A DNA stretch of 64,000 bases from Oscillospiraceae bacterium (GCA_009782215.1 WRKO01000005.1:30083-94082), one strand, 5' to 3'; counted from the first letter of the stretch, positions 1 through 64,000 are shown. The notes: generated from the letters alone by a model not told the origin. Made by a program: numbers and translations.

Positions 1-231
1 CGTGCCGCGTATGTTGCGGCAGAGGTTGACGGTCACCCGAATCAGCCACCGTTTCTCGTGGAGCTCGTCACGAAAATCCGGGGCCTTGTGGATAAGCCGC
101 AGAAAGACGTCGTGCAAGATGTCCTCGGCGTCGGAAGGGTTTCCTGTGTGCGTCAGGCCGACGCGGTAGAGCATCGCCCCGTACTTGTCATACGCGCGCG
201 AAAACAGCTCTTTCGGCTTGCCTGTCAGCAT
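1..231 (-). CDS. ECF-type sigma-70 family RNA polymerase sigma factor, first 77 codons only (gene runs off the left window edge)
   Basis: Not in the ORF track because it is edge-truncated. My translation of the minus strand from ATG 231..229 is MLTGKPKELFSRAYDKYGAMLYRVGLTHTGNPSDAEDILHDVFLRLIHKAPDFRDELHEKRWLIRVTVNLCRNIRGT. AEDIxxDVFLRL followed by WLxRVxxNxCxN is the sigma-70 region 2 pattern of ECF sigma factors. Confidence 0.65.
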   Translation of the reverse strand, partial: MLTGKPKELFSRAYDKYGAMLYRVGLTHTGNPSDAEDILHDVFLRLIHKAPDFRDELHEKRWLIRVTVNLCRNIRGT

Positions 232-283
232 TCTTTTCTCACCCCTCCGTTATGATAACAAACCGGCGCGGCGTCAGGTCACA

Positions 284-312
284 TAAAAAGCAAGGGCGGC
301 CAACGGCCGTCC
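284..312 (-). terminator. Putative intrinsic terminator after the comEA/two-component/GerMN operon
   Basis: On the minus strand just 3' of the stop at 332 there is an imperfect GC hairpin (plus 294-312, GGGCGGCC-AAC-GGCCGTCC). A T-run follows it (plus AAAAA 285-289). Confidence 0.45.
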
Positions 313-331
313 ACGCAAATTTTTCCGCTGA

Positions 332-1213
332 TTACGGACGCACATCGGCGGCCGTCAGCGGCTGCGAGGTGTCGATTTCGCCGTATGCCTCCAACTGCCG
401 TCCCTCCACCAGAAGGCGGACGGCGGATACGCCCGGCTGGGCGGCGGCGGCGCGGACGAGACAGTGCAGAACCATGCCGGGAGACACCGGGTTGGCGCCG
501 GCATTTGATACAAATTCCGAGGAAACGTTGACGGCGCAGATTCCGCCTTCCATGATAATCGACAGCAGCCGTGTCCCTTCGGGAAAGACCGGCAAAAGAC
601 TCTCCGTCCTCGGCCCCGCCAGCATCTCCTCCAGCATATAGCGCAGATACCATTCCACCGTATCCGTCTCCCGCACAACCAGCGTACGGGACTCAGACAG
701 AACCCGACCTGTTTCGTCGGGGAAAAACAGCGTAATCGGACGCTCCATATCGGCTAAAACCAACGCCTCAAGCACAAAATCGGACGCGAGATACACGGTT
801 GAATCCGCGGGCCGTCCCTCGACGGATATCCTCACGCCACCAATCCCCTCGTCCAGCGCGGTCAGCGTCAAAACCAGACAGGCGCGCGCCAAGGTAAGGG
901 CATACCCCCCCAGCGCGTCCGCTTCCTCCGAAAGCACGACGTCCAGCACCCCGTCCGGCAGGGCCGCCTCAATCACCCTCGTCCCGGCGGGAAAGGGGGA
1001 GCGCCCGCCCGAGCCGCTCAAAACCCCGTCCAAGGCGGCCCTCCACAGGGGCCTCTCCTCCGGGAGGGGCAGGGTATGCTCCGCCAGCGCCGCGCGGTCG
1101 TCCGGCCCGCCAAGGACGTATACCGTCAAGGTATTCCCCGCGTCCGGCGCGTCCGCGTAACAGCCCGTCAAACATAAAACGACAACCATGAGAACCGGGA
1201 ATAAACGATTCAT
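332..1213 (-). CDS. Secreted lipoprotein, GerMN-domain-like
   Basis: ORF 332..1255. The likely start is the internal ATG at 1213, preceded by AGGAGG. N-terminus MNRLFPVLMVVVLCLTGC gives a signal peptide plus lipobox (LTGC). The Ala/Leu/Gly-rich mature part resembles sporulation/germination GerM-type domains (recollection-level call). It lies 3 nt after the kinase gene. Confidence 0.5.
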   Translation of the reverse strand: MNRLFPVLMVVVLCLTGCYADAPDAGNTLTVYVLGGPDDRAALAEHTLPLPEERPLWRAALDGVLSGSGGRSPFPAGTRVIEAALPDGVLDVVLSEEADALGGYALTLARACLVLTLTALDEGIGGVRISVEGRPADSTVYLASDFVLEALVLADMERPITLFFPDETGRVLSESRTLVVRETDTVEWYLRYMLEEMLAGPRTESLLPVFPEGTRLLSIIMEGGICAVNVSSEFVSNAGANPVSPGMVLHCLVRAAAAQPGVSAVRLLVEGRQLEAYGEIDTSQPLTAADVRP

Positions 1214-1258
1214 TGACCCCTCCTGTATCATCTGGGTATAAGCCTTGCGGAGCAAGGG

Positions 1259-2689
1259 TTATACAGATTCGTCCCCGGGGGAACACAACGGAAATCTCAC
1301 TGTAAAGCGGGAACCCTTGTCAAGCTCGCTCTCCGCCGCAATCGAGCCGCCCAGCCGCGCCGCCGTCTCCGCCGCGATTGACAGCCCCAACCCTTCCCCG
1401 CCCGCCGCGCGGCTGCGGGCCTTGTCCACACGGTAAAAACGGTCAAAGATGCGCGGCAGCTCGTCCTTGGGAATCCCCGCGCCGGTATCGGCCACGACAA
1501 GCTGCGCCTCGTCGTCTTTTTTGAAGACGAACACCCGCACCTCCCCGCCCGGTTTGTTGTATTTGATGGCGTTGTCGATGAGGTTATACACAATCTGCAC
1601 AAGGTCGTCCTCTCCCGCCGGGATACGGCAATCCTCCGCCAGCTCACAGCGCAAGTCCACCCCGGCGCTCTTTGCCAGCGGTTCGAGCATCCGCGATACC
1701 CGGCGCGTCACCGCCGCGGGGTCGGACGACCCCGTCTGTCCGGCCGGCCGCGTGTCGAGCCGCGAAAGGCTCATCAGCTTTTCGGTCATGCGGCTCAGGC
1801 GTTCCGTTTCCCGCCCGATGTCGGCGACAAACTCCCGCACGGTCTCGGCGGACATGTCGGGCGTCTCCAAAATCGAATCGGTCAGGAGCCGCACCGCCGC
1901 CAGCGGTGTCTTGAGTTCGTGCGACGCGTCGGACACAAACCGCTGCCGCAGCCCCTCGGTCTTGTGGAGGATGGAAAAAAGCTGGTTGAGCCGCTCCGCC
2001 ACCTCCGCCAGCTCGTCCCGCCCCCGCACCGGGAGCCGGTAGGCGTAGTCGCCGCCGTACGCGGCGCGGATGCCGCGAAGGATGCCCGATATGCGCCGCG
2101 TCAGCGCCAAGGCGATGAAGGCGGAAAAAAGAATGACAACGGCAAAAATGAGGATAGACACCGTAATCAGATTGGCCTGCAGCCCGGACAACAACGCGCC
2201 CTGCGCCGTGTCATACCGGCCCAGATAGAGAGCTCCCAGCACCACGCCGCGCGCCATGACCGGCATCGCGCAGCGGCTGTCAAACGCCGCGTCCGCATAG
2301 CTGGAGCGGAAAACCTCCATGCCAGAAAGGGCGTCGGCCACCTCGGCGGACAGCGCGTACCGCCCCGTAATCGCCCCGGTGGTCAGGTTGTCATACACCG
2401 CCAGCCCGTAGCGGTCTACAACCACCGTGCGGTATTGCGCTCTGTCGTCCATCACCGCCATCACCCGCGCCACGCTTTCGGGCGTCAGGCTGTCCAGCCC
2501 CGCAAGGGTGGTGGTCAGCAGGGACGCGCGCGCCATCATCGTTTCGCGGGCATGGCCGAACATGAAATTTTGAGAAATCCATATCGGGTAGGTGTTGAGC
2601 AGAGCCAGCATAATCACCAGAATGGTCAGGTAGGAGAGGGCAATTTTTGATTGATAACGGTTGAAAAACACGCCTGAAGGCCGTTTCAT
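1259..2689 (-). CDS. Sensor histidine kinase (2 TM, about 150-aa extracytoplasmic loop, HAMP, HisKA, HATPase_c)
   Basis: H-box FVSDASHELKTPL. N-box NLIDNAIKY. G-boxes DTGAGIP and GGEGLGLSIA. Two hydrophobic segments flank a periplasmic-type loop. Confidence 0.9.
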   Translation of the reverse strand: MKRPSGVFFNRYQSKIALSYLTILVIMLALLNTYPIWISQNFMFGHARETMMARASLLTTTLAGLDSLTPESVARVMAVMDDRAQYRTVVVDRYGLAVYDNLTTGAITGRYALSAEVADALSGMEVFRSSYADAAFDSRCAMPVMARGVVLGALYLGRYDTAQGALLSGLQANLITVSILIFAVVILFSAFIALALTRRISGILRGIRAAYGGDYAYRLPVRGRDELAEVAERLNQLFSILHKTEGLRQRFVSDASHELKTPLAAVRLLTDSILETPDMSAETVREFVADIGRETERLSRMTEKLMSLSRLDTRPAGQTGSSDPAAVTRRVSRMLEPLAKSAGVDLRCELAEDCRIPAGEDDLVQIVYNLIDNAIKYNKPGGEVRVFVFKKDDEAQLVVADTGAGIPKDELPRIFDRFYRVDKARSRAAGGEGLGLSIAAETAARLGGSIAAESELDKGSRFTVRFPLCSPGDESV

Positions 2690-2711
2690 CGCTCCGGCAG
2701 GCGCTTTCTCG

Positions 2712-3398
2712 TCACGCTTTACAATAATACCCCACCCCCCATTTTGTCAGCAGAATCTCTGGACTGGCGGGGTCAATCTCCACCTTCTCGCGCAGGCGGC
2801 GCACATGAACGTCCACCGTGCGGATGTCGCCGGGGTATTCGTACCCCCACACAATGTTGAGAAGGGTTTCCCGGCTGTAGACCCGCCCTCGGTTGCGAAT
2901 CAGCAGCTCCATCAAGTCAAACTCCTTGGCCGTGAGGTCGGCGGGCGCGCCGCTGACGGTGGTGCTGCGCTGCGCCGAGTTGATGGTGATATGCTCCAGC
3001 GTCACCTCATCCTCCTCCTTCCCGGCGCCTGCGGCTCCGGCCGCCGCGCGCCGCAGAATGGCGCGGATGCGCGCCTTGAGTTCAAGGATGTTAAACGGCT
3101 TTGTCAGATAGTCGTCGGCGCCGTATTCAAAGCCGATGAGCTTGTCGGTGTCCTCACTCCGGGCGGTGAGCATAATCACCGGCACGCCGGAAAACTCCCG
3201 GATTTGGCGGCAGGCCTCCAGCCCGTCGGTCTTCGGCATCATCAAGTCCATGACAATGAGGTCAAAGACGTCCTCGCGGGCTTTCGCCACGGCCTCCTCG
3301 CCGTCTTCCGCCGTCTCCACCTCATACCCCTCGTGCTCGAGGTTGAATTTGATGCCCTTGACAATGTTTTTCTCGTCATCCACGACCAAAATTTTCAT
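2712..3398 (-). CDS. OmpR/PhoB-family response regulator
   Basis: MKILVVDDEKNI...DLIVMDLMMPKTDG receiver domain. C-terminal winged helix ends ...VDVHVRRLREKVE...LLTKWGVGY. The ATG at 3398 overlaps the comEA stop (ATGA). Confidence 0.9.
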   Translation of the reverse strand: MKILVVDDEKNIVKGIKFNLEHEGYEVETAEDGEEAVAKAREDVFDLIVMDLMMPKTDGLEACRQIREFSGVPVIMLTARSEDTDKLIGFEYGADDYLTKPFNILELKARIRAILRRAAAGAAGAGKEEDEVTLEHITINSAQRSTTVSGAPADLTAKEFDLMELLIRNRGRVYSRETLLNIVWGYEYPGDIRTVDVHVRRLREKVEIDPASPEILLTKWGVGYYCKA

Positions 3399-3769
3399 TC
3401 CCCACACCTCGCATATGGTTTCAATCTTTCCAAAACCCGCTCGCCGATGCCGCTGACGTTGATCAGCTCGTCCACAGACGCGAACGGGCCGTGTGCCTCC
3501 CGATACTCGATGATTCTCTGCGAAAGCACCGGGCCGATGCCCGGAAGGTCGGTCAGCTCAACGGCGGAGGCGGCGTTGATGTCTATGGCCCCCGCCAAGC
3601 CGCTGTCTGAAGCAATCACGATAACGTCCGTTTCTCGCTGCCCGCTGACGATAAAGCTGTCCGCCGGAACGGCGTCAAGGAACGTATATCCGGCCAGAAA
3701 ACCAATCAGCAGCGCCGTGGCGGCCACGCAGGGGAGAAGGATTTTCTTTTTCACAGGGTTCACATCCAC
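3395..3769 (-). CDS. comEA: ComEA-family helix-hairpin-helix DNA-binding protein (membrane anchored)
   Basis: N-terminal TM segment ILLPCVAATALLIGFLAGY. C-terminal tandem HhH INAASAVELTDLPGIGPVLSQRIIEYREAHGPFASVDELINVSGIGERVLERL. Start is uncertain: GTG candidates at 3769, 3763 and 3754. The 3850 start of the listed ORF overlaps the divergent carboxypeptidase gene and looks non-coding. Confidence 0.7.
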   Translation of the reverse strand: MDVNPVKKKILLPCVAATALLIGFLAGYTFLDAVPADSFIVSGQRETDVIVIASDSGLAGAIDINAASAVELTDLPGIGPVLSQRIIEYREAHGPFASVDELINVSGIGERVLERLKPYARCGE

Positions 3770-3821
3770 GCGTTTTTGTAGTATACTATAGTCTACCACA
3801 TATTTTAGGGGATTCCTATAT

Positions 3822-5243
3822 ATGAAACAAAAAAAAAGGCTGATTTCCATCCTTCTCTTGATAAGCTGTCTGCTTCCCGGTCTCCGGGGGGCGGCTTACT
3901 CCGGCTTGCCCGAGGTGGATATCCAGTCGCGCAGCGCCATCCTCGTCCACGCGCAAACGGACGAAGTCCTTTTCGGCCACAACATACATATCCGCCGCGA
4001 GCCAGCCAGCATCACCAAAATTATGACCGCGCTGCTGGCGCTGGAGTATGAAGGCCAAGACGAAACCGTCACGGCGGAGGCAGGCGATTTTTTCGACATC
4101 ATCACCATTCACCAAGTCCAGATAGGCGAAGAGTTCGTCCTGCGCGACCTCCTCTATTACATCATGGTCTCCTCCAACAACGAGGCCTGCAATATGATTG
4201 CGCGCCATATCGCCGGTTCGGTCGAGGCTTTTATGGAGAGGGTAAACCTCCGCTTGGCCGAGCTTGGCTGTGAAAACACCCGCTTCACCAATCCCCACGG
4301 CCTTCCCGACCCCGAGCATTATACCACGGCGTATGAGATTTACTTGATGGTGCGGGAATGTCTCAACAACCCCTCCTTTATGGATATCGCCAACACCGAA
4401 TACATCGTCCTCCCCCCGACCAACCTGACGCCCGAAGGCCGCGCGCTGATTACCACCAACAACCTCATCACCCGCCGCCGCAACCCCGAATACATCTATC
4501 CGTTCGCGCGCGGCGTCAAGACGGGACGCACCAACAACGCCGGGCATTGCCTGACCTCCACCGCCGAGCAGGACGGCATCACCCTCATCAGCGTCGTGCT
4601 GGGCGCGGTGGAGGACGAGGATACCGGACAAATCCGCAGCTTCACCGAAACCCGCGATTTGTTCATATGGGGCTTCGAGCATTTCACCGTCACGCGCATC
4701 CTCAGCAGCTCCGATAAGCTGGTGCGCGTCAATCTCGCCCAAGGGCTGGATCAGGATCATGTCCTGCTGACCCCGGAAACCTCGGTCGAGGCACTGATTC
4801 CCAAATATCTGGCCCCCGAGGACATCCACCGCCAAATCACCGTCTATGACCCGGATGGGCTGCGAGCTCCCGTCTCCCGCGGCGACGTGCTGGGGGAAGT
4901 GCGGCTGACCTACGAGGGGCGCGATTACGGAACCATCCCGCTTGTCGCCGACAGAAGCGTCGAGCGCGATACCCGCGAGGTGATTCAGGACAACCTCGGC
5001 AATGTGTTCGACAGAATTTTCGGCCGGATTTTCGGCAGACTGTCCGACGAGCCCGACCCCCCCGGTTCCGGCAGCGCGCCCTCCGGGGCGAGAGCCGGAA
5101 CGACGGCGGACTTGGAATGGATTTTCTGGGCCGTCGTCAGCGCGGCGGCGCTGGTCGCGTTTTATGTGCTGTACGTCATCCACCTGAACCGCCGCCGCCG
5201 CAATATGCGCGCAAGCAATTACAGGGGGAGGAGACGGTATTGA
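3822..5243 (+). CDS. D-alanyl-D-alanine carboxypeptidase (S11 low-MW PBP) with C-terminal membrane anchor
   Basis: Signal peptide. SxxK (SITK), SxN (SNN) and KTG (KTGRT) active-site motifs occur in the correct order. C-terminal hydrophobic helix WIFWAVVSAAALVAFYVLYVI. Confidence 0.85.
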   Translation: MKQKKRLISILLLISCLLPGLRGAAYSGLPEVDIQSRSAILVHAQTDEVLFGHNIHIRREPASITKIMTALLALEYEGQDETVTAEAGDFFDIITIHQVQIGEEFVLRDLLYYIMVSSNNEACNMIARHIAGSVEAFMERVNLRLAELGCENTRFTNPHGLPDPEHYTTAYEIYLMVRECLNNPSFMDIANTEYIVLPPTNLTPEGRALITTNNLITRRRNPEYIYPFARGVKTGRTNNAGHCLTSTAEQDGITLISVVLGAVEDEDTGQIRSFTETRDLFIWGFEHFTVTRILSSSDKLVRVNLAQGLDQDHVLLTPETSVEALIPKYLAPEDIHRQITVYDPDGLRAPVSRGDVLGEVRLTYEGRDYGTIPLVADRSVERDTREVIQDNLGNVFDRIFGRIFGRLSDEPDPPGSGSAPSGARAGTTADLEWIFWAVVSAAALVAFYVLYVIHLNRRRRNMRASNYRGRRRY

Positions 5244-5680
5244 CGACACGCTCCCATAGCGCGGACGACACCGAACGCTTCGGCGAACGGCTCGCCCGCC
5301 TGCTCCGTCCGGGAGACGCCGTCTGGCTGTACGGCGACCTTGGGGCGGGGAAGACGGCGCTTGTCAGAGGGCTGGCGAGGGGCTTGGGCGTATCCGTCCG
5401 CGTGACCAGCCCGACATACGCCCTCGTCAACCTGTATGACGCCGCCGTTCCCGCGGAACCCGAATCGCCGGGCGCCGCGCCGCGCTGTCTGGCGCATTAT
5501 GACGCCTACCGGCTTGAGGGCTTCGACGACCTTGTCGGTACCGGATGGGACGAATACGAGTCCGGCTTCCGCGCCGTGGAGTGGGCGGAGCGCGCCGGAG
5601 ACAGCGTTTCAGGCGTTTGCGTCATGTTAGAAGACGTCAGCGAAACGGAAAGGGAGATATCTTTATGCTTCTTGCCATAG
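5240..5680 (+). CDS. tsaE: tRNA t6A37 threonylcarbamoyl-transfer ATPase TsaE
   Basis: LYGDLGAGKTALVRGLARGLG P-loop and VTSPTYALVNLY. The likely TTG start at 5240 overlaps the upstream stop. The first 41 codons of the listed ORF (5117) overlap the carboxypeptidase gene. Confidence 0.8.
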   Translation: MTTRSHSADDTERFGERLARLLRPGDAVWLYGDLGAGKTALVRGLARGLGVSVRVTSPTYALVNLYDAAVPAEPESPGAAPRCLAHYDAYRLEGFDDLVGTGWDEYESGFRAVEWAERAGDSVSGVCVMLEDVSETEREISLCFLP

Positions 5681-6312
5681 ATTCATCGTCCGCCACGGCT
5701 TCCGCCGCGCTCACGCGCGGCGGCGCGCTGATTGCCGAGGCCTTTCTCAACAACGGGCTGACGCACAGCCAAACCCTCGCGCCGATGATTGACGCGGTCA
5801 TCCGAAGCGCGGGCGCGGCGCCCAGCGACATCACGCAAGTCGCCGTCACCAACGGGCCGGGGTCTTTCACCGGCCTGCGCATTGGCGCGGCCACGGCCTT
5901 GGGCTTCGCCAACGCCTTGGGCGTCCCCTGCGCCGGCGTCTCTTCGCTGATGGCGGCGGCCTATAACGCGGTCGATTGGGAAGGGACGGTCTGCGCCGCG
6001 ATGGACGCCCGACGAGGACAGATATATTGCGCGATGTTTCACGTGAAACACAATATCTTGCACCGCGTGACCGAGGACGAAGCCGCAGACCGAGAAGCCT
6101 TCCTGCAAAAAGCGCCGCCACCCGTTTTGTGGGTGGGCGACGCCGCCGCGCTATGCGCGAGGGAAGGAGACCGAATCGCCGCCCGCCCCTATCCGTCGGG
6201 GTACGGCGCGGCGCTGTGCGCCCTCAACGGACACACCCGCCCGGCGGACAAAATCGTCTATCTGCGCGTCCCGCAAGCCGAAAGAGAGCGCTTGGCGCGG
6301 ACTACCCCTTGA
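5665..6312 (+). CDS. tsaB: tRNA t6A37 biosynthesis protein TsaB
   Basis: MLLAIDSSSATASAAL...HSQTLAPMID...VAVTNGPGSFTGLRIGAATALGFA is the TsaB/YeaZ signature. Start is the internal ATG at 5665, overlapping the tsaE end. Confidence 0.85.
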   Translation: MLLAIDSSSATASAALTRGGALIAEAFLNNGLTHSQTLAPMIDAVIRSAGAAPSDITQVAVTNGPGSFTGLRIGAATALGFANALGVPCAGVSSLMAAAYNAVDWEGTVCAAMDARRGQIYCAMFHVKHNILHRVTEDEAADREAFLQKAPPPVLWVGDAAALCAREGDRIAARPYPSGYGAALCALNGHTRPADKIVYLRVPQAERERLARTTP

Positions 6313-6973
6313 CCACCGTATACTCCGCCCCAAAGGTTTCCACCGTTACCGTAAGCATTGTGCGCGGCTCCATCGCGCGCATTTCCTGACCGCCGGTGTT
6401 GGGGCCGGACGCGATGGAATCCACCACCTCCAACCCTTCCAGCACCCTGCCGAACCCGGCGTACACGCCGTCCAGCCCCGGAGAGTCGACCGTCATAATG
6501 AAAAACTGGCTTCCCGCCGTATCCGGGGCCTGACGCCGCGCCATCGAAACAACGCCGCGCTTATGGGCGAGGTCGTTCTGCTCAAAGCCGTTGTCGGCAA
6601 ACTCCCCTTTGATGGAATACCCCGGCCCGCCGTTGCCGGTGCCGAGCGGGTCGCCGCCCTGTATCATAAAGGTGGGGCTTGTGCGGTGGAAGATTGTGCC
6701 GTCGTAAAACCCTTCTTGGGCAAGGGTGACGAAGTTTGCCACCGTGTTGGGCGCTTTGTCCGGGTACAGCTCGATTTTGATGACGCCGCCGTCATCCATG
6801 ATGATGGTCACAATGGGGTTTTGCATAGGGCCTTCCTCCTTTGGTTGTTGACTGTCCGAGGGTTCCTCGGGAGACGGGGACGGAGCGTCCGGCAGGGGGG
6901 ACGGCGATTCCGCCGCGCAAGCCGCCAGCAGGATCAAAAGCGGCAGCAGGGTAAAGAGAAGCCTTTTTTTCAT
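6302..6973 (-). CDS. Cyclophilin-type peptidyl-prolyl cis-trans isomerase, lipoprotein
   Basis: Lipobox LLAAC, then a Pro/Ser-rich linker. Cyclophilin core: IKIELYPDKAPNTVANFVTLAQEGFYDGTIFHRTSPTFMIQGGDP...SMAR...GSQFFI. Confidence 0.9.
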   Translation of the reverse strand: MKKRLLFTLLPLLILLAACAAESPSPLPDAPSPSPEEPSDSQQPKEEGPMQNPIVTIIMDDGGVIKIELYPDKAPNTVANFVTLAQEGFYDGTIFHRTSPTFMIQGGDPLGTGNGGPGYSIKGEFADNGFEQNDLAHKRGVVSMARRQAPDTAGSQFFIMTVDSPGLDGVYAGFGRVLEGLEVVDSIASGPNTGGQEMRAMEPRTMLTVTVETFGAEYTVVKG

Positions 6974-7024
6974 AGGGTATTACCTCCTTGTTCTGTAGGG
7001 CGAGCCGTACGCGCCCGCGTCTGT

Positions 7025-7786
7025 TCAGCCCGCCGGGTTCCCGTCCGGCAGCATAAAGCGCTCATCCCCCGGGTCGCCCAAAACCGGCGGCCCGGCCGTG
7101 ACCTCATAGGCCAAAAGCCCGTCCTCTCCGGTAAACGCCGCGCGGAGGAGCAGCCCCGTTTCCAGCGATATGAGATATTCGCCCAGATACGCCGGCTCCC
7201 GCGTCCGCACCAGCAGACAGCGCTCACGTTCGACGGGCAGATAGAGATACTCCGCGGACAATATGCTCTCCGGCGGCAGCGCCGCCACCGTTTCCCACGT
7301 GGGGACGCCGGACAGCGCTTCCGCGTCCGCGCTCTTGGGAGCCACCTCGTAAACGGGCATGGTTTCGCCCGTCCACACATGGACAAGGCTTTCCGTAAAA
7401 ATGCGGTTTTGCGCCGGAAACCCGCGCTGCTGCGTCTCCACGCGCGTCAGCCCGCCGCGCCGCGCCCAGTCATGCGTCATCCGCTCCTCCCCTCCCGGCA
7501 GGAACGATACGATGTCCACTGTCTGGCGGTAGGCGTCGGGGCGTTGGATGGTGGCCAGCAAGGCTTGAATGTTTTTTCCGTCCACAGTCAGCGGCGCGTA
7601 GGCCAGCCCGCCCAGCCCCGGCCCCGGCCCGGACGGCCCGGCGGGCGATTCGGGCGACAGCGGGGGCGGAAGCTGGAACGGCTCGCTTCTGCCCGTGTAA
7701 TACATCAGCCAAACGCTGCCCATCAAGGCCACCGCCAGCAGAGACGCGACCGCGACCGACAGCAGGGTCATCCGGCGGCGGCTCAC
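7025..7786 (-). CDS. Hypothetical membrane-anchored extracytoplasmic protein
   Basis: One N-terminal TM (LLSVAVASLLAVALMGSVWLMYY), a Pro/Gly linker, then a roughly 170-aa globular part with no motif I recognise. The GTG start at 7786 overlaps the mnaA stop (GTGA). Confidence 0.5.
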   Translation of the reverse strand: MSRRRMTLLSVAVASLLAVALMGSVWLMYYTGRSEPFQLPPPLSPESPAGPSGPGPGLGGLAYAPLTVDGKNIQALLATIQRPDAYRQTVDIVSFLPGGEERMTHDWARRGGLTRVETQQRGFPAQNRIFTESLVHVWTGETMPVYEVAPKSADAEALSGVPTWETVAALPPESILSAEYLYLPVERERCLLVRTREPAYLGEYLISLETGLLLRAAFTGEDGLLAYEVTAGPPVLGDPGDERFMLPDGNPAG

Positions 7787-8937
7787 GGCGCGTCGAATTC
7801 GGGCGGAGGCTCGTCCGTCAGCCCCGCGAAACGCCGCACGGCTTGCGCGATTCGTTCGGAGGCCAGACCGTCCCCATACGGGTTCACGGCGCGGGCCATC
7901 CGTCTGTACGCGCCTTCGTCGTCCAAGAGCTTCTGCGCCATTCCGGCTATGTTTTCCCGGGCCACCCCGGCCAGCTCTACCGTCCCGGCGGCGACAGCCT
8001 CCGGCCGCTCCGTTTCCCGTCGAAGCACCAGCACCGGCTTGCCCAGCGCGGGCGCTTCCTCCTGCAAGCCTCCCGAATCGGTCAGCACCAGATAGGAGCG
8101 GGCAATCAGGTTGTGCATATCCAAAAGCCCTATGGGCTCGGTCAGCACGATGCGCTCCTGCCCGTCCAGCAGCGGCATGACGGTGTCTCGCACCGCTGGG
8201 CTGAGATGCACCGGGTAGACGATCACCACGTCCGGGTTCGCGTCCCGCAGGTCAAGCAGGGCGAGGCAAATGTCCTTCAGCGGTTTTCCGTAGTTCTCCC
8301 GCCGGTGCGCCGTCACGGCCAGCACGCGGGTTCCCTCGAAGTCCAGCCCGCGCAGCGCGGGCTCGGCGAAGCTGTATACCTCCCGCACCGTCATCGACAG
8401 CGCGTCTATGACGGTGTTTCCCGTCACATAAATCTTGCCGGGGGTGTTCTCGTTTTCTAGGTTTTGCTTGTTGACCCGCGTGGGGCAGAAGTGCAGCGAC
8501 GCCATGCGCGAAATCATCTGGCGGTTTATTTCCTCGGGAAAGGGCGAATACAGCCGCCCCGTCCGCAGGCCCGCCTCCACATGCCCAACGGGTATCTTGT
8601 GATAAAACGCCGCCAGCGTCGCGGCAAACCCGGTCGAGGTGTCGCCGTGGGTCAGCACAAGGTCGGGCCGCAGCTCGGAAAAAACGCCGTCCATCCCGGT
8701 CAGCGTCTTGGCGGTAATCGCCGCCAGCGATTGTCGCGGCGTCATAATATCGAGATCGTAGTCCGGCTTGATGCCGAAATGGTTCAAAATCCCGTCCAGC
8801 ATTTGGCGGTGCTGCCCCGTAACGCAGCAAATCCCGTGAATCTCCGGGTCTGCCGCAAGCCGCTTCACCAGCGGCGCCATCTTCACCGCGTCCGGCCTCG
8901 CCCCGAACACACTCATAACAATCGTCTTGGCTTTCAT
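7783..8937 (-). CDS. mnaA: UDP-N-acetylglucosamine 2-epimerase (non-hydrolysing)
   Basis: Full-length match to the WecB/MnaA pattern: VFGARPDAVKMAPL...TGQHRQMLD...LTHGDTSTGFA...HVEAGLRT...PFPEE...DSGGLQEEAPALGKPVLVLR. Confidence 0.9.
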   Translation of the reverse strand: MKAKTIVMSVFGARPDAVKMAPLVKRLAADPEIHGICCVTGQHRQMLDGILNHFGIKPDYDLDIMTPRQSLAAITAKTLTGMDGVFSELRPDLVLTHGDTSTGFAATLAAFYHKIPVGHVEAGLRTGRLYSPFPEEINRQMISRMASLHFCPTRVNKQNLENENTPGKIYVTGNTVIDALSMTVREVYSFAEPALRGLDFEGTRVLAVTAHRRENYGKPLKDICLALLDLRDANPDVVIVYPVHLSPAVRDTVMPLLDGQERIVLTEPIGLLDMHNLIARSYLVLTDSGGLQEEAPALGKPVLVLRRETERPEAVAAGTVELAGVARENIAGMAQKLLDDEGAYRRMARAVNPYGDGLASERIAQAVRRFAGLTDEPPPEFDAP

Positions 8938-9009
8938 CAGCTCTAACCTCTTTTCTCGAAAACCCCTTGCGGCCGAATGTTGTTTCTTTTCTGGAAAGCC
9001 TATGACCTT

Positions 9010-10137
9010 CTAGCCCTCGTCCGCCTCGTTCTCATTTTTCCCCGTCTCCCCGTCCTCACCCCCGCTGCCGCCGTTCCTGCGCCCGTTTTTCCGCACCAAG
9101 CCGATATACAGCGCGCTGGCGGCCAGCACGGCCAGCAACAGCACGATGACCCGCAGCTCGCCGGAGGTGGTCAGCACCACGGCGGACAGGCCGAGAACGG
9201 CGGAGACGCTGTAGAGGATGGCGACGGCCTGCTTCTGCGAGAAGCCCATGTCAATCAGGCGGTGGTGTACATGGCCGCGGTCGGCCGTGGCAAGCGGGTT
9301 TTTGCCTTTGGAAAGCCTGCGGAAAAAGGCCGCCGCCGTATCGTAGATGGGCAGACCCAAAATCATAAACGGAACGGCAAACGAGATGACGGCGTAAAAC
9401 TTAAACAGGCCCAGAATTGACGCGCAGGAGAGGATATAGCCCAGAAAGAGCGCCCCGCAGTCGCCCATAATCAGCCGCGCGGGGTTGAAGTTGTACGGCA
9501 GAAACCCCAAACAGCCGCCGGTCAGCGCTGCGGTCAGCAGCGCCGCCGCCGGATTGCCGGTGGCAAGCGCAATAATCAGCATAGACAGGGACGCGATGCC
9601 GCTGACGCCGGCGGCAAGCCCGTCCAAGCCGTCGATGAGGTTGACGGCGTTGGTGATGCCGATAATCCACAGGACGGTGATGGGAACGCTGAAAATCCCC
9701 AGCGTAACCGGGTCGCCGCTGATGGGATTGGTGAAGATGTCGGCGCGCAGGCCGTACACCACCGGAACGGCGGCGGCGGCGAGCTGCCCGGAGAGCTTAA
9801 TCCACCACGGCAGGGTGGCGATGTCGTCAATGGCCCCCACCACGATGATGAGTACGGCGCCGATGAGGATGCCGACGACCGGCCGCTCCATTTCGCCCGT
9901 CCCAAACGCCAAAAACGCCGCCATAAAGCCGGCAAAAATCGCGAGCCCGCCCAGACGCGGCATCGGCTCCTTGTGCATCCGCCGGTCGTCCCGCTTGGGG
10001 TCGTCCATAGCGCCCACCTTCCGCGCCAGCATCCGCACAAGCGGCGTGACGGCAAAGGAGACAATCAACGCCGCCGCCAGCGCGAACGCGATTGGAAGAA
10101 GCGTTTCGGGGTCGGTGATAAACTGCGATCTCGGCAT
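9010..10137 (-). CDS. tagO: Undecaprenyl-phosphate GlcNAc-1-phosphate transferase (MraY/WecA/TagO family)
   Basis: Polytopic membrane protein with family motifs AIDDI, NAVNLIDGLDGLAAG, NFNPARLIMGDCGALFLGY and HHRL. Confidence 0.85.
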   Translation of the reverse strand: MPRSQFITDPETLLPIAFALAAALIVSFAVTPLVRMLARKVGAMDDPKRDDRRMHKEPMPRLGGLAIFAGFMAAFLAFGTGEMERPVVGILIGAVLIIVVGAIDDIATLPWWIKLSGQLAAAAVPVVYGLRADIFTNPISGDPVTLGIFSVPITVLWIIGITNAVNLIDGLDGLAAGVSGIASLSMLIIALATGNPAAALLTAALTGGCLGFLPYNFNPARLIMGDCGALFLGYILSCASILGLFKFYAVISFAVPFMILGLPIYDTAAAFFRRLSKGKNPLATADRGHVHHRLIDMGFSQKQAVAILYSVSAVLGLSAVVLTTSGELRVIVLLLAVLAASALYIGLVRKNGRRNGGSGGEDGETGKNENEADEG

Positions 10138-10152
10138 TGCTTCTACACCCCT

Positions 10153-11154
10153 CTATATCCTTGGTAAAAACCCGACGGAGTCCCGAACCTTCCGCAAAAC
10201 CGGCAGGGCGACGGCTTCGGCGCGGGCGGCGCCCTCCGCCATCAGCCTGTCAAGATGCGCGGGGTCTTGAATCAGCTCCAGCGCCTTGGCGCGGATGGGA
10301 GACAGTACGCCGTCGGCGGCTTCGCCCACCGCCGTTTTGAAAGCGCCGTAGCCCTGCCCCGCGAATTCGCGTTCCACCTGCTCCGGCTCCTTGCCGGTGC
10401 AGATCGCGTAAATGGTCATCAGGTTGGCCACGCCGGGCTTTTCAGCGGGATCGTACCGCACCTCCGCCCCCGAATCGGTGACGGCTTTCTTGCATTTTTT
10501 GATGATGACGTCCCTATCGTCCAGCATGGAAATATACCCCGCCGGATTCGGGTCGGACTTGTCCATTTTCCGCGAAGGGTCGGCCAAGCTCATAATCCGC
10601 CCCCCCAGCTTGGGAATCAGCGGCTCCGGCACGACGAACACGTCGCCGTATACGCCGTTGAACCGGACGGCGACGTCCCGCGACAGCTCCAAATGCTGCT
10701 TTTGGTCGTCCCCGATGGGGACGACGTGCGCCCCGTAGAGCAAAATGTCGGCAGCCTGAAGCACCGGGTAGGTAAACAGCCCGGCATTGATGTTGTCGGC
10801 GTGCTTGGCGCTCTTGTCCTTAAACTGCGTCATCCGGCTCAACTCGCCGAACATGGTGAAGTTGTTTAATATCCAGCACAGCTCCGCGTGCGCCGGCACA
10901 TGGCTCTGCACATACAAAACGGTATTGTCCGGGTTCGGCCCGCAGGCCAGCAGCAGCGCGTACAGCTCACGCACGCGGCGGCGCAGCGTCTCCGGGTCTT
11001 GCCGCACCGTAATGGCGTGCATATCCACAATGCTGTAAAAGCAACGGTGCGTCCCGCTCAGCGCCACATAGTTCCTCAGCGCGCCGAGATAGTTGCCCAG
11101 CGTCGGTATCGCCGTAGGCTGTATCCCGGAAAAAGCAGTCTTTTGTGCGTTCAT
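10153..11154 (-). CDS. trpS: Tryptophan--tRNA ligase
   Basis: FSGIQPT..PTLGNYLGA (HIGH-region equivalent), a KMDKS (KMSKS) loop and class Ic length. Start is the internal ATG at 11154, preceded by AAGGAGA. Confidence 0.9.
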   Translation of the reverse strand: MNAQKTAFSGIQPTAIPTLGNYLGALRNYVALSGTHRCFYSIVDMHAITVRQDPETLRRRVRELYALLLACGPNPDNTVLYVQSHVPAHAELCWILNNFTMFGELSRMTQFKDKSAKHADNINAGLFTYPVLQAADILLYGAHVVPIGDDQKQHLELSRDVAVRFNGVYGDVFVVPEPLIPKLGGRIMSLADPSRKMDKSDPNPAGYISMLDDRDVIIKKCKKAVTDSGAEVRYDPAEKPGVANLMTIYAICTGKEPEQVEREFAGQGYGAFKTAVGEAADGVLSPIRAKALELIQDPAHLDRLMAEGAARAEAVALPVLRKVRDSVGFLPRI

Positions 11155-11287
11155 ATGGTTTCTCCTTCTGCATTGTGCGCTTACGGCTATACTTGCCAAA
11201 AGCACTTTCTTGAGGTGATGAATTTCATCCGCAAGTCCGCGTCAAAATTCTTTGCCTCATTTTGCATATATTTCTCGGGAATCAATA

Positions 11288-11779
11288 TCACGCTGCCCTC
11301 TTGGCCGACGGGTCAAGCATGATGGTTTTGCCCAAGCTCTCACAGCAAACGCAGACAACGACATGACAGTCGTCAAACGGCTCCTCATACGGCATACAGG
11401 TGATGTGAAACGCTTTTATCCCGTATGCGCGGATGAGCTGCGCGAGAATAAGCGACAAGCACCTGCAATTTATCCTGCCCTCGTTTTTATCGGCAAACGC
11501 CGTCAAGCCTTGGGGCGTTCTCGCGGTTTCCCTCCAGCCCGGAGGGTTTCCGTGCCTGTAACGCCCGCAGAGCCAGCGCATAAGCGTTATGGCTGTTTCG
11601 GCGTCGCTCTTGCCCTTTACCAAGCCGTCAAGGTTATGCGCTTCAATCATATCAAGCAGATGCTCACGCTCGTTAAATTCAAACGCAAACGAAACATCGG
11701 TCTTGATATCGCCGTATTCCGCGTATTCGGTCAAGGTATCAATTTTTCTCCCGGGTTTCGGGCTGACCGTGGTTGACAT
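11288..11779 (-). CDS. Small transglutaminase-like (papain-fold Cys-His-Asp) protein
   Basis: INCRCLSLILAQLIRAYGIKAFHI (Cys motif), then DCHVVVCV (His) and MLDPS (Asp), with the spacing of the transglutaminase core. Start taken at the internal ATG 11779. The upstream part of the listed ORF overlaps the aminotransferase gene. Confidence 0.55.
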   Translation of the reverse strand: MSTTVSPKPGRKIDTLTEYAEYGDIKTDVSFAFEFNEREHLLDMIEAHNLDGLVKGKSDAETAITLMRWLCGRYRHGNPPGWRETARTPQGLTAFADKNEGRINCRCLSLILAQLIRAYGIKAFHITCMPYEEPFDDCHVVVCVCCESLGKTIMLDPSAKRAA

Positions 11780-11787
11780 AGACACAC

Positions 11788-12963
11788 CTACATTTCCCGC
11801 AGGGTTTCCCCCAGCCGCGCTACGCCGGTTTCTATCTGTTCGATGGACGGGAGGGAGAAGTTCAAGCGTATCGCGCTGGAAAAACCACCCTCGTCGCACA
11901 GAAACGCGCTTCCGGGGACAGCCATCACCTTTTTCTCCTTGGCGCGGCGGCAAAACTCAACGCCGTCCTCACCGCCCGGCAGGTTGACCCACAGGAACAG
12001 CCCGCCCTCCGGCAAAACCCATCCCGCCTCCGGCATATGCCGTTTCAGCGCCGCGTCCATCGCGTCCCGGCGGGCGCGGTAAAGGCTGCGGCAGCGGGCG
12101 ACGTGCGCTTCGATGTCGTAGCTTGCCATATACCGTTCGACAAGGACTTGGAAGAAGAGGTTGGAATGGACGTCGCTCACCTGTTTGGCGGCGGTCATTT
12201 TGGCAATCAGCGCCGAGGGGGCGAGGGCGAACCCCAAGCGGATACCCGGCGCGATGATTTTGGAAAAGCTGCCCGCGTAAATCACGCGGCCCTCCCCGTC
12301 CAGCGCCTTGACAGCGGGCACGCCCTCCCCGCCGTAGCGCAAATCACGGTAGGGGTCGTCCTCCAGCACCATCACGTTATGCTGTGAGGCAAGCTCCAGC
12401 AGGCGTTTGCGGGACGCGAGCGGCATCACCTCTCCGGCGGGGTTTTGGAAGGTGGGGATGGTGTAAATCAGCTTGGCTTCGGGATGCTCCCTGAGCGCCC
12501 GCTCCAGCCCGTCCATATCCATGCCCGCGCCGTTGCAGGGGACGCCCACCAGCTTGGCGCTGTATGAGCGCAGGGCGTTGAGCGCGCCGATGAAGCTGGG
12601 GTCTTCGCAGATGACGGTGTCGCCGTCGTTCAGCAGTGTCTTGGCGGCCAGCTCAACCACCTGCTGCCCGCCGCTGGTGATTATCAGCTCATCCCCGTCC
12701 CCGCCCACGCCGCACACCCGGCGCGCGCGTTCCAGCGTCCTCTCGCGCAAGGGCTGATAGCCCTCGGAAATACCGTATTGCAGGGCGCTTGCCGCGCCGG
12801 ACGCGAAAATCTCCGCCGCCACGGCCGCCATCTCCGCCGCCGGAAAGGCCTCGGGTGACGGGTTGCCCGCCGCCAGCGATATGGTCTCCGAATCGGCGGG
12901 GGCCTTGAGAATCTCGCGGATAGCCGACGGCTTGAGCGCCGATATGCGTCTGGAAAACTCCAT
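11788..12963 (-). CDS. PLP-dependent aminotransferase, class I/II fold (2-aminoadipate/aromatic aminotransferase-like)
   Basis: ISLAAGNP near the N-terminus, DPY..L, and YAGSFSKIIAPGIRLGF (PLP lysine motif). About 390 aa. Confidence 0.85.
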   Translation of the reverse strand: MEFSRRISALKPSAIREILKAPADSETISLAAGNPSPEAFPAAEMAAVAAEIFASGAASALQYGISEGYQPLRERTLERARRVCGVGGDGDELIITSGGQQVVELAAKTLLNDGDTVICEDPSFIGALNALRSYSAKLVGVPCNGAGMDMDGLERALREHPEAKLIYTIPTFQNPAGEVMPLASRKRLLELASQHNVMVLEDDPYRDLRYGGEGVPAVKALDGEGRVIYAGSFSKIIAPGIRLGFALAPSALIAKMTAAKQVSDVHSNLFFQVLVERYMASYDIEAHVARCRSLYRARRDAMDAALKRHMPEAGWVLPEGGLFLWVNLPGGEDGVEFCRRAKEKKVMAVPGSAFLCDEGGFSSAIRLNFSLPSIEQIETGVARLGETLREM

Positions 12964-12992
12964 GCTCCCGCTCCTTTTCTTTCTTTCTCAAC

Positions 12993-13021
12993 AGTGTAAC
13001 AGACAATCGGCGTCTTGTCAA
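12993..13021 (-). promoter_or_regulatory. Putative sigma-A promoter of the aminotransferase gene
   Basis: Minus strand TTGACA (13021..13016), 17 nt spacer, TACACT (12998..12993). It lies about 30 nt upstream of AAAGGAG and ATG 12963. Confidence 0.45.
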
Positions 13022-13032
13022 TCTCGGGCAGG

Positions 13033-13062
13033 AAAACGGGCGGCGCTAGGCCGCCCGTTTTT
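13033..13062 (-). terminator. Intrinsic terminator closing the 16-kb glycan operon (bidirectional-looking)
   Basis: AAAACGGGCGGC-GCTAG-GCCGCCCGTTTTT is an 8-bp GC stem with A- and T-tracts on either side. It sits 20 nt after the stop at 13082. Confidence 0.6.
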
Positions 13063-13081
13063 CAAGCTGATGAAGCTGTTT

Positions 13082-14533
13082 TTACTTGCCGTAGGCGGCG
13101 TCGATGTAATCCTGCATGACCTGCCGCCACTGCTCGGCCAGACCAGACGCCATGGTGGAGCCGTCAAGCAGCCCGCCTATGCCGAAGCGGTCGCCGTCGG
13201 CGTTGCGGACGACCAAGTTGTCCCACATATCAAACTGGGGCTTGGTGCTCATGTATCCGGTCACAAAATCCAGACCGCGCACGTCGTCGCCAAACAGGTT
13301 TTCCACCCAGAGCGCCGCGTCGTCGCGGAGGTCGAGGTCGTAGTTGTACCAGTTGTTGTAATCATAGAAAACCTTGTAAACAATGTGGGCGTCCGGCGTC
13401 CCGATGGGAATCATAAAGACGTTGCCGCTCATGTTGACGGTGTTGTTTGTCTCCCTGTTCCCGCTGGGCCCGATCGGCCACGGCACGACGCGGATGGTAT
13501 AGGGGCAGTCCTCATGCTCGTCGGTGGGGAAGCCCTTGGTGATGCCGTTTCTCTGCGCCAGCCAAGGATACCAGATGAAGAAGGCCTGCTGGCCGGACTG
13601 CCAAAGGTTGTTGTCCCAGTATTCGATGTCGCCGTCCCACGGACGGGCCACATTCTCGGTGTTATACATGTTGTAGATGAAGTCGAAGACCTCAAGGGTG
13701 GCGGTGGCGGTGAGGTTCTCCGTATCCGACACGGCGATGCCGGTGCCGTTGGAAATGAGCAGGGCGGTGAGCAGCGGCACATGGCCTCCGCCCCAGCCGT
13801 AGCGGCTGTCACTGAAGTCGGTCACGCCGCGCATGATGTTGAGCCACGCGTCCCAAGTCCACTGGCCGCTGTCCCACAAGTCCTGCGGGTCGGGCTGGTT
13901 GAACTCGTCAAGCCTGTCCTTGTTGTATCCCAGCATGGGAATCTGGTTGTAGTCAACCGGCGGGGACACCCTGATGAGATAGTCTTCGTCAAGGTTGCAG
14001 ACGTTGAGCGGGGTGAAGACGGTCTGGTCAGTCCAGATACCGTCCTCGGGGTCGGTCGCGTACGCGCTGATGGGCAGGCAGTAGCCGGCCATAACATAGG
14101 GGATGCCGAAGTTGAGATCCATGCAGTAGATGTCAACGTCGGGAGCGCCCGCCATAATCGAGGACGCGATGGATTCCCTCACCCCGTCCCACGTCATATC
14201 GACGAAGTTCAGCTTGACGTTGTACCGCTCCTCAATGGCGCGTATATTGTCCAGCCGCATCTGCGCGGTGACGGGGTTATCCTCCGTGCCCGTGAGCTCG
14301 AGCTGGGCGGAGTCAATGACGTTTGTCTCGGGGTTCCACCATATGCCCACCGTGATGGGGCGGGTGTTGAGGTATCTGTCCGGGTCGTGTGCGGGGCGGT
14401 CGTCGGGGCTTGGCGACGGATTCCCGCCGCCGGGGTCGTCATTGCCGCCGCACGCGGCCAGCACGGCGAACACCATGATAAGGGCAAGAGCCAAGGAAAG
14501 GATACTACGGATTTTCACGTTGCTTACCTCCAT
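13082..14533 (-). CDS. ABC transporter extracellular solute-binding lipoprotein (CUT1/family 1 type)
   Basis: Lipobox LAACGG plus a Pro/Asp linker. Size and Trp/Tyr/Asp-rich composition are typical of sugar SBPs. It is the last gene of the operon with the permeases. Confidence 0.8.
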   Translation of the reverse strand: MEVSNVKIRSILSLALALIMVFAVLAACGGNDDPGGGNPSPSPDDRPAHDPDRYLNTRPITVGIWWNPETNVIDSAQLELTGTEDNPVTAQMRLDNIRAIEERYNVKLNFVDMTWDGVRESIASSIMAGAPDVDIYCMDLNFGIPYVMAGYCLPISAYATDPEDGIWTDQTVFTPLNVCNLDEDYLIRVSPPVDYNQIPMLGYNKDRLDEFNQPDPQDLWDSGQWTWDAWLNIMRGVTDFSDSRYGWGGGHVPLLTALLISNGTGIAVSDTENLTATATLEVFDFIYNMYNTENVARPWDGDIEYWDNNLWQSGQQAFFIWYPWLAQRNGITKGFPTDEHEDCPYTIRVVPWPIGPSGNRETNNTVNMSGNVFMIPIGTPDAHIVYKVFYDYNNWYNYDLDLRDDAALWVENLFGDDVRGLDFVTGYMSTKPQFDMWDNLVVRNADGDRFGIGGLLDGSTMASGLAEQWRQVMQDYIDAAYGK

Positions 14534-14561
14534 TTAATCAATTTTGAAACGCCGTGCGCGG

Positions 14562-16253
14562 TCAGTCGTCCAACTCCCCGCTGGGGTTGGGCGTGTAAAG
14601 GACGAGCTTGAACAGGGTGTATTCCGTGCCGTCGTCCTGAATCCAGAACGCGCACAGCTCATCATAGAACTTATCGGGGTCGCCGTCGCGCGCCCATCTG
14701 GCCATGATGCCCTCATAGCTGATTTGCTCCACGGCCACACGGGGAACTCTGAGATTGTCAACGGTCAATTCAGGGGTGACATATCCGCCCGGCTGGCTGT
14801 CGCCGGTCAGGTTGGCCCAAATCTGGCCGCCCCAGTCAAAGGTTTCCCCGCCAAAGCGCTGGAAGATAAACTGGGTAAACTTTTCCGATTCATAGTACGC
14901 CGTGATGTAAGCGCCGGGGACAATCCAGCCCGGTTTGAAATCGGGCGGGTTTTCATCCGAATGAGCGGTATCCATGCGGAAGAGCTGCACCCAGTTGCCC
15001 GCGGAATACCCGTCGCCCGAGTGGATGTTGAACGGCGTGAGGTCGATGAACTCGTCGTCGCCCATCAGGACGGGGCGGTATTCAATCTCATGGGTGCGCA
15101 TCCCGATGGAGAAGCTCTTAACTTCCAAGGGAGCTTCCCCTTCGTTGCCGCGGTCGCCGATGTTGATGCGGTCAAGATAGGTGTCAAAATCGTCGGTGCC
15201 GAAGGACTCGACGACGTCTTCATAGCGGAACTGCGCGAGGTTGCCGGACAGGTTGACCATAAACGGCTCGACCTTCGCCCAGCTTTGGGGGCCGCCGCTC
15301 CAAGTCTGGAAGATAATTTCGGGGGCTCTGGGCCCGCCGTATGCCACGGTGATGACTGAGCCGGGGACAAAGACGTCGAGGTCGAAATTGTCTCTGTCAA
15401 TCATGCCGGCCTGTCCCCACCCGGAGGATTCGCCGGTCGCGCCGTTGTCGAAGTAGGCGAACCGCACTTCATCTTCGACTTCAAACAGCAGCGACGTGTC
15501 CGCCGCGCCGAAGCCTCTGGGAGCGTCAAAGCTCGCGGAGGTGTCGGCCGGGATCACATTGCCGGCCGCGTCGTAGGCGGCGACAAAGTCAATGATGAAG
15601 TTGGAGGGTTGCGCGCCCGCGCGGTCGGCGGCGTCGCCGCCGGTGCCCTTGCGCAGAACGATGATGTTTTTCGCGCCGACGGCGAAGGTCACGCCCAGCT
15701 CATCCAAATCCGCGTGGATGAGGGTGGGGTTATTCTTCTCCAAGGTAACGGCCCACAAAACCTCGCTCACATCGTTGCCCGCGCCGGTGAAGACATCTAG
15801 GACACCCGAGGCCGCGTAGAAGCTGCCCGGCATATCCAGCCAGAGAAGAATCGAGATGGAGCGGATGTCGGGAAGCCTGTCGCCGTACAGGCTGGAAACG
15901 TCGATGCCCACATAGGGGGTTTTGCCTTCGGTGAGCGTAGCCTTCAGCGCGCTGCCGCCGTTGTGGCTGATAAGCGAAAGCTCGGAGGGGTCGGCGTCGC
16001 CGGGGGTAAGGTTGACGGCGGCAAACTCCATCAGTCCGTCGGAAAAGTCGATGGCGCCCGCCGGTGCTTCGGGAATGGTCACCGTAATGTTGGCGGGAGG
16101 CTCCCAATCAAGGCCGCCGGAGCTTCCGCCGGGGTCGTCCGACGGGGTGCTTGCATCGGGCGATGCCGACGGTTCGTCGCCGCCGCAGGCCGCCAGAAGA
16201 AGCCCCAAGGAGAAAAGGATTGCGAGGAGCAGGGCAATTCGCTTTGTTTTCAT
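14562..16253 (-). CDS. 563-aa lipoprotein of unknown function (several beta-sandwich/CBM-like modules suspected)
   Basis: MKTKRIALLLAILFSLGLLLAACGG lipoprotein signal and a Ser/Pro/Asp linker. The rest is Gly/Asp/Phe/Trp-rich with no catalytic motif I recognise. It lies between a permease and an SBP gene. Confidence 0.6.
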   Translation of the reverse strand: MKTKRIALLLAILFSLGLLLAACGGDEPSASPDASTPSDDPGGSSGGLDWEPPANITVTIPEAPAGAIDFSDGLMEFAAVNLTPGDADPSELSLISHNGGSALKATLTEGKTPYVGIDVSSLYGDRLPDIRSISILLWLDMPGSFYAASGVLDVFTGAGNDVSEVLWAVTLEKNNPTLIHADLDELGVTFAVGAKNIIVLRKGTGGDAADRAGAQPSNFIIDFVAAYDAAGNVIPADTSASFDAPRGFGAADTSLLFEVEDEVRFAYFDNGATGESSGWGQAGMIDRDNFDLDVFVPGSVITVAYGGPRAPEIIFQTWSGGPQSWAKVEPFMVNLSGNLAQFRYEDVVESFGTDDFDTYLDRINIGDRGNEGEAPLEVKSFSIGMRTHEIEYRPVLMGDDEFIDLTPFNIHSGDGYSAGNWVQLFRMDTAHSDENPPDFKPGWIVPGAYITAYYESEKFTQFIFQRFGGETFDWGGQIWANLTGDSQPGGYVTPELTVDNLRVPRVAVEQISYEGIMARWARDGDPDKFYDELCAFWIQDDGTEYTLFKLVLYTPNPSGELDD

Positions 16254-16297
16254 GTTTTTCCCTCTTTCATAGATTTTTTGTCCGGGACAGGGCCGCG

Positions 16298-17281
16298 TTA
16301 TCCTACAATGCCAGACCGCTCCACCCCCTCTATGAACTTTCTTTGCAGAAACACGTAAATGAGAATCATGGGCAATATCATCAAAATAATGCCTGCGTAA
16401 ACATACAGCGCGGAGATGGCGGGGTCGGTAATCCTGTGAATCCCGGCGAGAGAGCTTTGCAGGCTATTCAGCCTTTTCGAGAGAATCCAGTCGTTGCTGA
16501 GGTTGAACAGGTTGGCGTAGAAAAGGTCGTTGTACTGCCACACCAGCGAGAAGATGGTCACCGTCAGGATGGAGGGCATGGCGTTGGGAATCATCACGCG
16601 CACATAGGTATACATCGTCCCCGCGCCGTCCACAAAGGCGGCCTCCTCAATCTCCTTGGGCAGCCCCCGGAAAAACTGGGTGAAAATGTAGATGTACAGC
16701 CCCGACCGCAGCCCGGCGCCGAGCAGCGTCATCATATACATCGGCGTGAGCGTCGTGAGGAGGTTCATCGGCTCCGCGCCGAACAGGGAAAAAAGCCAAA
16801 ACGGGTCAAAGTGCCTGAAGGTCATATAAAGCGGGAGCATAATCGTGTGCGAGGGAATGACGATGACGATGATGACACAGGCAAACAGGAGCTTTTTCAG
16901 GGGAAACTGAAACCGCGCGAACCCATACCCCACCATGGAGCAGACCGCAATCTGGATAACGGTGAGGGAGCAGATATACACCAGCATGTTCCACATGACC
17001 GAGAAATAATTCATCTCGGTAATCGTCAGCCTGTATCTGTCCAGCGTCGGGTTCTGCGCAATCATGTAGACGACGGGGCTGTATCTGTCCTCGTTGGAGA
17101 AAAACGAGCTGACGGCGATGCCGAGCAGCGGCCCGAGAATGACATACGAGATGCCCACAATCAGCGTCAGCCGGAACAGAGACATGAGAAACGACGCAAA
17201 CCAGCGGATCATACGCCGCTTTTCGTTTTGCAGCCGCGTATCCGTATTGAATGCGCGCAGTTTTTGTTTCAAGGATTCCAA
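16298..17281 (-). CDS. Carbohydrate ABC transporter permease (MalG/LplC-like)
   Basis: Six predicted TM segments. EAA-type loop FTQFFRGLPKEIEEAAFVDGAGTMYTYVRVMIP. Confidence 0.85.
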   Translation of the reverse strand: MESLKQKLRAFNTDTRLQNEKRRMIRWFASFLMSLFRLTLIVGISYVILGPLLGIAVSSFFSNEDRYSPVVYMIAQNPTLDRYRLTITEMNYFSVMWNMLVYICSLTVIQIAVCSMVGYGFARFQFPLKKLLFACVIIVIVIPSHTIMLPLYMTFRHFDPFWLFSLFGAEPMNLLTTLTPMYMMTLLGAGLRSGLYIYIFTQFFRGLPKEIEEAAFVDGAGTMYTYVRVMIPNAMPSILTVTIFSLVWQYNDLFYANLFNLSNDWILSKRLNSLQSSLAGIHRITDPAISALYVYAGIILMILPMILIYVFLQRKFIEGVERSGIVG

Positions 17282-17335
17282 GATAGCACTCCTCCCCTGT
17301 GTCTTGCCCCGCGCGCGTCCGGCGGGGCGGGCCGT

Positions 17336-18265
17336 CTAGTTGTGATAGTAAACAAATTTGGAAATCAGCCAGCCGGAGATGCCCAGAATCCCGCAGACGC
17401 ACACCATGCTGACAAGACTGAACACGGCGCCCAGCGAGTAGTTGAGTTCCCTGAACATGGTGTCATACGCCTCCTGCAGCACCCGGCTGTTGACAAACGA
17501 ATCCAGCACCGTATAAACCATATTGGTGACCAGCAGCGGCGACACCATCGGGAATGTGACCTTCCAGAATGTTTCGTAGGGCGTGGCGCCCTCGATTTTC
17601 GCCACCTCATAGAGCGACGGGGAAATGGACTGGAGGGCAGCAAGGAAGATGATGATTTGCACGCCCGACATGGTGATGACGTAGTTGATGCGCGCCACGG
17701 CGCCGAGGATGTAGTCAAGCGCGGCGTTCGGAAGCCCCAAATCCCGCATCAGCCCGACGTAATAGCCGATGCTGACGCCTCCGCCGCTGCCGGCCGACTC
17801 CAGCATGGCGGCAGGCGCGGGGCTGGTGCCGCCGAGCATCATGGCCCTTACCATTTCCAGCGCCCCGAAGATGGCGGGGGCGTTGAGCAGAACCGGCATG
17901 AAGAAGATGGCGCGCGCCACCGTGCGCCCCTTGAACTTTTGGTTGAGCATGATGGCGATAAACAGGCTGAAGAAGATGATAAGCGGGATGTCAACGACCA
18001 TGCTGATGATGGAATCCACCAAAAATTGGTTGAAGCGCGGATGCTCGGTGAACGCCTTGACAAAATTGTCAAGGCCGGTGAAGCTCCGCGTATAGCCCAG
18101 CCCTTCGATGCTCGTCTCAGAGACGGCGAAGAGAATGGTCTCATAAAGGCTGCGCGCGTAAAAGACCAGAAACCCGAAGATGAACGGGGACACAAACAGA
18201 AGCCCCGTGATGGCGCGGCGGCGCGACAGCGTCATGCCCTTCCCGCGCTTTTTCGCAACTGTCAT
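17336..18265 (-). CDS. Sugar ABC transporter permease (MalF/LplB-like)
   Basis: Polytopic. EAA loop LAALQSISPSLYEVAKIEGATPYETFWKVTFPM. ATG 18265 overlaps the stop of the upstream 868-aa gene (ATGA). Confidence 0.85.
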   Translation of the reverse strand: MTVAKKRGKGMTLSRRRAITGLLFVSPFIFGFLVFYARSLYETILFAVSETSIEGLGYTRSFTGLDNFVKAFTEHPRFNQFLVDSIISMVVDIPLIIFFSLFIAIMLNQKFKGRTVARAIFFMPVLLNAPAIFGALEMVRAMMLGGTSPAPAAMLESAGSGGGVSIGYYVGLMRDLGLPNAALDYILGAVARINYVITMSGVQIIIFLAALQSISPSLYEVAKIEGATPYETFWKVTFPMVSPLLVTNMVYTVLDSFVNSRVLQEAYDTMFRELNYSLGAVFSLVSMVCVCGILGISGWLISKFVYYHN

Positions 18266-20868
18266 GCCGCGACCCCCTCTCTGACCTCAAACCCTTTCGC
18301 GGCCACGGCGACGCCCTCGTAAGACAGCTCCGCGTCCGTGTAGTTAACAAGGATTTGGACGCCGTTGTCATAGGTGACTGCCCGCAGGCCGTCCGGCGTA
18401 ATCTCATGGCGGACGATTACGCTGCCGCGCACGCGGCTGAGGACGGGGTTAACGGTGTTGTATACCTCAACGGCGACGCCGGTCCAGTTTTGGTAATGCG
18501 TGCCGAAGTAATGGTTGAGGCCGGTGTATTTCATCTCGCTGGCCTCCTCATAGCTCAGCGTAAACCGCGGGGAAGCGCCGAACTCAATCAGCCTCAGCAC
18601 GGAGTCGGTCTCGTCAAGACCGTCGCTGCGGTTAAACGCGTTGCCCGCGTAGGGGATATACCCGTGAACGACCATTTGGTAAAACGGCACCTCCGCGTCA
18701 ACGACGAGGAAATCGCTGTGCATGAGCGGAACGTTGATGAGGTCGTCCGCCGCATACAGCGCGTAGGCGTTGCCGCCGGAAACCATCACATCCATCCCTG
18801 TGCCGACGATTTTATCCATCTGCGCCGTCACAATCGAAAGGGCGTGTTCGCGGTCGATAAACTCTGTGCGCTTGCGGTCGGAATGAAGGGAATCGCCCAA
18901 GTCGCGCAGGGAAATCCCGGTGACGTCGTAATCCTCAATCCGTTTCACAAACGCGTCCGCGTAGCGGGGCAGGAATTTCGGGCTGACGAGCGCCTGCCAG
19001 CGCTCGGGATATCTGCCCCCAAACACCTGATAGCAGTCGGGACAGGTCTGCTCCGCCCACCACACGGTCATCCCGCCGCCGTAATAGCGCGAGTTTTCCA
19101 TCGCCCAGTTATACCGTTTGGCGCGGTAGGGGACGTTCTGGAAGATGACGTCGGCGTAGAGCTTGCCGCCCTGCTCTTCCAGTCTGGCGCCCAGCGCCTC
19201 AAGCTCCCTCTTGCTCCCTAATTGCCGCACGGGGTTGATTCGGTTGGCCGCGTCATGGTAATACCCCCGGTTAAACCAGCCCTGATAGTTGACCACCTGA
19301 TTGGAAATGCCGCTCGCGCTGAAGATGTCAAGAATCTCCTCCGCCTGCGCGTAGGTGGTCATCGGGATGATGCCCTGATACTGGATGGACAGGGCGAATT
19401 TTGTGCCCAAAACAGCCCCGATCATGTCCAGATAAAGGGGAATGTCCCCCTGCGCCACCCGGTCTCCCAGCACGCCCTCGCGAATCAGCCGCTCGCGGTA
19501 ATACCGCGCCATGCCGGAGTAGCCTTCATATTCCTCCGGCAGAAAGCTGTAGCGCACGGTGAGGTTGGCGACATAGAAATCGGCTTCGACGACGGGCATT
19601 TCGCCTTCGCTCCCGGTAACGCCGAACATCATCAAAGAGCCGCTTCCGCGGATGATAAACGAAGCCGCCGCGCCGTTGTACGACGTCCCCTTCCCGGCAA
19701 TAAACGCGGATATCTGCGCGAAGGACTGCCCTTCCTCTATTTGCGCGAAGACGGTCTGCCCGCCCTCCTTATGGAGTCCGAAGACCGGCAGCCGCACCAT
19801 TTCCGTGTTGCCCAGCACGATAAAGTCATTGGTAACCCTGTCCGTCCCGTATACAAACTGGCTGTAATCGTCCGCCCACGTCCTGCCGTTGTTGAAGTCA
19901 ATCAGGGAGCCGGAGCCGTTGGGAACGAAAAGATACCCGTCCTCGTCCGTTCCCGCCGCGCCGAAAAAGCGCAGGACATGGATTTTGTCAATTCGGGCGC
20001 CGCCGTTTTCCACAATGCGGGAGGTGGGGACGCTCACCACCAGCTTGTCGCCCTCCAGCCGGTATTCCAGCGGGACTTCAACGCTGATGACCACCGCGCC
20101 TTCCACGTTGGTCTCCATCGAATCCCGCAAATAATCCTCCTCGGTGTAGCCGATGGCCTCAAGCATGGCCAGCAGGCGGCGGATGGTGGCGGCGCCCGCC
20201 GCGCCGGAGCGCAGCGTCCAAACGCCTTCGGGGGCGTCCTCGGCCTCCGTATACCGCATCTCAAAGTTCTGGCGGTCTGTTTCATCCTCAAGCTTGTCAA
20301 GGATGTCGTCCAGCCGGTTCCGGTAGAGGTAAATCGGAACAATGCCGGTGGACACCTGCAGGTTGCCCAGCGTATAGATGTAACGCACGCCGCCGTTGAT
20401 GCCCTCCACCGCCACCTGACTGCTGCCGAACCGTATGGCGTCTTCGTAGGCGAGGAACTGCCCCGGCGTACTCCGCGCGTTGAAATACTCCACCGTCAGC
20501 GGGGATTTCAGCAGGCTTTTGTTGCGGCTGGAGGCAAGCGGGTCGTCGTCCGCGTCCGGCGGGCAGGCGTATGTCGTCAGCCCCGTGCGTTTGTCATATA
20601 CCGCCACGTTGGTGGATTCGGTGTCCGTATACATCTCCAGCTCGGGGCTTTCCGCCACAAGCACCATGCCGGGCACATTCCCGCCGCCCGGAAGCGGCGC
20701 GAAGCGGCGGCCTTCCTCATAATGCGTTCCGCGCTCCGCATCAAGATACTTTTCATACCCGCTGTACGCGCGGAAATAGACAAAGACGTATCCCTGATAA
20801 ACAAGGACGATAAAGGCGGCGATGCCTATCAGCCCTAACAGCAGCTTTGTCCCTAATTTCATCGGCAT
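18262..20868 (-). CDS. 868-aa N-terminally membrane-anchored extracytoplasmic protein, DUF5696-like (glycoside-hydrolase-like barrel suspected)
   Basis: One TM (LLLGLIGIAAFIVLVYQGYVFVYF). The large ectodomain carries stretches I associate with DUF5696 proteins (ELEMYTDTESTNVAVYDKRTG..., GYLFVPNGSGSLIDFNNG..., PLYLDMIGAV..., YQGWFNRGYYH). This is a recollection-level assignment. Confidence 0.55.
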   Translation of the reverse strand: MPMKLGTKLLLGLIGIAAFIVLVYQGYVFVYFRAYSGYEKYLDAERGTHYEEGRRFAPLPGGGNVPGMVLVAESPELEMYTDTESTNVAVYDKRTGLTTYACPPDADDDPLASSRNKSLLKSPLTVEYFNARSTPGQFLAYEDAIRFGSSQVAVEGINGGVRYIYTLGNLQVSTGIVPIYLYRNRLDDILDKLEDETDRQNFEMRYTEAEDAPEGVWTLRSGAAGAATIRRLLAMLEAIGYTEEDYLRDSMETNVEGAVVISVEVPLEYRLEGDKLVVSVPTSRIVENGGARIDKIHVLRFFGAAGTDEDGYLFVPNGSGSLIDFNNGRTWADDYSQFVYGTDRVTNDFIVLGNTEMVRLPVFGLHKEGGQTVFAQIEEGQSFAQISAFIAGKGTSYNGAAASFIIRGSGSLMMFGVTGSEGEMPVVEADFYVANLTVRYSFLPEEYEGYSGMARYYRERLIREGVLGDRVAQGDIPLYLDMIGAVLGTKFALSIQYQGIIPMTTYAQAEEILDIFSASGISNQVVNYQGWFNRGYYHDAANRINPVRQLGSKRELEALGARLEEQGGKLYADVIFQNVPYRAKRYNWAMENSRYYGGGMTVWWAEQTCPDCYQVFGGRYPERWQALVSPKFLPRYADAFVKRIEDYDVTGISLRDLGDSLHSDRKRTEFIDREHALSIVTAQMDKIVGTGMDVMVSGGNAYALYAADDLINVPLMHSDFLVVDAEVPFYQMVVHGYIPYAGNAFNRSDGLDETDSVLRLIEFGASPRFTLSYEEASEMKYTGLNHYFGTHYQNWTGVAVEVYNTVNPVLSRVRGSVIVRHEITPDGLRAVTYDNGVQILVNYTDAELSYEGVAVAAKGFEVREGVAA

Positions 20869-20877
20869 GTCACCCCC

Positions 20878-21510
20878 CTATCCTCTAAGCGAAAACTCGG
20901 TGTAGACGCTAAAGAAGAAGCCATACACCTGATTGAGCAAATCAAACAGCAGCAGCGCGAGAAAGATGATGAGAAACATGGCTACAAGCGTGATGACGAG
21001 GGTAATGAGGGTTTTCAGCAGCGTGTAGTTATGCACCGTCATAATCCCCATCAGAATTAAAATGGCCGTCCACGCGACGCCGAAGCCGAGGATGACGGTG
21101 TAGAAGACCTCCTCGTTGGCCGCCAGCACATTGGAAATGAGAATAGCGGGGATATAGGTCAAAATGAGCGGCATGAGCGAATAGCCCGTCACAACGAGGA
21201 TGTCCTTGAGCCGCCCCTCGCCGTTCATCAGACAGGTCACCGACCAGTTGCCGACGGAGAAAAGGCCGAACAGGAGAAACACGCTGACCAAATCCGTCAG
21301 CCCGTTGACGGAGCGCGGGTCGACCGTGTTGACGATAAAGCCCGCGAAAATTTTGTCGAGGGTGAAGCACAGGCTGAACGCGAAGACGGTGACCAGCGCC
21401 AGCGGCACGCTACCCTGCTCACGATGCCGGATTTCGTAGAAGCTGTCGACGGGATTTGTCAGGGTGCGCCGAAAGTAATACAGATTGTCACGCGTAAAAT
21501 ACTTAGTCAT
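20878..21510 (-). CDS. Yip1-domain integral membrane protein
   Basis: The N-terminal cytoplasmic part MTKYFTRDNLYYFRRTLTNPVDSFYEIRH is followed by five hydrophobic helices, as in bacterial YIP1-family proteins. The ATG at 21510 overlaps the upstream gene by 8 nt. The first 27 codons of the listed ORF look non-coding. Confidence 0.6.
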   Translation of the reverse strand: MTKYFTRDNLYYFRRTLTNPVDSFYEIRHREQGSVPLALVTVFAFSLCFTLDKIFAGFIVNTVDPRSVNGLTDLVSVFLLFGLFSVGNWSVTCLMNGEGRLKDILVVTGYSLMPLILTYIPAILISNVLAANEEVFYTVILGFGVAWTAILILMGIMTVHNYTLLKTLITLVITLVAMFLIIFLALLLFDLLNQVYGFFFSVYTEFSLRG

Positions 21511-22990
21511 CGGCCAGCAAGTCTCCTTTCCTTCCGCCTTTGCCCTTAACGGTGTTCCATATGTATAACGCCAGCGCCGCGACCACCGCAACGGTGAGGA
21601 TGGCGCCGAGGTTTTCCTTCAAAAGGTCGTTGCGGTATCGCTTGAACGCCACGGAATAATAGGTGCGATCCATCCCCAGCCTGAGATGCTTCATGGCTTC
21701 GCTGTTGTTGCCGTCGGTCAGGTAGGCCTTGCCGATGCCGACATTGGCAAGCTCAAGGTTTTCGTTGATGGCAAGCACCTGCCGCCAGAGATCCACCGCC
21801 AGCCGTTCGTCCCCGTCAAACCGCAGCCCGACGGCCTCGTTGATCAGCCTGCCGTATTCCGTTTCGGCAAAAAGCATGATCTCCTGCCGCCCCGAATCCA
21901 AAACCAGCAGCTTGTCCCCGGTGTGGGCCATAGCGGCGGGCGTCCTGAACGTCCCCACCTGCGCGCCCATCCCCCCGAAAATATAGAGGAGGTTTCCTTC
22001 AAAGTCATAGGTGAAAATGCGCCCGCGCCTTGAGCAAAGGATGGAGTAAAGGCCCTTGTCGCGGATGATGATATCGACGATGTACGACGGCCCACTGTAG
22101 GTGCCCGCCCCTCTGGGCATCCAGTCCAAATCGCCCCCGACATTCCCGTTCGCCCCTGTTTTGATGACGTCCTCGCCCTTGGGGTTGAGACGGAAAGCCG
22201 CCTGTTCCCCCAGCGGGTCGATGCAGGACGCGTACACAAAGCCGTCGTCGTCCACGTCAACGCCGGTAAACTCGGTGGGGATGAACAAAATGCCAACCTC
22301 CCGCTGCCGTCTGGAGGACAGAGCTCGCCATACCCGCTGCCACACGGAGATTTGCACGTTGATGGTGCCGAAGAAGCTCATAAACTCGCCTTCCGGGGAA
22401 AACACCATCAGCCCTTGAAACACATTCCGCGAGATGACATAGATGCGATCCGCGTAATCGACCGCCACCTTGAGCGGGGTGAACACATACTCTGCCGCGA
22501 ACATGTCGCTCTGCGGGTTTTCAATAATCTGCACTGCGGAAAGCCCCGTTTCGTCCAGCACCACAATCCGCCGGTTGAGGGAGTCGGCGATGTAAATGAG
22601 ACCCCGGTCGGAAACCGTCACCCCGAAGGGCCGGTTGAAGGAATCCGGCGTCCCATTGTTGTCAAACCCCTCAATGACCATAAGAGCCTCGGTCATTTCC
22701 GCGTTGACGATGACAACGCGGTCGTTGTCGGTGTCGGCCACAAGGAGCCGCCCGTCCGGGGCGATGCTGATGTCCTGCGGATTGCGGAACTCCCCGATGT
22801 TCAGGCTCAGCCCGGTCACCGAGCCGGCGGGGATATAGGGTGCGGGCGTGTATTCCACGTATTCGCGGTAGTTGTACGTATAGGAATCGTACGGAACATC
22901 CACGCTGGCCAGCGCCGCGGGCGCGGCGCACAAAAACAGCATCATCGCGGCCGCCGCGACGACCGCCGGTTTCAGAAAGCGTTTCATCAC
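21503..22990 (-). CDS. Secreted NHL-repeat beta-propeller protein with TPR-like C-terminal region and C-terminal TM anchor
   Basis: Signal peptide MMKRFLKPAVVAAAAMMLFLCAAPAALA. Repeated NHL-type blades (PQDISIAPDGRLLVADTDNDRVVIV, PFGVTVSDRGLIYIADSLNRRIVVLD, ...). A helical-repeat segment follows (AVDLWRQVLAINENLELANVGIGKAYLTDGNNSEAMKHLRLG). C-terminal TM LGAILTVAVVAALALYIW. Confidence 0.65.
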   Translation of the reverse strand: MMKRFLKPAVVAAAAMMLFLCAAPAALASVDVPYDSYTYNYREYVEYTPAPYIPAGSVTGLSLNIGEFRNPQDISIAPDGRLLVADTDNDRVVIVNAEMTEALMVIEGFDNNGTPDSFNRPFGVTVSDRGLIYIADSLNRRIVVLDETGLSAVQIIENPQSDMFAAEYVFTPLKVAVDYADRIYVISRNVFQGLMVFSPEGEFMSFFGTINVQISVWQRVWRALSSRRQREVGILFIPTEFTGVDVDDDGFVYASCIDPLGEQAAFRLNPKGEDVIKTGANGNVGGDLDWMPRGAGTYSGPSYIVDIIIRDKGLYSILCSRRGRIFTYDFEGNLLYIFGGMGAQVGTFRTPAAMAHTGDKLLVLDSGRQEIMLFAETEYGRLINEAVGLRFDGDERLAVDLWRQVLAINENLELANVGIGKAYLTDGNNSEAMKHLRLGMDRTYYSVAFKRYRNDLLKENLGAILTVAVVAALALYIWNTVKGKGGRKGDLLADD

Positions 22991-22997
22991 AGCCCCC

Positions 22998-23912
22998 CTA
23001 CTCTTTAATCCCGGATGTGGTCATGGTTTCCAAAATGCTTGACTGGCAGACAAGGAAGAAGGTAATCGGGATAGCGGCGAGGACAAACAGCACCGCCATC
23101 GCCTCTCCCGCGCGGCGCGGCCCGCCCGCGGCGATATGCTGCATGGCGAACTGCAAGGGCTTCAGCTCCTCGCTGCGCAAAAACAGATAGCCGGTGTTGC
23201 CCCACATCAGGTTGAACTGGAAAATCATCAGCGTCAGCCACGCGGGCTTGACGTTGGGCATGATGATTCTCCAAAACGCCCGGAACTCTCCCGCCCCGTC
23301 AATCCTCGCGGACTCAATCAGCGAGTCGGGAATCTGCTCCATAAACTGCTTCATCAGATACAGCCCGATTCCGTAGCCCCACGCGGGGATGATCAGGGCC
23401 AGATAGGTGTTGTTGATACCGAGGAAGGAGATGATGACATAGTTGGGGATCTGCGTGACCTGCCATGTAAACATCAGCGAGAGGATGACGAGCGAAAACA
23501 ATAGCTTCTTGCCGGGGAACTTGTGCTTGGCCAGCGGATAGGCCGCGAGGGAGGCGACGATGACATGCCCGAACACGCTGAAAACCATAATGACGGCCGA
23601 GTTGAGGATATACCGCGAAAGAGGCACCCACGTCTCGCTCATGGAGATAAACAGGTCGGTAAAGTTTTCGGTGGTGGGGTTCCGCACAAAAATGCGCGGC
23701 GGGAATTGAAAGATTTCATCCAGCGGCTTGAGGGCGTTGTTGACGACGATAATCAGCGGCATAACCATAAACGCGCCGCACAGCCCCATGAACACAAACA
23801 GCAGCACGTTCCCCGCGCGCGAGCGGTTGAGCTTTCTCTCGCGGCGAAAGTTTTTTTGGAAAAATGTCTCCTTGACCACAATCGGGCCGTCGGAATTCCT
23901 GACCTTGACCAT
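22998..23912 (-). CDS. Carbohydrate ABC transporter permease (MalG-like)
   Basis: Six TM segments. EAA loop MKQFMEQIPDSLIESARIDGAGEFRAFWRIIMP. Confidence 0.85.
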   Translation of the reverse strand: MVKVRNSDGPIVVKETFFQKNFRRERKLNRSRAGNVLLFVFMGLCGAFMVMPLIIVVNNALKPLDEIFQFPPRIFVRNPTTENFTDLFISMSETWVPLSRYILNSAVIMVFSVFGHVIVASLAAYPLAKHKFPGKKLLFSLVILSLMFTWQVTQIPNYVIISFLGINNTYLALIIPAWGYGIGLYLMKQFMEQIPDSLIESARIDGAGEFRAFWRIIMPNVKPAWLTLMIFQFNLMWGNTGYLFLRSEELKPLQFAMQHIAAGGPRRAGEAMAVLFVLAAIPITFFLVCQSSILETMTTSGIKE

Positions 23913-23914
23913 GC

Positions 23915-24844
23915 TCAGTTGCCCACCCTTCTCAATAAGCGCTGTACCAGCCGGTTTGTGCCCACCATCAGAATGAACAGCACCGTGGCGATGGCGGAGG
24001 CGTAGCCCATTTCAAACCGGATGGTGCCGTTGTCTATGAGATGCGTGACAATGGTGGAGCCGGAATAGTTCACCGACACGGGCGAGCCCGGCGGATCCCC
24101 GGCCAGCCAGAGGGAGATGTCCGCGATGGCGAACGAAGCGGTAATCTGCATGACCGCGCCGAACATAAGCTGAGGCTTCATGGCCGGCAGGGTGACAAAC
24201 CAAAGCTCCTGCCAGCGGTTTCGGATGCCGTCGATGGCCGCCGCCTCATAGAGGGATTTGTCGATGGTCTGCAAGCCCGCGATGAAGGCGAGGAAGCCCG
24301 TCCCGAGCGAGAGCCATAGCTGCACGACGATGAGAAAGGGCAGGATGTACTTGGCGTCCCGCATCCACAGGACAGGTTCGTCCATAAACCCCCACCGGAG
24401 CAAAAACCCGTTGAGGATGCCGTAGCGGTCGCCGGTGAAGATGATGGTCCAGATGAAAAACACCTGCCCGGAAATCGACGGCGCGTAGAAGACAAGGGTG
24501 AGGAAGGCGCGGAGCCGCCCCTTGAATTCATTGATAATCCACGCGAACAGCAGGCACAGCACATAGCTGAGCGGGCCGGTGATGATGGCCAAAATCATCG
24601 TGTTTTTCAGCGCAATCATAAAAATGTCGTCTTCCAGCAGCAGCTTTAGGTAGTTCGCCCAGCCGATAAACTGCGGCGCCTCCAGCATGTTGAAGTAGGT
24701 CAGGGAGATAAACAGGGAGGCGGCGACGGGCAGAATGGTGAAGGTTGTGAAGATGAGGAAATACGGAGCCATCATCATGTATGAGACTTTGTTTTTCGCG
24801 ATGATGGAACCGAGCGACGGCGCGTCGTTCTTCTGCTTTACCAT
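23915..24844 (-). CDS. Sugar ABC transporter permease (MalF-like)
   Basis: Polytopic. EAA loop IAGLQTIDKSLYEAAAIDGIRNRWQELWFVTLP. Start is the internal ATG 24844, 4 nt after the upstream stop. Confidence 0.85.
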   Translation of the reverse strand: MVKQKNDAPSLGSIIAKNKVSYMMMAPYFLIFTTFTILPVAASLFISLTYFNMLEAPQFIGWANYLKLLLEDDIFMIALKNTMILAIITGPLSYVLCLLFAWIINEFKGRLRAFLTLVFYAPSISGQVFFIWTIIFTGDRYGILNGFLLRWGFMDEPVLWMRDAKYILPFLIVVQLWLSLGTGFLAFIAGLQTIDKSLYEAAAIDGIRNRWQELWFVTLPAMKPQLMFGAVMQITASFAIADISLWLAGDPPGSPVSVNYSGSTIVTHLIDNGTIRFEMGYASAIATVLFILMVGTNRLVQRLLRRVGN

Positions 24845-24848
24845 TGGC

Positions 24849-27824
24849 TCATCTCCCTTCCCTGCCGCTGTAAAGCGGCAATCCCAATTCCTTGCGCTTG
24901 AAGTCAATTTCATCGTTAATCAAGATGACCTTGTCAGTCAGGGCCTCCCTCGGGGACTCAAAGACGTCGGCGGTAGCGCCCCTGACCGAACGCCCCGTGA
25001 CCACCGCGTAAAACGCGTTGTTGATGTTGCGGAAGCTGAAATAGCCGCCCGGCACCTGCGGGATGCCGCGCACATGCTCAAACTGGGCGGTCAGCGCCTG
25101 ATAGTCGGCCACCGGCCACGGGAGCAGGCTGAACGCCTCGATGTTGGCGGACGGATGCCGGGCCGCCGGCCCCATCAGGCTTTCCATTTCACGCCCGAAC
25201 AGCGTCTGCGTCTCAACCGAAGTCCACCATTTGAGGAATTCCCAAGCCTGCTCGGGACTCTCGGTGTCGTTCATCATAATGGTGGCGGAGCCGTAGCTGC
25301 CCACGGCGCGGTTGACCGAGCCGTCCGGCATAACGGTTCCGGGCACGGGGGAGAAGCCCCACAGCCCCTTGATGTCCGGCGCGGAGATTTGCAGGGTGTT
25401 GTAGAATAAGTAGTCCTGAATGATGATGGGGGTTTCGCCGGTGCGGAAACGCTCCTCCGGGCTGGTGTCCTTGTCCAGCTTGTATTCGGTGTAAAACTCC
25501 GTGTACATTTTGAAGGCGCGGAAGGCTTCGTCGCTGTCCAGCGCGGAGCGGGTGGCGTCCTCGTTGTAATACGCCCCCTCGTTCTGGTAGAGAAGCATGG
25601 AGAAAATCGGTTCGCGGGGCAGCATCCCCAGCTCCATCTCGTGGTTGGCCAGCACAGCCAGCGCGATTTTCATCTCATCCCATGTGTCGGGTACGTCCAG
25701 CCCGATTTCCCGCAAAATATCCTTGCGGTAGAACATCATCGGGAAGGTCTGGGTTTCCGGCAGGGCAAACACCTTGCCGCCGTAGGAATACGCCTCCATG
25801 ATGCTTGGGCGGAACCGCCCCAGCGTTGCGGTCAGGTCGTCAAACCCCGTCAAATCGTATACGGCGTTGCGCAAACCGAAGTTCATCGGCAGGTCAAACG
25901 GCACCTGCACGGCCACGTCCGGCCCCTGCCCGGCCAGCGTGGCTTGAAGGAGGGTGCTCATGTCCATCATCATCACGTTGACGTTGATGCTGTGGATCGG
26001 CGTGAACGTCTCGTCAATCAGCGTCTTGATAACGCTGGCTTGGTCGCGGCCGGAGCCAATCCAGAGCGTGATGGTGTCGGAGCCCTTCGCGTCGGACACA
26101 TTGCCGATTTGGTTGTAGTCGATAATGAACGAGTAAAACAGCCGCCGCATCTCAAACCAGAAGCGGTGGAAAAAGGAATTGCCCTCCGCCTTGGGCGCTT
26201 CGCCCGCCGGATGGAAGGAAATCATGTCGAGGGCAATCGGCTGTTCCACGGCTTGGGTAAGCCATGTGCCGCAGGCCCTGATGTTGACGCGGAACGAGGA
26301 CACCTGCCTCGGGAACTTCTCCGGGTCTTCAATCAGCTCGGTGAGGTTGGTCACCATCGTTTTCAAAACGCGCTCGCGGTCGCTGCGCCTGCCCGCCGCC
26401 TGCTCCAGCATATCCAGCGCCCGCTGGAGCCGGTCGCGCGCGTCCGTCATCTCGGCCCGCAGACCGGGAAGGCTGCGGTTGATTTGATAGTCGCGGTGCC
26501 GGTCGGGGGCAACGCCGGTCAGCCGGATAACCCTGCGGTATATGGCGTTTAGCTGGTATACCGCGGCGCGCACATCGCCGACGGCTTCGCCGAGACTGCC
26601 CAGCACCGCCTCCATCCGCAGCGTGTTCCGCCCTTGATTGAGATAGATTTTATACGGCTCGCCGTCGTGGCTGGCCAACGTCTCCATCCGCCATGTCTGG
26701 CGGTGGACAAAACCGTAATCCTCAAACTCCGCGAAGGGAACGACGCCGTTGACGCTGATTTTCCTCGACATATAAATGCCCCGCGTAAAGTTCTGCCTTA
26801 CATGCACCGACAGTTCATACAGCCCCGCCTCCGGCGCGTCGAAGTCCCATTCAATCCACTGTCCCGCCGACCGCCACGCAAACCCGCCGATGGTGTTGTT
26901 GAGCAAATGCCGCGGGCTGGCCGGGTTGACCGCCGGGGAGGACTGGTCCTGCACCGGATAAAGCATCTGCGAAGACGTCCTCGCGGCGTTCTGCGCCTGA
27001 AAGGAAACGGCTTGGGCCGCGTCCCGCGCGCCGGCGCGCTCCCATCCCGCCAGCGCCTCGGCATAGGACGGAGGATACGGCTCGTTGCTTATCATAAGGC
27101 TGTGAATCAGCATGGGCTCGCGCAGGGAAAAGAAGGCGACGGTGTTTTTGCCCTGCTCAAAATAGAGGGAGAGCCTTCCGGTGAAGTAGCCTTCGCTGTC
27201 ATAGAGGTAGCTGTCCATCCATTGGGGTATCTCAACCATCGTGGGCTTGATGTCGTTTCCTTGGTTGTCCTTCTGCCAAACCGGCTCCAAGAGCCCCGCC
27301 GACGTCGCCTCAACGGCCGGGCGGTTGCTCCATACCCGCTGGAACTCAAGGGTCGCCAACTCGCGGTAGGGAAGGACTCCGTTGACAAAAAGGCTCCGCT
27401 GGATGGCGGAACTTTTGCCCGCGATGGGGAAATAGCGTATGGAAAGGTCATACAGCCCGCTCTGCGGGACGTCGATTTCAAGTTCAATAACGGAGTCCTC
27501 CTCCGTCAGCACGCCCTCAAACCCCCGCCCGTCTTCGCCGGTCACGGCGATGATTTGGGGCGCAGTCTCCGCGCCGCCCGTTTCGTAGCGGGCGAAGTCC
27601 GCCGCGCTGTACTCGGCGCGGACGTCGGGCCGGTTGACCGGATTCCGCCTGAGGTATTCGCTGTACGGAGGAATGGACTCGTCGATGGTATGAACCTCGA
27701 TGATGTCTTGGTATTCCTCGCGCGACATGTCCCCCGGCGCATATCCGCGCGCCGGGAGCGCCCAAAACAGCGCAAACGCCATAAACACGGCGGTTGTTTG
27801 CTTTGCTCTCCGTTTCCAGACCAT
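24849..27824 (-). CDS. 991-aa extracellular protein: two CBM-like modules + helical linker + C-terminal family-1 solute-binding domain
   Basis: Signal or anchor sequence. Two modules carry the CBM6/35-style segments GLYDLSIRYFP...LFVNG and GLYELSVHVRQ...ISVNG. A predicted helical region spans about aa 420-540. The last roughly 450 aa have sugar-SBP character (TITLWIGSGRDQ..., ...FSPVPG...). Confidence 0.65.
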   Translation of the reverse strand: MVWKRRAKQTTAVFMAFALFWALPARGYAPGDMSREEYQDIIEVHTIDESIPPYSEYLRRNPVNRPDVRAEYSAADFARYETGGAETAPQIIAVTGEDGRGFEGVLTEEDSVIELEIDVPQSGLYDLSIRYFPIAGKSSAIQRSLFVNGVLPYRELATLEFQRVWSNRPAVEATSAGLLEPVWQKDNQGNDIKPTMVEIPQWMDSYLYDSEGYFTGRLSLYFEQGKNTVAFFSLREPMLIHSLMISNEPYPPSYAEALAGWERAGARDAAQAVSFQAQNAARTSSQMLYPVQDQSSPAVNPASPRHLLNNTIGGFAWRSAGQWIEWDFDAPEAGLYELSVHVRQNFTRGIYMSRKISVNGVVPFAEFEDYGFVHRQTWRMETLASHDGEPYKIYLNQGRNTLRMEAVLGSLGEAVGDVRAAVYQLNAIYRRVIRLTGVAPDRHRDYQINRSLPGLRAEMTDARDRLQRALDMLEQAAGRRSDRERVLKTMVTNLTELIEDPEKFPRQVSSFRVNIRACGTWLTQAVEQPIALDMISFHPAGEAPKAEGNSFFHRFWFEMRRLFYSFIIDYNQIGNVSDAKGSDTITLWIGSGRDQASVIKTLIDETFTPIHSINVNVMMMDMSTLLQATLAGQGPDVAVQVPFDLPMNFGLRNAVYDLTGFDDLTATLGRFRPSIMEAYSYGGKVFALPETQTFPMMFYRKDILREIGLDVPDTWDEMKIALAVLANHEMELGMLPREPIFSMLLYQNEGAYYNEDATRSALDSDEAFRAFKMYTEFYTEYKLDKDTSPEERFRTGETPIIIQDYLFYNTLQISAPDIKGLWGFSPVPGTVMPDGSVNRAVGSYGSATIMMNDTESPEQAWEFLKWWTSVETQTLFGREMESLMGPAARHPSANIEAFSLLPWPVADYQALTAQFEHVRGIPQVPGGYFSFRNINNAFYAVVTGRSVRGATADVFESPREALTDKVILINDEIDFKRKELGLPLYSGREGR

Positions 27825-27845
27825 CTGGCAGCCCCCTCGTTATCG

Positions 27846-29384
27846 TTAATCTCGGATGGGATAGGCGGTCAAATCCGGCAGTTCGTCCAGCGTAACGACC
27901 AAATCATGGTGATAAAAATGCAGCAGCATCTCCTTTTCGATATACCTCTCGGAGACGAATTCGCCCGTCCAAGGAATGGCAAAGCCCCACATCGCGCCGT
28001 CGCGCATACAGAGGTCGGGGTCTGGGAGGAAGCCCGATTCGCTCAAAACCGCCATCTTGGGCGGGGAGGTATACGCGGCGGCTTCCAAAAATTTCGCGGC
28101 CTGCGAGGTGTAAACCCTCTCGCCCGGATAGATGTCCTCGCCAATCAGGTCTACCGTTTCGCCGCCCGGATACCAGTCCGCGTGCTGGCCGTTCCAAACC
28201 CAGATAAGGTTGTTCAGCCCGTGCGCCTCCGTCAGTCTCTCATACATCAGGTTCCATAGCTTTATGTAGGCGTCCGGCCCCGACGCCCCCCACCAGAACC
28301 AGCCGCCGCTCGCCTCGTGGAGCGGTCTCCACAGCGCCGGCACGCCCGCGTCCTGCAATCGTTTAAGCTGTACGGCAATGGCGTCAATGTCGCTTATAAG
28401 CAGCTCCAAGCCCTCCGCGTCCCGTCCGTCCATTATGGCCGCGAGGTCAAGCCCTCTGACCGCTTGGGTGTAAAACCCTCTCCACCAAAGCCAGTCGCCC
28501 TCATCAACGAGGTATTTCGTCGGAGCGTTCCAATGCCAGCAAAGGGTGACAATGGCGCCGTTCTCCCACGCCTCTATGGCGGGCTCCACCGAGATGCGCG
28601 TGTCCCCCCGTTCGGCGCGGGAGGGGGAATACCCCATCAAATCCAGCCCGATAACCGCCGGATATTTGCCGGTCTGGCTGTGTATGGCGGCGCTTTCGGA
28701 GCCAAACAGCCCTCCGTCGCTCTGCTGCCCGGCGAGGATGACCTTGCCGTAATGGTCGGCAAGATAGCTCATCAGCCGCTTGGCGCCGTCGCCCGCGTTC
28801 GTGTTGGAAAGCCTTGCGGACACATCGTAAATGGACGCGTCAAGAACGGGGGAGGGGGACACCGTCAGGCTTTCCAGACGGATCCAGCCCCAATATTTCA
28901 GCAGCCCGACCGTATGCTCGCCCGCCTCCATATACACGCGGGGGAGAACGGAATCGTCAAGCTCGGGGCTGTCGGTGACAAGAAGACCGACCTGCTCCCC
29001 GTTGACCAGCACGACGTTTTCTTTATACCCCCCGATGGAAAGGGAGCGGAAGATCAAGTCATAAAACCCCGGCTGCGGGACGCCGACGGTAAATACGCAC
29101 ATATCCCCGTCGTTTTCAAAGCCCTCAAGCGCGCCGCTCCCGGTGAGACGGACGCCGCCGACTCTTTCCGCGTCCTCCGCCGGATACAGGACGGGCAGGA
29201 CAGGCAGAGCGGGCGGGGAGGGCAGGGGAGACGGGTCGGGGGATTCCCCCTGCGCCGAGGGTTCCCCGGAGGGGGGAACGGGAGACGCTTCCGGCTCGGA
29301 AGGAGTCGCGCCGCACCCGGAAAAGAGGCATAACAAAAGCATAACCAACAGCGGCGCCAAGCGTGCGGAGCCGGGACAATTCAT
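27846..29384 (-). CDS. Glycoside hydrolase family 26 (beta-mannanase-type) lipoprotein with N-terminal CBM-like module
   Basis: Lipobox LFSGC and a Pro/Ser linker. CBM-like PGFYDLIFRS...VLVNG. GH26 catalytic signatures IVTLCWHWNAP and LWRPLHEASGGWFWWG. Confidence 0.8.
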   Translation of the reverse strand: MNCPGSARLAPLLVMLLLCLFSGCGATPSEPEASPVPPSGEPSAQGESPDPSPLPSPPALPVLPVLYPAEDAERVGGVRLTGSGALEGFENDGDMCVFTVGVPQPGFYDLIFRSLSIGGYKENVVLVNGEQVGLLVTDSPELDDSVLPRVYMEAGEHTVGLLKYWGWIRLESLTVSPSPVLDASIYDVSARLSNTNAGDGAKRLMSYLADHYGKVILAGQQSDGGLFGSESAAIHSQTGKYPAVIGLDLMGYSPSRAERGDTRISVEPAIEAWENGAIVTLCWHWNAPTKYLVDEGDWLWWRGFYTQAVRGLDLAAIMDGRDAEGLELLISDIDAIAVQLKRLQDAGVPALWRPLHEASGGWFWWGASGPDAYIKLWNLMYERLTEAHGLNNLIWVWNGQHADWYPGGETVDLIGEDIYPGERVYTSQAAKFLEAAAYTSPPKMAVLSESGFLPDPDLCMRDGAMWGFAIPWTGEFVSERYIEKEMLLHFYHHDLVVTLDELPDLTAYPIRD

Positions 29385-29440
29385 AAAAGCCGCCCCTTCG
29401 TTTCAGCAATTTGCCAAAGGCCGCCCGGTGAATAAAATCT

Positions 29441-29469
29441 ATTTTAATACATTCTTAACAAATTGTCAA
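29441..29469 (-). promoter_or_regulatory. Near-consensus sigma-A promoter of the GH26-led operon
   Basis: Minus strand TTGACA (29469..29464), 17 nt spacer, TAAAAT (29446..29441). It sits in the only AT-rich gap here, about 57 nt upstream of ATG 29384. Confidence 0.55.
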
Positions 29470-29489
29470 GCAGAATTTTCTGGCCGCCC

Positions 29490-30779
29490 TCACGGCAGAT
29501 GCCGTCCAATCCGCGCGCCCAGCGCGGCGTAGTAGGCGTCCTCGCGCTCCAAAAGCGCGGCGTAGATTGCATCCTTGAACAAAGAAGCGCCGTCCGCGCC
29601 CTTGGCCGACAAAATCAGCCCATAGGTCACATGGAGAACCTGACGCGCGTCGTCCTGCTCCAGCAGGGACGGGAGCGCGCCGTCGTCCGCCGCCGCGAGG
29701 TCGGGGATTCTGGCCGTGTTTTCGGTGATGTGATAATATTTTTTCGCCTCCGGCAGGTTTTCCAGCGCGAAGCGCGCGATTTCACGAAACAGCGCGGGCT
29801 CGGCCCCGGCGATGACACGCAAGGCTTCCAGCCAGTTGGTGCCGGCCGTTTTTAGGTGAACGTTCTTCCCGGTCTTTTCAAAGATGGCGGGAAACACGGA
29901 GAATTTATCGCTGCCGGAGTGGATGCTCAGTTTATAGCCCATCTCCCGCGCAATCCCCGCGTGCTTTTCAAGGTCTTTTTCAAATGCGCGCAAATCCCCC
30001 CGGTAATCAATCCCCTTTTGAAATTCCCCGCAAAAGCGCGGCGCGAGGCTGACCAGCCCGACATCGGCCTTTTTCAGCTCGCCCGCCGCGTACAGATGGG
30101 CTTCCGGCGAGGTGGGCGCGGCCGTTTCGTCCAGCGACAGCTCAAAATCGATTTCTTTGCCGCGCAGAAAGCGGTTGTAAATGTCTATGGCATACCGCAC
30201 GGCGTCCCCGTACGTTTCCTCCGGCGTCCCGCCCTCCGCGCGAATCTGCCCGGAGCAGTCCAGCGTAATCATGGTAAAGCCGCAGTCCAGCGCGGTTTGA
30301 ACCTCCTCCGGCGTTTTCAGATGGTCGCCGTCCGCGCCGTAGCCGTCCCGCCAGCCCTCCTGAAAAACCGCCCACACCGCCGCCGCCAAAACGTCGTCAA
30401 AGGTTCGCCCGGTCAGGGTCAGCTCGCGAACCGACTGCTGCGCGAAAACGGGGAAAACCTCCCGTCCCCGGAGCAGGCGGATATGCCCCGGCGTCGCTAT
30501 GCCAAGCCGGTCGCCCAACCCGAGGGTAAACGGCTTTCCTTTGTGGCTCACAGGGCCGGTAAAGGGAAAAAGCCTCCGCAGCTTTTGGGCGTTGGCGACG
30601 GACAGCGGGCAATGCTTCTCCGCGCCTCCCGGCAGGGAAACGTTCTCGCCCTCCAGCGTTTCATACGCCTCTCCCCCTCCCTGAACGGCCAAAAACTTTC
30701 CCTCGCCGTTCCGGGCCATATACAGGACGTCGCCGCAGTGCCGCGCCAGCGAATCAGGGTATGTCGTCCATCCGGTCAA
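29490..30779 (-). CDS. Tagaturonate/fructuronate epimerase (UxaE)-family protein
   Basis: KPFTLGLGDRLGIATPGHI...FAQQSVRELTLTGRT...YGADGDHLKT...ITLDCS...HSGSDKFS resembles the UxaE family (recollection-level). The probable TTG start at 30779 overlaps the GH43 stop (TTGA). The listed ORF's first roughly 158 codons overlap the GH43 gene and look non-coding. Confidence 0.55.
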   Translation of the reverse strand: MTGWTTYPDSLARHCGDVLYMARNGEGKFLAVQGGGEAYETLEGENVSLPGGAEKHCPLSVANAQKLRRLFPFTGPVSHKGKPFTLGLGDRLGIATPGHIRLLRGREVFPVFAQQSVRELTLTGRTFDDVLAAAVWAVFQEGWRDGYGADGDHLKTPEEVQTALDCGFTMITLDCSGQIRAEGGTPEETYGDAVRYAIDIYNRFLRGKEIDFELSLDETAAPTSPEAHLYAAGELKKADVGLVSLAPRFCGEFQKGIDYRGDLRAFEKDLEKHAGIAREMGYKLSIHSGSDKFSVFPAIFEKTGKNVHLKTAGTNWLEALRVIAGAEPALFREIARFALENLPEAKKYYHITENTARIPDLAAADDGALPSLLEQDDARQVLHVTYGLILSAKGADGASLFKDAIYAALLEREDAYYAALGARIGRHLP

Positions 30780-31657
30780 CCCGTTCCCCTCACTTTCAAT
30801 TCGTCTCCGGTTTCCTGCATTTCGAGGAATACCGCGCGCTCCAGCGGCGTTTGGTTGGGCTGGTGGAGCGCCAGCATAAGCCGCCGATCCCGCGTCCGAA
30901 ACAGCATCCCGTGTCCGCCGTCGGCGGCAAACAGCGGCTCTTCGGCCTGTCTCCAAGGCCCAAACAGCTTGCCCGAATCCGAAATGGCGTATCCGAGACA
31001 GTAGCCCTTCTCGCCGACGCAGGACCAAAGCATCAGCAGCTTGCCGTTTTCCAAACGGTACGGGAAGCACCCGTCGGTCACATACCCTTCGATATTGTTT
31101 CTCGGCGAAAACGTCTTGCGGCTCCACGGGGCGTCCGAGGAGGCGAACAGCGTCACCGGGGGCGAGGCCGCGTGGGTCAGGCGCTCGTTCAGGCGCGACG
31201 CGCAAACCGTGCCGTCGCCGGTTTGCACCCACTCGTGGCAAAACACAACCCACGGCTTGCCTTCCTCGTCCATAAACAGCGTCCCGTCAAGGCACATCCA
31301 TCTGCGCGGCGTAACCGGGCCGTAGCTCCAAGGCCGAAACGGCCCGCAAGGGTCTTTCGCTCTCAGCACGGCGGTGCCCCTCATCCGCCCCTCCCCGATA
31401 AACGACGCGAACATATAAAACCCCGGGCCGCGCCTGAAAACCTCCGGCGCCCAAAAGTTGTCCGTCCCCCAAAAGGACTCCGGCGGCCGGAAAGCCGGAA
31501 AGGGGCCTTCCCATTCCGTCAAATCCTTGCTTTTATACGCCTCAAACCCGGTTCCCGCGCCTTTCCATATGTCCTTGTCCGTCGAGCCGTACAGGTAATA
31601 ATCGTTCATGTACGTAAAGACAAACGGATCGCGTATCTGGATGTCGCGGATCAGCAT
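30776..31657 (-). CDS. Glycoside hydrolase family 43 (arabinofuranosidase/xylosidase-type)
   Basis: MLIRDIQIRDPFVF...YYLYGST...FWAPEVF...YMFASF and a five-bladed-propeller-sized protein. ATG 31657 is preceded by GGAGGA and overlaps the end of the GH4 gene. Confidence 0.8.
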   Translation of the reverse strand: MLIRDIQIRDPFVFTYMNDYYLYGSTDKDIWKGAGTGFEAYKSKDLTEWEGPFPAFRPPESFWGTDNFWAPEVFRRGPGFYMFASFIGEGRMRGTAVLRAKDPCGPFRPWSYGPVTPRRWMCLDGTLFMDEEGKPWVVFCHEWVQTGDGTVCASRLNERLTHAASPPVTLFASSDAPWSRKTFSPRNNIEGYVTDGCFPYRLENGKLLMLWSCVGEKGYCLGYAISDSGKLFGPWRQAEEPLFAADGGHGMLFRTRDRRLMLALHQPNQTPLERAVFLEMQETGDELKVRGTG

Positions 31658-33051
31658 ACCGTCCTCCATTCCCCCGGCAGCGCGCCGAGCGTGTTTCTCA
31701 CCATGTCGCGGGCCAGCGCGCGCAGCTCCGCGTCCGCGCACCGGCCGCTCAGCAGCGGGTCTCGCTCAAACGCGCGGCAGACGGCCTCGATGTCGCAGTC
31801 CAGCGCGGCGCGCAAAACCTCCGTCTGGTTTTCGGCGTGCGGCAGCATCAGCCCGCGGATTTCATCGGGCAAATCTCCCGCCGCCGCCGGACGCACCTCG
31901 CCGCCCGAAAAGACCGCGTTGGTTTCCACCACCGTCTCCAACGGCAGATTGCCAATCTGCCCGGCGGCGTTGGGCAGGTTGACGTTGCTGACGGCGCGGG
32001 TCAGGCCGCACAAGGCTTTGATGAGCAGGATGCCCTCCTCGCCGGACGGCTCCAGCGCAATGTCCTCCGCGCCCGAAACAAGGCGGGCGGTTTTTTCCGC
32101 TTTTTTCGCCCGGTCGGCGATGCGCCAGTCGGCGCTTGTGAGATGAAAGCCCCATTCCCTTGCCGTTTCCGGGTCTTTCGCGTACTGCTCCCCCGGCATA
32201 AACTCCGCCAAGTGCCGGTCGCCCGCCGCGGCAATCAGCCCGAAACGGCGGAATAAATCAAATTTTACCCGGTGATTGCAGTCAAAAACACTGTCCGCCG
32301 CGCGGCTGCCGCCACCGGGATATCCCGTCTGATGATACGCCCCGGCAAACTCCGCGAAGACGTCCATCAGATTGGTCTCTTTATACGCGGCGCGGTCAAA
32401 CCATGTGAAGTGGTTAAGCCCCAGCACGTTGACGCGGATATCCCCACGCTCCGCCTCCTCGCCCGTGCGGCGGCGGAGCATGTCGGCCAGCAGCGCCTGC
32501 GTGCCGAAAACCTCGTGGCAGCAGCCGAACGCTTTTATTTTCGGGAAAACATGATATAATGTTCTCACGCATACGCTCATGGGATTGGTGTAGTTGATGA
32601 CCCAAGCGCCGGGGGCGTACAGCCGTATCGCCTCGGCAAACCCGGCAAAGAGCGGCGCCGTCCTGAGCGAGCGGATAATGCCGCCCGGCCCGGCGGTGTC
32701 CCCCACCGGCTGATAGACGCCCAAGCGCTCCGGCAGATGCACGTCCGAGCGCATATGCTCAAAGCTGCCCGGCAAGATGGAGATGATGACAAAGTCCGCG
32801 CCGTCCAGCGCCTCGCGCAGCGACGGGACGGCGGTATAGCGCCACTTGCCGCGCGCCCGGGAATCGGCGGTGATGCGGTTGCCGATGATTTCATTGTTTT
32901 TGGCGGCGTCCATATCGACGTCATAAAGGCGGATATGGCCGCCCAAATCCGGCTCAAGGGCGAGGTCGGTCATAAATATCCGGGCCCAAGCCATAGAGCC
33001 GCCGCCGACGTAAGCGACGCTGATGGAATGGTTTTGTTCCGTATGTGCCAT
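31651..33051 (-). CDS. lplD: GH4 NAD+/Mn2+-dependent glycosidase, LplD-like (alpha-galacturonidase type)
   Basis: It aligns along its length with my recollection of B. subtilis LplD. Examples: IAYVGGGS..WAR, WRY.AV..L..AL..AD.VIISILPGS, DVHLPER.G.YQ.VGDT.GPGGIIR.LR, WVINYTNPMSVC, GCCHEVFGTQ, AAGDRHLAEF. Confidence 0.8.
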   Translation of the reverse strand: MAHTEQNHSISVAYVGGGSMAWARIFMTDLALEPDLGGHIRLYDVDMDAAKNNEIIGNRITADSRARGKWRYTAVPSLREALDGADFVIISILPGSFEHMRSDVHLPERLGVYQPVGDTAGPGGIIRSLRTAPLFAGFAEAIRLYAPGAWVINYTNPMSVCVRTLYHVFPKIKAFGCCHEVFGTQALLADMLRRRTGEEAERGDIRVNVLGLNHFTWFDRAAYKETNLMDVFAEFAGAYHQTGYPGGGSRAADSVFDCNHRVKFDLFRRFGLIAAAGDRHLAEFMPGEQYAKDPETAREWGFHLTSADWRIADRAKKAEKTARLVSGAEDIALEPSGEEGILLIKALCGLTRAVSNVNLPNAAGQIGNLPLETVVETNAVFSGGEVRPAAAGDLPDEIRGLMLPHAENQTEVLRAALDCDIEAVCRAFERDPLLSGRCADAELRALARDMVRNTLGALPGEWRTVC

Positions 33052-33140
33052 GTCTGCCGTTCCTTTCCGGTTTTTGTAGGGGCGGTTTCCGGCCGCCCGC
33101 GGCCGAGGAGAGCGCTATCATAAAAAAGGGGGCTTTGCCT

Positions 33141-34043
33141 GTGAACCGGGTCGTTTTCTCCGGGATTCTCGACGGCGTCGTGGTGGACAGAATCGTGCGG
33201 GACGATGAATTTTCGATGCCGTCGATGCACTTCCACCCGGAGTTTGAGATTTACTATCTGCTGGACGGCGAGCGGTATTACTTCATCGAGGACAAGACCT
33301 ACGCCATCGGCAGGGGGAGCCTTGTCATCATCGACGCCATGCAAATCCACAAAACCACCGCGTTGGGCAAGGCGGCGCACGACCGCTTCTTAATCGAGCT
33401 GGCGCCCGAGCCGTTCGCCGCTTTCTTCGGCGGCCTGTGCGGAACGGCGCCGCACAGCGTGTTCGCGGAGCATACGGGGGTTTGGATGCTCGACGGGGAG
33501 GGCCAGCGGGTCGTGGAAGGGCTTTTGCGCGAAATCACGCTTGAGTTTAAGGAGCAGAGGCCCCACTATCAAGCCCTTGTGATGATGAAAATCGCGGAGC
33601 TGCTTCTGTTTGTCACCCGTCTCAAGCCCCGGGGACGGACGGCGGCGGGCGCGCCCGCGCCCCAGATGCCCAAGCATATCCAAGTCAACGGCGTCACCGA
33701 CTATATCTCAACCCACTACGACAAGGTCAAATCGCTGGACGAAATCTGCAAGCGGTTTTTCATCAACAAAAGCTACCTTTGCCGGATATTCAAGGAGGTC
33801 ACCGGCTCCACCGTTCAGGAATACATCCATATCTGCCGCGTGAAGAAGGCGCAGGAACTGCTAGAAGACGGCGGCATGAACGTCACGCGGATTGCCTCCG
33901 CGCTCGGCTACGGAACGGTGACGCATTTTGAGCGGGTCTTCCGCAAATACACCGAAACGACGCCGCTGAAATACCGGAAAAAGATGCGCCTGATTCGCCA
34001 GAAGGTGCGGGAGCGCAAGGACGAGAAGCATTTGACGAAATAG
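33141..34043 (+). CDS. AraC/XylS-family transcriptional regulator (cupin sensor + HTH)
   Basis: N-terminal cupin HFHPEFEIYYLLDGERYYFI. C-terminal dual HTH ...ICKRFFINKSYLCRIFKEVTG...IASALGYGTVTHFERVFRKYTETTP. The GTG at 33141 is preceded by AAAGGGGG. It is divergent from the GH4 gene. Confidence 0.85.
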   Translation: MNRVVFSGILDGVVVDRIVRDDEFSMPSMHFHPEFEIYYLLDGERYYFIEDKTYAIGRGSLVIIDAMQIHKTTALGKAAHDRFLIELAPEPFAAFFGGLCGTAPHSVFAEHTGVWMLDGEGQRVVEGLLREITLEFKEQRPHYQALVMMKIAELLLFVTRLKPRGRTAAGAPAPQMPKHIQVNGVTDYISTHYDKVKSLDEICKRFFINKSYLCRIFKEVTGSTVQEYIHICRVKKAQELLEDGGMNVTRIASALGYGTVTHFERVFRKYTETTPLKYRKKMRLIRQKVRERKDEKHLTK

Positions 34044-34044
34044 C

Positions 34045-36108
34045 TCAGTACGGCAGCGGCGATATCCCCTCCGTCTCAATCTCCCACAGCCCGTTTTTCG
34101 GCAGCCCCGGCCGTCCGCGCGTTTCGCCGTACCCCTCCAGCAGCATCGGGAGGGCGAACAGCAAAGCCCCGTTGCCCGGCAGATAGAGCGGCAAATCGTC
34201 CCGCCCGCGCTGAAAATTGTTCCCGCTCGCCGTATAGCTGTTTTTCGGCGTGTCGGAGAGCAAAACGTCCATTGCCGCCTCCGGCCTGCCCAGCCGGGTC
34301 AGGGTCATCGCGCAGAGCGCAAAATCCCAGCCCCACAGCGTCGATTTGTCCCAGCAGGCCAGCGCCCTGTCCGCCGTGCGCGACATCGCTTCCCCGTCAA
34401 TCCGGCCGCAGGGGATCAACCCGAAGCCGTAGAGCATGGAGGGATGGTCGCGGTTGAACGCCGTGAATGTGTCCGGGCAGCTCTGATGGGCTATGTACAG
34501 TCCGTCCCGCAGCGGAGGGTCGGCGAGAGCCTCCCTCACCGCGCCCCAGTTTTCGGCGTCCTCCCCCAGCATCTTCGCCCATTTGACGGCCAGCCCCAGC
34601 CCAAACCGCCAGTAGCATAGCTCAAACACCGGGTTGAGCGCGGCTTCGGACGCGTGCTCCTCCTGCGCCGGAATCAGCGGCGGCGCGAGGTCAAGCCGTC
34701 CCGTCCGCGCGTTGGGGCGGGGAAAGCTGCCCATGAAACGGGCCGTTTCGCGCACAAGGAGCCAGTGCGCCCGCATAAACGCGCGGCGCTCCTCCTCCGG
34801 CTTGGCTCGGCGTATCAGCTCCAGCATATACAGGATGTGCGGCTGCTGCCAAATCAGCAGGGGCGCTATGCGCGAAGGGCTGTCAATCCCCTCCGGCCCC
34901 GTCATTTTCGGCCACCTCGCCCCCGCGAAGCCGTTCCTTGCCGCGTTCTCCCTCGCTTTGCCGAGGATATCATTATACCACACAAGACTTCTCTCAAGCA
35001 ACCCGGCGCGTCCCCACAGCGGAAACCAGCCCGCGTGCAGGAGGTGCATCTCCAGATGAAACTTGCCGTACCAGCTATTGCAGGACAGCCCCGTCTCCTG
35101 CGGCGGCTGGCTTCCCGCGCACTGAACGGCGGTGAGGTATTGCGATAAAACGGCCCTGCGTTCAAGCTCCGGCGCGCGCGGATCCTTGGCGCCGCTGAAA
35201 TCAGCCGCGCCCCCGGTTTGCCAAAACCGTTCCCAGCCGCCGGCGCTGTCCCGGAGGACTTGCTCGAACGTCCACCCCTCCGCCGGGGCTTCGGGCGCGA
35301 AGGAGAGGGTAAACGCGCCGCCCCGGAAGACAAACGCGTGGGCGCCCGTCCGCTCAAAGCCTTCCGCCCCCTCTATCCAAACGGCATATCCGTCGCCGTC
35401 CAGCCGCCTTTTCAGCAAAACCCCATTCTTTCCGGCGGCGGCGGCGGTGGTATGCCGCTCCCCGCTTTGCCAGTCGGACGCGTCCTTCCGGCGCGAGCCG
35501 TACGGGAAGCTCAGGCTCACCGACAAACGCTCCGCGGCCTCCCCCTCCACCGAGAATCCCAGCACATCAGCGCTCTGCGCGCACACCGTCCGAACGCGGG
35601 CGCGGCGTCCGCGGACGGTAAACTCGCTGCGCAGCTCGCCGGAATACAAATCCAGCTCCTGCCGTATGTCGGCGAGGTCTTCCCGCCGTATCACGCCGCC
35701 GTCCCACAGCAGCGCGGCGCGGGCCAGATTCAGCCGGTGGGGGTTGTGCCGCAGCCAATCGTAAACCGCGCCGTTTTCCCCGGCGGGGTTTACGGCGTAG
35801 GCAAACGTCCGCTCCGCCGTTTCATACCGCGTCATCACCACATCGTCCAGCGTATAGCGGACGCCCCCCTCGGCAGGCTCGGTGTGCCAGCCCCACCGGC
35901 TCATGGCGCACAGGGGAAATATCCGGTATTCGTCATACAGCGTCTGAAGCCCGGTGACGTCGGCGGTAAAGGCGAATTCGCCGTTGCCCACCGTCAGCGG
36001 GGATTCGGCATCCGGCGCGCGCAGCAGGGGGTTGTGCCGCCGGACAAGGCGTTTCCGGTCAATCATCACAGTCACCATAATATGGGCGGAGGTGGTCCCT
36101 CCGCCCAT
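34045..36108 (-). CDS. 687-aa cytoplasmic glycosidase-like protein, family unassigned (alpha/alpha-toroid suspected)
   Basis: No signal peptide. The N-terminal RHNPLL...SPLTVGNGEFAFTADVTGLQT motif and the Trp-rich helical C-terminal two-thirds are reminiscent of six-hairpin glycosidases. Start could be 36108, 36078 or 36066. Confidence 0.45.
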   Translation of the reverse strand: MGGGTTSAHIMVTVMIDRKRLVRRHNPLLRAPDAESPLTVGNGEFAFTADVTGLQTLYDEYRIFPLCAMSRWGWHTEPAEGGVRYTLDDVVMTRYETAERTFAYAVNPAGENGAVYDWLRHNPHRLNLARAALLWDGGVIRREDLADIRQELDLYSGELRSEFTVRGRRARVRTVCAQSADVLGFSVEGEAAERLSVSLSFPYGSRRKDASDWQSGERHTTAAAAGKNGVLLKRRLDGDGYAVWIEGAEGFERTGAHAFVFRGGAFTLSFAPEAPAEGWTFEQVLRDSAGGWERFWQTGGAADFSGAKDPRAPELERRAVLSQYLTAVQCAGSQPPQETGLSCNSWYGKFHLEMHLLHAGWFPLWGRAGLLERSLVWYNDILGKARENAARNGFAGARWPKMTGPEGIDSPSRIAPLLIWQQPHILYMLELIRRAKPEEERRAFMRAHWLLVRETARFMGSFPRPNARTGRLDLAPPLIPAQEEHASEAALNPVFELCYWRFGLGLAVKWAKMLGEDAENWGAVREALADPPLRDGLYIAHQSCPDTFTAFNRDHPSMLYGFGLIPCGRIDGEAMSRTADRALACWDKSTLWGWDFALCAMTLTRLGRPEAAMDVLLSDTPKNSYTASGNNFQRGRDDLPLYLPGNGALLFALPMLLEGYGETRGRPGLPKNGLWEIETEGISPLPY

Positions 36109-36125
36109 ATGCCAGACATTTTTTC

Positions 36126-37814
36126 TTAGTTGAGGCCCGCCAGATACGCGTCATACAGGCTTTGGTATGTTTCGATATACTCGCCGACCCCGACGTTTGC
36201 CGCGTCGTCCACAAACGACTGCCAGCCCGCGTCGGTCACGCCGTTGACGATAAACGCCGCAATCCGCTCCTGCATGAACTTATGGATGTCCTCATACAGG
36301 CGGTGCAGTCTGGTCGCCTCGTCGGCGCTCGGCTTCACCAAACGGGTGAGCGTCAGGTAGGAGTTGTTTTCCACGATGCCGGCCGCTTCGTAAGACTGGG
36401 AGTTCACATAGCGCTCGACGCGGTGGGGGGGCATGTCAAAGATGTCGAAGATATAGTCGCCGGGGGCGAAGAACTGCCCTTGGGTAACCGGCACATATCT
36501 GAACAGCTCGTTGTTTTCCGGCACGTAGGTGACGTGCCATACGCCGTCCCTCAGCTCAAGGGTCGGGTCAATCGGGCCGCCGGGCCGCGAGGGGCCGTTG
36601 GTGGCCGCCAGCATCCGCTCGGTTTCAAATTGCGCGTCCAGCCAGCGGAGCGTCTGGGGAATATACTTGTTGGCGCTGGTCAGCACGGCGCCGTACGCGG
36701 GCAGGTCGGTGCTGTAGTCCCTCGGAACCGTCGCGCCGCGGGCCGCGGCCGGGGGCAGGATGGGCTGCCAGTGCTGCGTGGTGTCCGGGTCGCTCCAAGC
36801 GGTGTTGATCAGGCGCAGGTAGGTTTGGAAGCCCACCTCGTCGTTGTTGATTTTCATGTTCATGCCGCCGTCGTCCTGCGTCAGCGCTTCCTTGTCAAGC
36901 AGGTCTTCGTCATAGCACATCGCCAGCCACTCCAGCGCTTCGCGGAAGCCGTCCATAAACCCGGGGAAGACGACCGTGCCGCCGTCGTCGATGCAGGCAT
37001 AGACAAAATACTGCAACGGTACGCCGAACATGGAGAAGTAGGTGTAGATGCCGTTTGTCTGATGGTTGATGTCGCCGCCGCCGCTCATCGGGTAGATGTT
37101 GTCCCCGGTGCCGGGCCGCTGGTCGCGGAACGCCCTGAGGACGTCGGTCAGCTCGTCAATCGTCGTGGGGACTTGCTTGCCCACGGCGTCAAGCCACGTC
37201 GTGTTGATGAACCAGTGGGCGTTGTTGACGACGCCCTGCGCCGACATATAGCCGATGTAATACATCCTGCCGTCGCTGGCGCGCATAATCTCGCCCGACC
37301 TGTTCATGTCCAGACGCGGGGCATAGTTGGGCATGTTGGCTTGGATGTAGCCGTCCAGCGGGATGATGATGCCCTGCGTCACGCCGTATTCCTCAATGTT
37401 GAAGCTCTCGTTCGGGCGGATGATGAGGTCGGGGTACTGCCCGGAAATGAACATCAGGTTTAGCTGAGTGTTCCAGTCGGCTTCCTTGACGACGGTGAAG
37501 TCGACCTTAACGCCGGTCTCTTTCTCCAGCTCCTCATAGAACCAGAGGGTTTGGAATTCGGTCGTCTGGTTGTCCAGCGCCCATTGGTACGCCGTGAGCG
37601 TGATGGGCTCCAGCGTAACCACGCCGTCGGGCAGGCCGCCGGTGTAGTCGTGGCCGGGGTCAATGAGGCCGCCGGGGTCGCCGGGGTCGCTTGGCGCCGC
37701 CGAAGGGCTGCCGGGGGTGGGGGAGCTGACCGCAGGGTCTTCTGTTCCGGCGCAAGCAGCTAGGGACAGTGCCAGAACGGCCGCCAATACAACGGCAAGG
37801 ACTTTGCGTTTCAT
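36126..37814 (-). CDS. LplA-like large ABC solute-binding lipoprotein
   Basis: Lipobox LSLAAC and a Pro/Ser linker. About 560 aa, as in the LplA/YtcQ class of oligosaccharide SBPs. It is adjacent to an LplB/LplC-like permease pair. Confidence 0.8.
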   Translation of the reverse strand: MKRKVLAVVLAAVLALSLAACAGTEDPAVSSPTPGSPSAAPSDPGDPGGLIDPGHDYTGGLPDGVVTLEPITLTAYQWALDNQTTEFQTLWFYEELEKETGVKVDFTVVKEADWNTQLNLMFISGQYPDLIIRPNESFNIEEYGVTQGIIIPLDGYIQANMPNYAPRLDMNRSGEIMRASDGRMYYIGYMSAQGVVNNAHWFINTTWLDAVGKQVPTTIDELTDVLRAFRDQRPGTGDNIYPMSGGGDINHQTNGIYTYFSMFGVPLQYFVYACIDDGGTVVFPGFMDGFREALEWLAMCYDEDLLDKEALTQDDGGMNMKINNDEVGFQTYLRLINTAWSDPDTTQHWQPILPPAAARGATVPRDYSTDLPAYGAVLTSANKYIPQTLRWLDAQFETERMLAATNGPSRPGGPIDPTLELRDGVWHVTYVPENNELFRYVPVTQGQFFAPGDYIFDIFDMPPHRVERYVNSQSYEAAGIVENNSYLTLTRLVKPSADEATRLHRLYEDIHKFMQERIAAFIVNGVTDAGWQSFVDDAANVGVGEYIETYQSLYDAYLAGLN

Positions 37815-37878
37815 TCTTTTTCCTCCTGTTTTGTCATTTTATTTCCACGCGTTCCGCGATGAAAATACGCTCTGAATT

Positions 37879-38811
37879 TTATCCCTTCAAGGAACCGATG
37901 GTGACGCCCTTGACAAAGAATTTCTGCATCTGCACATACAGCACGATGACCGGCGCGGTGGAGATGACGATGCTGCTGTATTTCACAACCTCCGCCTTGC
38001 GGATGGCGTCCGATATCTGCTGCCCGTCCCCGAAAAAGCCCATCAGGGAATCCAAGGCGGTGCCGGCGCTCATGGTCACAATGAGCTGGCGCAGCACCAT
38101 TTGCAGGGTAAACTTCGATTCATCCCTAAGGTAGACCAGCCCGGTGAAGAAGTCGTTCCAGCGCGCCACGCCGTAATAGACACACAGGACGGCGATGATG
38201 GTGCCGGAAAGGGGCAGGATGACGCGGAAAAAATAGGTGAAATGCCCCGCGCCGTCCACCACCGCGGCCTCATACAGCTCGTTGGGAATCGAGGTGGAGA
38301 TATAGGTGCGCGCAATCATCAGGTTCCACACGGAAAGGCTGTTGATGATAATCATCAGCGTGACCGTGTTGTAAAGCCCCAGCCGCTGGTTCATCAGAAA
38401 CTGCGGAATCAGCCCGCCGGTGAAAAACATGGTGAAGATGAAATACAGGCTGAACAGCCTCCGGCCCGCGAACTTCCGCGAGAGCGAATAGGACGCCATC
38501 ATCGTGACGATGACGCTGAGGGCCGTGCCGGCCGCCGTGTAGATGATGGAGTTGAGGTAGGAGCGCAGCAGCATCTGGTGCTGAAACAGCGCCTCATAGC
38601 CAATCAGCGAGAAGTCCACCGGCCACAGCCACACCCGCCCGGCAAAGATTGCGTCGGCGCTGGAAACCGACGCGACGATAACCAGCCACAGGGGATACAG
38701 AATCAACGCCAGCACGGCAAACCAAAAAGCGGTGTTGACGGCGTCGAAAACCCGGTCTTTATACGTTCGTCCGATGATATTCTTTTTCTTGGGCAGGATT
38801 TTCTGCGCCAT
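37879..38811 (-). CDS. Carbohydrate ABC transporter permease (LplC-like)
   Basis: Six TM segments. EAA loop ARTYISTSIPNELYEAAVVDGAGHFTYFFRVILP. Confidence 0.85.
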   Translation of the reverse strand: MAQKILPKKKNIIGRTYKDRVFDAVNTAFWFAVLALILYPLWLVIVASVSSADAIFAGRVWLWPVDFSLIGYEALFQHQMLLRSYLNSIIYTAAGTALSVIVTMMASYSLSRKFAGRRLFSLYFIFTMFFTGGLIPQFLMNQRLGLYNTVTLMIIINSLSVWNLMIARTYISTSIPNELYEAAVVDGAGHFTYFFRVILPLSGTIIAVLCVYYGVARWNDFFTGLVYLRDESKFTLQMVLRQLIVTMSAGTALDSLMGFFGDGQQISDAIRKAEVVKYSSIVISTAPVIVLYVQMQKFFVKGVTIGSLKG

Positions 38812-38833
38812 GCCGCTCCCCCTCTCCCGAAAC

Positions 38834-39808
38834 TCAGAACAGGCTCGTGTTGTTTAAGCGCCTCGCAATCCAGTTGACCGAGATAATCAAGATGAAGTTG
38901 ATGACGTTGACCAGCAGGTTGATGGCGGCGACATACGAAAACTGGCCGCTTCCAAGACCCATCATGTATACATACACGCCGATGATGTCCGATTTGGGGA
39001 TATTGCCCGCCGTCCGCATCAACAGGGCCTTGTCGGTGTTGGAGACCATCATCGCGCCGCTGTTCAGGATGAGCAGCATGACGATGATGGGGACGAGGTG
39101 CGGGATGTCTATGTAGCGGATTTTCTGCGTCTTGGTGGCGCCGTCCATCGTCGCCGCCTCATACAGGCCCGGGTCGATGGCGGTCAGCGCCGCGATGTAG
39201 AGTATGGTGTTCCATCCGGCGCTCTGCCAGATGCCGGAGCCGATGAACAGCGTGCGGAACCACGTAACGTCCATCATGTAGTCGTGCGCCTGCCCGCCGA
39301 AAACCTTGACGAGGTTGTTCACCAGCCCGCTGCTGGGACTCAGAAGCAGAAACAGCATCCCCACCAGCACGACGGGGGAGAGAAAATGCGGCGCGTAAAT
39401 CGCCGTCTGCGTAAACCGCTTGAAGCGGTTCCGGTTGATTTGGTTGAGCAGTATGGCCATGACAATCGGGAAGGGGAAGGACCAGAGCAGCCCGTAGACA
39501 TTGAGCAAAAGAGTGTTCAGCAGCAGGCGGGTGGAGTAAAACGACTCGAAGAAGTCGGTGAAGTTTTTCAGCCCGACCCATTGGCTGCCCGTGATGCCGA
39601 ACGCCGCCTTAAAGTCGCGGAACGCGATTTGGATGCCGTACATCGGCAGATAGGAGAAGATAAACACCAGCGCGAACGCCGGGAACAGCAGCACATAGAG
39701 CTGCCAGTCGCGCCGTACGGCCTTTCCCGCGCGCCGGCACAGAGACACAAGGGCGGCGGCGGCCGCTCTTGCGTTCACCCTCCTGATTTGCCCGCACACC
39801 GGCTGCAT
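38834..39808 (-). CDS. Sugar ABC transporter permease (LplB-like)
   Basis: DWQLYVLLFPAFALVFIFSYLPMYGIQIAFRDF is the characteristic LplB/YteP N-terminus. EAA loop IAALTAIDPGLYEAATMDGATKTQKIRYIDIP. Confidence 0.85.
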   Translation of the reverse strand: MQPVCGQIRRVNARAAAAALVSLCRRAGKAVRRDWQLYVLLFPAFALVFIFSYLPMYGIQIAFRDFKAAFGITGSQWVGLKNFTDFFESFYSTRLLLNTLLLNVYGLLWSFPFPIVMAILLNQINRNRFKRFTQTAIYAPHFLSPVVLVGMLFLLLSPSSGLVNNLVKVFGGQAHDYMMDVTWFRTLFIGSGIWQSAGWNTILYIAALTAIDPGLYEAATMDGATKTQKIRYIDIPHLVPIIVMLLILNSGAMMVSNTDKALLMRTAGNIPKSDIIGVYVYMMGLGSGQFSYVAAINLLVNVINFILIISVNWIARRLNNTSLF

Positions 39809-39891
39809 ACGCCCCCACTCCCCCGCTATAGACCGATAGATGATACAAACAAGATAAAATATCCAGCCAATAAAGTCAATATGTTTTGCAT

Positions 39892-39921
39892 ATTATACAA
39901 AAGGAAATGCCAATATTGCAA
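39892..39921 (-). promoter_or_regulatory. Putative sigma-A promoter of the lplBCA-like operon
   Basis: Minus strand TTGCAA (39921..39916), 18 nt spacer, TATAAT (39897..39892), in a markedly AT-rich gap. Confidence 0.5.
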
Positions 39922-39998
39922 AAATCGTACAATATTTACCGCCGCGTTTCGCGCCGGAACGGGGCTCGCGGCGCGGGCCCCCGCGTTCCGTCTTGTCG

Positions 39999-41336
39999 TC
40001 ACGCAAGCGTCTCCCTGACCGAAAAGCTGCTTTTGATCAGCTCACGCGCCGTTTTGAGGTCGGGCAGCTCCCCGCTCCGCAGCATTTGCGAAAGGATGTT
40101 GCCCAGCGCCGTACCCTCCGCCGGGCCGGCATAGACCGGCAGGCCGGACGCTTGGGCGGTCAGCTCGTTGAGAAAGCCGTCCTGCGAGCCGCCGCCGATG
40201 ATGTGGATGGCGGTGTATCTCTTCCCGGTGAGCGTTTCCAGCTCCCGCACGCTCCTCGCGTATTCCCGCGCCAAGCCGGTGTAGACGCACCGCGAAACGT
40301 CGCCCGCCGTGACCGGCGGCGGGTATCCCGCCTCGGCGCATTTTTGGCGGATGGCGGCAATCATGCTCTCCGGCGCGAAAAACGCCGCGTCGTTGACGTC
40401 CACAAGGCCGTCGTAGGCCGACGCGCGCGCCAGCCCGCTCAGCTCGGCATAGGAGGGCTTCCCCGGCAGCTCGCCCCGCACCGACTGAATCATCCACAGC
40501 CCCATGATGTTTTTCAGAAAGCGAATCGTCCCGCCAAAGCCGCCCTCGTTGGAAAAGCCCGCGTCCCGCGCCGCTTGGGTGAGAATCGGCGCGCCGCTGA
40601 CGACGCCCAGCAGGCTCCACGTCCCGCTGGAAATGCAGACCGAATCGCCGTCCCCGGCGGGCACGGCCAAAAACGCGCTTGCCGTGTCGTGCGACGGCGG
40701 CAGCCCGTGCTTCACCGGCGGAAAGACGCGGCGGGGGAAGCCGAGCCTGTCGATGATCTCCCAGTCCCAGTCCCTCGCCGCCGCGTTGATCAGCCCCGTT
40801 GTGGACGCGATGGTATATTCGGCGCGTTTCTCGCCGCTCAGCTTATAGTGGAAGTAATCCGGCGTCAGCAGCAGGCAGTCCGCCCCGTCAAGCAGCTCCG
40901 GGCTTCGGAGCTTCAGAGCCATGAGCTGGTACACGGTGTTGAACGGCTGCTTTTGGATGCCGGTGCGGGCGTAATGCTCGGCATACGGAAGGATTTTCTC
41001 AACCTCCGCGTCCATCCCCGCCGTACGGCTGTCCCGATAGGCCACCGCGCCGCCGAGAGGCTTCCCGTCCGCGCCGAGAAGCACAAAGTCAACGCCCCAC
41101 GTGTCAATGGCAAGGCTTTTCGGCGTCATCCCCAGCGCCGCGCATGTCTCAATCCCCTTTTCGATTTCGGAAAACAGCGCGTCCGTATCCCAGAGCAGTG
41201 TGCCGCCGCAATCGGTGACGCCGTTGGGGAAACGGTGAATCTCCTCCAAAACAAGCCGGCCGCCGTCCAGCCGCCCCGCGATATGCCGCCCGCTGGACGC
41301 GCCTATGTCTATCGCCAGATATACCATGCGATACAC
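39999..41336 (-). CDS. Rhamnulokinase-like FGGY-family sugar kinase (short form)
   Basis: LAIDIGASSGRHIAG, SLAIDTWGVDFVLLG, AYRDSRT, GIQKQPFNTVYQL, SHDTASAF, SSGTWSLLGV, NEGGFGGTIRFLKNIMGLW and IIGGGSQ match my recollection of E. coli RhaB block by block. It is 445 aa versus about 489. Confidence 0.75.
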   Translation of the reverse strand: MYRMVYLAIDIGASSGRHIAGRLDGGRLVLEEIHRFPNGVTDCGGTLLWDTDALFSEIEKGIETCAALGMTPKSLAIDTWGVDFVLLGADGKPLGGAVAYRDSRTAGMDAEVEKILPYAEHYARTGIQKQPFNTVYQLMALKLRSPELLDGADCLLLTPDYFHYKLSGEKRAEYTIASTTGLINAAARDWDWEIIDRLGFPRRVFPPVKHGLPPSHDTASAFLAVPAGDGDSVCISSGTWSLLGVVSGAPILTQAARDAGFSNEGGFGGTIRFLKNIMGLWMIQSVRGELPGKPSYAELSGLARASAYDGLVDVNDAAFFAPESMIAAIRQKCAEAGYPPPVTAGDVSRCVYTGLAREYARSVRELETLTGKRYTAIHIIGGGSQDGFLNELTAQASGLPVYAGPAEGTALGNILSQMLRSGELPDLKTARELIKSSFSVRETLA

Positions 41337-41360
41337 CCCCTTTTTTCAGGGGATATTATA

Positions 41361-44300
41361 TCACACCGAATCCTCTCCGGCAAGACGGACAGCCTCGGTC
41401 AGGTATACGGTGATGAAGTTCGCGAAGAGCGCGGAGACTTCGGCGCGGGACGCGGCGTCCTTCGGCCCGTACAGGTTGCCCGGCTTCCCGCTGACGATGC
41501 CCGCCTCGGAAACCAGCCGCACCGCGTCGGCCGCCCACGGGGCAATCTCCGCCCCGTCCTCAAACGGCGCCCGCTCCTCCCCGGGCAGGACAAAGCCCTT
41601 GAAGCCGATATAATTCGCCAGCATGACCGCCATCTGTTCGCGGTTGATGACGTCTTCCGGCCCGAACAGCCCGTTGCCGTATCCGCTGACGACCCCGTTC
41701 TCCGCCGCCCACGTCACCGCCGTATAATACCAAGCCCCCTCCAAAACATCCTCAAAGCCCCCGTCCTCAACGGTCAACTCTCCTCTCTCAACGGTCAGAG
41801 GTTCCGGCTTGTTTTCCAGATTCCACAGCGCCGTCACAAACATCGCGCGCGTCATGGGGCCGCCGGGGTCGAACTGGCTGCCACCCCCGCCGTTGAAGAC
41901 GCCCCGCGCCGACACAAACGCGATGTGCCGCTCCGCCCAATGCCCGCTTGTGTCGTCAAACGCCCTCGCGTTGTTGATAACGGCAAACTCGCCCGTTTTG
42001 TCCGTCAGGAAGACCATCTCGCCGTCTATGTACAGGCTGTACGGAATGACGACATACCCGTCCCCGTCTATCAGCGCAGCCACCCAGTTCGCCGCGTCCT
42101 CGCCCTCGGGAAGCTCAAACGGCAGCCGCTCCAGCCGCAGCTCCCCGCCGCTCTTCTCTTCGTCCTCATCCTCGTCCTCGTCGTCGTCCTTCCGAGGGAT
42201 GTAGATATAATCGTCGTCGTCCGGCCGGGTAATCTCAAAGTCTAGGTCGTACGGAAATGCATTTCCTTCGAACCAGACCAGCAGCGTATATTTACCGTTG
42301 GGCAGTTCCCTCAGAAACTCCTTATACAGCGTGAGGATAACGCTCCCCTCGTCCGCGTCGCCCACGTCGCCGCTGTACCCCGGATAGCCGGACATCAGGA
42401 TTTGCTCGCCCACGCCGCTTGGGTCGAGGGCCAGCTCATTGTCATTGATCGAAACCTCCAGCAAATCGGCGATTTCCTCATTAAACACAATCACCGCGTC
42501 GGTCAGCTTGTCGTCCACCGTAATCACCGTCGTGACGCCCGGCACCAGCACCCGCGCCCACTGCGCGTACAGCGTCATGTCCTCCGTCACCCGGCCGCCA
42601 AGCTCGTGCTTCGCGCCGCTCCCGTCCGCGCTCGTGTTCCAGCCCTTAAACAGATACCCCTCGCGCTCAAACACGTCCTCCTCAACGGTCAGGCTAGACC
42701 AGCCGCCCGTGACGCCAACCGCCGCCCCCGCGCCGCCGTTGGGCTGATACGTCACCGTCAGCGGATACAACACTTGCCCGTCCTGCGCGCCGTTCAACGT
42801 GTTTTGACGCACATAGAACCACACTTCCTCCGGGGGATCCGACCATCCAGAAGTGCGGTTAAAAGCCGAAACAATCGGTTCGCCGTCGCTGTCTTCGCTG
42901 TAATAAACCGCGAAGGAGTAGTCATCATCCCCATAGCCGGACCAATATATCGCGACATCATCTAATTCTTCATCGTCGATAAAGAATGTGTATCGCTGGG
43001 GGTTGTTGCCTGCGCCGTATAGATTCTTCGTCGCGAGAGGAAGCGTTGCGCCGTCTATCACAATGCTCAGGCCGTCTTCTTCATACCAATCGTAATCATT
43101 GTTGCGCGTCCACATCTCAACCGTGACTTCCCGCGCATCTGCGGAATACACGCGGATAGGAACCGTGTTGGAGTTCACAATGTTTTCGCCGACCTTCACC
43201 GAATAGCGCAGAAGCCTGCCGTGGTGCGCGGCTCTGTCCCACTCCGAGGGGATTTCAAACTCCGTCCACGTCACGCCCCCGTCTTCGCTGATTTCCCACC
43301 GCTCGTAGTCGTTCTCCCCGCTTGTGTCTACAGGCTCGTCGTCCACGTCTTTGACCTCGGGAGGCACCGGCACAAACATTTCATTCCCGTCTTCCACCAC
43401 CGGGGATGTGATATTGCCGACAGAGAACGGCAGGATGGTGAAGTCATACGCAAACGGCCCGCCCGTGAACACCATGTTCTCCGCTATCGTCACCGTGGCG
43501 GTATGCTCCCCGACGTCGAGTTCTTCCCCGGCGGGTGGCACGACCGCCCACAAGGCGCCGCTTTCTTGCGCATTGTAGACGTTGAATCTGTTGTTTTGGA
43601 GACTCACCAGTGAAGACGGTACGGCTCCAAGAATATAGGGCGGGCTGCCGTTCAGCTCAAAATGCGTTTGCAAAAGCGGGATCTTCTCCTCGCCCACGGT
43701 TACCTCCTCGCCCATTATTTCTTCATTGATGACGCCGCTCGCTCCGTATCCGATCGTACCGTCGGCGTTCCAGCGCACCGTTGTTTCCGCCGGCAAAGCG
43801 CGCAGATGCTCGTCGGAGCCGATGACATAATAGTTGTAAGGCGCGGTGTAATACCGGACGTTGCTGTTCCAAGCTGCACGAGCCCACACGACGACCGAGC
43901 CGGGCGCGGTGATGTTGATTGTCGTTTCACTGGGCGCGGAAATCGCACAGTCACCGCCTGTTCCTGTATTATGTGGGGTTACAATCGCGTTGCCCCATGA
44001 AAACACAAGGCCGCCAGTAATGTTGATTTCCGTCCCGGTGTTGTTTGTGCTGATGGCGGTTGTCGTTCCCGAAGTGACCAAACCGCCGCTGACTGTCAAA
44101 GCGCCGCCCGATGCCGCCATAGTGCCTAACATTGGCGACATTCTGACAGCATTGCTGTTAGAAGTGTTAGCCGCCCCTACCTGCCGCACAGCGCCGTCCG
44201 AGATGTTTACAGTGCCGCCTCTGCTCAGTATGGCGATGCTTTGAAACCCATGATTCGCTTCAACAAGCCCGCCTTTGACATCAACGGTATAGTTTCTCTC

Positions 44301-45140
44301 AGCCTCAATGGCGAACGCTTCTCCAAAGGCAATGACCGTACCGTTTTCAGCAACTGTTACCTTCAGCCCCGAACCTGTTCCCATTGCGAAGATAGCGCGA
44401 CCCGTTCCGTTGGTGTCGTATGGATATGTATCCCCATTCACCATCACGGTTCCGTTCCCGCTGACTCTCACGCTGCCCATAGTATATATGGCGACAGGGA
44501 AAAAATTTGCGTTTTCCGTTGTAGAATTCGCTTCCACGATGCCGCCGGTGACGATGACATTTTCTTTGTCATTGTCTGCGTCGATGGTGGGATAGTAGTA
44601 CTGGTCGCCCGCGCCGGTCACAAGGCCGCCGCTGACCGTGATAACAGAATCGGTTCCCCCAATATGAATGGTTTTAGCCGTAGCGTCATCGCTTCTTGCT
44701 ATTCCGCCTGTGACATTGATTGCTATGTCGTCGGCTAACGAATAAATAGCGGTGGCATTCTCCCCGCTGAAGTATATATCCGCGCCCTCCGCCACTTCAA
44801 AGGTGCCGGAGCCGACCAAGCTTATTAACGGAGAATTCACAATCGGGTTTTGCGGCGCCCCCTCGTACTCCGCCTTCCACACGACCGTTACCCCGCCGTC
44901 GATGTCCAGCACAAGCGTGGTGTTCGCGCCCGTGACCGCGCCGGTTACGGTGACGGTGTTGCCCACCGCCTCCGCGAAGAGGTCTCCGTCGCCGCCGTGA
45001 TTGAAGTTGTTGATATGCTCTGCCAGCCCTTCCGCGTCAGCGGCGATAGCAGGGGGAGGGGCAGGCAGCAGGGTTATCAGCAGGGCCAGCGCTAGGAGCG
45101 CGGCTAGGGGGCGTCTGGGGGCGGGATGGTTGAGTTTCAT
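41361..45140 (-). CDS. 1259-aa cell-surface protein: signal peptide, beta-helix-like repeat region, Listeria-Bacteroides-type repeat, acidic linker, three C-terminal SLH domains
   Basis: ATG 45140 is preceded by GGAGGA. Signal peptide ...LLITLLPAPPPAIAADA. Recurrent V(T/S)GG(L/I)V... units. YQPNGG...GYLFKGWNTSADGSG...TLYAQW repeat. DDDEDEDEDEE linker. The three SLH modules (FDDTSGHWAERHIAF..., FEDVLEGAWYYTAVTWA..., FEDGAEIAPWAADAV...) are encoded at about 41364-41963. Confidence 0.8.
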   Translation of the reverse strand: MKLNHPAPRRPLAALLALALLITLLPAPPPAIAADAEGLAEHINNFNHGGDGDLFAEAVGNTVTVTGAVTGANTTLVLDIDGGVTVVWKAEYEGAPQNPIVNSPLISLVGSGTFEVAEGADIYFSGENATAIYSLADDIAINVTGGIARSDDATAKTIHIGGTDSVITVSGGLVTGAGDQYYYPTIDADNDKENVIVTGGIVEANSTTENANFFPVAIYTMGSVRVSGNGTVMVNGDTYPYDTNGTGRAIFAMGTGSGLKVTVAENGTVIAFGEAFAIEAERNYTVDVKGGLVEANHGFQSIAILSRGGTVNISDGAVRQVGAANTSNSNAVRMSPMLGTMAASGGALTVSGGLVTSGTTTAISTNNTGTEINITGGLVFSWGNAIVTPHNTGTGGDCAISAPSETTINITAPGSVVVWARAAWNSNVRYYTAPYNYYVIGSDEHLRALPAETTVRWNADGTIGYGASGVINEEIMGEEVTVGEEKIPLLQTHFELNGSPPYILGAVPSSLVSLQNNRFNVYNAQESGALWAVVPPAGEELDVGEHTATVTIAENMVFTGGPFAYDFTILPFSVGNITSPVVEDGNEMFVPVPPEVKDVDDEPVDTSGENDYERWEISEDGGVTWTEFEIPSEWDRAAHHGRLLRYSVKVGENIVNSNTVPIRVYSADAREVTVEMWTRNNDYDWYEEDGLSIVIDGATLPLATKNLYGAGNNPQRYTFFIDDEELDDVAIYWSGYGDDDYSFAVYYSEDSDGEPIVSAFNRTSGWSDPPEEVWFYVRQNTLNGAQDGQVLYPLTVTYQPNGGAGAAVGVTGGWSSLTVEEDVFEREGYLFKGWNTSADGSGAKHELGGRVTEDMTLYAQWARVLVPGVTTVITVDDKLTDAVIVFNEEIADLLEVSINDNELALDPSGVGEQILMSGYPGYSGDVGDADEGSVILTLYKEFLRELPNGKYTLLVWFEGNAFPYDLDFEITRPDDDDYIYIPRKDDDEDEDEDEEKSGGELRLERLPFELPEGEDAANWVAALIDGDGYVVIPYSLYIDGEMVFLTDKTGEFAVINNARAFDDTSGHWAERHIAFVSARGVFNGGGGSQFDPGGPMTRAMFVTALWNLENKPEPLTVERGELTVEDGGFEDVLEGAWYYTAVTWAAENGVVSGYGNGLFGPEDVINREQMAVMLANYIGFKGFVLPGEERAPFEDGAEIAPWAADAVRLVSEAGIVSGKPGNLYGPKDAASRAEVSALFANFITVYLTEAVRLAGEDSV

Positions 45141-45149
45141 GGGTTCGTC

Positions 45150-45285
45150 CTCCTGTTCTGTAGTGGCATACGTCGCCTTAATTCTACAGTCTACAGAAAA
45201 CCCCCGGCCAAAAAAAGGGCCCGTGGGGGGTATGTTGAAAAATATTTTTTGCGGCACGCGGCGAAAACCGGGCCTTTCGGCCCGG
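45150..45285 (-). promoter_or_regulatory. Structured 5' leader of the SLH gene (two terminator-like hairpins plus CTGTAGA repeats)
   Basis: Minus strand: CCGGGCC-GAAA-GGCCCGG followed by TTTT (plus 45264-45285). A second interrupted GC hairpin with a 7-8 nt A/T loop is followed by TTTT (plus 45197-45230). A tandem CTGTAGA x2 (plus 45183-45196) has an inverted copy at plus 45156-45163, just before the RBS. Confidence 0.3.
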
Positions 45286-45316
45286 CTCCCAATATGTACA
45301 CGCTTCCTACAATACC

Positions 45317-45345
45317 ATTTTACAGCTTTGTTACTATGATGTCAA
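45317..45345 (-). promoter_or_regulatory. Near-consensus sigma-A promoter upstream of the SLH gene
   Basis: Minus strand TTGACA (45345..45340), 17 nt spacer, TAAAAT (45322..45317). This implies a leader of about 170 nt. Confidence 0.45.
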
Positions 45346-45438
45346 GTCTTTTTTGAAAAATATTTGAAAATCTTTTCAATTTGTTCCTGTTTCACCCCGA
45401 AATTATGGCTTGTCAAGTCCCCCCGCGTCCTAATCGAG

Positions 45439-45506
45439 CCTCTCCCGCCTCCGGCGGGAGAGGCAGAAGGGCCAACGTACCCCGTAGGGGCGAACTGCGT
45501 TCGCCC
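45439..45506 (-). terminator. Two GC-rich stem-loops downstream of leuS (possible terminator, no clear U-tract)
   Basis: GGGCGAA-CTGCG-TTCGCCC (45488-45506) and CCTCTCCCGC-CTCC-GCGGGAGAGG (45439-45462) lie 16 and about 60 nt after the leuS stop. Confidence 0.35.
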
Positions 45507-45522
45507 GCCGTCCCCCACGACC

Positions 45523-47913
45523 CTACCTAAAAATCAGGTTCACCAGACGGTCGGGAACCACGATGGTTTTGTCGGGGCTGCGGCCGGCGGCGGCGGCGGC
45601 GATTTTTTCGGTTTGCAGGGCGGCGGCGGCGGCCTCCCCGTCGGGGCAGCCCCTCGGGACGGTCACGGTGCCGCGCAGCTTGCCGTTGATTTGCACCGCC
45701 AGCTCGACGGTGTCCTCCACCGTCTTGGCGGGGTCATGCTCCGGCCACCCGGCCTCGCAGCAGAGGCCCTTGCCGCCGAGCAAGGCCCATAATTCCTCGC
45801 AGATATGCGGCGCGAACGGCGAGAGCAGGCGCAGGAAAAGAAGCATATCGGCTTTCGAGCAGCCTTTTTCCATCTCGTTCAGCAGCGACATCATCGCGGC
45901 GATGGCGGTGTTGAATTTCATCCCCTCGATGTCGCCGGACACCTTTTGGATGGTCTGATGCAGCTTCGTCTCCGGCACGGAGGACGCAAAGGGGCTGTGC
46001 GCGGCGGCCCACACGCGCTCTAAGAAGCGGCGGCAGCCCTTGATAATCTGCTCCGACCACCGGCAGCCCTTCTCGAAGTCGCCGATGAACAGAATGGTCA
46101 GGCGCAGGGTGTCCGCGCCGTAGGTGTTCACCACCTCGTCGGGATCCATGCCGTTGCCCTTGGACTTGGAGATTTTGGTGCCGTCCGAGCCTAGGATAAA
46201 CCCGTGGCTGGTGCGTTTTTTGTATGGCTCCGGCTGCTCAACCACCCCGACGTCATACAAAAACTTATGCCAAAACCGGCTGTACAGCAGATGAAGCGTC
46301 GTATGCTCCATCCCCCCGTTATACCAGTCCACCGGCATCCAGCGGCGCAGCGCCTCCTTGGACGCCGGCTCGCCGGGGTTGTTCGGGTCGGTATAGCGCA
46401 GGAAATACCAAGACGACCCCGCCCACTGGGGCATGGTGTCGGTTTCTCGCTTTGCCGGGACGCCGCATCGGGGGCAGACGGTGTTCACCCATTCGGATAT
46501 CGCCGCCAGCGGGCTTTCGCCGGTGTCGGAGGGCTTGTAGTTTTGCACCTCGGGCAGACGCAGCGGCAAATCCTCCTCCGGCAGCGGCACCATGCCGCAG
46601 GCGGGGCAATGGACGATGGGAATCGGCTCGCCCCAGTAGCGCTGGCGGGCAAACACCCAGTCGCGCAGCTTATACCGCACCTTGGGTTCGCCCAGCCCTT
46701 CCCGCTCCAGCCATTCGGCGACGGCCTTTTTGGCGTCCTCCACCTCCAGCCCGTTGAGGAAGCCGGAATTGACCATCGTTCCCGTCTCGGTGTCCGTGTA
46801 GGCCTCTTTGGTTACGTCGCCGCCCTTGACCACCTCGACGATGGGCAGGCCGAACGCTTTGGCAAAGTCCCAGTCCCGCGTGTCGTGTCCCGGAACCGCC
46901 ATAATCGCGCCCGTGCCGTAGCTCATCAGCACATAATCGGAGATATAGACGGGAATCTCGCCGCCGGTGGCGGGATTGACGGCCGATATGCCTTCCAGAC
47001 GCACGCCGGTCTTGTCCTTGGCAAGCTCGGTGCGCTCAAAATCGCTCTTGCGCGCCGCCGCCGCGCGGTAAGCGGCCGCCTCTTCGGCGTTTTTCGGCGG
47101 GCATTTGTCCACCAGCGGGTGTTCGGGGGAGATGACCATGTAGGTTGCCCCGAAAACGGTGTCGGGCCGGGTGGTGTAGACGCGCAGCGTCTCGTCCGTC
47201 CCGGCGATGGGAAACAAAATCTCCGCGCCCTCGCTGCGCCCAATCCAGTTGCGCTGCTGCGCGGCGACGCGCGCGGGGAAATCGCAGAGTTCCAAATCGT
47301 CCAGCAGGCGCTGGGCGTACCGCGTGATGCGAAGCATCCACTGGCTCTTGTCGCGGTGTTCGGCGGGCGCTTCGCACCGCTCGCACAGCCCCCCGACCAC
47401 TTCCTCGTTGGCCAGCACGCACTTGCACGACGGACACCAGTTGACCGGCATCTCCGCTTTGTAGGCCAGCCCTTTTTCAACCATCTTGAGAAAAATCCAC
47501 TGCGTCCACTTATAGTATTCCGGGTCGGTGGTGTTGACCTCGCGGGCAGGGTCAAACGACAGGCCCAGCCGCCGTATCTGCCCCCGGAAGCGCTCCACGT
47601 TGCGGCGAACCACCTCGGCGGGGTGGATGTTGTTTTTGATGGCGTAGTTTTCGGCGGGCAGGCCGAACGCGTCCCACCCGATGGGAAAGAGGACGTTATA
47701 TCCCTGCATCCGCCGCGCGCGCGCCAAGACGTCCATCCCGGTATACGGGCGCGGGTGCCCGATGTGCAGCCCCACGCCGGAGGGATAGGGAAACTCAACC
47801 AGAGCGTAAAACCGCTCCTTATCGCTTTCCTCCGACGCTTCAAAGCAGCCCTTGTCCAGCCAGACCTTCTGCCATTTCGGTTCTATCGCGTTTGTGTCAT
47901 ACCTTGTCATCAT
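45523..47913 (-). CDS. leuS: Leucine--tRNA ligase
   Basis: FPYPSGVGLHIGH (HIGH), KISKSKGN (KMSKS), the CP1 editing domain and Zn-binding CxxC pairs. 796 aa. Confidence 0.95.
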   Translation of the reverse strand: MMTRYDTNAIEPKWQKVWLDKGCFEASEESDKERFYALVEFPYPSGVGLHIGHPRPYTGMDVLARARRMQGYNVLFPIGWDAFGLPAENYAIKNNIHPAEVVRRNVERFRGQIRRLGLSFDPAREVNTTDPEYYKWTQWIFLKMVEKGLAYKAEMPVNWCPSCKCVLANEEVVGGLCERCEAPAEHRDKSQWMLRITRYAQRLLDDLELCDFPARVAAQQRNWIGRSEGAEILFPIAGTDETLRVYTTRPDTVFGATYMVISPEHPLVDKCPPKNAEEAAAYRAAAARKSDFERTELAKDKTGVRLEGISAVNPATGGEIPVYISDYVLMSYGTGAIMAVPGHDTRDWDFAKAFGLPIVEVVKGGDVTKEAYTDTETGTMVNSGFLNGLEVEDAKKAVAEWLEREGLGEPKVRYKLRDWVFARQRYWGEPIPIVHCPACGMVPLPEEDLPLRLPEVQNYKPSDTGESPLAAISEWVNTVCPRCGVPAKRETDTMPQWAGSSWYFLRYTDPNNPGEPASKEALRRWMPVDWYNGGMEHTTLHLLYSRFWHKFLYDVGVVEQPEPYKKRTSHGFILGSDGTKISKSKGNGMDPDEVVNTYGADTLRLTILFIGDFEKGCRWSEQIIKGCRRFLERVWAAAHSPFASSVPETKLHQTIQKVSGDIEGMKFNTAIAAMMSLLNEMEKGCSKADMLLFLRLLSPFAPHICEELWALLGGKGLCCEAGWPEHDPAKTVEDTVELAVQINGKLRGTVTVPRGCPDGEAAAAALQTEKIAAAAAGRSPDKTIVVPDRLVNLIFR

Positions 47914-48269
47914 ATTTCATCCTCACCGTAGCTTTTGGCGTCCGACCAGAGACGCTCGATGGCGTAAAACTCCCGCGCCTCGCGCAGCATTACGTGGATC
48001 ACCACGGCGCCGTAGTCCATCAGCGTCCAGCTCCCGCCGGCCTTGCCCTCGACGCGTTTGGGCAAAACGCCCTCTTTCTTCAGGACGTATTCCACTTCCT
48101 CGGCAAGCGTCTTGAGGTGGGTGGTTGACGTTCCGGTGGCGAAAACGAAGTAATCGCCCAGCGTGGTGAGGTCGGTGACCTCCAGCACGCGAAGCTCGGC
48201 CGCTTTTTTGTCCGACAGGATTTTGGCCGCTCTTCCCGCCAGTTTCTTAGGCTCCATATTGACCCTCAT
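47910..48269 (-). CDS. rsfS: Ribosome silencing factor RsfS
   Basis: ...DKKAAELRVLEVTDLTTLGDYFVFATGTSTTHLKTLAEEVEYVLK...WTLMDYGAVVIHVM..EAREFYAIERLW is the RsfS/YqeL signature. ATG 48269 overlaps the LCP stop (ATGA). An alternative ATG is at 48257. Confidence 0.85.
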   Translation of the reverse strand: MRVNMEPKKLAGRAAKILSDKKAAELRVLEVTDLTTLGDYFVFATGTSTTHLKTLAEEVEYVLKKEGVLPKRVEGKAGGSWTLMDYGAVVIHVMLREAREFYAIERLWSDAKSYGEDEI

Positions 48270-49423
48270 CTTTCCGATAACTGAATATATTCCACCAGCT
48301 CCTCCCCGATGGGGACGGTAAACGGGTTGATGGTTTCGTTGAGCAGCTCGAGCGCCTCCACGGAGAGAACCATTTCGTAGTATTCCCCCGCAAGCTCCGC
48401 CGGACGCCGCACCGAGACGGTGGGCAAGGTGGAGAAAACGACGTTGTCGATGCCGATGCTGTTAATCTGGTCGGCAAACCATAAGAGGTTTCCCCAGTCT
48501 ATATCGCTCTCCACATTGCTCTGGGCAATGCGGATGTATTCGGGAAACCGCGTCCAGTTGGAAAGGGCTTTTTTGGCGGCGGCGGCCAAAAACTGCTGCT
48601 GCATCCGCATCCGCCCGTAGTCGTCATACCCCCGCCCGGTGACCGGGTCGTACCGGAACCGCACAAGCTGCAAGGCTTGGTCGGCGTTTAAGTCCTGAAG
48701 CCCCGGCTGAAGGTCAATCCCCTCATACGGGACATGCATCCGCATCGGCACGTTGAAGCGCACGCCGCCGATGACGGTGACCAGCCGGAGAAACGCGTTG
48801 TAGTCCACCACCGCCGCGTACTGCGGCTGAAAGCCAATCAGCGTGGCAATCTCTTTTTTCATCTGCGCTATCCCCGGCTCGTCGTCCCATGTGTTCCGCT
48901 GCTGTGAATACGCGCTGTTGATTTTCTGAATCGAGCGCGGCGCGTTGGCGACGGCGGCGTCGCGGGGGATGGACAGGACATGGCATACGCCCTGCGCCGT
49001 GTCGAGGGTGGCCACCATCAGCGTGTCGGTCAGCCCCTCGTTCACCCCGGCAAGGAGAAAGGTATACACCCCTTCGCGCCGGACATATTCCGGCCCGGGC
49101 GGCGGGTCATGCGTGTCTTCCCCGCTCGGCATGGGCAGAGGGGACGCGCCGGACGGCAAAACGGGCGCGCTCGGCGACGGGCGGTTGATGATGATGTCGG
49201 GGCCGGCGGGCGCGCGAATCCACATCCGCAGGGAAACCACCCCGACCAAAACAATCGCCGCCAAAAAAGCCGCGGCGGCGAGGGCGATTTTCGTGGCCAA
49301 ATGCCGCCTGCCCCACCACGCCGCAAGCCGCCGCGGAACGCTTTTCATCCGCGTCCACAGCCGGTTTCGTCCTATTGAAAAGCGGTTTTGCCTTTTTAGC
49401 AGGCGTTTTGGCATTGTATCCAC
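48266..49423 (-). CDS. LCP (LytR-CpsA-Psr) family cell-wall glycopolymer ligase
   Basis: N-terminal TM, then FLLAGVNEGLTDTLMVATLD...HVLSIPRDAAV...KINSAYS, the LCP core motifs. Start is uncertain (49423, 49414 or 49348). Confidence 0.8.
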   Translation of the reverse strand: MDTMPKRLLKRQNRFSIGRNRLWTRMKSVPRRLAAWWGRRHLATKIALAAAAFLAAIVLVGVVSLRMWIRAPAGPDIIINRPSPSAPVLPSGASPLPMPSGEDTHDPPPGPEYVRREGVYTFLLAGVNEGLTDTLMVATLDTAQGVCHVLSIPRDAAVANAPRSIQKINSAYSQQRNTWDDEPGIAQMKKEIATLIGFQPQYAAVVDYNAFLRLVTVIGGVRFNVPMRMHVPYEGIDLQPGLQDLNADQALQLVRFRYDPVTGRGYDDYGRMRMQQQFLAAAAKKALSNWTRFPEYIRIAQSNVESDIDWGNLLWFADQINSIGIDNVVFSTLPTVSVRRPAELAGEYYEMVLSVEALELLNETINPFTVPIGEELVEYIQLSER

Positions 49424-49965
49424 TCCAACGCTTCTTGAGTAACCCGATCCTCCGGGCGCGCGTTTTCTCTGACAAACCGCATCGTCATGGTCAGCGCCAG
49501 CGCCAGCGAACGGTCGAGGTCAGTATACAGAAGCCCGCGCAGCTCCCGCATCCCGGGGTATTCGGCGCGGAACGGCTCGGCCATGTCCGCCGTAAACAAA
49601 ATTTTATCCAAAACGCTCATCCCCGCCCGCCCTGTGGCGTGCCACCGGACGGCGGACGCAATCTCTTCCCCAAAGCCCAGCTCGCGGGCGAGGGCCGCCC
49701 CGGTCAGCGCGTGGTAAACCTTCGGAACCGTTTCGCCCCACACAGACGGCAGTATACCATAATCGCGCATTAATTGCAACTGGTCGGGCGCTTCTTTTGT
49801 CATATCGTGCAGCAGCGCGGCGCGGCGGGCGTCCCCGGCGTCCGCTCCCCAGCGCGCCGCCAGACACGCCGCGACGCTCTCAACCCCCAGCGTATGCAGC
49901 GCCCGCCGGGGCGACAGCCGCTTTTTCAGCATCGCGAGCAATTCGTCACGGCTTGGAACCGCCAT
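49396..49965 (-). CDS. yqeK: HD-domain bis(5'-nucleosyl)-tetraphosphatase YqeK
   Basis: RALHTLGVESVAACLAARWG...AALLHDMTKE has the HD motifs. It occupies the conserved position after nadD. Start is the internal ATG 49965. Confidence 0.8.
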   Translation of the reverse strand: MAVPSRDELLAMLKKRLSPRRALHTLGVESVAACLAARWGADAGDARRAALLHDMTKEAPDQLQLMRDYGILPSVWGETVPKVYHALTGAALARELGFGEEIASAVRWHATGRAGMSVLDKILFTADMAEPFRAEYPGMRELRGLLYTDLDRSLALALTMTMRFVRENARPEDRVTQEALEWIQCQNAC

Positions 49966-50470
49966 ACAACCCTTCCTTTCGGATATACGCCCACACGGCG
50001 GGGGGCAGCCATTCCTGCCCCAAGCCCCGCCCAAGCAGGGCGCGAAGCTCCGTGCTGGAAACCGGCACGGTTTTTCTGGAAACGGCAAACGGCTCCGCCA
50101 GCGTTTTCAGCTCGGCCGCTTTATACCAGCCGTCAAGGCTCTCCCGCATGTCCTGTCCCATCAGCAGCCACAGCCTGTCCGGCTTGTACAGCGCCCGCAG
50201 GGCCTTCACCGTGTCGATGGTATACCGCGCTCCGCCCGTAAGCTCAAAGTCGCTCACCTCAACGCCGAACAGCTCCTCGGCGGCCAGACGGCTCATCGCC
50301 AGCCTGTGCGCGGAGGACGGCGTTTCCGGCGGCAGGGTTTTGTGCGGCGGGTCGCCGGACGGCATCCAAATCAGCCTGTCCGGGCGCAGCGCGTTCAGCG
50401 CCTTTTGCGCCAGCGCCGCGTGTCCTTTGTGCGGCGGGTTGAAGCTCCCGCCGAATAACGCAAGCGTCAT
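49946..50470 (-). CDS. nadD: Nicotinate-nucleotide adenylyltransferase
   Basis: ALFGGSFNPPHKGHAALA ((H/T)xGH motif) and ...SSTELR near the C-terminus. Confidence 0.85.
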   Translation of the reverse strand: MTLALFGGSFNPPHKGHAALAQKALNALRPDRLIWMPSGDPPHKTLPPETPSSAHRLAMSRLAAEELFGVEVSDFELTGGARYTIDTVKALRALYKPDRLWLLMGQDMRESLDGWYKAAELKTLAEPFAVSRKTVPVSSTELRALLGRGLGQEWLPPAVWAYIRKEGLYGGSKP

Positions 50471-51039
50471 AACAGCGTCTCCGTCAGCGCCCTCAGCGCC
50501 CGCCCCCTGTGGCTGACCGCGTCCTTTTCCTCCGGCGTCAATTCAGCCATCGAGCGGTTGTATTCCGGCACAAAAAACACCGGGTCGTAGCCAAACCCGC
50601 CGTCCCCGCGAGGCGCGTCAAGGATTTCCCCTTCACAGCGACCCTCGGCCAAAAGCTCCCGCCCGTCGGGATAGAGCAGGACGAGCTGGCAGACAAATTC
50701 GGCGCGGCGGTCGGTCTTCCCTTCCATTTGACGTAACAAATAGGCGTTTCGTTCCGCCGAATCCGTCAAGCCGCCGTAAACCGCCGAATCCACGCCCGGC
50801 TCGCCGGCCAGCGCGTCCGCGCACAGCCCCGAATCGTCGGCCAGCGCGGGCAGCCCGGTCGCCTCCATCGCCGCCCGGGCTTTAATGCGCGCGTTTTCAA
50901 GGAAGGTTGTTCCCGTTTCTTCGGGAACCTCGGTCACGCCGCAGTCGGCAAGGGATTTGATGATGATGCCCGCGGGCTTCAAAAGGCGCGCCATCTCGCG
51001 CGCCTTGCCTTGGTTGTGGGTTGCGGTCACAACGGTCAT
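50467..51039 (-). CDS. rdgB: Non-canonical purine NTP pyrophosphatase (RdgB/HAM1)
   Basis: [14 protein letters not shown]..., [29 protein letters not shown], and ...[11 protein letters not shown]. Confidence 0.85.
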
Positions 51040-51911
51040 ACAATGGCCTCCACAAACGCTTTCGGGTCAAACGGGATTAAGTCCCCAAGCTGTTCGCCCA
51101 CGCCCGCCCATTTGACCGGGACGCCCGTTTCGCGGACGGCGGAGAGGGCGACGCCGCCCTTGGCGGTGCCGTCCAGCTTGGTGAGGATGATGCCGGTCAG
51201 CCCGGCGGCTTTGGAAAACTCCCGCACCTGAGACAGGCCGTTCTGCCCCGTGGTGGCGTCCATCGCCAGCAGCGTCTCGCGGGAACAGCCCGGCAGCTCG
51301 CGGTCAAGCACGCGGCTGATTTTGTTCAGCTCGTTCATCAGGTTTTGCTTGTTTTGCAGCCGTCCCGCCGTGTCGCAGATGACGACGTCCGTCCCGCGCG
51401 CCTTGGCGGCGTTCACCGCGTCAAACAGCACGCTGGCGGGGTCGGCGCCCTCCTGCTGGCGGACGACGGCGCAGCCGGCCCGTTTGCCCCAGATGTCCAG
51501 TTGGTCCGCCGCCGCCGCGCGGAAAGTGTCCCCCGCGCAGAGGAGGACTTTTTTGCCCTCGCCGGCGAGCCGCGCCGCGAGCTTGCCGATGCTGGTCGTC
51601 TTGCCCGCGCCGTTGACCCCGGCGACCAAAATAACCGACGGCGTCGTCTCAAGCGCCATTCCGCGCCCGCCGCCGCTTTCAAGCACCTCGATAAGCTGCG
51701 CGCGCAGCAGGACGCGCGCCTCCTCCCGCAGCCGGACGTTGTCTTTTTTGCAGCGCTGGCGCAGGCCCTCCACGATTTCCGAGGCCAGCGCCGCGCCCGC
51801 GTCGGAGAGGATGAGCGCTTCCTCCAGCTCGTCATAAAACCCGTCGCCGACCTTTTCCCCCTCGGCGAACAGCCCGCCCAGCTTGCCTTTCAGCGCGTCA
51901 AACAGTCCCAT
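51036..51911 (-). CDS. ftsY: Signal recognition particle receptor FtsY (short N-domain form)
   Basis: [28 protein letters not shown] and [10 protein letters not shown] GTPase motifs. Confidence 0.9.
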
Positions 51912-52281
51912 TGGTTATTCCCGCTCCCTCTGTATAGCTCTCTCGCGGGCCGGTTTCCGGGGCGCCGCGGCTTTTGATGTGGAAAAACAGCAGCCCCGCG
52001 AGGATTAGCGCGGTCAGCACCGCGGCAATCACCGCCCGCCGTTCGTGCTTCGGGTTTCTCTTGGGGTTCAGCGGCCACCACCACGACCGTATCCTATCCC
52101 GTATCGAGCGTTTCACCCGTTTCTTTTCAGTTTTGTTGACATAGTAGTATGTAAGCTGATTGCGGCACGCGTGACACAAATCCCCGGCCTCACAGCCTTC
52201 CTTGCCGCATCTCTCGCATCGCGCCAAAATGTCTCCCTCCTGTCGGCCGATGTTGCCATACGCGGTATCATTTATCGTCAT
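51898..52281 (-). CDS. Hypothetical zinc-ribbon protein with C-terminal TM helix
   Basis: CERCGKEGCEAGDLCHACRN (CxxC...CxxC), a basic linker (KKRVKRSIRDRIRSWWW), and TM AVIAAVLTALILAGLLFF. Its ends overlap the ftsY start (14 nt) and the toxin remnant (14 nt). Codon usage looks host-like. Confidence 0.4.
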   Translation of the reverse strand: MTINDTAYGNIGRQEGDILARCERCGKEGCEAGDLCHACRNQLTYYYVNKTEKKRVKRSIRDRIRSWWWPLNPKRNPKHERRAVIAAVLTALILAGLLFFHIKSRGAPETGPRESYTEGAGITNGTV

Positions 52282-52390
52282 AATGGCCTTTGCATTGAAG
52301 TATCTCTATCTCGTTGTTTTCCTTTATTCGGTATATAATCCTGTTTTTTTCGTCCAGTCCGTGCAGGGTGAAGCTCACGCTATCCCTCAT
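52268..52390 (-). pseudogene. 5'-truncated YoeB/Txe(RelE)-family toxin remnant (40 codons)
   Basis: My translation from ATG 52390 is MRDSVSFTLHGLDEKNRIIYRIKENNEIEILQCKGHYDDK. The ...RIIYRI.E..I.IL.CKGHY stretch matches the C-terminal strands of YoeB/Txe (...HRL(V/I)Y.V......I..C..HY). The roughly 45 N-terminal residues are absent, and a TAA lies 11 codons upstream in this frame. The ATG overlaps the antitoxin stop by 11 nt, a typical TA arrangement. Confidence 0.45.
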
Positions 52391-52661
52391 TCTCCATAGC
52401 CTCCAGTTCGGCAAGCGTTTTTATCACTTTCTGCCCTGCTTTGGCCTGCGCTATAGATTCCTCAAGGATTTTCATGTTGTGCGGATTGAAATACTCCTCA
52501 TATCTGCTGACGGCCTTGACTTGAAACGGGATTGCCTGCTCCCGAATCGCCTGACGGAAAAAAACATTGACCGCGCCGGATATGGTCAGACCCAGCTTGT
52601 CAAACAGCGTTTCCGCCTCGCGCTTGATTTCATCGTCGATTCTAATGGTAATGTTTGTCAC
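52380..52661 (-). CDS. RelB/DinJ-family (ribbon-helix-helix) type II antitoxin
   Basis: (V)TNITIRIDDEIKREAETLFDKLGLTISGAVNVFFRQAIREQAIPFQV is the DinJ RHH core. The C-terminal NPHNMKILEESIAQAKAGQKVIKTLAELEAME is an antitoxin-tail-like segment. GTG 52661 is preceded by AAGGAGAGAAGGTG. The listed ORF start (TTG 52724) is actually the -35 box of its promoter. Confidence 0.7.
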   Translation of the reverse strand: MTNITIRIDDEIKREAETLFDKLGLTISGAVNVFFRQAIREQAIPFQVKAVSRYEEYFNPHNMKILEESIAQAKAGQKVIKTLAELEAMENEG

Positions 52662-52694
52662 AGAAAACACCTTCTCTCCTTTTCTTGTAATAAC

Positions 52695-52724
52695 ATTATA
52701 CATTGATGTTGTGTGCATTGTCAA
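52695..52724 (-). promoter_or_regulatory. Consensus sigma-A promoter of the antitoxin gene
   Basis: Minus strand TTGACA (52724..52719), 18 nt spacer, TATAAT (52700..52695) with TG immediately upstream. Confidence 0.55.
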
Positions 52725-52748
52725 TACATCTGCGAAAATAGAAGCCCG

Positions 52749-55700
52749 TCAATCCGCGTATTCTTCTTCCACGTCTTCCAGCTTTAGGGAAATCACCTTG
52801 CTCACGCCGGGCTCCTGCGCGGTCACGCCGTAGAGCATTCCCGCCTGCTCCATTGTGCCGCGGCGGTGGGTGACGACGATGTACTGCGTGTTTGCCGCGA
52901 GGCGCTTGAGATACGCCGCGAAGCGCCCCACGTTGACGTCGTCCAAATCATGGTCTATTTCGTCCAGCACGCAGAAGGGCGCGGGGCGAGCCTTAAAGAT
53001 GGCGAAATAGAGCGCGATGGCGGACAGGGACTGCTCGCCGCCCGACAGCAGGGAGATTGAGCGCAGCTTTTTCCCGGGCGGGCGGGCTTTGATTTCCACG
53101 CCGCTTTCTAAGATGTCCACGCCGTCGTCCAGCTCCAAGGCGGCCTCGCCGCCGCCGAATATCTCCACAAAGGTTTCGGAAAACTTCTGCGCGATGGCCG
53201 CGAAGCGGTCGGCAAAAATCCCCCTCATTTCCCCGGTGATACGCTCGATGATGCTTTCCAGCTCTTCCTTGGACTGCACCGCGTCGGCCCGCTGCTCGGT
53301 CAGGAACCGATACCGCTCGCCCACGCTTTCATATTGCTCAATGGCACCCACGTTGACGTTGCCGAGCGCCGCAATCTCCCGTTTCAGCTCCGAGGAGCGG
53401 CGCTGCGCTTTTGACACGCTTTCCATCGGCGTCCGCAGCTCTTGGGCCTTGGTGACGGTCAGCTCATACTGCTCCCAGAGACGGGAAATCAGCGCATCCT
53501 CGTCCTTCTGCGCGGTGAGCAGGCTGTTTTCCAGCTTGTCCGCCGCGCGGGAAAGGGCTATGTTCTGCTCCGCGCCGTCTTTAATCAGCCGCCCTGTCCG
53601 CACCCTGTCCGCTTCCAGCGCGCGCTGCTTTTCCACCGTCCCGTCCATCTCCTCGCGGCGGGCCCGGAGGTCTTCGGCAAACGCCTCAAGCTCAAGGCGG
53701 CACTGTCCGCAAAGGGCCAGCAGCTCTTCGCCGCGTTTTTGGTATCCCTCAAGGGCGGCGGCGCGGCTTTCGCCGTCCAGTGAAAAATCCTTTTCCCTTT
53801 CCGCCAGCTCCTCCAGCGCCTTCAAAACACCCTCGCGCTCCGCCGTCAGCGACGCCAACCGTTCCCTCTGGGCCGTTTGCTTTTCCCTCAAGGCCTCGCC
53901 CGATACGTCGAGATTCGCCCCGCTCGCGGCCAGCGCGGACGTTTCGTCCTTCAGCTTGGCGGCGGCGGCGGCGTGACCCTCCGCGGCAAGGGCTTCGTTT
54001 TCGCGCTCGGCGTCGATTTCATCAAGGGTTTTGCCGATGTCCGCAAGCTCGCCCTCGCAAATGGCGGCGGCGTGTTCAAGGTTTTTCAGCAGCGCGCCCC
54101 GGTGGCTCTCCTCAGAAGCCAGAGCGGCCGCGTCCTCCTGCGCGCCCCGGCGTTCGTCTTCGGCCACGTCGCAGTCATACCGCGCCGCCTTGAACGCCCG
54201 CTCGGCTTCTTCCAGCGCCTTGCCCGCCCCGGCGGACTGCGCGGCCAGCTTGCCCAGCTCCGCTTCCAGCCGTTCCAGCTCGTTCTTGCGCGACAGCACG
54301 CCGATTTTCTTCCCGATGCTGCCGCCGGTCATCGCGCCGCCCGCGTTGACCACCTGCCCGTCCAGCGTGACGACGCGCAGCCGCTGACCCATCTTCCTAG
54401 ACAGCGCAATCGCCCCGTCCAGCGTGCGGCAGACGAGGGTGCGCCCCAGAAGGCTTCGCACAACGCCCCGGTATTGGTCTTCACAGTCCACCAGCCGAGA
54501 CGCCAGCCCCAGCGATTCGCCGTCCGTTCCGGGTACGCCGTCCGCCTCCCGCCCGTCGATGGACGTGAGCGGCAGGAAGGTGGCGCGTCCGCCCTTGCGC
54601 TCCTTGAGGAGGCCGATGGCGGCCTTGGCGTCCTCCTCGCTTGAGACGACGATGTTTTGCAGCGCAGCGCCCAGCGCGATTTCAACCGCCACGGCGGTTT
54701 CGTCCTTGGTGCGGATAAGGCTGCTCAAAACGCCGTGCAGGCCGGGGAGGTTGCTGTTCATCACCATCGCGACGGCGTGGTTGCCTTCGTATTCCTTCTC
54801 CAAATCACTCAGCAGGGCCGCGCGCGATTGCTTCTCATGCAAGGCGCGGCGAAGGGCTTCGGCTTGCTCCCGCGCTTCCGACAGCTTCTTTTCCCGCTGA
54901 TCAACGCGCAAAGCGTAGCCCTTTAAGACGTTATCCAGCTCGGCAACCGTGTCCCGCGCTTCCCTGAGCTTCCCCTGCGTGTGTCCCAAACGGCCGCGCG
55001 CTTCTTCCAGCGCGGCTCCGCCTTTGTCCCGTTCGGCCAGCAGGGCTTGACGGCGGGCGGCCTGTTCGCCGCGCCGCGCCTCCAGCGAGGCAATCCGCAG
55101 CTTGCATTCGCCCAGCGCCGCTTGCTCCAAGGCGGCTTGCGCCTCCAGCGCCCCGGCTTGCGCCGAAAGGTCGCCGGTTTGCTCCGCCAGCCTCTTGATG
55201 TCCAGCGCCAGCTCGCTCAGCGCCAGCTCCTCGTCTTTGAGCGCCGTTTCGATGCGCTCCTGCTCGGCGGCGCGTTCCTCCCGCTGCTTTCGCAGGGCTT
55301 CGGCGCGTTCGTCATGCCGTTCGGCGGCCAGAAGCAAATCCTGCCGCAGCCGTTCGGTGTGTTCTATGTCGTTTTGATGGACTTTCAGCAAGCCCTCCGT
55401 CTCGGCGCGTTTGCCCTCCGTTTCGGACAACGCCCCGCGCACCGTCTCGGCGGTTTGGGCAAGCTCCATGCTCTCCTGCTCCATCCGCTCCAACGCGGCA
55501 TACAGCCCGTCCAACTCGGCCTTGCTCCGCTCAAACTGCTCCCTCGCCTCGTGGTATCGGTCGTTCTGCCGGTCTTTGCCGGAACGGATGGTTTCAAGCT
55601 GATGCAGCCAGAGGTTGATTTCAACGCCGCGCTGCTCGTCGCGCAGCAGCAGGAAGCGGCGGGCGGTTTCCGCCTGTTCGCGCAGACTTTCCACCTGCGG

Positions 55701-56315
55701 CTCCAGCTCGCCGATTTTGTCGGAGACGCGCAGCAGGTTCTGCTCGGCGGCGCCCAGCTTGCGCTGCGCTTCCTCCTTGCGGCTGCGGTATTTGGCAATG
55801 CCGGCGGCTTCCTCAAAGACGCCGCGCCGGTCGGCGGGCTTTTCGGTCATAATGCGGTCAATCATGCCTTGGGCGATGATGGAGTAGCCGCCCGGCCCCA
55901 GCCCCGTGTCCATCAGCATGGAAATGATGTCTTTGAGGCGGACGGCGGCTTTGTTGATGAAGTATTCGCTCTCCCCGGAGCGGTAAAGGCGGCGGGTCAG
56001 CGTCACCTCGTCGCTGTCGGCGGCGAATTCGCGCCCCTCGTTGCCGATGACCAGCGACACCTCGGCAAACCCCAGCGCGCCGCGCCGTTCCGAGCCGTGG
56101 AAGATGACCTCCTCCATCTTTTTCTCGCAGCGCATCACGCGGGCGTTTTGTTCCCCCAAAACCCAGCGCACAGCCTCGGCAATGTTGCTCTTGCCGCTGC
56201 CGTTCGGCCCGACCACCGCCGTCACCCCGTCCGGCACCGTAAGGTCAACCCGGTCGGGAAAGGTCTTGAAGCCCTGTATGGATATGGATTTTAATGTTCC
56301 CAGAGCGCGTCGCAC
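52749..56315 (-). CDS. smc: Chromosome partition protein Smc
   Basis: LKSISIQGFKTFPDRVDL...VVGPNGSGKSNIAEAVRWVLGEQ (Walker A head). Long coiled coils. Hinge region (...LHGVLSSLIRT...). C-terminal LSGGEQSLSAIALYFAI and FCVLDEIDHDLD. Start is non-ATG and uncertain (GTG 56315 or CTG 56303). The ATG at 56435 gives an implausible 45-aa extension. Confidence 0.9.
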   Translation of the reverse strand: MRRALGTLKSISIQGFKTFPDRVDLTVPDGVTAVVGPNGSGKSNIAEAVRWVLGEQNARVMRCEKKMEEVIFHGSERRGALGFAEVSLVIGNEGREFAADSDEVTLTRRLYRSGESEYFINKAAVRLKDIISMLMDTGLGPGGYSIIAQGMIDRIMTEKPADRRGVFEEAAGIAKYRSRKEEAQRKLGAAEQNLLRVSDKIGELEPQVESLREQAETARRFLLLRDEQRGVEINLWLHQLETIRSGKDRQNDRYHEAREQFERSKAELDGLYAALERMEQESMELAQTAETVRGALSETEGKRAETEGLLKVHQNDIEHTERLRQDLLLAAERHDERAEALRKQREERAAEQERIETALKDEELALSELALDIKRLAEQTGDLSAQAGALEAQAALEQAALGECKLRIASLEARRGEQAARRQALLAERDKGGAALEEARGRLGHTQGKLREARDTVAELDNVLKGYALRVDQREKKLSEAREQAEALRRALHEKQSRAALLSDLEKEYEGNHAVAMVMNSNLPGLHGVLSSLIRTKDETAVAVEIALGAALQNIVVSSEEDAKAAIGLLKERKGGRATFLPLTSIDGREADGVPGTDGESLGLASRLVDCEDQYRGVVRSLLGRTLVCRTLDGAIALSRKMGQRLRVVTLDGQVVNAGGAMTGGSIGKKIGVLSRKNELERLEAELGKLAAQSAGAGKALEEAERAFKAARYDCDVAEDERRGAQEDAAALASEESHRGALLKNLEHAAAICEGELADIGKTLDEIDAERENEALAAEGHAAAAAKLKDETSALAASGANLDVSGEALREKQTAQRERLASLTAEREGVLKALEELAEREKDFSLDGESRAAALEGYQKRGEELLALCGQCRLELEAFAEDLRARREEMDGTVEKQRALEADRVRTGRLIKDGAEQNIALSRAADKLENSLLTAQKDEDALISRLWEQYELTVTKAQELRTPMESVSKAQRRSSELKREIAALGNVNVGAIEQYESVGERYRFLTEQRADAVQSKEELESIIERITGEMRGIFADRFAAIAQKFSETFVEIFGGGEAALELDDGVDILESGVEIKARPPGKKLRSISLLSGGEQSLSAIALYFAIFKARPAPFCVLDEIDHDLDDVNVGRFAAYLKRLAANTQYIVVTHRRGTMEQAGMLYGVTAQEPGVSKVISLKLEDVEEEYAD

Positions 56316-56466
56316 CTCCTGATAGAAAACCACCCCGGCGGGTGGCTTTAGGATATAGGGTTGTCGGCAGGGCCGGCCGTTCCTGCATCTCTTTTGACCG
56401 CAAGGGCGTGTGGATGCCGTTGTCCACCTCAACAACCCATATCATCCTATACACATCATACCATAG

Positions 56467-56832
56467 TTATTCTTTTTTGTAAACTATCTTGTGTGTTAAA
56501 ATGTACCTCCGCAGCCGCGGCTCTTTAATCTCCCACATTGTCAGCACTGAGTTTTTACGCTCAGGCGAGTCTGTACTTAGCCGCAACACGACGATGGCGG
56601 TGTTTTTGTAGCGTTTTGCAGACAACGCGGTATTCGGGTGTTTCGGGTCGGCGAAAATATAATCAGGGTCATTCAGAATGCACAGCAATTCGTCTTGATA
56701 TCGCGCATATGTAGACGCCCTCTTGCTCAATATGTGGGCAAGCTGCTTTTCGGTAATCACCGTTTCATCCGTTGTTACCGACGCCGCAAGGTCTTTATAC
56801 TTCTCTACATCAATCTTTCCTATATACCGCAA
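56467..56832 (-). CDS. Small PBECR-like (Barnase-EndoU-ColicinE5/D-RelE fold) putative nuclease/toxin-domain protein
   Basis: (L->M)RYIGKIDVEKYKDL...TDETVITEKQLAHILSKR...LLCILNDPDYIFADPKHPNTAL...AIVVLRLS...KNSVLTMWEIKEPRLRRYI...IVYKKE follows the pattern I recall for standalone phage/plasmid PBECR proteins (IGKI..., TDEVIIT.ERI.HI..RHP, I..PDYI, NT, ...LRL..., NSI.T.W.I, ILYK). TTG start. The gene is clearly AT-richer than its flanks. Confidence 0.5.
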   Translation of the reverse strand: MRYIGKIDVEKYKDLAASVTTDETVITEKQLAHILSKRASTYARYQDELLCILNDPDYIFADPKHPNTALSAKRYKNTAIVVLRLSTDSPERKNSVLTMWEIKEPRLRRYILTHKIVYKKE

Positions 56833-56857
56833 AGCCGCTTTTCCTTCCCTGTCGCGG

Positions 56858-57370
56858 TTATATCCGCTTTTCCATGACGATTACGTTTATACCGTTTTGC
56901 TCGGCGGGGGCTTCCCGTATCTTGCTGAAGCCGAATTTCTGCCAAAACCTTTGTCCGTGCGGGTTGTTTTCCAGTACGCCGAGCTGAACGGATGTAAAGC
57001 CTTCGTCTTTTGCCGCGCACAGCAGGGCCTTGACGGTCTCGCTTCCGATTTGCCGGTTGTGCAGGTCGCCCCGTATCATCAGCAGGCCTATCCATACACA
57101 GTGTTTCTCCGGGTACCCGGCGAGAACATCCAGTACGCCGGCGGCGGCGCCGTTTTTCCGCAGGCCGAGGAAATGCTTGTCTTTGATGTCAAAGCCGGGC
57201 GGCACGCGGGTTATGTCGTCCAGCACGCCTTCGCGCGAGACCTCTTCGCCCCCCGACAGGCTGCCAAACGCCGGATTTGTGGCGTATACCTCCATATATG
57301 GCTCATAATTGCAGGCGGTTATCGGCTCGAGGCCGTCTTCGCCCAAACGGGCTTTGAGTTGATGAAGCAT
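56858..57370 (-). CDS. GNAT-family N-acetyltransferase
   Basis: ...WIGLLMIRGDLHNRQIGSETVKALLCAAKDEGFTSVQLGVLENNPHGQRFWQKFGF is the acetyl-CoA binding motif A region (R/Q-x-x-G-x-G/A). The ATG immediately follows the rnc stop (TAAATG). Confidence 0.8.
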   Translation of the reverse strand: MLHQLKARLGEDGLEPITACNYEPYMEVYATNPAFGSLSGGEEVSREGVLDDITRVPPGFDIKDKHFLGLRKNGAAAGVLDVLAGYPEKHCVWIGLLMIRGDLHNRQIGSETVKALLCAAKDEGFTSVQLGVLENNPHGQRFWQKFGFSKIREAPAEQNGINVIVMEKRI

Positions 57371-58018
57371 TTATTTTTTGTACCCCTCCAAGGCTTTGTC
57401 GGCGGCGGCCATTTCGGCGGTTTTGCGGCTTCGGCCTGTGCCTTGCGCGGCGGGTACGCCGTCAATCAGCGCCTCGACGACGAAGACCTTCTTGTGATCC
57501 GGGCCGCTTTCCTTGACGATGCGGTATTCCGGCGAGGGGCGGCCTTGGCCTTGCAAAACCTCCTGCAAGCGGGACTTGGCGTCCCGTACCGGGCCGGCCG
57601 GGGGATGGCTCAGCAGGGAGGCTTTCACCATCTCGCGGCAGGGGCCGACGCCGCCGTCTAAGTAAATGGCGGCCAGCACCGCCTCAAACGCGTCGGCGAG
57701 GATGGAATCCCTCCCGCCGCCGCCGTCCGCCTTCTCGCCGCGGCCTAAGCGGAGCTGTTCTCCCAGCCCCAAGCGCCGCGCCGCGCCGGCAAGACTCTTT
57801 TCGCAGATATAGCCCGCCCGCAGCTTGGTCAGCTCCCCCTCCGGCATTTTGGGATCCTGCTCATACAGCGCCTCGGCCGTGATAAAGCCCAGCACGGCGT
57901 CGCCCAGAAACTCCAGCCTCTCGTTGTTGGCCGCCGCCGTCTCGTTGGCGTAGGAGCTGTGGGTCAGCGCCGTCTCCGGGAGCGACGGATTCCTGAACGT
58001 ATACCCCGCGACGGTCAT
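57371..58018 (-). CDS. rnc: Ribonuclease III
   Basis: ALTHSSY...NERLEFLGDAVLG catalytic motif and a C-terminal dsRBD (...PDHKKVFVVEALIDG...GTGRSRKTAEMAAA). ATG 58018 overlaps the plsX stop (ATGA). Confidence 0.9.
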   Translation of the reverse strand: MTVAGYTFRNPSLPETALTHSSYANETAAANNERLEFLGDAVLGFITAEALYEQDPKMPEGELTKLRAGYICEKSLAGAARRLGLGEQLRLGRGEKADGGGGRDSILADAFEAVLAAIYLDGGVGPCREMVKASLLSHPPAGPVRDAKSRLQEVLQGQGRPSPEYRIVKESGPDHKKVFVVEALIDGVPAAQGTGRSRKTAEMAAADKALEGYKK

Positions 58019-59043
58019 GCCGTCTCCTCTCCGCCGGAGACGGCGCCGATGTTTTCCGCAATGAGGGGGATAACCCCCCCGGCGGCAAACGCGGCGGCTT
58101 GGCGGATGGCGTTTTTCACGGCCTTCGCGTTCGAGCTGCCGTGGGCCTTGATGACCGGCTTTTGCAGGCCGAGCAGCGGCGAGCCGCCCGTTTCGGCGTA
58201 ATCCAGCGTCTTCTTGAAGCTGCGCAGCCCTTTTTTGACCATCAGCGCGGAGAGCTTGGTGCAAAGATTTTGTGTAAACAACCCCTTGAGCATGTCGGCG
58301 AAGAACAGCCCCACGCCCTCCATCGTCTTGAGGAAGATGTTGCCCCCGTATCCGTCGCTGACCACCACGTCGGCGGCGCCGAACGCCACGTCGCGCCCTT
58401 CAATGTTTCCGATAAACCGCAGCGTCCCCGCTTGGCCCGCTTCTTTCAGCAGCTTATACGCCTCCTGCAGCGCCGCCGGGCCTTTGGTCTCCTCCGCGCC
58501 CACGTTCAGCAGGCCGACGCGGGGATTTTCCACGCTCAAAACCTTTTGCGCGTAGAGGGAGCCCATATATCCGAATTGCAGCAGATATTCCGGCTTGCAC
58601 TCCAAATTCGCGCCGCAGTCTATCAAAACCGCGCCGCCCGATTTGGTCGGGATGACCGGAGCCAGCGCCGCCCGTTTGACGCCCTTGATGCGCTTGACCG
58701 AAAAGATGGCCCCCGCCAGCAGCGCGCCGGTGCTGCCCGCCGAGACAAAGGCGTCGCCGTCGCCCGCGGCCAGCAGCCTCAGGCCCACCGCCATTGACGA
58801 ATCGGGCTTGTCCCGCCCGCTGGACGCCGGGCTGTCGCTCATCTCCACCACCTGCGAGGCGTGGGAGACGGCAATCCCCTTGGGCAAATCGTCCAGCCCC
58901 AGACGGCGCAGGGACGCCAGAATGTCCTCCCCCCTGCCGATCAGGGTAACGGACACGCCCAGCTCGTTGACGGCCTCAACGGAGCCCTTTACAATCTCAT
59001 ACGGGGCGTTGTCCCCGCCCATCGCGTCTACGAGGATGTGCAT
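58015..59043 (-). CDS. plsX: Phosphate acyltransferase PlsX
   Basis: MHILVDAMGGDNAP..., VSAGSTGA..., and ...GLQKPVIKAHGSS. Start is the internal ATG 59043. Confidence 0.9.
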   Translation of the reverse strand: MHILVDAMGGDNAPYEIVKGSVEAVNELGVSVTLIGRGEDILASLRRLGLDDLPKGIAVSHASQVVEMSDSPASSGRDKPDSSMAVGLRLLAAGDGDAFVSAGSTGALLAGAIFSVKRIKGVKRAALAPVIPTKSGGAVLIDCGANLECKPEYLLQFGYMGSLYAQKVLSVENPRVGLLNVGAEETKGPAALQEAYKLLKEAGQAGTLRFIGNIEGRDVAFGAADVVVSDGYGGNIFLKTMEGVGLFFADMLKGLFTQNLCTKLSALMVKKGLRSFKKTLDYAETGGSPLLGLQKPVIKAHGSSNAKAVKNAIRQAAAFAAGGVIPLIAENIGAVSGGEETA

Positions 59044-60299
59044 ACTGCCAACTCCTTTAGCGCTCTTTCGGATAACCGCCTGCATTTCTCCCGCTTGTCC
59101 CTGATGGCTTCGGGGAGAGGGGGCAGCAGGCCGAAATGAATCTTCGCGGGATGAAACGGATTGTTCGCGGGATTTGAGATGTACGCCGCCAGCGCGCCTA
59201 TCGCCGTTTGCTCCGGGAAAACGGCGCCCCGCGCGGCGCACAGCCCCGACGCCACCGATTCGATATAGCCCTCCACCCCCGCAAGCTGCCCGGCAAACCG
59301 CACCCTCGGGTCGTTCCGGGCCTCATAGCGCGCGTTCAGATGCCGGGGGGCATCGATGTAGCTGTTGCGGTGCATCACGCCGTATTGCAAAAACTCCGCG
59401 TTCCGCAGGGCGGGAACCATCGAAAAAACGCGTTTCTGCTCGGGGAAGGTCAGGTGCGTTTGAAAGCCAACCATATTATACACCGTTCCGGCGGCGTTGT
59501 CACGCCTAAGCTGCAAAACGGCGTACGCGCCCTTGCCGGACGCGGGGTCGCGCAGCCCTATCGGGCGCATCGCGGAAAACCTCAGCGTGTCCGGCCCCCG
59601 CCGCGCCAGCACCTCCGCCGGCATACACCCCTCGAAAACGCGGCTGTCCTCAAAGCCATGCACCGGGGCTTCCTTGGCGTTTGCCAGCTCCTCGCGGAAC
59701 GCGAGATACAGAGCCTTGTCCATCGGGCAGTTGATATAATCCGCGTCGCCGCGCCCGTAACGGGCGCTCTCATAGGCGAAGCTCATATCCACGCTCCCGG
59801 CGGCAATCAGCGGCGCGGACGCGTCGTAAAAAAACAAAGGCTGTCCGCCCAAGAATTTTTGGATATCCTCTGCCAACGCCCCGTCGGTCAGCGGGCCAGT
59901 CGCGACGATGACCCCGCCCTCCTTGGGAATCTCCGTCACCTCCCGCGCCTCGACGGCAATCCGCGGGTGGGCGCGTATCTCGTTCGTCACGGCGGCGGAG
60001 AAGGCTTCCCTGTCCACCGCCAGAGCGCCCCCGGCGGGGACGCGGTTTTGGTCGGCGACACGCAGAATGAGGCTTCCCAGACGGCGCAATTCCTCTTTAA
60101 GCAGCCCCGCCGCGTTTTCCAAACGGTCGCCGCGCAGGGAATTGGAGCAGACCAGCTCGGCAAAAGCGTCGCTCCTGTGGGCGGGCGAACGGCGCAGCGG
60201 CTTCTGCTCCACAAGCGTCACCGCGACCCCCCGCTCCGCGCACTGCCAAGCCGCCTCGCACCCCGCAAGGCCCGCGCCGACGACGGTTATCGTATCCAA
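59028..60299 (-). CDS. trmFO: Methylenetetrahydrofolate--tRNA-(uracil54-C5)-methyltransferase TrmFO
   Basis: ITVVGAGLAGCEAAWQCAERG FAD-binding fold, ...ELVCSNSLR..., and ...FAGQLAGVEGYIES. TTG start at 60299. Confidence 0.9.
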   Translation of the reverse strand: MDTITVVGAGLAGCEAAWQCAERGVAVTLVEQKPLRRSPAHRSDAFAELVCSNSLRGDRLENAAGLLKEELRRLGSLILRVADQNRVPAGGALAVDREAFSAAVTNEIRAHPRIAVEAREVTEIPKEGGVIVATGPLTDGALAEDIQKFLGGQPLFFYDASAPLIAAGSVDMSFAYESARYGRGDADYINCPMDKALYLAFREELANAKEAPVHGFEDSRVFEGCMPAEVLARRGPDTLRFSAMRPIGLRDPASGKGAYAVLQLRRDNAAGTVYNMVGFQTHLTFPEQKRVFSMVPALRNAEFLQYGVMHRNSYIDAPRHLNARYEARNDPRVRFAGQLAGVEGYIESVASGLCAARGAVFPEQTAIGALAAYISNPANNPFHPAKIHFGLLPPLPEAIRDKREKCRRLSERALKELAVCTSS

Positions 60300-60484
60300 C
60301 TGAATTGTATCTTTTCGCTCTGCTCGATTTTGTCAAGCTCATGGTGGTCGGCGGTCAGCAGCTCGCCGCCGAAAACCGAGGCCGCCGCAAGGGCGATTGC
60401 GTCTTTTATCAGCGCGATAAGGGCGCAAGAATCCAGAATATAGATGCTATTCACTTCGCTTTTCCTCATCTCGCGGTGTTTCAT
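60287..60484 (-). pseudogene. Internally deleted PIN-domain (VapC-like) toxin remnant, 65 codons
   Basis: IYILDSCALIALIKD (N-terminal PIN strand/helix with the first acidic residue) is joined directly to AIALAAASVFGGELLTADHHELDKIEQSEKIQFSWIR (the C-terminal PIN segment ...A.A......LLT.D..f..i). The middle roughly 60-70 aa of a normal 130-aa PIN domain is missing. Confidence 0.5.
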
Positions 60485-60653
60485 CCTCGCGCGTCATGGC
60501 GAGGAAGCTGTCCACCGTCATGTTCAGGTCGGCGCCCGAGCCGCACAGCTCATAAAGCCTGTGCATTTTGTCTTCGGCTTCGGCCGCGGCGCGCTTTATG
60601 GCGAGACGTCTGTCTGAATGTATGGTTGGTTTGTTGTCAATCATTCCGGTCAT
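60447..60653 (-). CDS. 68-codon ORF, possible cognate antitoxin (remnant?) of the PIN gene
   Basis: MTGMIDNKPTIHSDRRLAIKRAAAEAEDKMHRLYELCGSGADLNMTVDSFLAMTREDETPRDEEKRSE. ATG 60653 overlaps the topA stop (ATGA). Its 3' end overlaps the PIN remnant by 38 nt, giving antitoxin-before-toxin geometry. No family recognised. Confidence 0.35.
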   Translation of the reverse strand: MTGMIDNKPTIHSDRRLAIKRAAAEAEDKMHRLYELCGSGADLNMTVDSFLAMTREDETPRDEEKRSE

Positions 60654-62827
60654 CCTTTCTTTTGTCTGGCAGCCGGTTTCTTCGCGGCCGGCTTTCTGGC
60701 AGGCGGCTTTTTGGCGGCGGGTTTTGTTTTGGCGCCGTCGTCTTCTCTTTTTTTGTATCCCCGGTTTTCCTCGGGGACGAAGGACTTGCACGCCGGGTTT
60801 TCGCAGATGGGGACTTTTTGGTAGCGGACGCGGAAAAGGGTTTTGCCGCAGTCGGGGCAGGTGGTTTTTTGCGGCGTGTCCCATGTCATAAACGTACAGC
60901 CGGGGTGCTTCTCGCAGCCGTAGTAGGTGTATCCCTTTTTGGATTTCTTCTTCAAAACCGTGCCGCCGCAGAGCGGGCAGACGCCGTCGGTCGGCTCGCT
61001 GAGGGCGCGGGTGTTTTTGCAGTCGGGGTATCCGGTGCAGGCGACATACCGCCCGAAACGCCCCATTTTGATGGCCATTGGCTTGCCGCAGAGGTCGCAG
61101 GTCTGGTCGGTCGGCTCGTCGGGGACGCGGAGACGCCCGTTTTGCAGGTCGGCCTCGGCTGCGGCGCGGGCCGCGGAAAACGCTTCGTAGAAGGCCTTGA
61201 GCATCCCTTTCCATTCCGCCTTTCCCTTTTCCACGTCGTCAAGGCTTTCCTCCATCTGCGCCGTAAAGGTTACGTCAACAATCCGGGAAAAACGGTCTTT
61301 CATGTATCCGGTCAGCACCTCGCCCAGCGGGGTGGGGCGCAGATGCTTATCCTCCCGCAGGACATATTCGCGGTCGGTGATGGTGGACAGCGTGGGGGCA
61401 TAGGTGGACGGGCGCCCGATGCCCTGCTCCTCCATCGCGCGGATGAGCGTCGCCTCGGTATACCGCGCCGGGGGCTTGGTGAAATGCTGCGCCGGGGTGA
61501 TTTCCAGCAGCTTCAGCCCTTCGCCCTCCGACAAATCGGGCAGGGGAGCGCCCTGCTCCTCCTTGCCGTAATCATAGACCGCCGTAAACCCGGCAAAGAC
61601 CTTGGTGGTATGGTTGGCGCGGAAAATCTCCCCCGCCGACACGCTGTCGATGGTCAGGAGGTCATAGACCGCGCTCTGCATCTGACAGGCGAGAAAGCGG
61701 TTCCAAATCAGGGCGTAGAGCTTATACTGCTCGTCGTTGAGGCTTCCGCGCACCGTTTCGGGCGGCAGGTCGATGTGGGTGGGGCGGATGGCTTCGTGGG
61801 CGTCCTGCGCCCCGGCTCTGGATTTATATACGCGCGCGCTTTCGGGCAGATAGTCCGCGCCGTAGCGCCCCCGGATAAACGTCCGCGCGTCCGCCACCGC
61901 GTCGTCGGACAGGCGGAGGCTGTCTGTTCGCATATAGGTAATCAGGCCGGTCAGCCCGAACCCGGCGACCTCCACGCCCTCGTAAAGCTGCTGCGCCACC
62001 GCCATAGCGCGGCGGGGGGCCAGCCCAAGCCGGCTGGACGCCTCCTGCTGGAGGGTGGAGGTGATGAAGGGCGGGGCGGGGGAGCGTTTTTTCTCGCTGT
62101 GGGTCACGCTCTTGACCGAAAAGGGGGCGTTTCTGACCTTCTCAAGGAGGCCGTTTGCCGTCTCCCCGTCCGGGATTTCCGCTTTTTTCTCCCCTTCGGG
62201 GGCGAAATACGCAGCCTCAAACTCGCCCGCGCCCTTGACGCGGCCCAGCTTGACGGAAAGGGACCAATACTCCTCCGGCACAAAGGCGCGGCGCTCTTCC
62301 TCCCTGTCCACCACCAAGCGCGTGGCGACAGACTGCACGCGCCCCGCCGACAGGCCGCTCTTAATCTTGCGCCACAGGAGCGGGGATATCTCGTAGCCCA
62401 CGATGCGGTCGAGGGCGCGGCGGGCCTGCTGCGCGTCCACCAGCTTATAGTCGATGCCGCGCGGGGAGGCGATGGCTTTGTTGACTTCTTTTTTGGTGAT
62501 TTCGTTGAACGCCACTCGATGCACGGCGTCGTCGGACAGGCCGAGCAGCTCCTTGACGTGCCAAGAAATGGCCTCGCCCTCGCGGTCGGGGTCGGTCGCC
62601 AGAAAGACGCTTTCGCTTTTGGACGCGGCGGCTTTGAGCTTGCTGATAACGTCCTCCCGTCCTTCGATGGGGACATACACCAGAGAAAAGCCCTCTTCAA
62701 TGCCCTTCCCGCTTTTGGGCAGGTCGCGCAGATGGCCCATCGTGGCCATTACGGCGTAGTCCTTGCCCAGATACTGTCCGATTGTCCGCGCTTTGGCGGG
62801 GGATTCCACTATGACCAGCTTTGACAT
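60650..62827 (-). CDS. topA: DNA topoisomerase I
   Basis: MSKLVIVESPAKARTIGQYLG...GHLRDLP (Toprim), the active-site region ...ITYMRTDS..., C-terminal CxxC zinc ribbons and a Lys/Ala/Pro-rich tail. Confidence 0.95.
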   Translation of the reverse strand: MSKLVIVESPAKARTIGQYLGKDYAVMATMGHLRDLPKSGKGIEEGFSLVYVPIEGREDVISKLKAAASKSESVFLATDPDREGEAISWHVKELLGLSDDAVHRVAFNEITKKEVNKAIASPRGIDYKLVDAQQARRALDRIVGYEISPLLWRKIKSGLSAGRVQSVATRLVVDREEERRAFVPEEYWSLSVKLGRVKGAGEFEAAYFAPEGEKKAEIPDGETANGLLEKVRNAPFSVKSVTHSEKKRSPAPPFITSTLQQEASSRLGLAPRRAMAVAQQLYEGVEVAGFGLTGLITYMRTDSLRLSDDAVADARTFIRGRYGADYLPESARVYKSRAGAQDAHEAIRPTHIDLPPETVRGSLNDEQYKLYALIWNRFLACQMQSAVYDLLTIDSVSAGEIFRANHTTKVFAGFTAVYDYGKEEQGAPLPDLSEGEGLKLLEITPAQHFTKPPARYTEATLIRAMEEQGIGRPSTYAPTLSTITDREYVLREDKHLRPTPLGEVLTGYMKDRFSRIVDVTFTAQMEESLDDVEKGKAEWKGMLKAFYEAFSAARAAAEADLQNGRLRVPDEPTDQTCDLCGKPMAIKMGRFGRYVACTGYPDCKNTRALSEPTDGVCPLCGGTVLKKKSKKGYTYYGCEKHPGCTFMTWDTPQKTTCPDCGKTLFRVRYQKVPICENPACKSFVPEENRGYKKREDDGAKTKPAAKKPPARKPAAKKPAARQKKG

Positions 62828-62857
62828 ATTTACCTCCTGCAGGGACGCGCTCCGCCC

Positions 62858-64000
62858 CTACGCCAGTTTTATTGTATACCGTCTCCCCGGGGCCTGCTCC
62901 ACAATCCCGTCCAGCTCCAGCATGGTCAGCTCGCTCAGCACCAGCGGGGCGGGCAGGGCGGTGACGGATATGATTTCGTCGGCAATCATCGGGTTTTTCG
63001 CGATGGCAAGCAGGATGCGCTGCTGGTCGGGGGTATACCCGCTGACCAGCGCCGTCAAATCGACGGCCTTGACGGGTTCGTCCGGGCCGGGGGCGGCCTC
63101 GCTCCCCGCGTCCCGCAAAACGCCGCGCGCGGCTTTGGGCCGGGGCATATACCGGGGCGTTCCCGGCGCGGCAGAGGTTATCTTATGTGGAAAAAGCGCC
63201 TGATATTCGGTCGTGACGTCCTCCGCCCGCGTGACCAAAATCGCCCCTTCGCGAATGAGGCGGTTGCTGCCCTCCGATTCGCGGCTGTCTATGCCGCCGG
63301 GGACGGCAAACACGTCGCGCCCCTGTTCCAGCGCGAAGGACGCGGAAATCAGCGCGCCGCTGCTCATGGGGGCTTCCACCACCATCACGCCCAGCGACAA
63401 GCCGGAAAGGATGCGGTTTCTGGCCGGGAAGTGCGCCCCCTCCGCCCGCGTCCCGGGCGGGTATTCGGACAGAATCAGCCCGGTGGCGATGATGTCCTCA
63501 TACAGCTCGCGGTTCTCCGCGGGGTAAATCACATCCGTTCCGCAGCCCAGCACCGCGGCGGTGGGCTTGCCCGCCCGCAGCGCGCCCAAATGCGCCGCCG
63601 CGTCAATGCCGCTCGCCATGCCGCTGACAATCAGCATCCCGCTCGCGGCGAGACGGTAGCACAGCTTCATCGCCGCGTTCTGCCCGTAGGCGGTGGGACG
63701 GCGCGTCCCCACGACGGTCAGGGCCGCCTCCTCGTCAAAGGAAAACATCTGGCCTTTATAGTACAGCACGCAGGGCGGCGCGTAGAGGGCCCGCAAGCGC
63801 TCGGGATACGCCGCGTCCTGCATGGTGAGGATGCTCGTGCCGGAGCGGTCGCACAGCTCTAAAATCCGCTCGGCGCGGTCGGTGGATTTGTCCTGCAAGT
63901 CCCGGACGGCGCTGTCCGGCAAATCAACGGCTTCCCGCCATTCGTCCTCCCCCGCGAAATAGATGTTTTCCGGGCTGCCCAGCGCGTCAATCAGGGCGGC
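62858..64000 (-). CDS. dprA: DNA-processing protein DprA (5' end beyond the right window edge)
   Basis: TVVGTRRPTAYG...LIVSGMASGIDAAAH...PTAAVLGCGTDVIYP...GTRAEGAHFPARNRI. The reading frame stays open to 64000 (…AALIDALGSPENIYFAGEDEWREAVDLPDS…), so the TTG at 63922 in the track is not the true start. Confidence 0.85.
   Translation of the reverse strand, partial: AALIDALGSPENIYFAGEDEWREAVDLPDSAVRDLQDKSTDRAERILELCDRSGTSILTMQDAAYPERLRALYAPPCVLYYKGQMFSFDEEAALTVVGTRRPTAYGQNAAMKLCYRLAASGMLIVSGMASGIDAAAHLGALRAGKPTAAVLGCGTDVIYPAENRELYEDIIATGLILSEYPPGTRAEGAHFPARNRILSGLSLGVMVVEAPMSSGALISASFALEQGRDVFAVPGGIDSRESEGSNRLIREGAILVTRAEDVTTEYQALFPHKITSAAPGTPRYMPRPKAARGVLRDAGSEAAPGPDEPVKAVDLTALVSGYTPDQQRILLAIAKNPMIADEIISVTALPAPLVLSELTMLELDGIVEQAPGRRYTIKLA

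Follow-up and report, generated by a model that had tools for sequence, protein, structure and literature searches.

What do three genes without an assigned function contribute to a locus in which they lie between two pairs of ABC permease genes? The question was raised by an earlier note on the window, by which we mean the whole 64,000-nucleotide stretch of Oscillospiraceae bacterium DNA that was analysed (GCA_009782215.1 WRKO01000005.1:30083-94082). The three open reading frames are present on the (-) strand and encode an NHL-repeat protein (21503..22990), a Yip1-family membrane protein (20878..21510) and an 868-aa DUF5696 protein (18262..20868), and the genes on either side are two CUT1-type permease pairs, with four matches to Pfam BPD_transp_1. 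The note had taken this trio as the functional unit. Its constancy among transporter genes was borne out, but what functions as a unit is larger than the trio, namely a cassette of 11 genes that includes a GH26 mannanase.

The cassette runs from 29384 to 13082 of the window on the (-) strand, in the order GH26/CBM35-SBP1-p1a-p1b-NHL-Yip1-DUF5696-p2a-p2b-CBM65-SBP2. A candidate sigma-70-type promoter (29441..29469, (-) strand; TTGACA-17-TAAAAT, 11 of 12 matches) is well placed 5' of the first gene, in a region where the total of promoter-like sites does not exceed the shuffled expectation. That first gene (27846..29384, (-) strand) encodes a lipoprotein endo-beta-1,4-mannanase (lipobox FSGC) with Pfam GH26 (8e-63) and CBM35 (2.7e-13) domains, which matches the GH26 endo-beta-1,4-mannanase PaMan26A (PDB 3zm8) at E 1e-98 across both the CBM and the catalytic domain. 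It is followed by SBP1 (24849..27824, (-) strand), a secreted solute-binding protein of 991 aa with an SBP_bac_8 domain at residues 622-875 (5e-17) and sugar-binding proteins only as PDB matches; its N-terminal extension of about 570 aa looks CBM35-like, residues 85-149 weakly resembling the CBM35 of the GH26 protein (blastp E 0.001). The MalF-type permease 1a (23915..24913, (-) strand; BPD_transp_1 1.8e-12) probably has its real start at an internal ATG near 24844, judging by the junction statistics of related loci, and the MalG-type permease 1b (22998..23912, (-) strand; 3.7e-14) precedes the trio. Beyond the trio lie permeases 2a (17336..18265, (-) strand; 4.3e-07) and 2b (16298..17281, (-) strand; 5.5e-13), a 563-aa lipoprotein (14562..16253, (-) strand; lipobox LAAC) with a CBM65_1 domain at residues 272-370 (5e-28), and, as last gene, the lipoprotein solute-binding protein SBP2 (13082..14533, (-) strand; SBP_bac_1 1.7e-08; lipobox LAAC), for which no relative was found in the PDB. 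The cassette thus holds two CUT1 ABC importers with one binding protein apiece. Permease 2a is 27% identical to 1a and 2b is 27% identical to 1b, and because identity is this low we rejected a recent duplication of the importer; the two are anciently diverged. The large open reading frames of the window that were scanned included no ABC ATPase gene; Firmicute CUT1 importers usually lack an ATPase gene of their own and share an MsmX-type ATPase.

We compared related loci from Oscillospiraceae, Lachnospiraceae and other Clostridia, at 42-68% identity, taking the best 80 of at least 573 confirmed matches. Within the reach of each contig, all 80 of these loci show the same gene order on a single strand, and the NHL and Yip1 genes accompany DUF5696 in all 72 that have sufficient upstream sequence, so that the co-occurrence on which the earlier note had staked its proposal does exist. 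The GH26 mannanase belongs to the cassette in nearly all loci of this set with adequate flank. Carriers number at least several hundred species-level genomes (at least 573 confirmed matches) of Clostridia, Lachnospiraceae and Oscillospiraceae among them, from the guts of human, mouse, ruminant, rabbit and other animals and from anaerobic digesters; Anaeromicropila herbilytica TB5 and Lachnospiraceae bacterium IMSAGC_011 are cultured examples. The literature searched contained no paper on the 11-gene cassette or on DUF5696. The cassette is real, conserved and uncharacterised, its three central genes are without a described function, and it is a variant, so far undescribed, of the Gram-positive glycan-uptake locus.

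Both gene overlaps reported for the trio can be read in the sequence: ATGACTAA at 21503-21510 combines the NHL stop with the Yip1 start in an 8-nt overlap, and ATGA at 18262-18265 combines the DUF5696 stop with the permease 2a start. Among the best 80 matches, the former recurs in 63 of 76 loci and the latter in 60 of 80, an overlap or else a very short gap being the conserved arrangement. Such overlaps indicate translational coupling, but the fixed stoichiometry that had been read into them is not proven by overlap. At the other end of the NHL gene, the open reading frame does extend to 22990, but the database gene call starts at the ATG at 22987 (494 aa) rather than at the GTG at 22990, and the ATG is the probable start. 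It is very improbable that the trio has a function unconnected with the transporters, for example in cell-envelope maintenance, and shares no more than an operon with them. Although an interaction between trio and transporters is itself something that we infer, the trio lies between the permease pairs in all 72 testable loci, across families at such modest identity; the overlap of the DUF5696 stop with the permease 2a start is conserved; and the trio occurs in another genomic context in none of the best 80 loci.

Hydropathy scanning and AF2 models describe the members of the trio as extracytoplasmic bodies or integral membrane proteins. For the NHL protein the two approaches agree on a signal peptide, a propeller at residues 36-376, TPR-like helices at 378-459, a transmembrane helix at 461-484 and a basic tail, as the earlier note had described. 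The model (pLDDT 84.7) has six four-stranded blades over residues 36-376 that form a closed propeller, and Foldseek matches it to the NHL domains of TRIM71, TRIM2 and Brat and to the PknD sensor domain (TM 0.76-0.82). The sensor domain of M. tuberculosis PknD (PDB 1rwl; TM about 0.8) is likewise a six-bladed NHL propeller held outside the membrane on a single transmembrane helix, but PknD is joined to a cytoplasmic kinase, whereas the cassette protein has only a TPR-like stalk and a short cytoplasmic tail (about 12 residues), and therefore no signalling output of its own. A role as sensor was rejected because there is no cytoplasmic output domain. We also consider it most improbable that this protein is the catalytic member of the trio, a gluconolactonase or SMP-30-like enzyme whose chemistry would be non-glycosidic, such as lactone or ester hydrolysis. 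Some homologues do carry weak precomputed matches to PF08450 (SGL), and some are named 'gluconolactonase' or 'sugar lactone lactonase YvrE' at source, but the sole Pfam match of the window protein is the NHL repeat (PF01436, 6e-12), in structure it comes closest to NHL domains that bind ligands or proteins and not to lactonases, and its invariant residues belong to the recurring NHL structural motif. In NCBIfam it has just a sub-threshold match to ScyF.

The DUF5696 protein matches PF18952 with 627 bits (E 4e-188; gathering threshold 25.6 bits) over residues 244-860, corresponding to model positions 2-612 of 612. Hydropathy and the AF2 model agree on a single N-terminal transmembrane helix at residues 5-33 with positive charges on its N-terminal side, which places the body of the protein outside the cell; the protein is predicted to be a type-II membrane-anchored ectoprotein, in keeping with the anchoring first proposed. 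The model (pLDDT 85.7, pTM 0.85) comprises an N-terminal beta-sandwich, a (beta/alpha)8 barrel at about 476-810 and a C-terminal beta-sandwich. The glycosidase-like barrel for which the earlier note had suggested a structural search was indeed found, with Foldseek ranking GH129 best (5opq, E 8e-30; 5wzn, E 3e-25; 5wzr, TM on target 0.73), followed by GH101, GH36 and GH31, the last with far poorer scores. All four of these neighbours are retaining alpha-glycosidases, mostly for galacto-configured sugars. Comparison of profiles by hhalign extended the relationship to sequence: against a 50-sequence GH129 profile, which itself finds NagBb (E 1e-235) and ZgDagB (E 3e-59), the DUF5696 profile aligned over 505 columns and residues 260-853 (Prob 99.14%, E 4.7e-19). 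Bifidobacterial GH129 fragments of the NagBb type in turn score 57 bits against PF18952, above its cutoff. The DUF5696 protein is homologous to CAZy GH129 over three domains. The description of all three genes as having no assigned function needs correction for DUF5696, a label that is not truly without a function.

A direct search with a HMMER profile of the DUF5696 family against PDB sequences reached NagBb at E 0.11 only, a profile cropped to residues 560-800 gave only chance matches (nsp8 and phycocyanin), a Pfam scan of the protein in halves at E up to 10 returned DUF5696 alone and no GH family, and NCBIfam gave no family match. The likeness to NagBb (Bifidobacterium bifidum alpha-N-acetylgalactosaminidase, 5wzn) and ZgDagB (Zobellia galactanivorans alpha-1,3-(3,6-anhydro)-D-galactosidase, 5opq, 8rzk) includes common motifs such as (Q/D)GW..GY at strand beta-2, a Foldseek TM of about 0.7 on the target and, for ZgDagB, a three-domain layout in the same order as in our model (PMC5698469). 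Identity, however, is only about 12%; the DUF5696 protein has about 200 more N-terminal residues and a membrane anchor and is extracytoplasmic, in contrast to NagBb-type proteins of about 610-650 aa; the GH129 signature residues HHAPY and YHDC are replaced; and the neighbouring genes are those of mannan import rather than of mucin or carrageenan use.

Whether this protein is the cryptic glycosidase that had been suggested turns on its active site, where fold and sequence homology favour the suggestion and the loss of the canonical acid/base speaks against it. In an alignment of moderate confidence, the GH129 acid/base glutamate (NagBb E478, ZgDagB E517, in an S/T-E at the end of beta-5) falls on S697-G698 of V-S-G-G-N 696-700, and there is no conserved Asp or Glu at 694-707 among 37 DUF5696 family sequences. 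The same comparison pairs ZgDagB E531 with I711 and the aspartate of the GH129 HDC motif with Gly736. Since the acid/base glutamate is absent, the active site is presumably remodelled. The nucleophile (NagBb D435, ZgDagB D486, at the end of beta-4) is ambiguous: hhalign pairs D435 with T650 at low confidence, an ungapped offset scan of this region gave no preferred register, and alignment to a single NagBb-like fragment had low probability and unstable registers. The anticipated paired carboxylates were thus not found. Where the barrel strands end C-terminally there are nonetheless many invariant polar or charged residues (D573, R655-D656, S663-D664, R667, R673, N700, D724 and E762), and D656, directly after strand 651-654, is the obvious nucleophile candidate. 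Given the alignment of the acid/base to Ser-Gly-Gly and the ambiguous nucleophile mapping, catalysis is plausible but unproven.

The protein might instead be a pseudo-glycosidase that has kept the fold and the sugar cleft but lost catalysis, and that serves as a membrane-tethered platform which binds and receives glycans and concentrates oligosaccharides for both binding proteins, much like the surface glycan-binding proteins of Bacteroidetes. We rate this as a genuine, if unlikely, possibility. It would explain why Ser-Gly-Gly replaces the acid/base in all 37 family members and why Ile and Gly occupy the positions of E531 and the HDC aspartate, in a cassette that has many other modules for binding without catalysis (CBM35, CBM65 and the SBP1 extension). 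Against this, D656, D664, D724 and E762 remain as invariant carboxylates on that side of the barrel where catalysis takes place in such enzymes, conservation of DUF5696 is as strong as that of the permeases, and the catalytic set of this superfamily can shift, as in ZgDagB, where Asp202 comes from the N-terminal domain of the partner subunit (PMC5698469).

The genes around the cassette bear on its substrate. In the best 80 of at least 573 related loci the commonest flanking gene encodes a GH130 mannooligosaccharide phosphorylase (33 loci), and GH5_4 endoglucanase (23), LacI (29), GDSL esterase (10), CE4 (6) and 2-epimerase (3) genes also occur; within the window itself, GH130, GDSL, CE4, epimerase and LacI genes do not directly neighbour the cassette. 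The features by which a beta-mannan locus is recognised, namely an endo-mannanase, an importer and GH130 or esterase genes nearby, are found here, with GH130, GDSL, CE4, epimerase and LacI genes in the flanks of relatives. The flanking GH130, GH5_4, esterase and LacI genes point to use of (galacto)glucomannan, and the most likely substrate is acetylated (galacto)glucomannan, a beta-1,4-linked hemicellulose. The beta-mannan locus of Roseburia intestinalis reportedly combines an extracellular GH26 enzyme, a binding-protein-dependent ABC importer, LacI, intracellular GH130, acetyl esterases and an epimerase, and is said to have a single importer and to debranch with an intracellular GH36; it is not known to carry NHL, Yip1 or DUF5696 genes. 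The cassette resembles that locus in its GH26 mannanase and importer and, in relatives' flanks, in LacI, GH130, esterase and epimerase, and differs from it in having a second importer and, placed between the two, the trio. Characterised Firmicute mannan loci, as far as is known, debranch inside the cell and so avoid releasing monosaccharide outside. An extracellular exo-glycosidase would free monosaccharide outside the cell, which counts against DUF5696 as such an enzyme.

Xyloglucan or mixed beta-glucan as the target of the cassette's second half, with DUF5696 as a debrancher like an alpha-xylosidase rather than an alpha-galactosidase, seems to us improbable. The family CBM65 was defined on a module that binds beta-glucan and xyloglucan, and the CBM65 module here has a weak PDB match to the CBM65 of EcCel5A; GH5_4 genes, whose PDB relatives include xyloglucan-specific endoglucanases, flank 23 of the best 80 loci; and GH31 is among the fold matches of DUF5696. 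However, GH5_4 enzymes and CBM65 modules also act on glucomannan, the GH26 mannanase lies within the cassette in nearly all adequately flanked loci, GH130 leads the flanking genes, and the nearest folds, GH129, GH101 and GH36, act on sugars of galacto configuration and score much better than GH31.

The remaining member of the trio, Yip1, has the five hydrophobic segments expected from the earlier description and matches PF04893 at E 4.7e-16 (59.6 bits against a gathering threshold of 28.6 bits; model positions 2-172 of 173), with no family match in NCBIfam. The motifs P.D..YEIRHR..GS and GNWS.TCLM.GEGRLKDI are conserved in 80 sequences. The statement that Yip1 proteins are essentially uncharacterised in bacteria needs correction, in that YknW of B. 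subtilis, also of the Yip1 family, modulates assembly of the YknXYZ ABC transporter, according to a statement in PMC4887032 citing Yamada et al. 2012. In that account, YknW is likewise a small polytopic Yip1-domain membrane protein whose gene stands alongside ABC transporter genes. YknXYZ, in contrast, belongs to the MacB-type exporters, includes a membrane-fusion protein and confers protection from the SDP toxin, whereas the partners of the cassette Yip1 are binding-protein-dependent sugar importers, the NHL-TPR protein and the GH129-like ectoprotein; the two are likened by their common Pfam family, and dependence between Yip1 and transporter is here a matter of conserved adjacency only.

We give about an even chance to the reading that the trio is the invariant middle module of one 11-gene operon importing a beta-1,4-hemicellulose, with DUF5696 handling side chains and Yip1 acting as adaptor. 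The GH26/CBM35 surface lipoprotein would release oligosaccharides from mannan, and DUF5696, on the extracellular side of the membrane beside the translocons, would process or hold their alpha-linked side chains, alpha-1,6-galactosyl or alternatively alpha-xylosyl, before hand-over to the binding proteins. If it hydrolyses them, its proton donor would differ from that of GH129, with D656 as possible nucleophile and D343, D664, D724 or E762 as candidates. Neither Yip1 nor the NHL protein, with its propeller and TPR stalk, would be catalytic. Yip1 may be an in-membrane adaptor, as YknW is for YknXYZ, that holds the single-pass anchors of the NHL and DUF5696 proteins beside permease pair 2, and co-assembly could be aided by the conserved translational coupling of NHL to Yip1 and of DUF5696 to permease 2a. 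That the members of the trio touch one another or the permeases we purely infer. A bolder proposal, which we offer as speculative and rather doubtful, is that the trio and both importers are assembled into a single membrane supercomplex, which would be to Gram-positives what the 'utilisome' is to Bacteroidetes. In it, Yip1 would be the in-membrane hub that docks the NHL-TPR scaffold and a GH129-derived ecto-protein, either an enzyme with a new catalytic solution or one turned into a receptor, directly onto the ABC translocons.

The Pfam label 'DUF5696' conceals a characterised CAZy family, and GH129-like matches in Clostridia should not be read as mucin-degrading alpha-GalNAc-ases. If DUF5696 is active, its specificity would be a new one related to GH129 and its acid/base non-canonical, and if sugar importers are assembled with the help of Yip1 and the NHL-TPR protein, these two would constitute a new class of ABC-importer accessory proteins. 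The supercomplex, if true, would be the first nutrient-uptake role for bacterial Yip1 proteins and would add a new functional subfamily to GH129. The carriers of the cassette are butyrate-producing fibre degraders, and as such are of most interest to work on diet and the microbiome.

The NHL, Yip1 and DUF5696 genes belong to a larger cassette, and it is this entire cassette, not the trio alone, that is the unit under conservation. Eleven closely packed ORFs on the minus strand (13082-29384) encode, in transcription order, a GH26+CBM35 lipoprotein (27846-29384), the 991-aa binding protein SBP1 (24849-27824), permeases 1a and 1b, the NHL protein (21503-22990; Pfam NHL, E 6e-12), the Yip1 protein (20878-21510; Pfam Yip1, E 4.7e-16), the DUF5696 protein (18262-20868; Pfam DUF5696, E 4e-188), permeases 2a and 2b, a CBM65 lipoprotein and, last, the binding protein SBP2. 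The ORFs and their Pfam matches establish that the three genes named in an earlier note are real, and both overlaps reported there can be read directly from the sequence: the NHL stop and Yip1 start both lie within ATGACTAA at 21503-21510, with an AGGAGA ribosome-binding site preceding the overlap, and the DUF5696 stop and permease start share ATGA at 18262-18265. The NHL gene needs a minor correction: the database gene call uses an ATG at 22987 as its start (494 aa). In a scan that took a single genome for each species, at least 573 stretches coded for a DUF5696 relative, and in the best 80 of these (42-68% identity) gene order and strand are identical in every locus as far as each contig extends. 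All 72 of these loci whose upstream sequence reaches 2.3 kb or more contain NHL and Yip1, the NHL/Yip1 overlap recurs in 63 of 76, and DUF5696 overlaps permease 2a in 60 of 80. The earlier note had named a lack of conserved co-occurrence elsewhere as something that would refute its reading; the three genes clearly do co-occur. Carriers among the 80 include Oscillospiraceae, Lachnospiraceae, Butyrivibrio, Roseburia, Acetatifactor, Marvinbryantia, Anaerobutyricum, Mobilitalea, Limiplasma and the cultured Anaeromicropila herbilytica. As the survey comprises the 80 best loci, more distant DUF5696 clades may have other contexts.

Identity between the two permease pairs is only 27%, which makes them ancient paralogues rather than products of a recent duplication. 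No gene for an ABC ATPase turned up in those large ORFs of the window that were scanned. A near-consensus TTGACA-17-TAAAAT site on the minus strand at 29441-29469, directly upstream of the GH26 start, is likely the operon promoter; the overall number of promoter-like sites is not above shuffled expectation. In most related cassettes GH26 and SBP1 are separated by a gene for a DUF624 (YesL-like) membrane protein (57 loci, median gap 744 nt), and a second such gene is often present downstream of SBP2. Unlike in three further compared loci (L081-L083) and most of the 80 (L001-L080), the GH26-SBP1 gap in the window (27825-27845) is only 21 nt, and so the DUF624 gene is missing there. SBP1 is unusually long, its binding domain beginning only at about residue 580, and its N-terminal extension (residues 85-149) weakly resembles the CBM35 of the neighbouring GH26 protein (blastp E 0.001); SBP1 may combine a binding protein with fused carbohydrate-binding modules.

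Acetylated (galacto)glucomannan is the best fit as substrate of the cassette, on the combined evidence of mannanase, glucanase, CBM35, CBM65, phosphorylase and esterases. In the PDB the GH26 protein has a match (E 1e-98) to 3zm8, a CBM35-GH26 endo-beta-1,4-mannanase, and every other relative there that is described as a GH26 enzyme is a mannanase as well. In a mouse-gut locus with independent gene calls, the genes downstream of the cassette are DUF624, LacI, GH130 and a GDSL esterase, and among the flanking genes of the 80 loci clustering recovered GH130 (33), DUF624 (29), LacI (29), GH5 (23), GDSL esterase (10), CE4 (6) and 2-epimerase (3). Directly downstream of SBP2, 23 of the 80 loci (L017 and 22 others) encode an endoglucanase of GH5_4 type (E 5e-120 to CelD, 8ghx), which suggests glucose-containing backbone fragments as the cargo of the second importer. 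This flanking GH5 gene groups with GH5_4 broad-specificity endoglucanases and xyloglucanases, and for the second half of the cassette xyloglucan or beta-glucan is a lesser alternative to glucomannan.

Elsewhere in the window, a UxaE-like ORF (29490-31253) has about 110 additional N-terminal residues relative to the Pfam model and overlaps a GH43 ORF (30776-31741) on the same strand, so that either the start codons must be called anew or the region holds a frameshift. A different sugar locus lies within 34045-39808: a further sugar ABC system, the third and separate from those of the cassette (SBP 36126-37814, permeases 37879-38811 and 38834-39808), adjoins a 687-aa protein with a weak GH65-N-like match and an FGGY kinase, with a divergent AraC regulator beside it (33045-34043). 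A 1298-aa protein (41361-45257) with three SLH domains and a Listeria-Bacteroides repeat is probably cell-surface or S-layer-associated.

Hydropathy and AlphaFold models agree with the topologies previously assigned to the trio. The DUF5696 protein has a single N-terminal helix (5-33) preceded by lysines, and its body therefore faces outward. Its AF2 model is good (pLDDT 85.7, pTM 0.85), and comprises beta-sandwich domains, the (beta/alpha)8 barrel for which the earlier note had proposed a Foldseek search (about 476-810) and a C-terminal beta-sandwich. The top Foldseek match is the GH129 enzyme ZgDagB (5opq, E 8e-30), which has the same domain order (PMC5698469), then NagBb (5wzn-5wzr, E about 1e-25, TM 0.70-0.73 on target), with GH101 (about 1e-17), GH36 (about 1e-13) and GH31 (about 1e-12) at lower ranks; all are retaining alpha-glycosidases. 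Metagenomic fragments 83% identical to NagBb (P0241, P0243, P0244, P0245) score 57 bits against Pfam DUF5696 (PF18952), above its gathering threshold of 25.6 bits, so the "unknown function" label is outdated; they also match PF12905 (GH101) and PF19773 (DUF6259). A GH129 profile of 50 sequences from an exhaustive search matches NagBb (E 1e-235) and ZgDagB (E 3e-59), and aligns by hhalign with residues 260-853 of the window DUF5696 family (probability 99.1%, E 4.7e-19). The NagBb-like fragments and this profile match together establish sequence homology to GH129, and DUF5696 is thus effectively the home of GH129 in Pfam.

The proposal that the protein is a cryptic glycosidase is thus supported in ancestry and fold, but the GH129 acid/base carboxylate is absent. 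Two catalytic residues are conserved in the GH129 profile: D435 of NagBb (in YLDVF) as nucleophile and E478 of NagBb (in SSEE) as acid/base, the latter aligned with ZgDagB E517. With moderate alignment confidence the acid/base position falls on V-S-G-G-N (696-700), where none of 37 DUF5696 family sequences has a carboxylate, and the ZgDagB E531 position is I711. In the nucleophile region hhalign places D435 opposite T650 at low confidence, and an offset scan preferred no register; at the end of predicted strand beta-4 a single acid is invariant, D656 in GISLRD. Family invariants on the catalytic face are D573, R594, R655-D656, S663-D664, R667, R673, N700, Y702, D724, E762 and K780. The family also retains D343 at the start of an N-domain helix, recalling ZgDagB, in which the N-domain helix of the partner subunit supplies the catalytic Asp202 (PMC5698469). 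Conserved acidic positions lie on or beside N-terminal domain helices (GYTEEDY with D245, residues 240-245; Y340..D343, 340-343), and by analogy with Asp202 may extend into the partner's active site in a dimer. Our reading is that the site is remodelled yet functional, and that it may either hydrolyse or only bind.

In the NHL protein a signal peptide is followed by the six-bladed propeller (residues 36-376), TPR-like helices at 378-459 and a TM helix at 461-484 with a short basic tail, on both hydropathy and AlphaFold model. The propeller resembles TRIM71, TRIM2, Brat and the PknD sensor (TM about 0.8), which are ligand- or protein-binding NHL domains and not lactonases. As it is without a cytoplasmic output domain, we take the protein to be a scaffold or binding module carried on a TPR stalk. 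The Yip1 protein has five hydrophobic segments by hydropathy, and cytoplasmic and loop motifs are kept across 80 orthologues. Such proteins are not, as had been stated, essentially uncharacterised in bacteria: YknW of B. subtilis is reported to modulate how the YknXYZ ABC transporter assembles (PMC4887032). On this precedent, Yip1 could serve within the membrane as an adaptor for the adjacent permeases and for the single-pass anchors of the NHL and DUF5696 proteins.

The literature searched yielded no description of the fixed two-importer architecture, the NHL-Yip1 pair or a membrane-anchored GH129 relative lacking the acid/base. The overall kind of system is already known, as Gram-positive glycan utilisation loci likewise combine a surface endo-enzyme with ABC import, and the broad role of the cassette in hemicellulose uptake is no surprise. 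The cassette is widespread among important gut fibre degraders.
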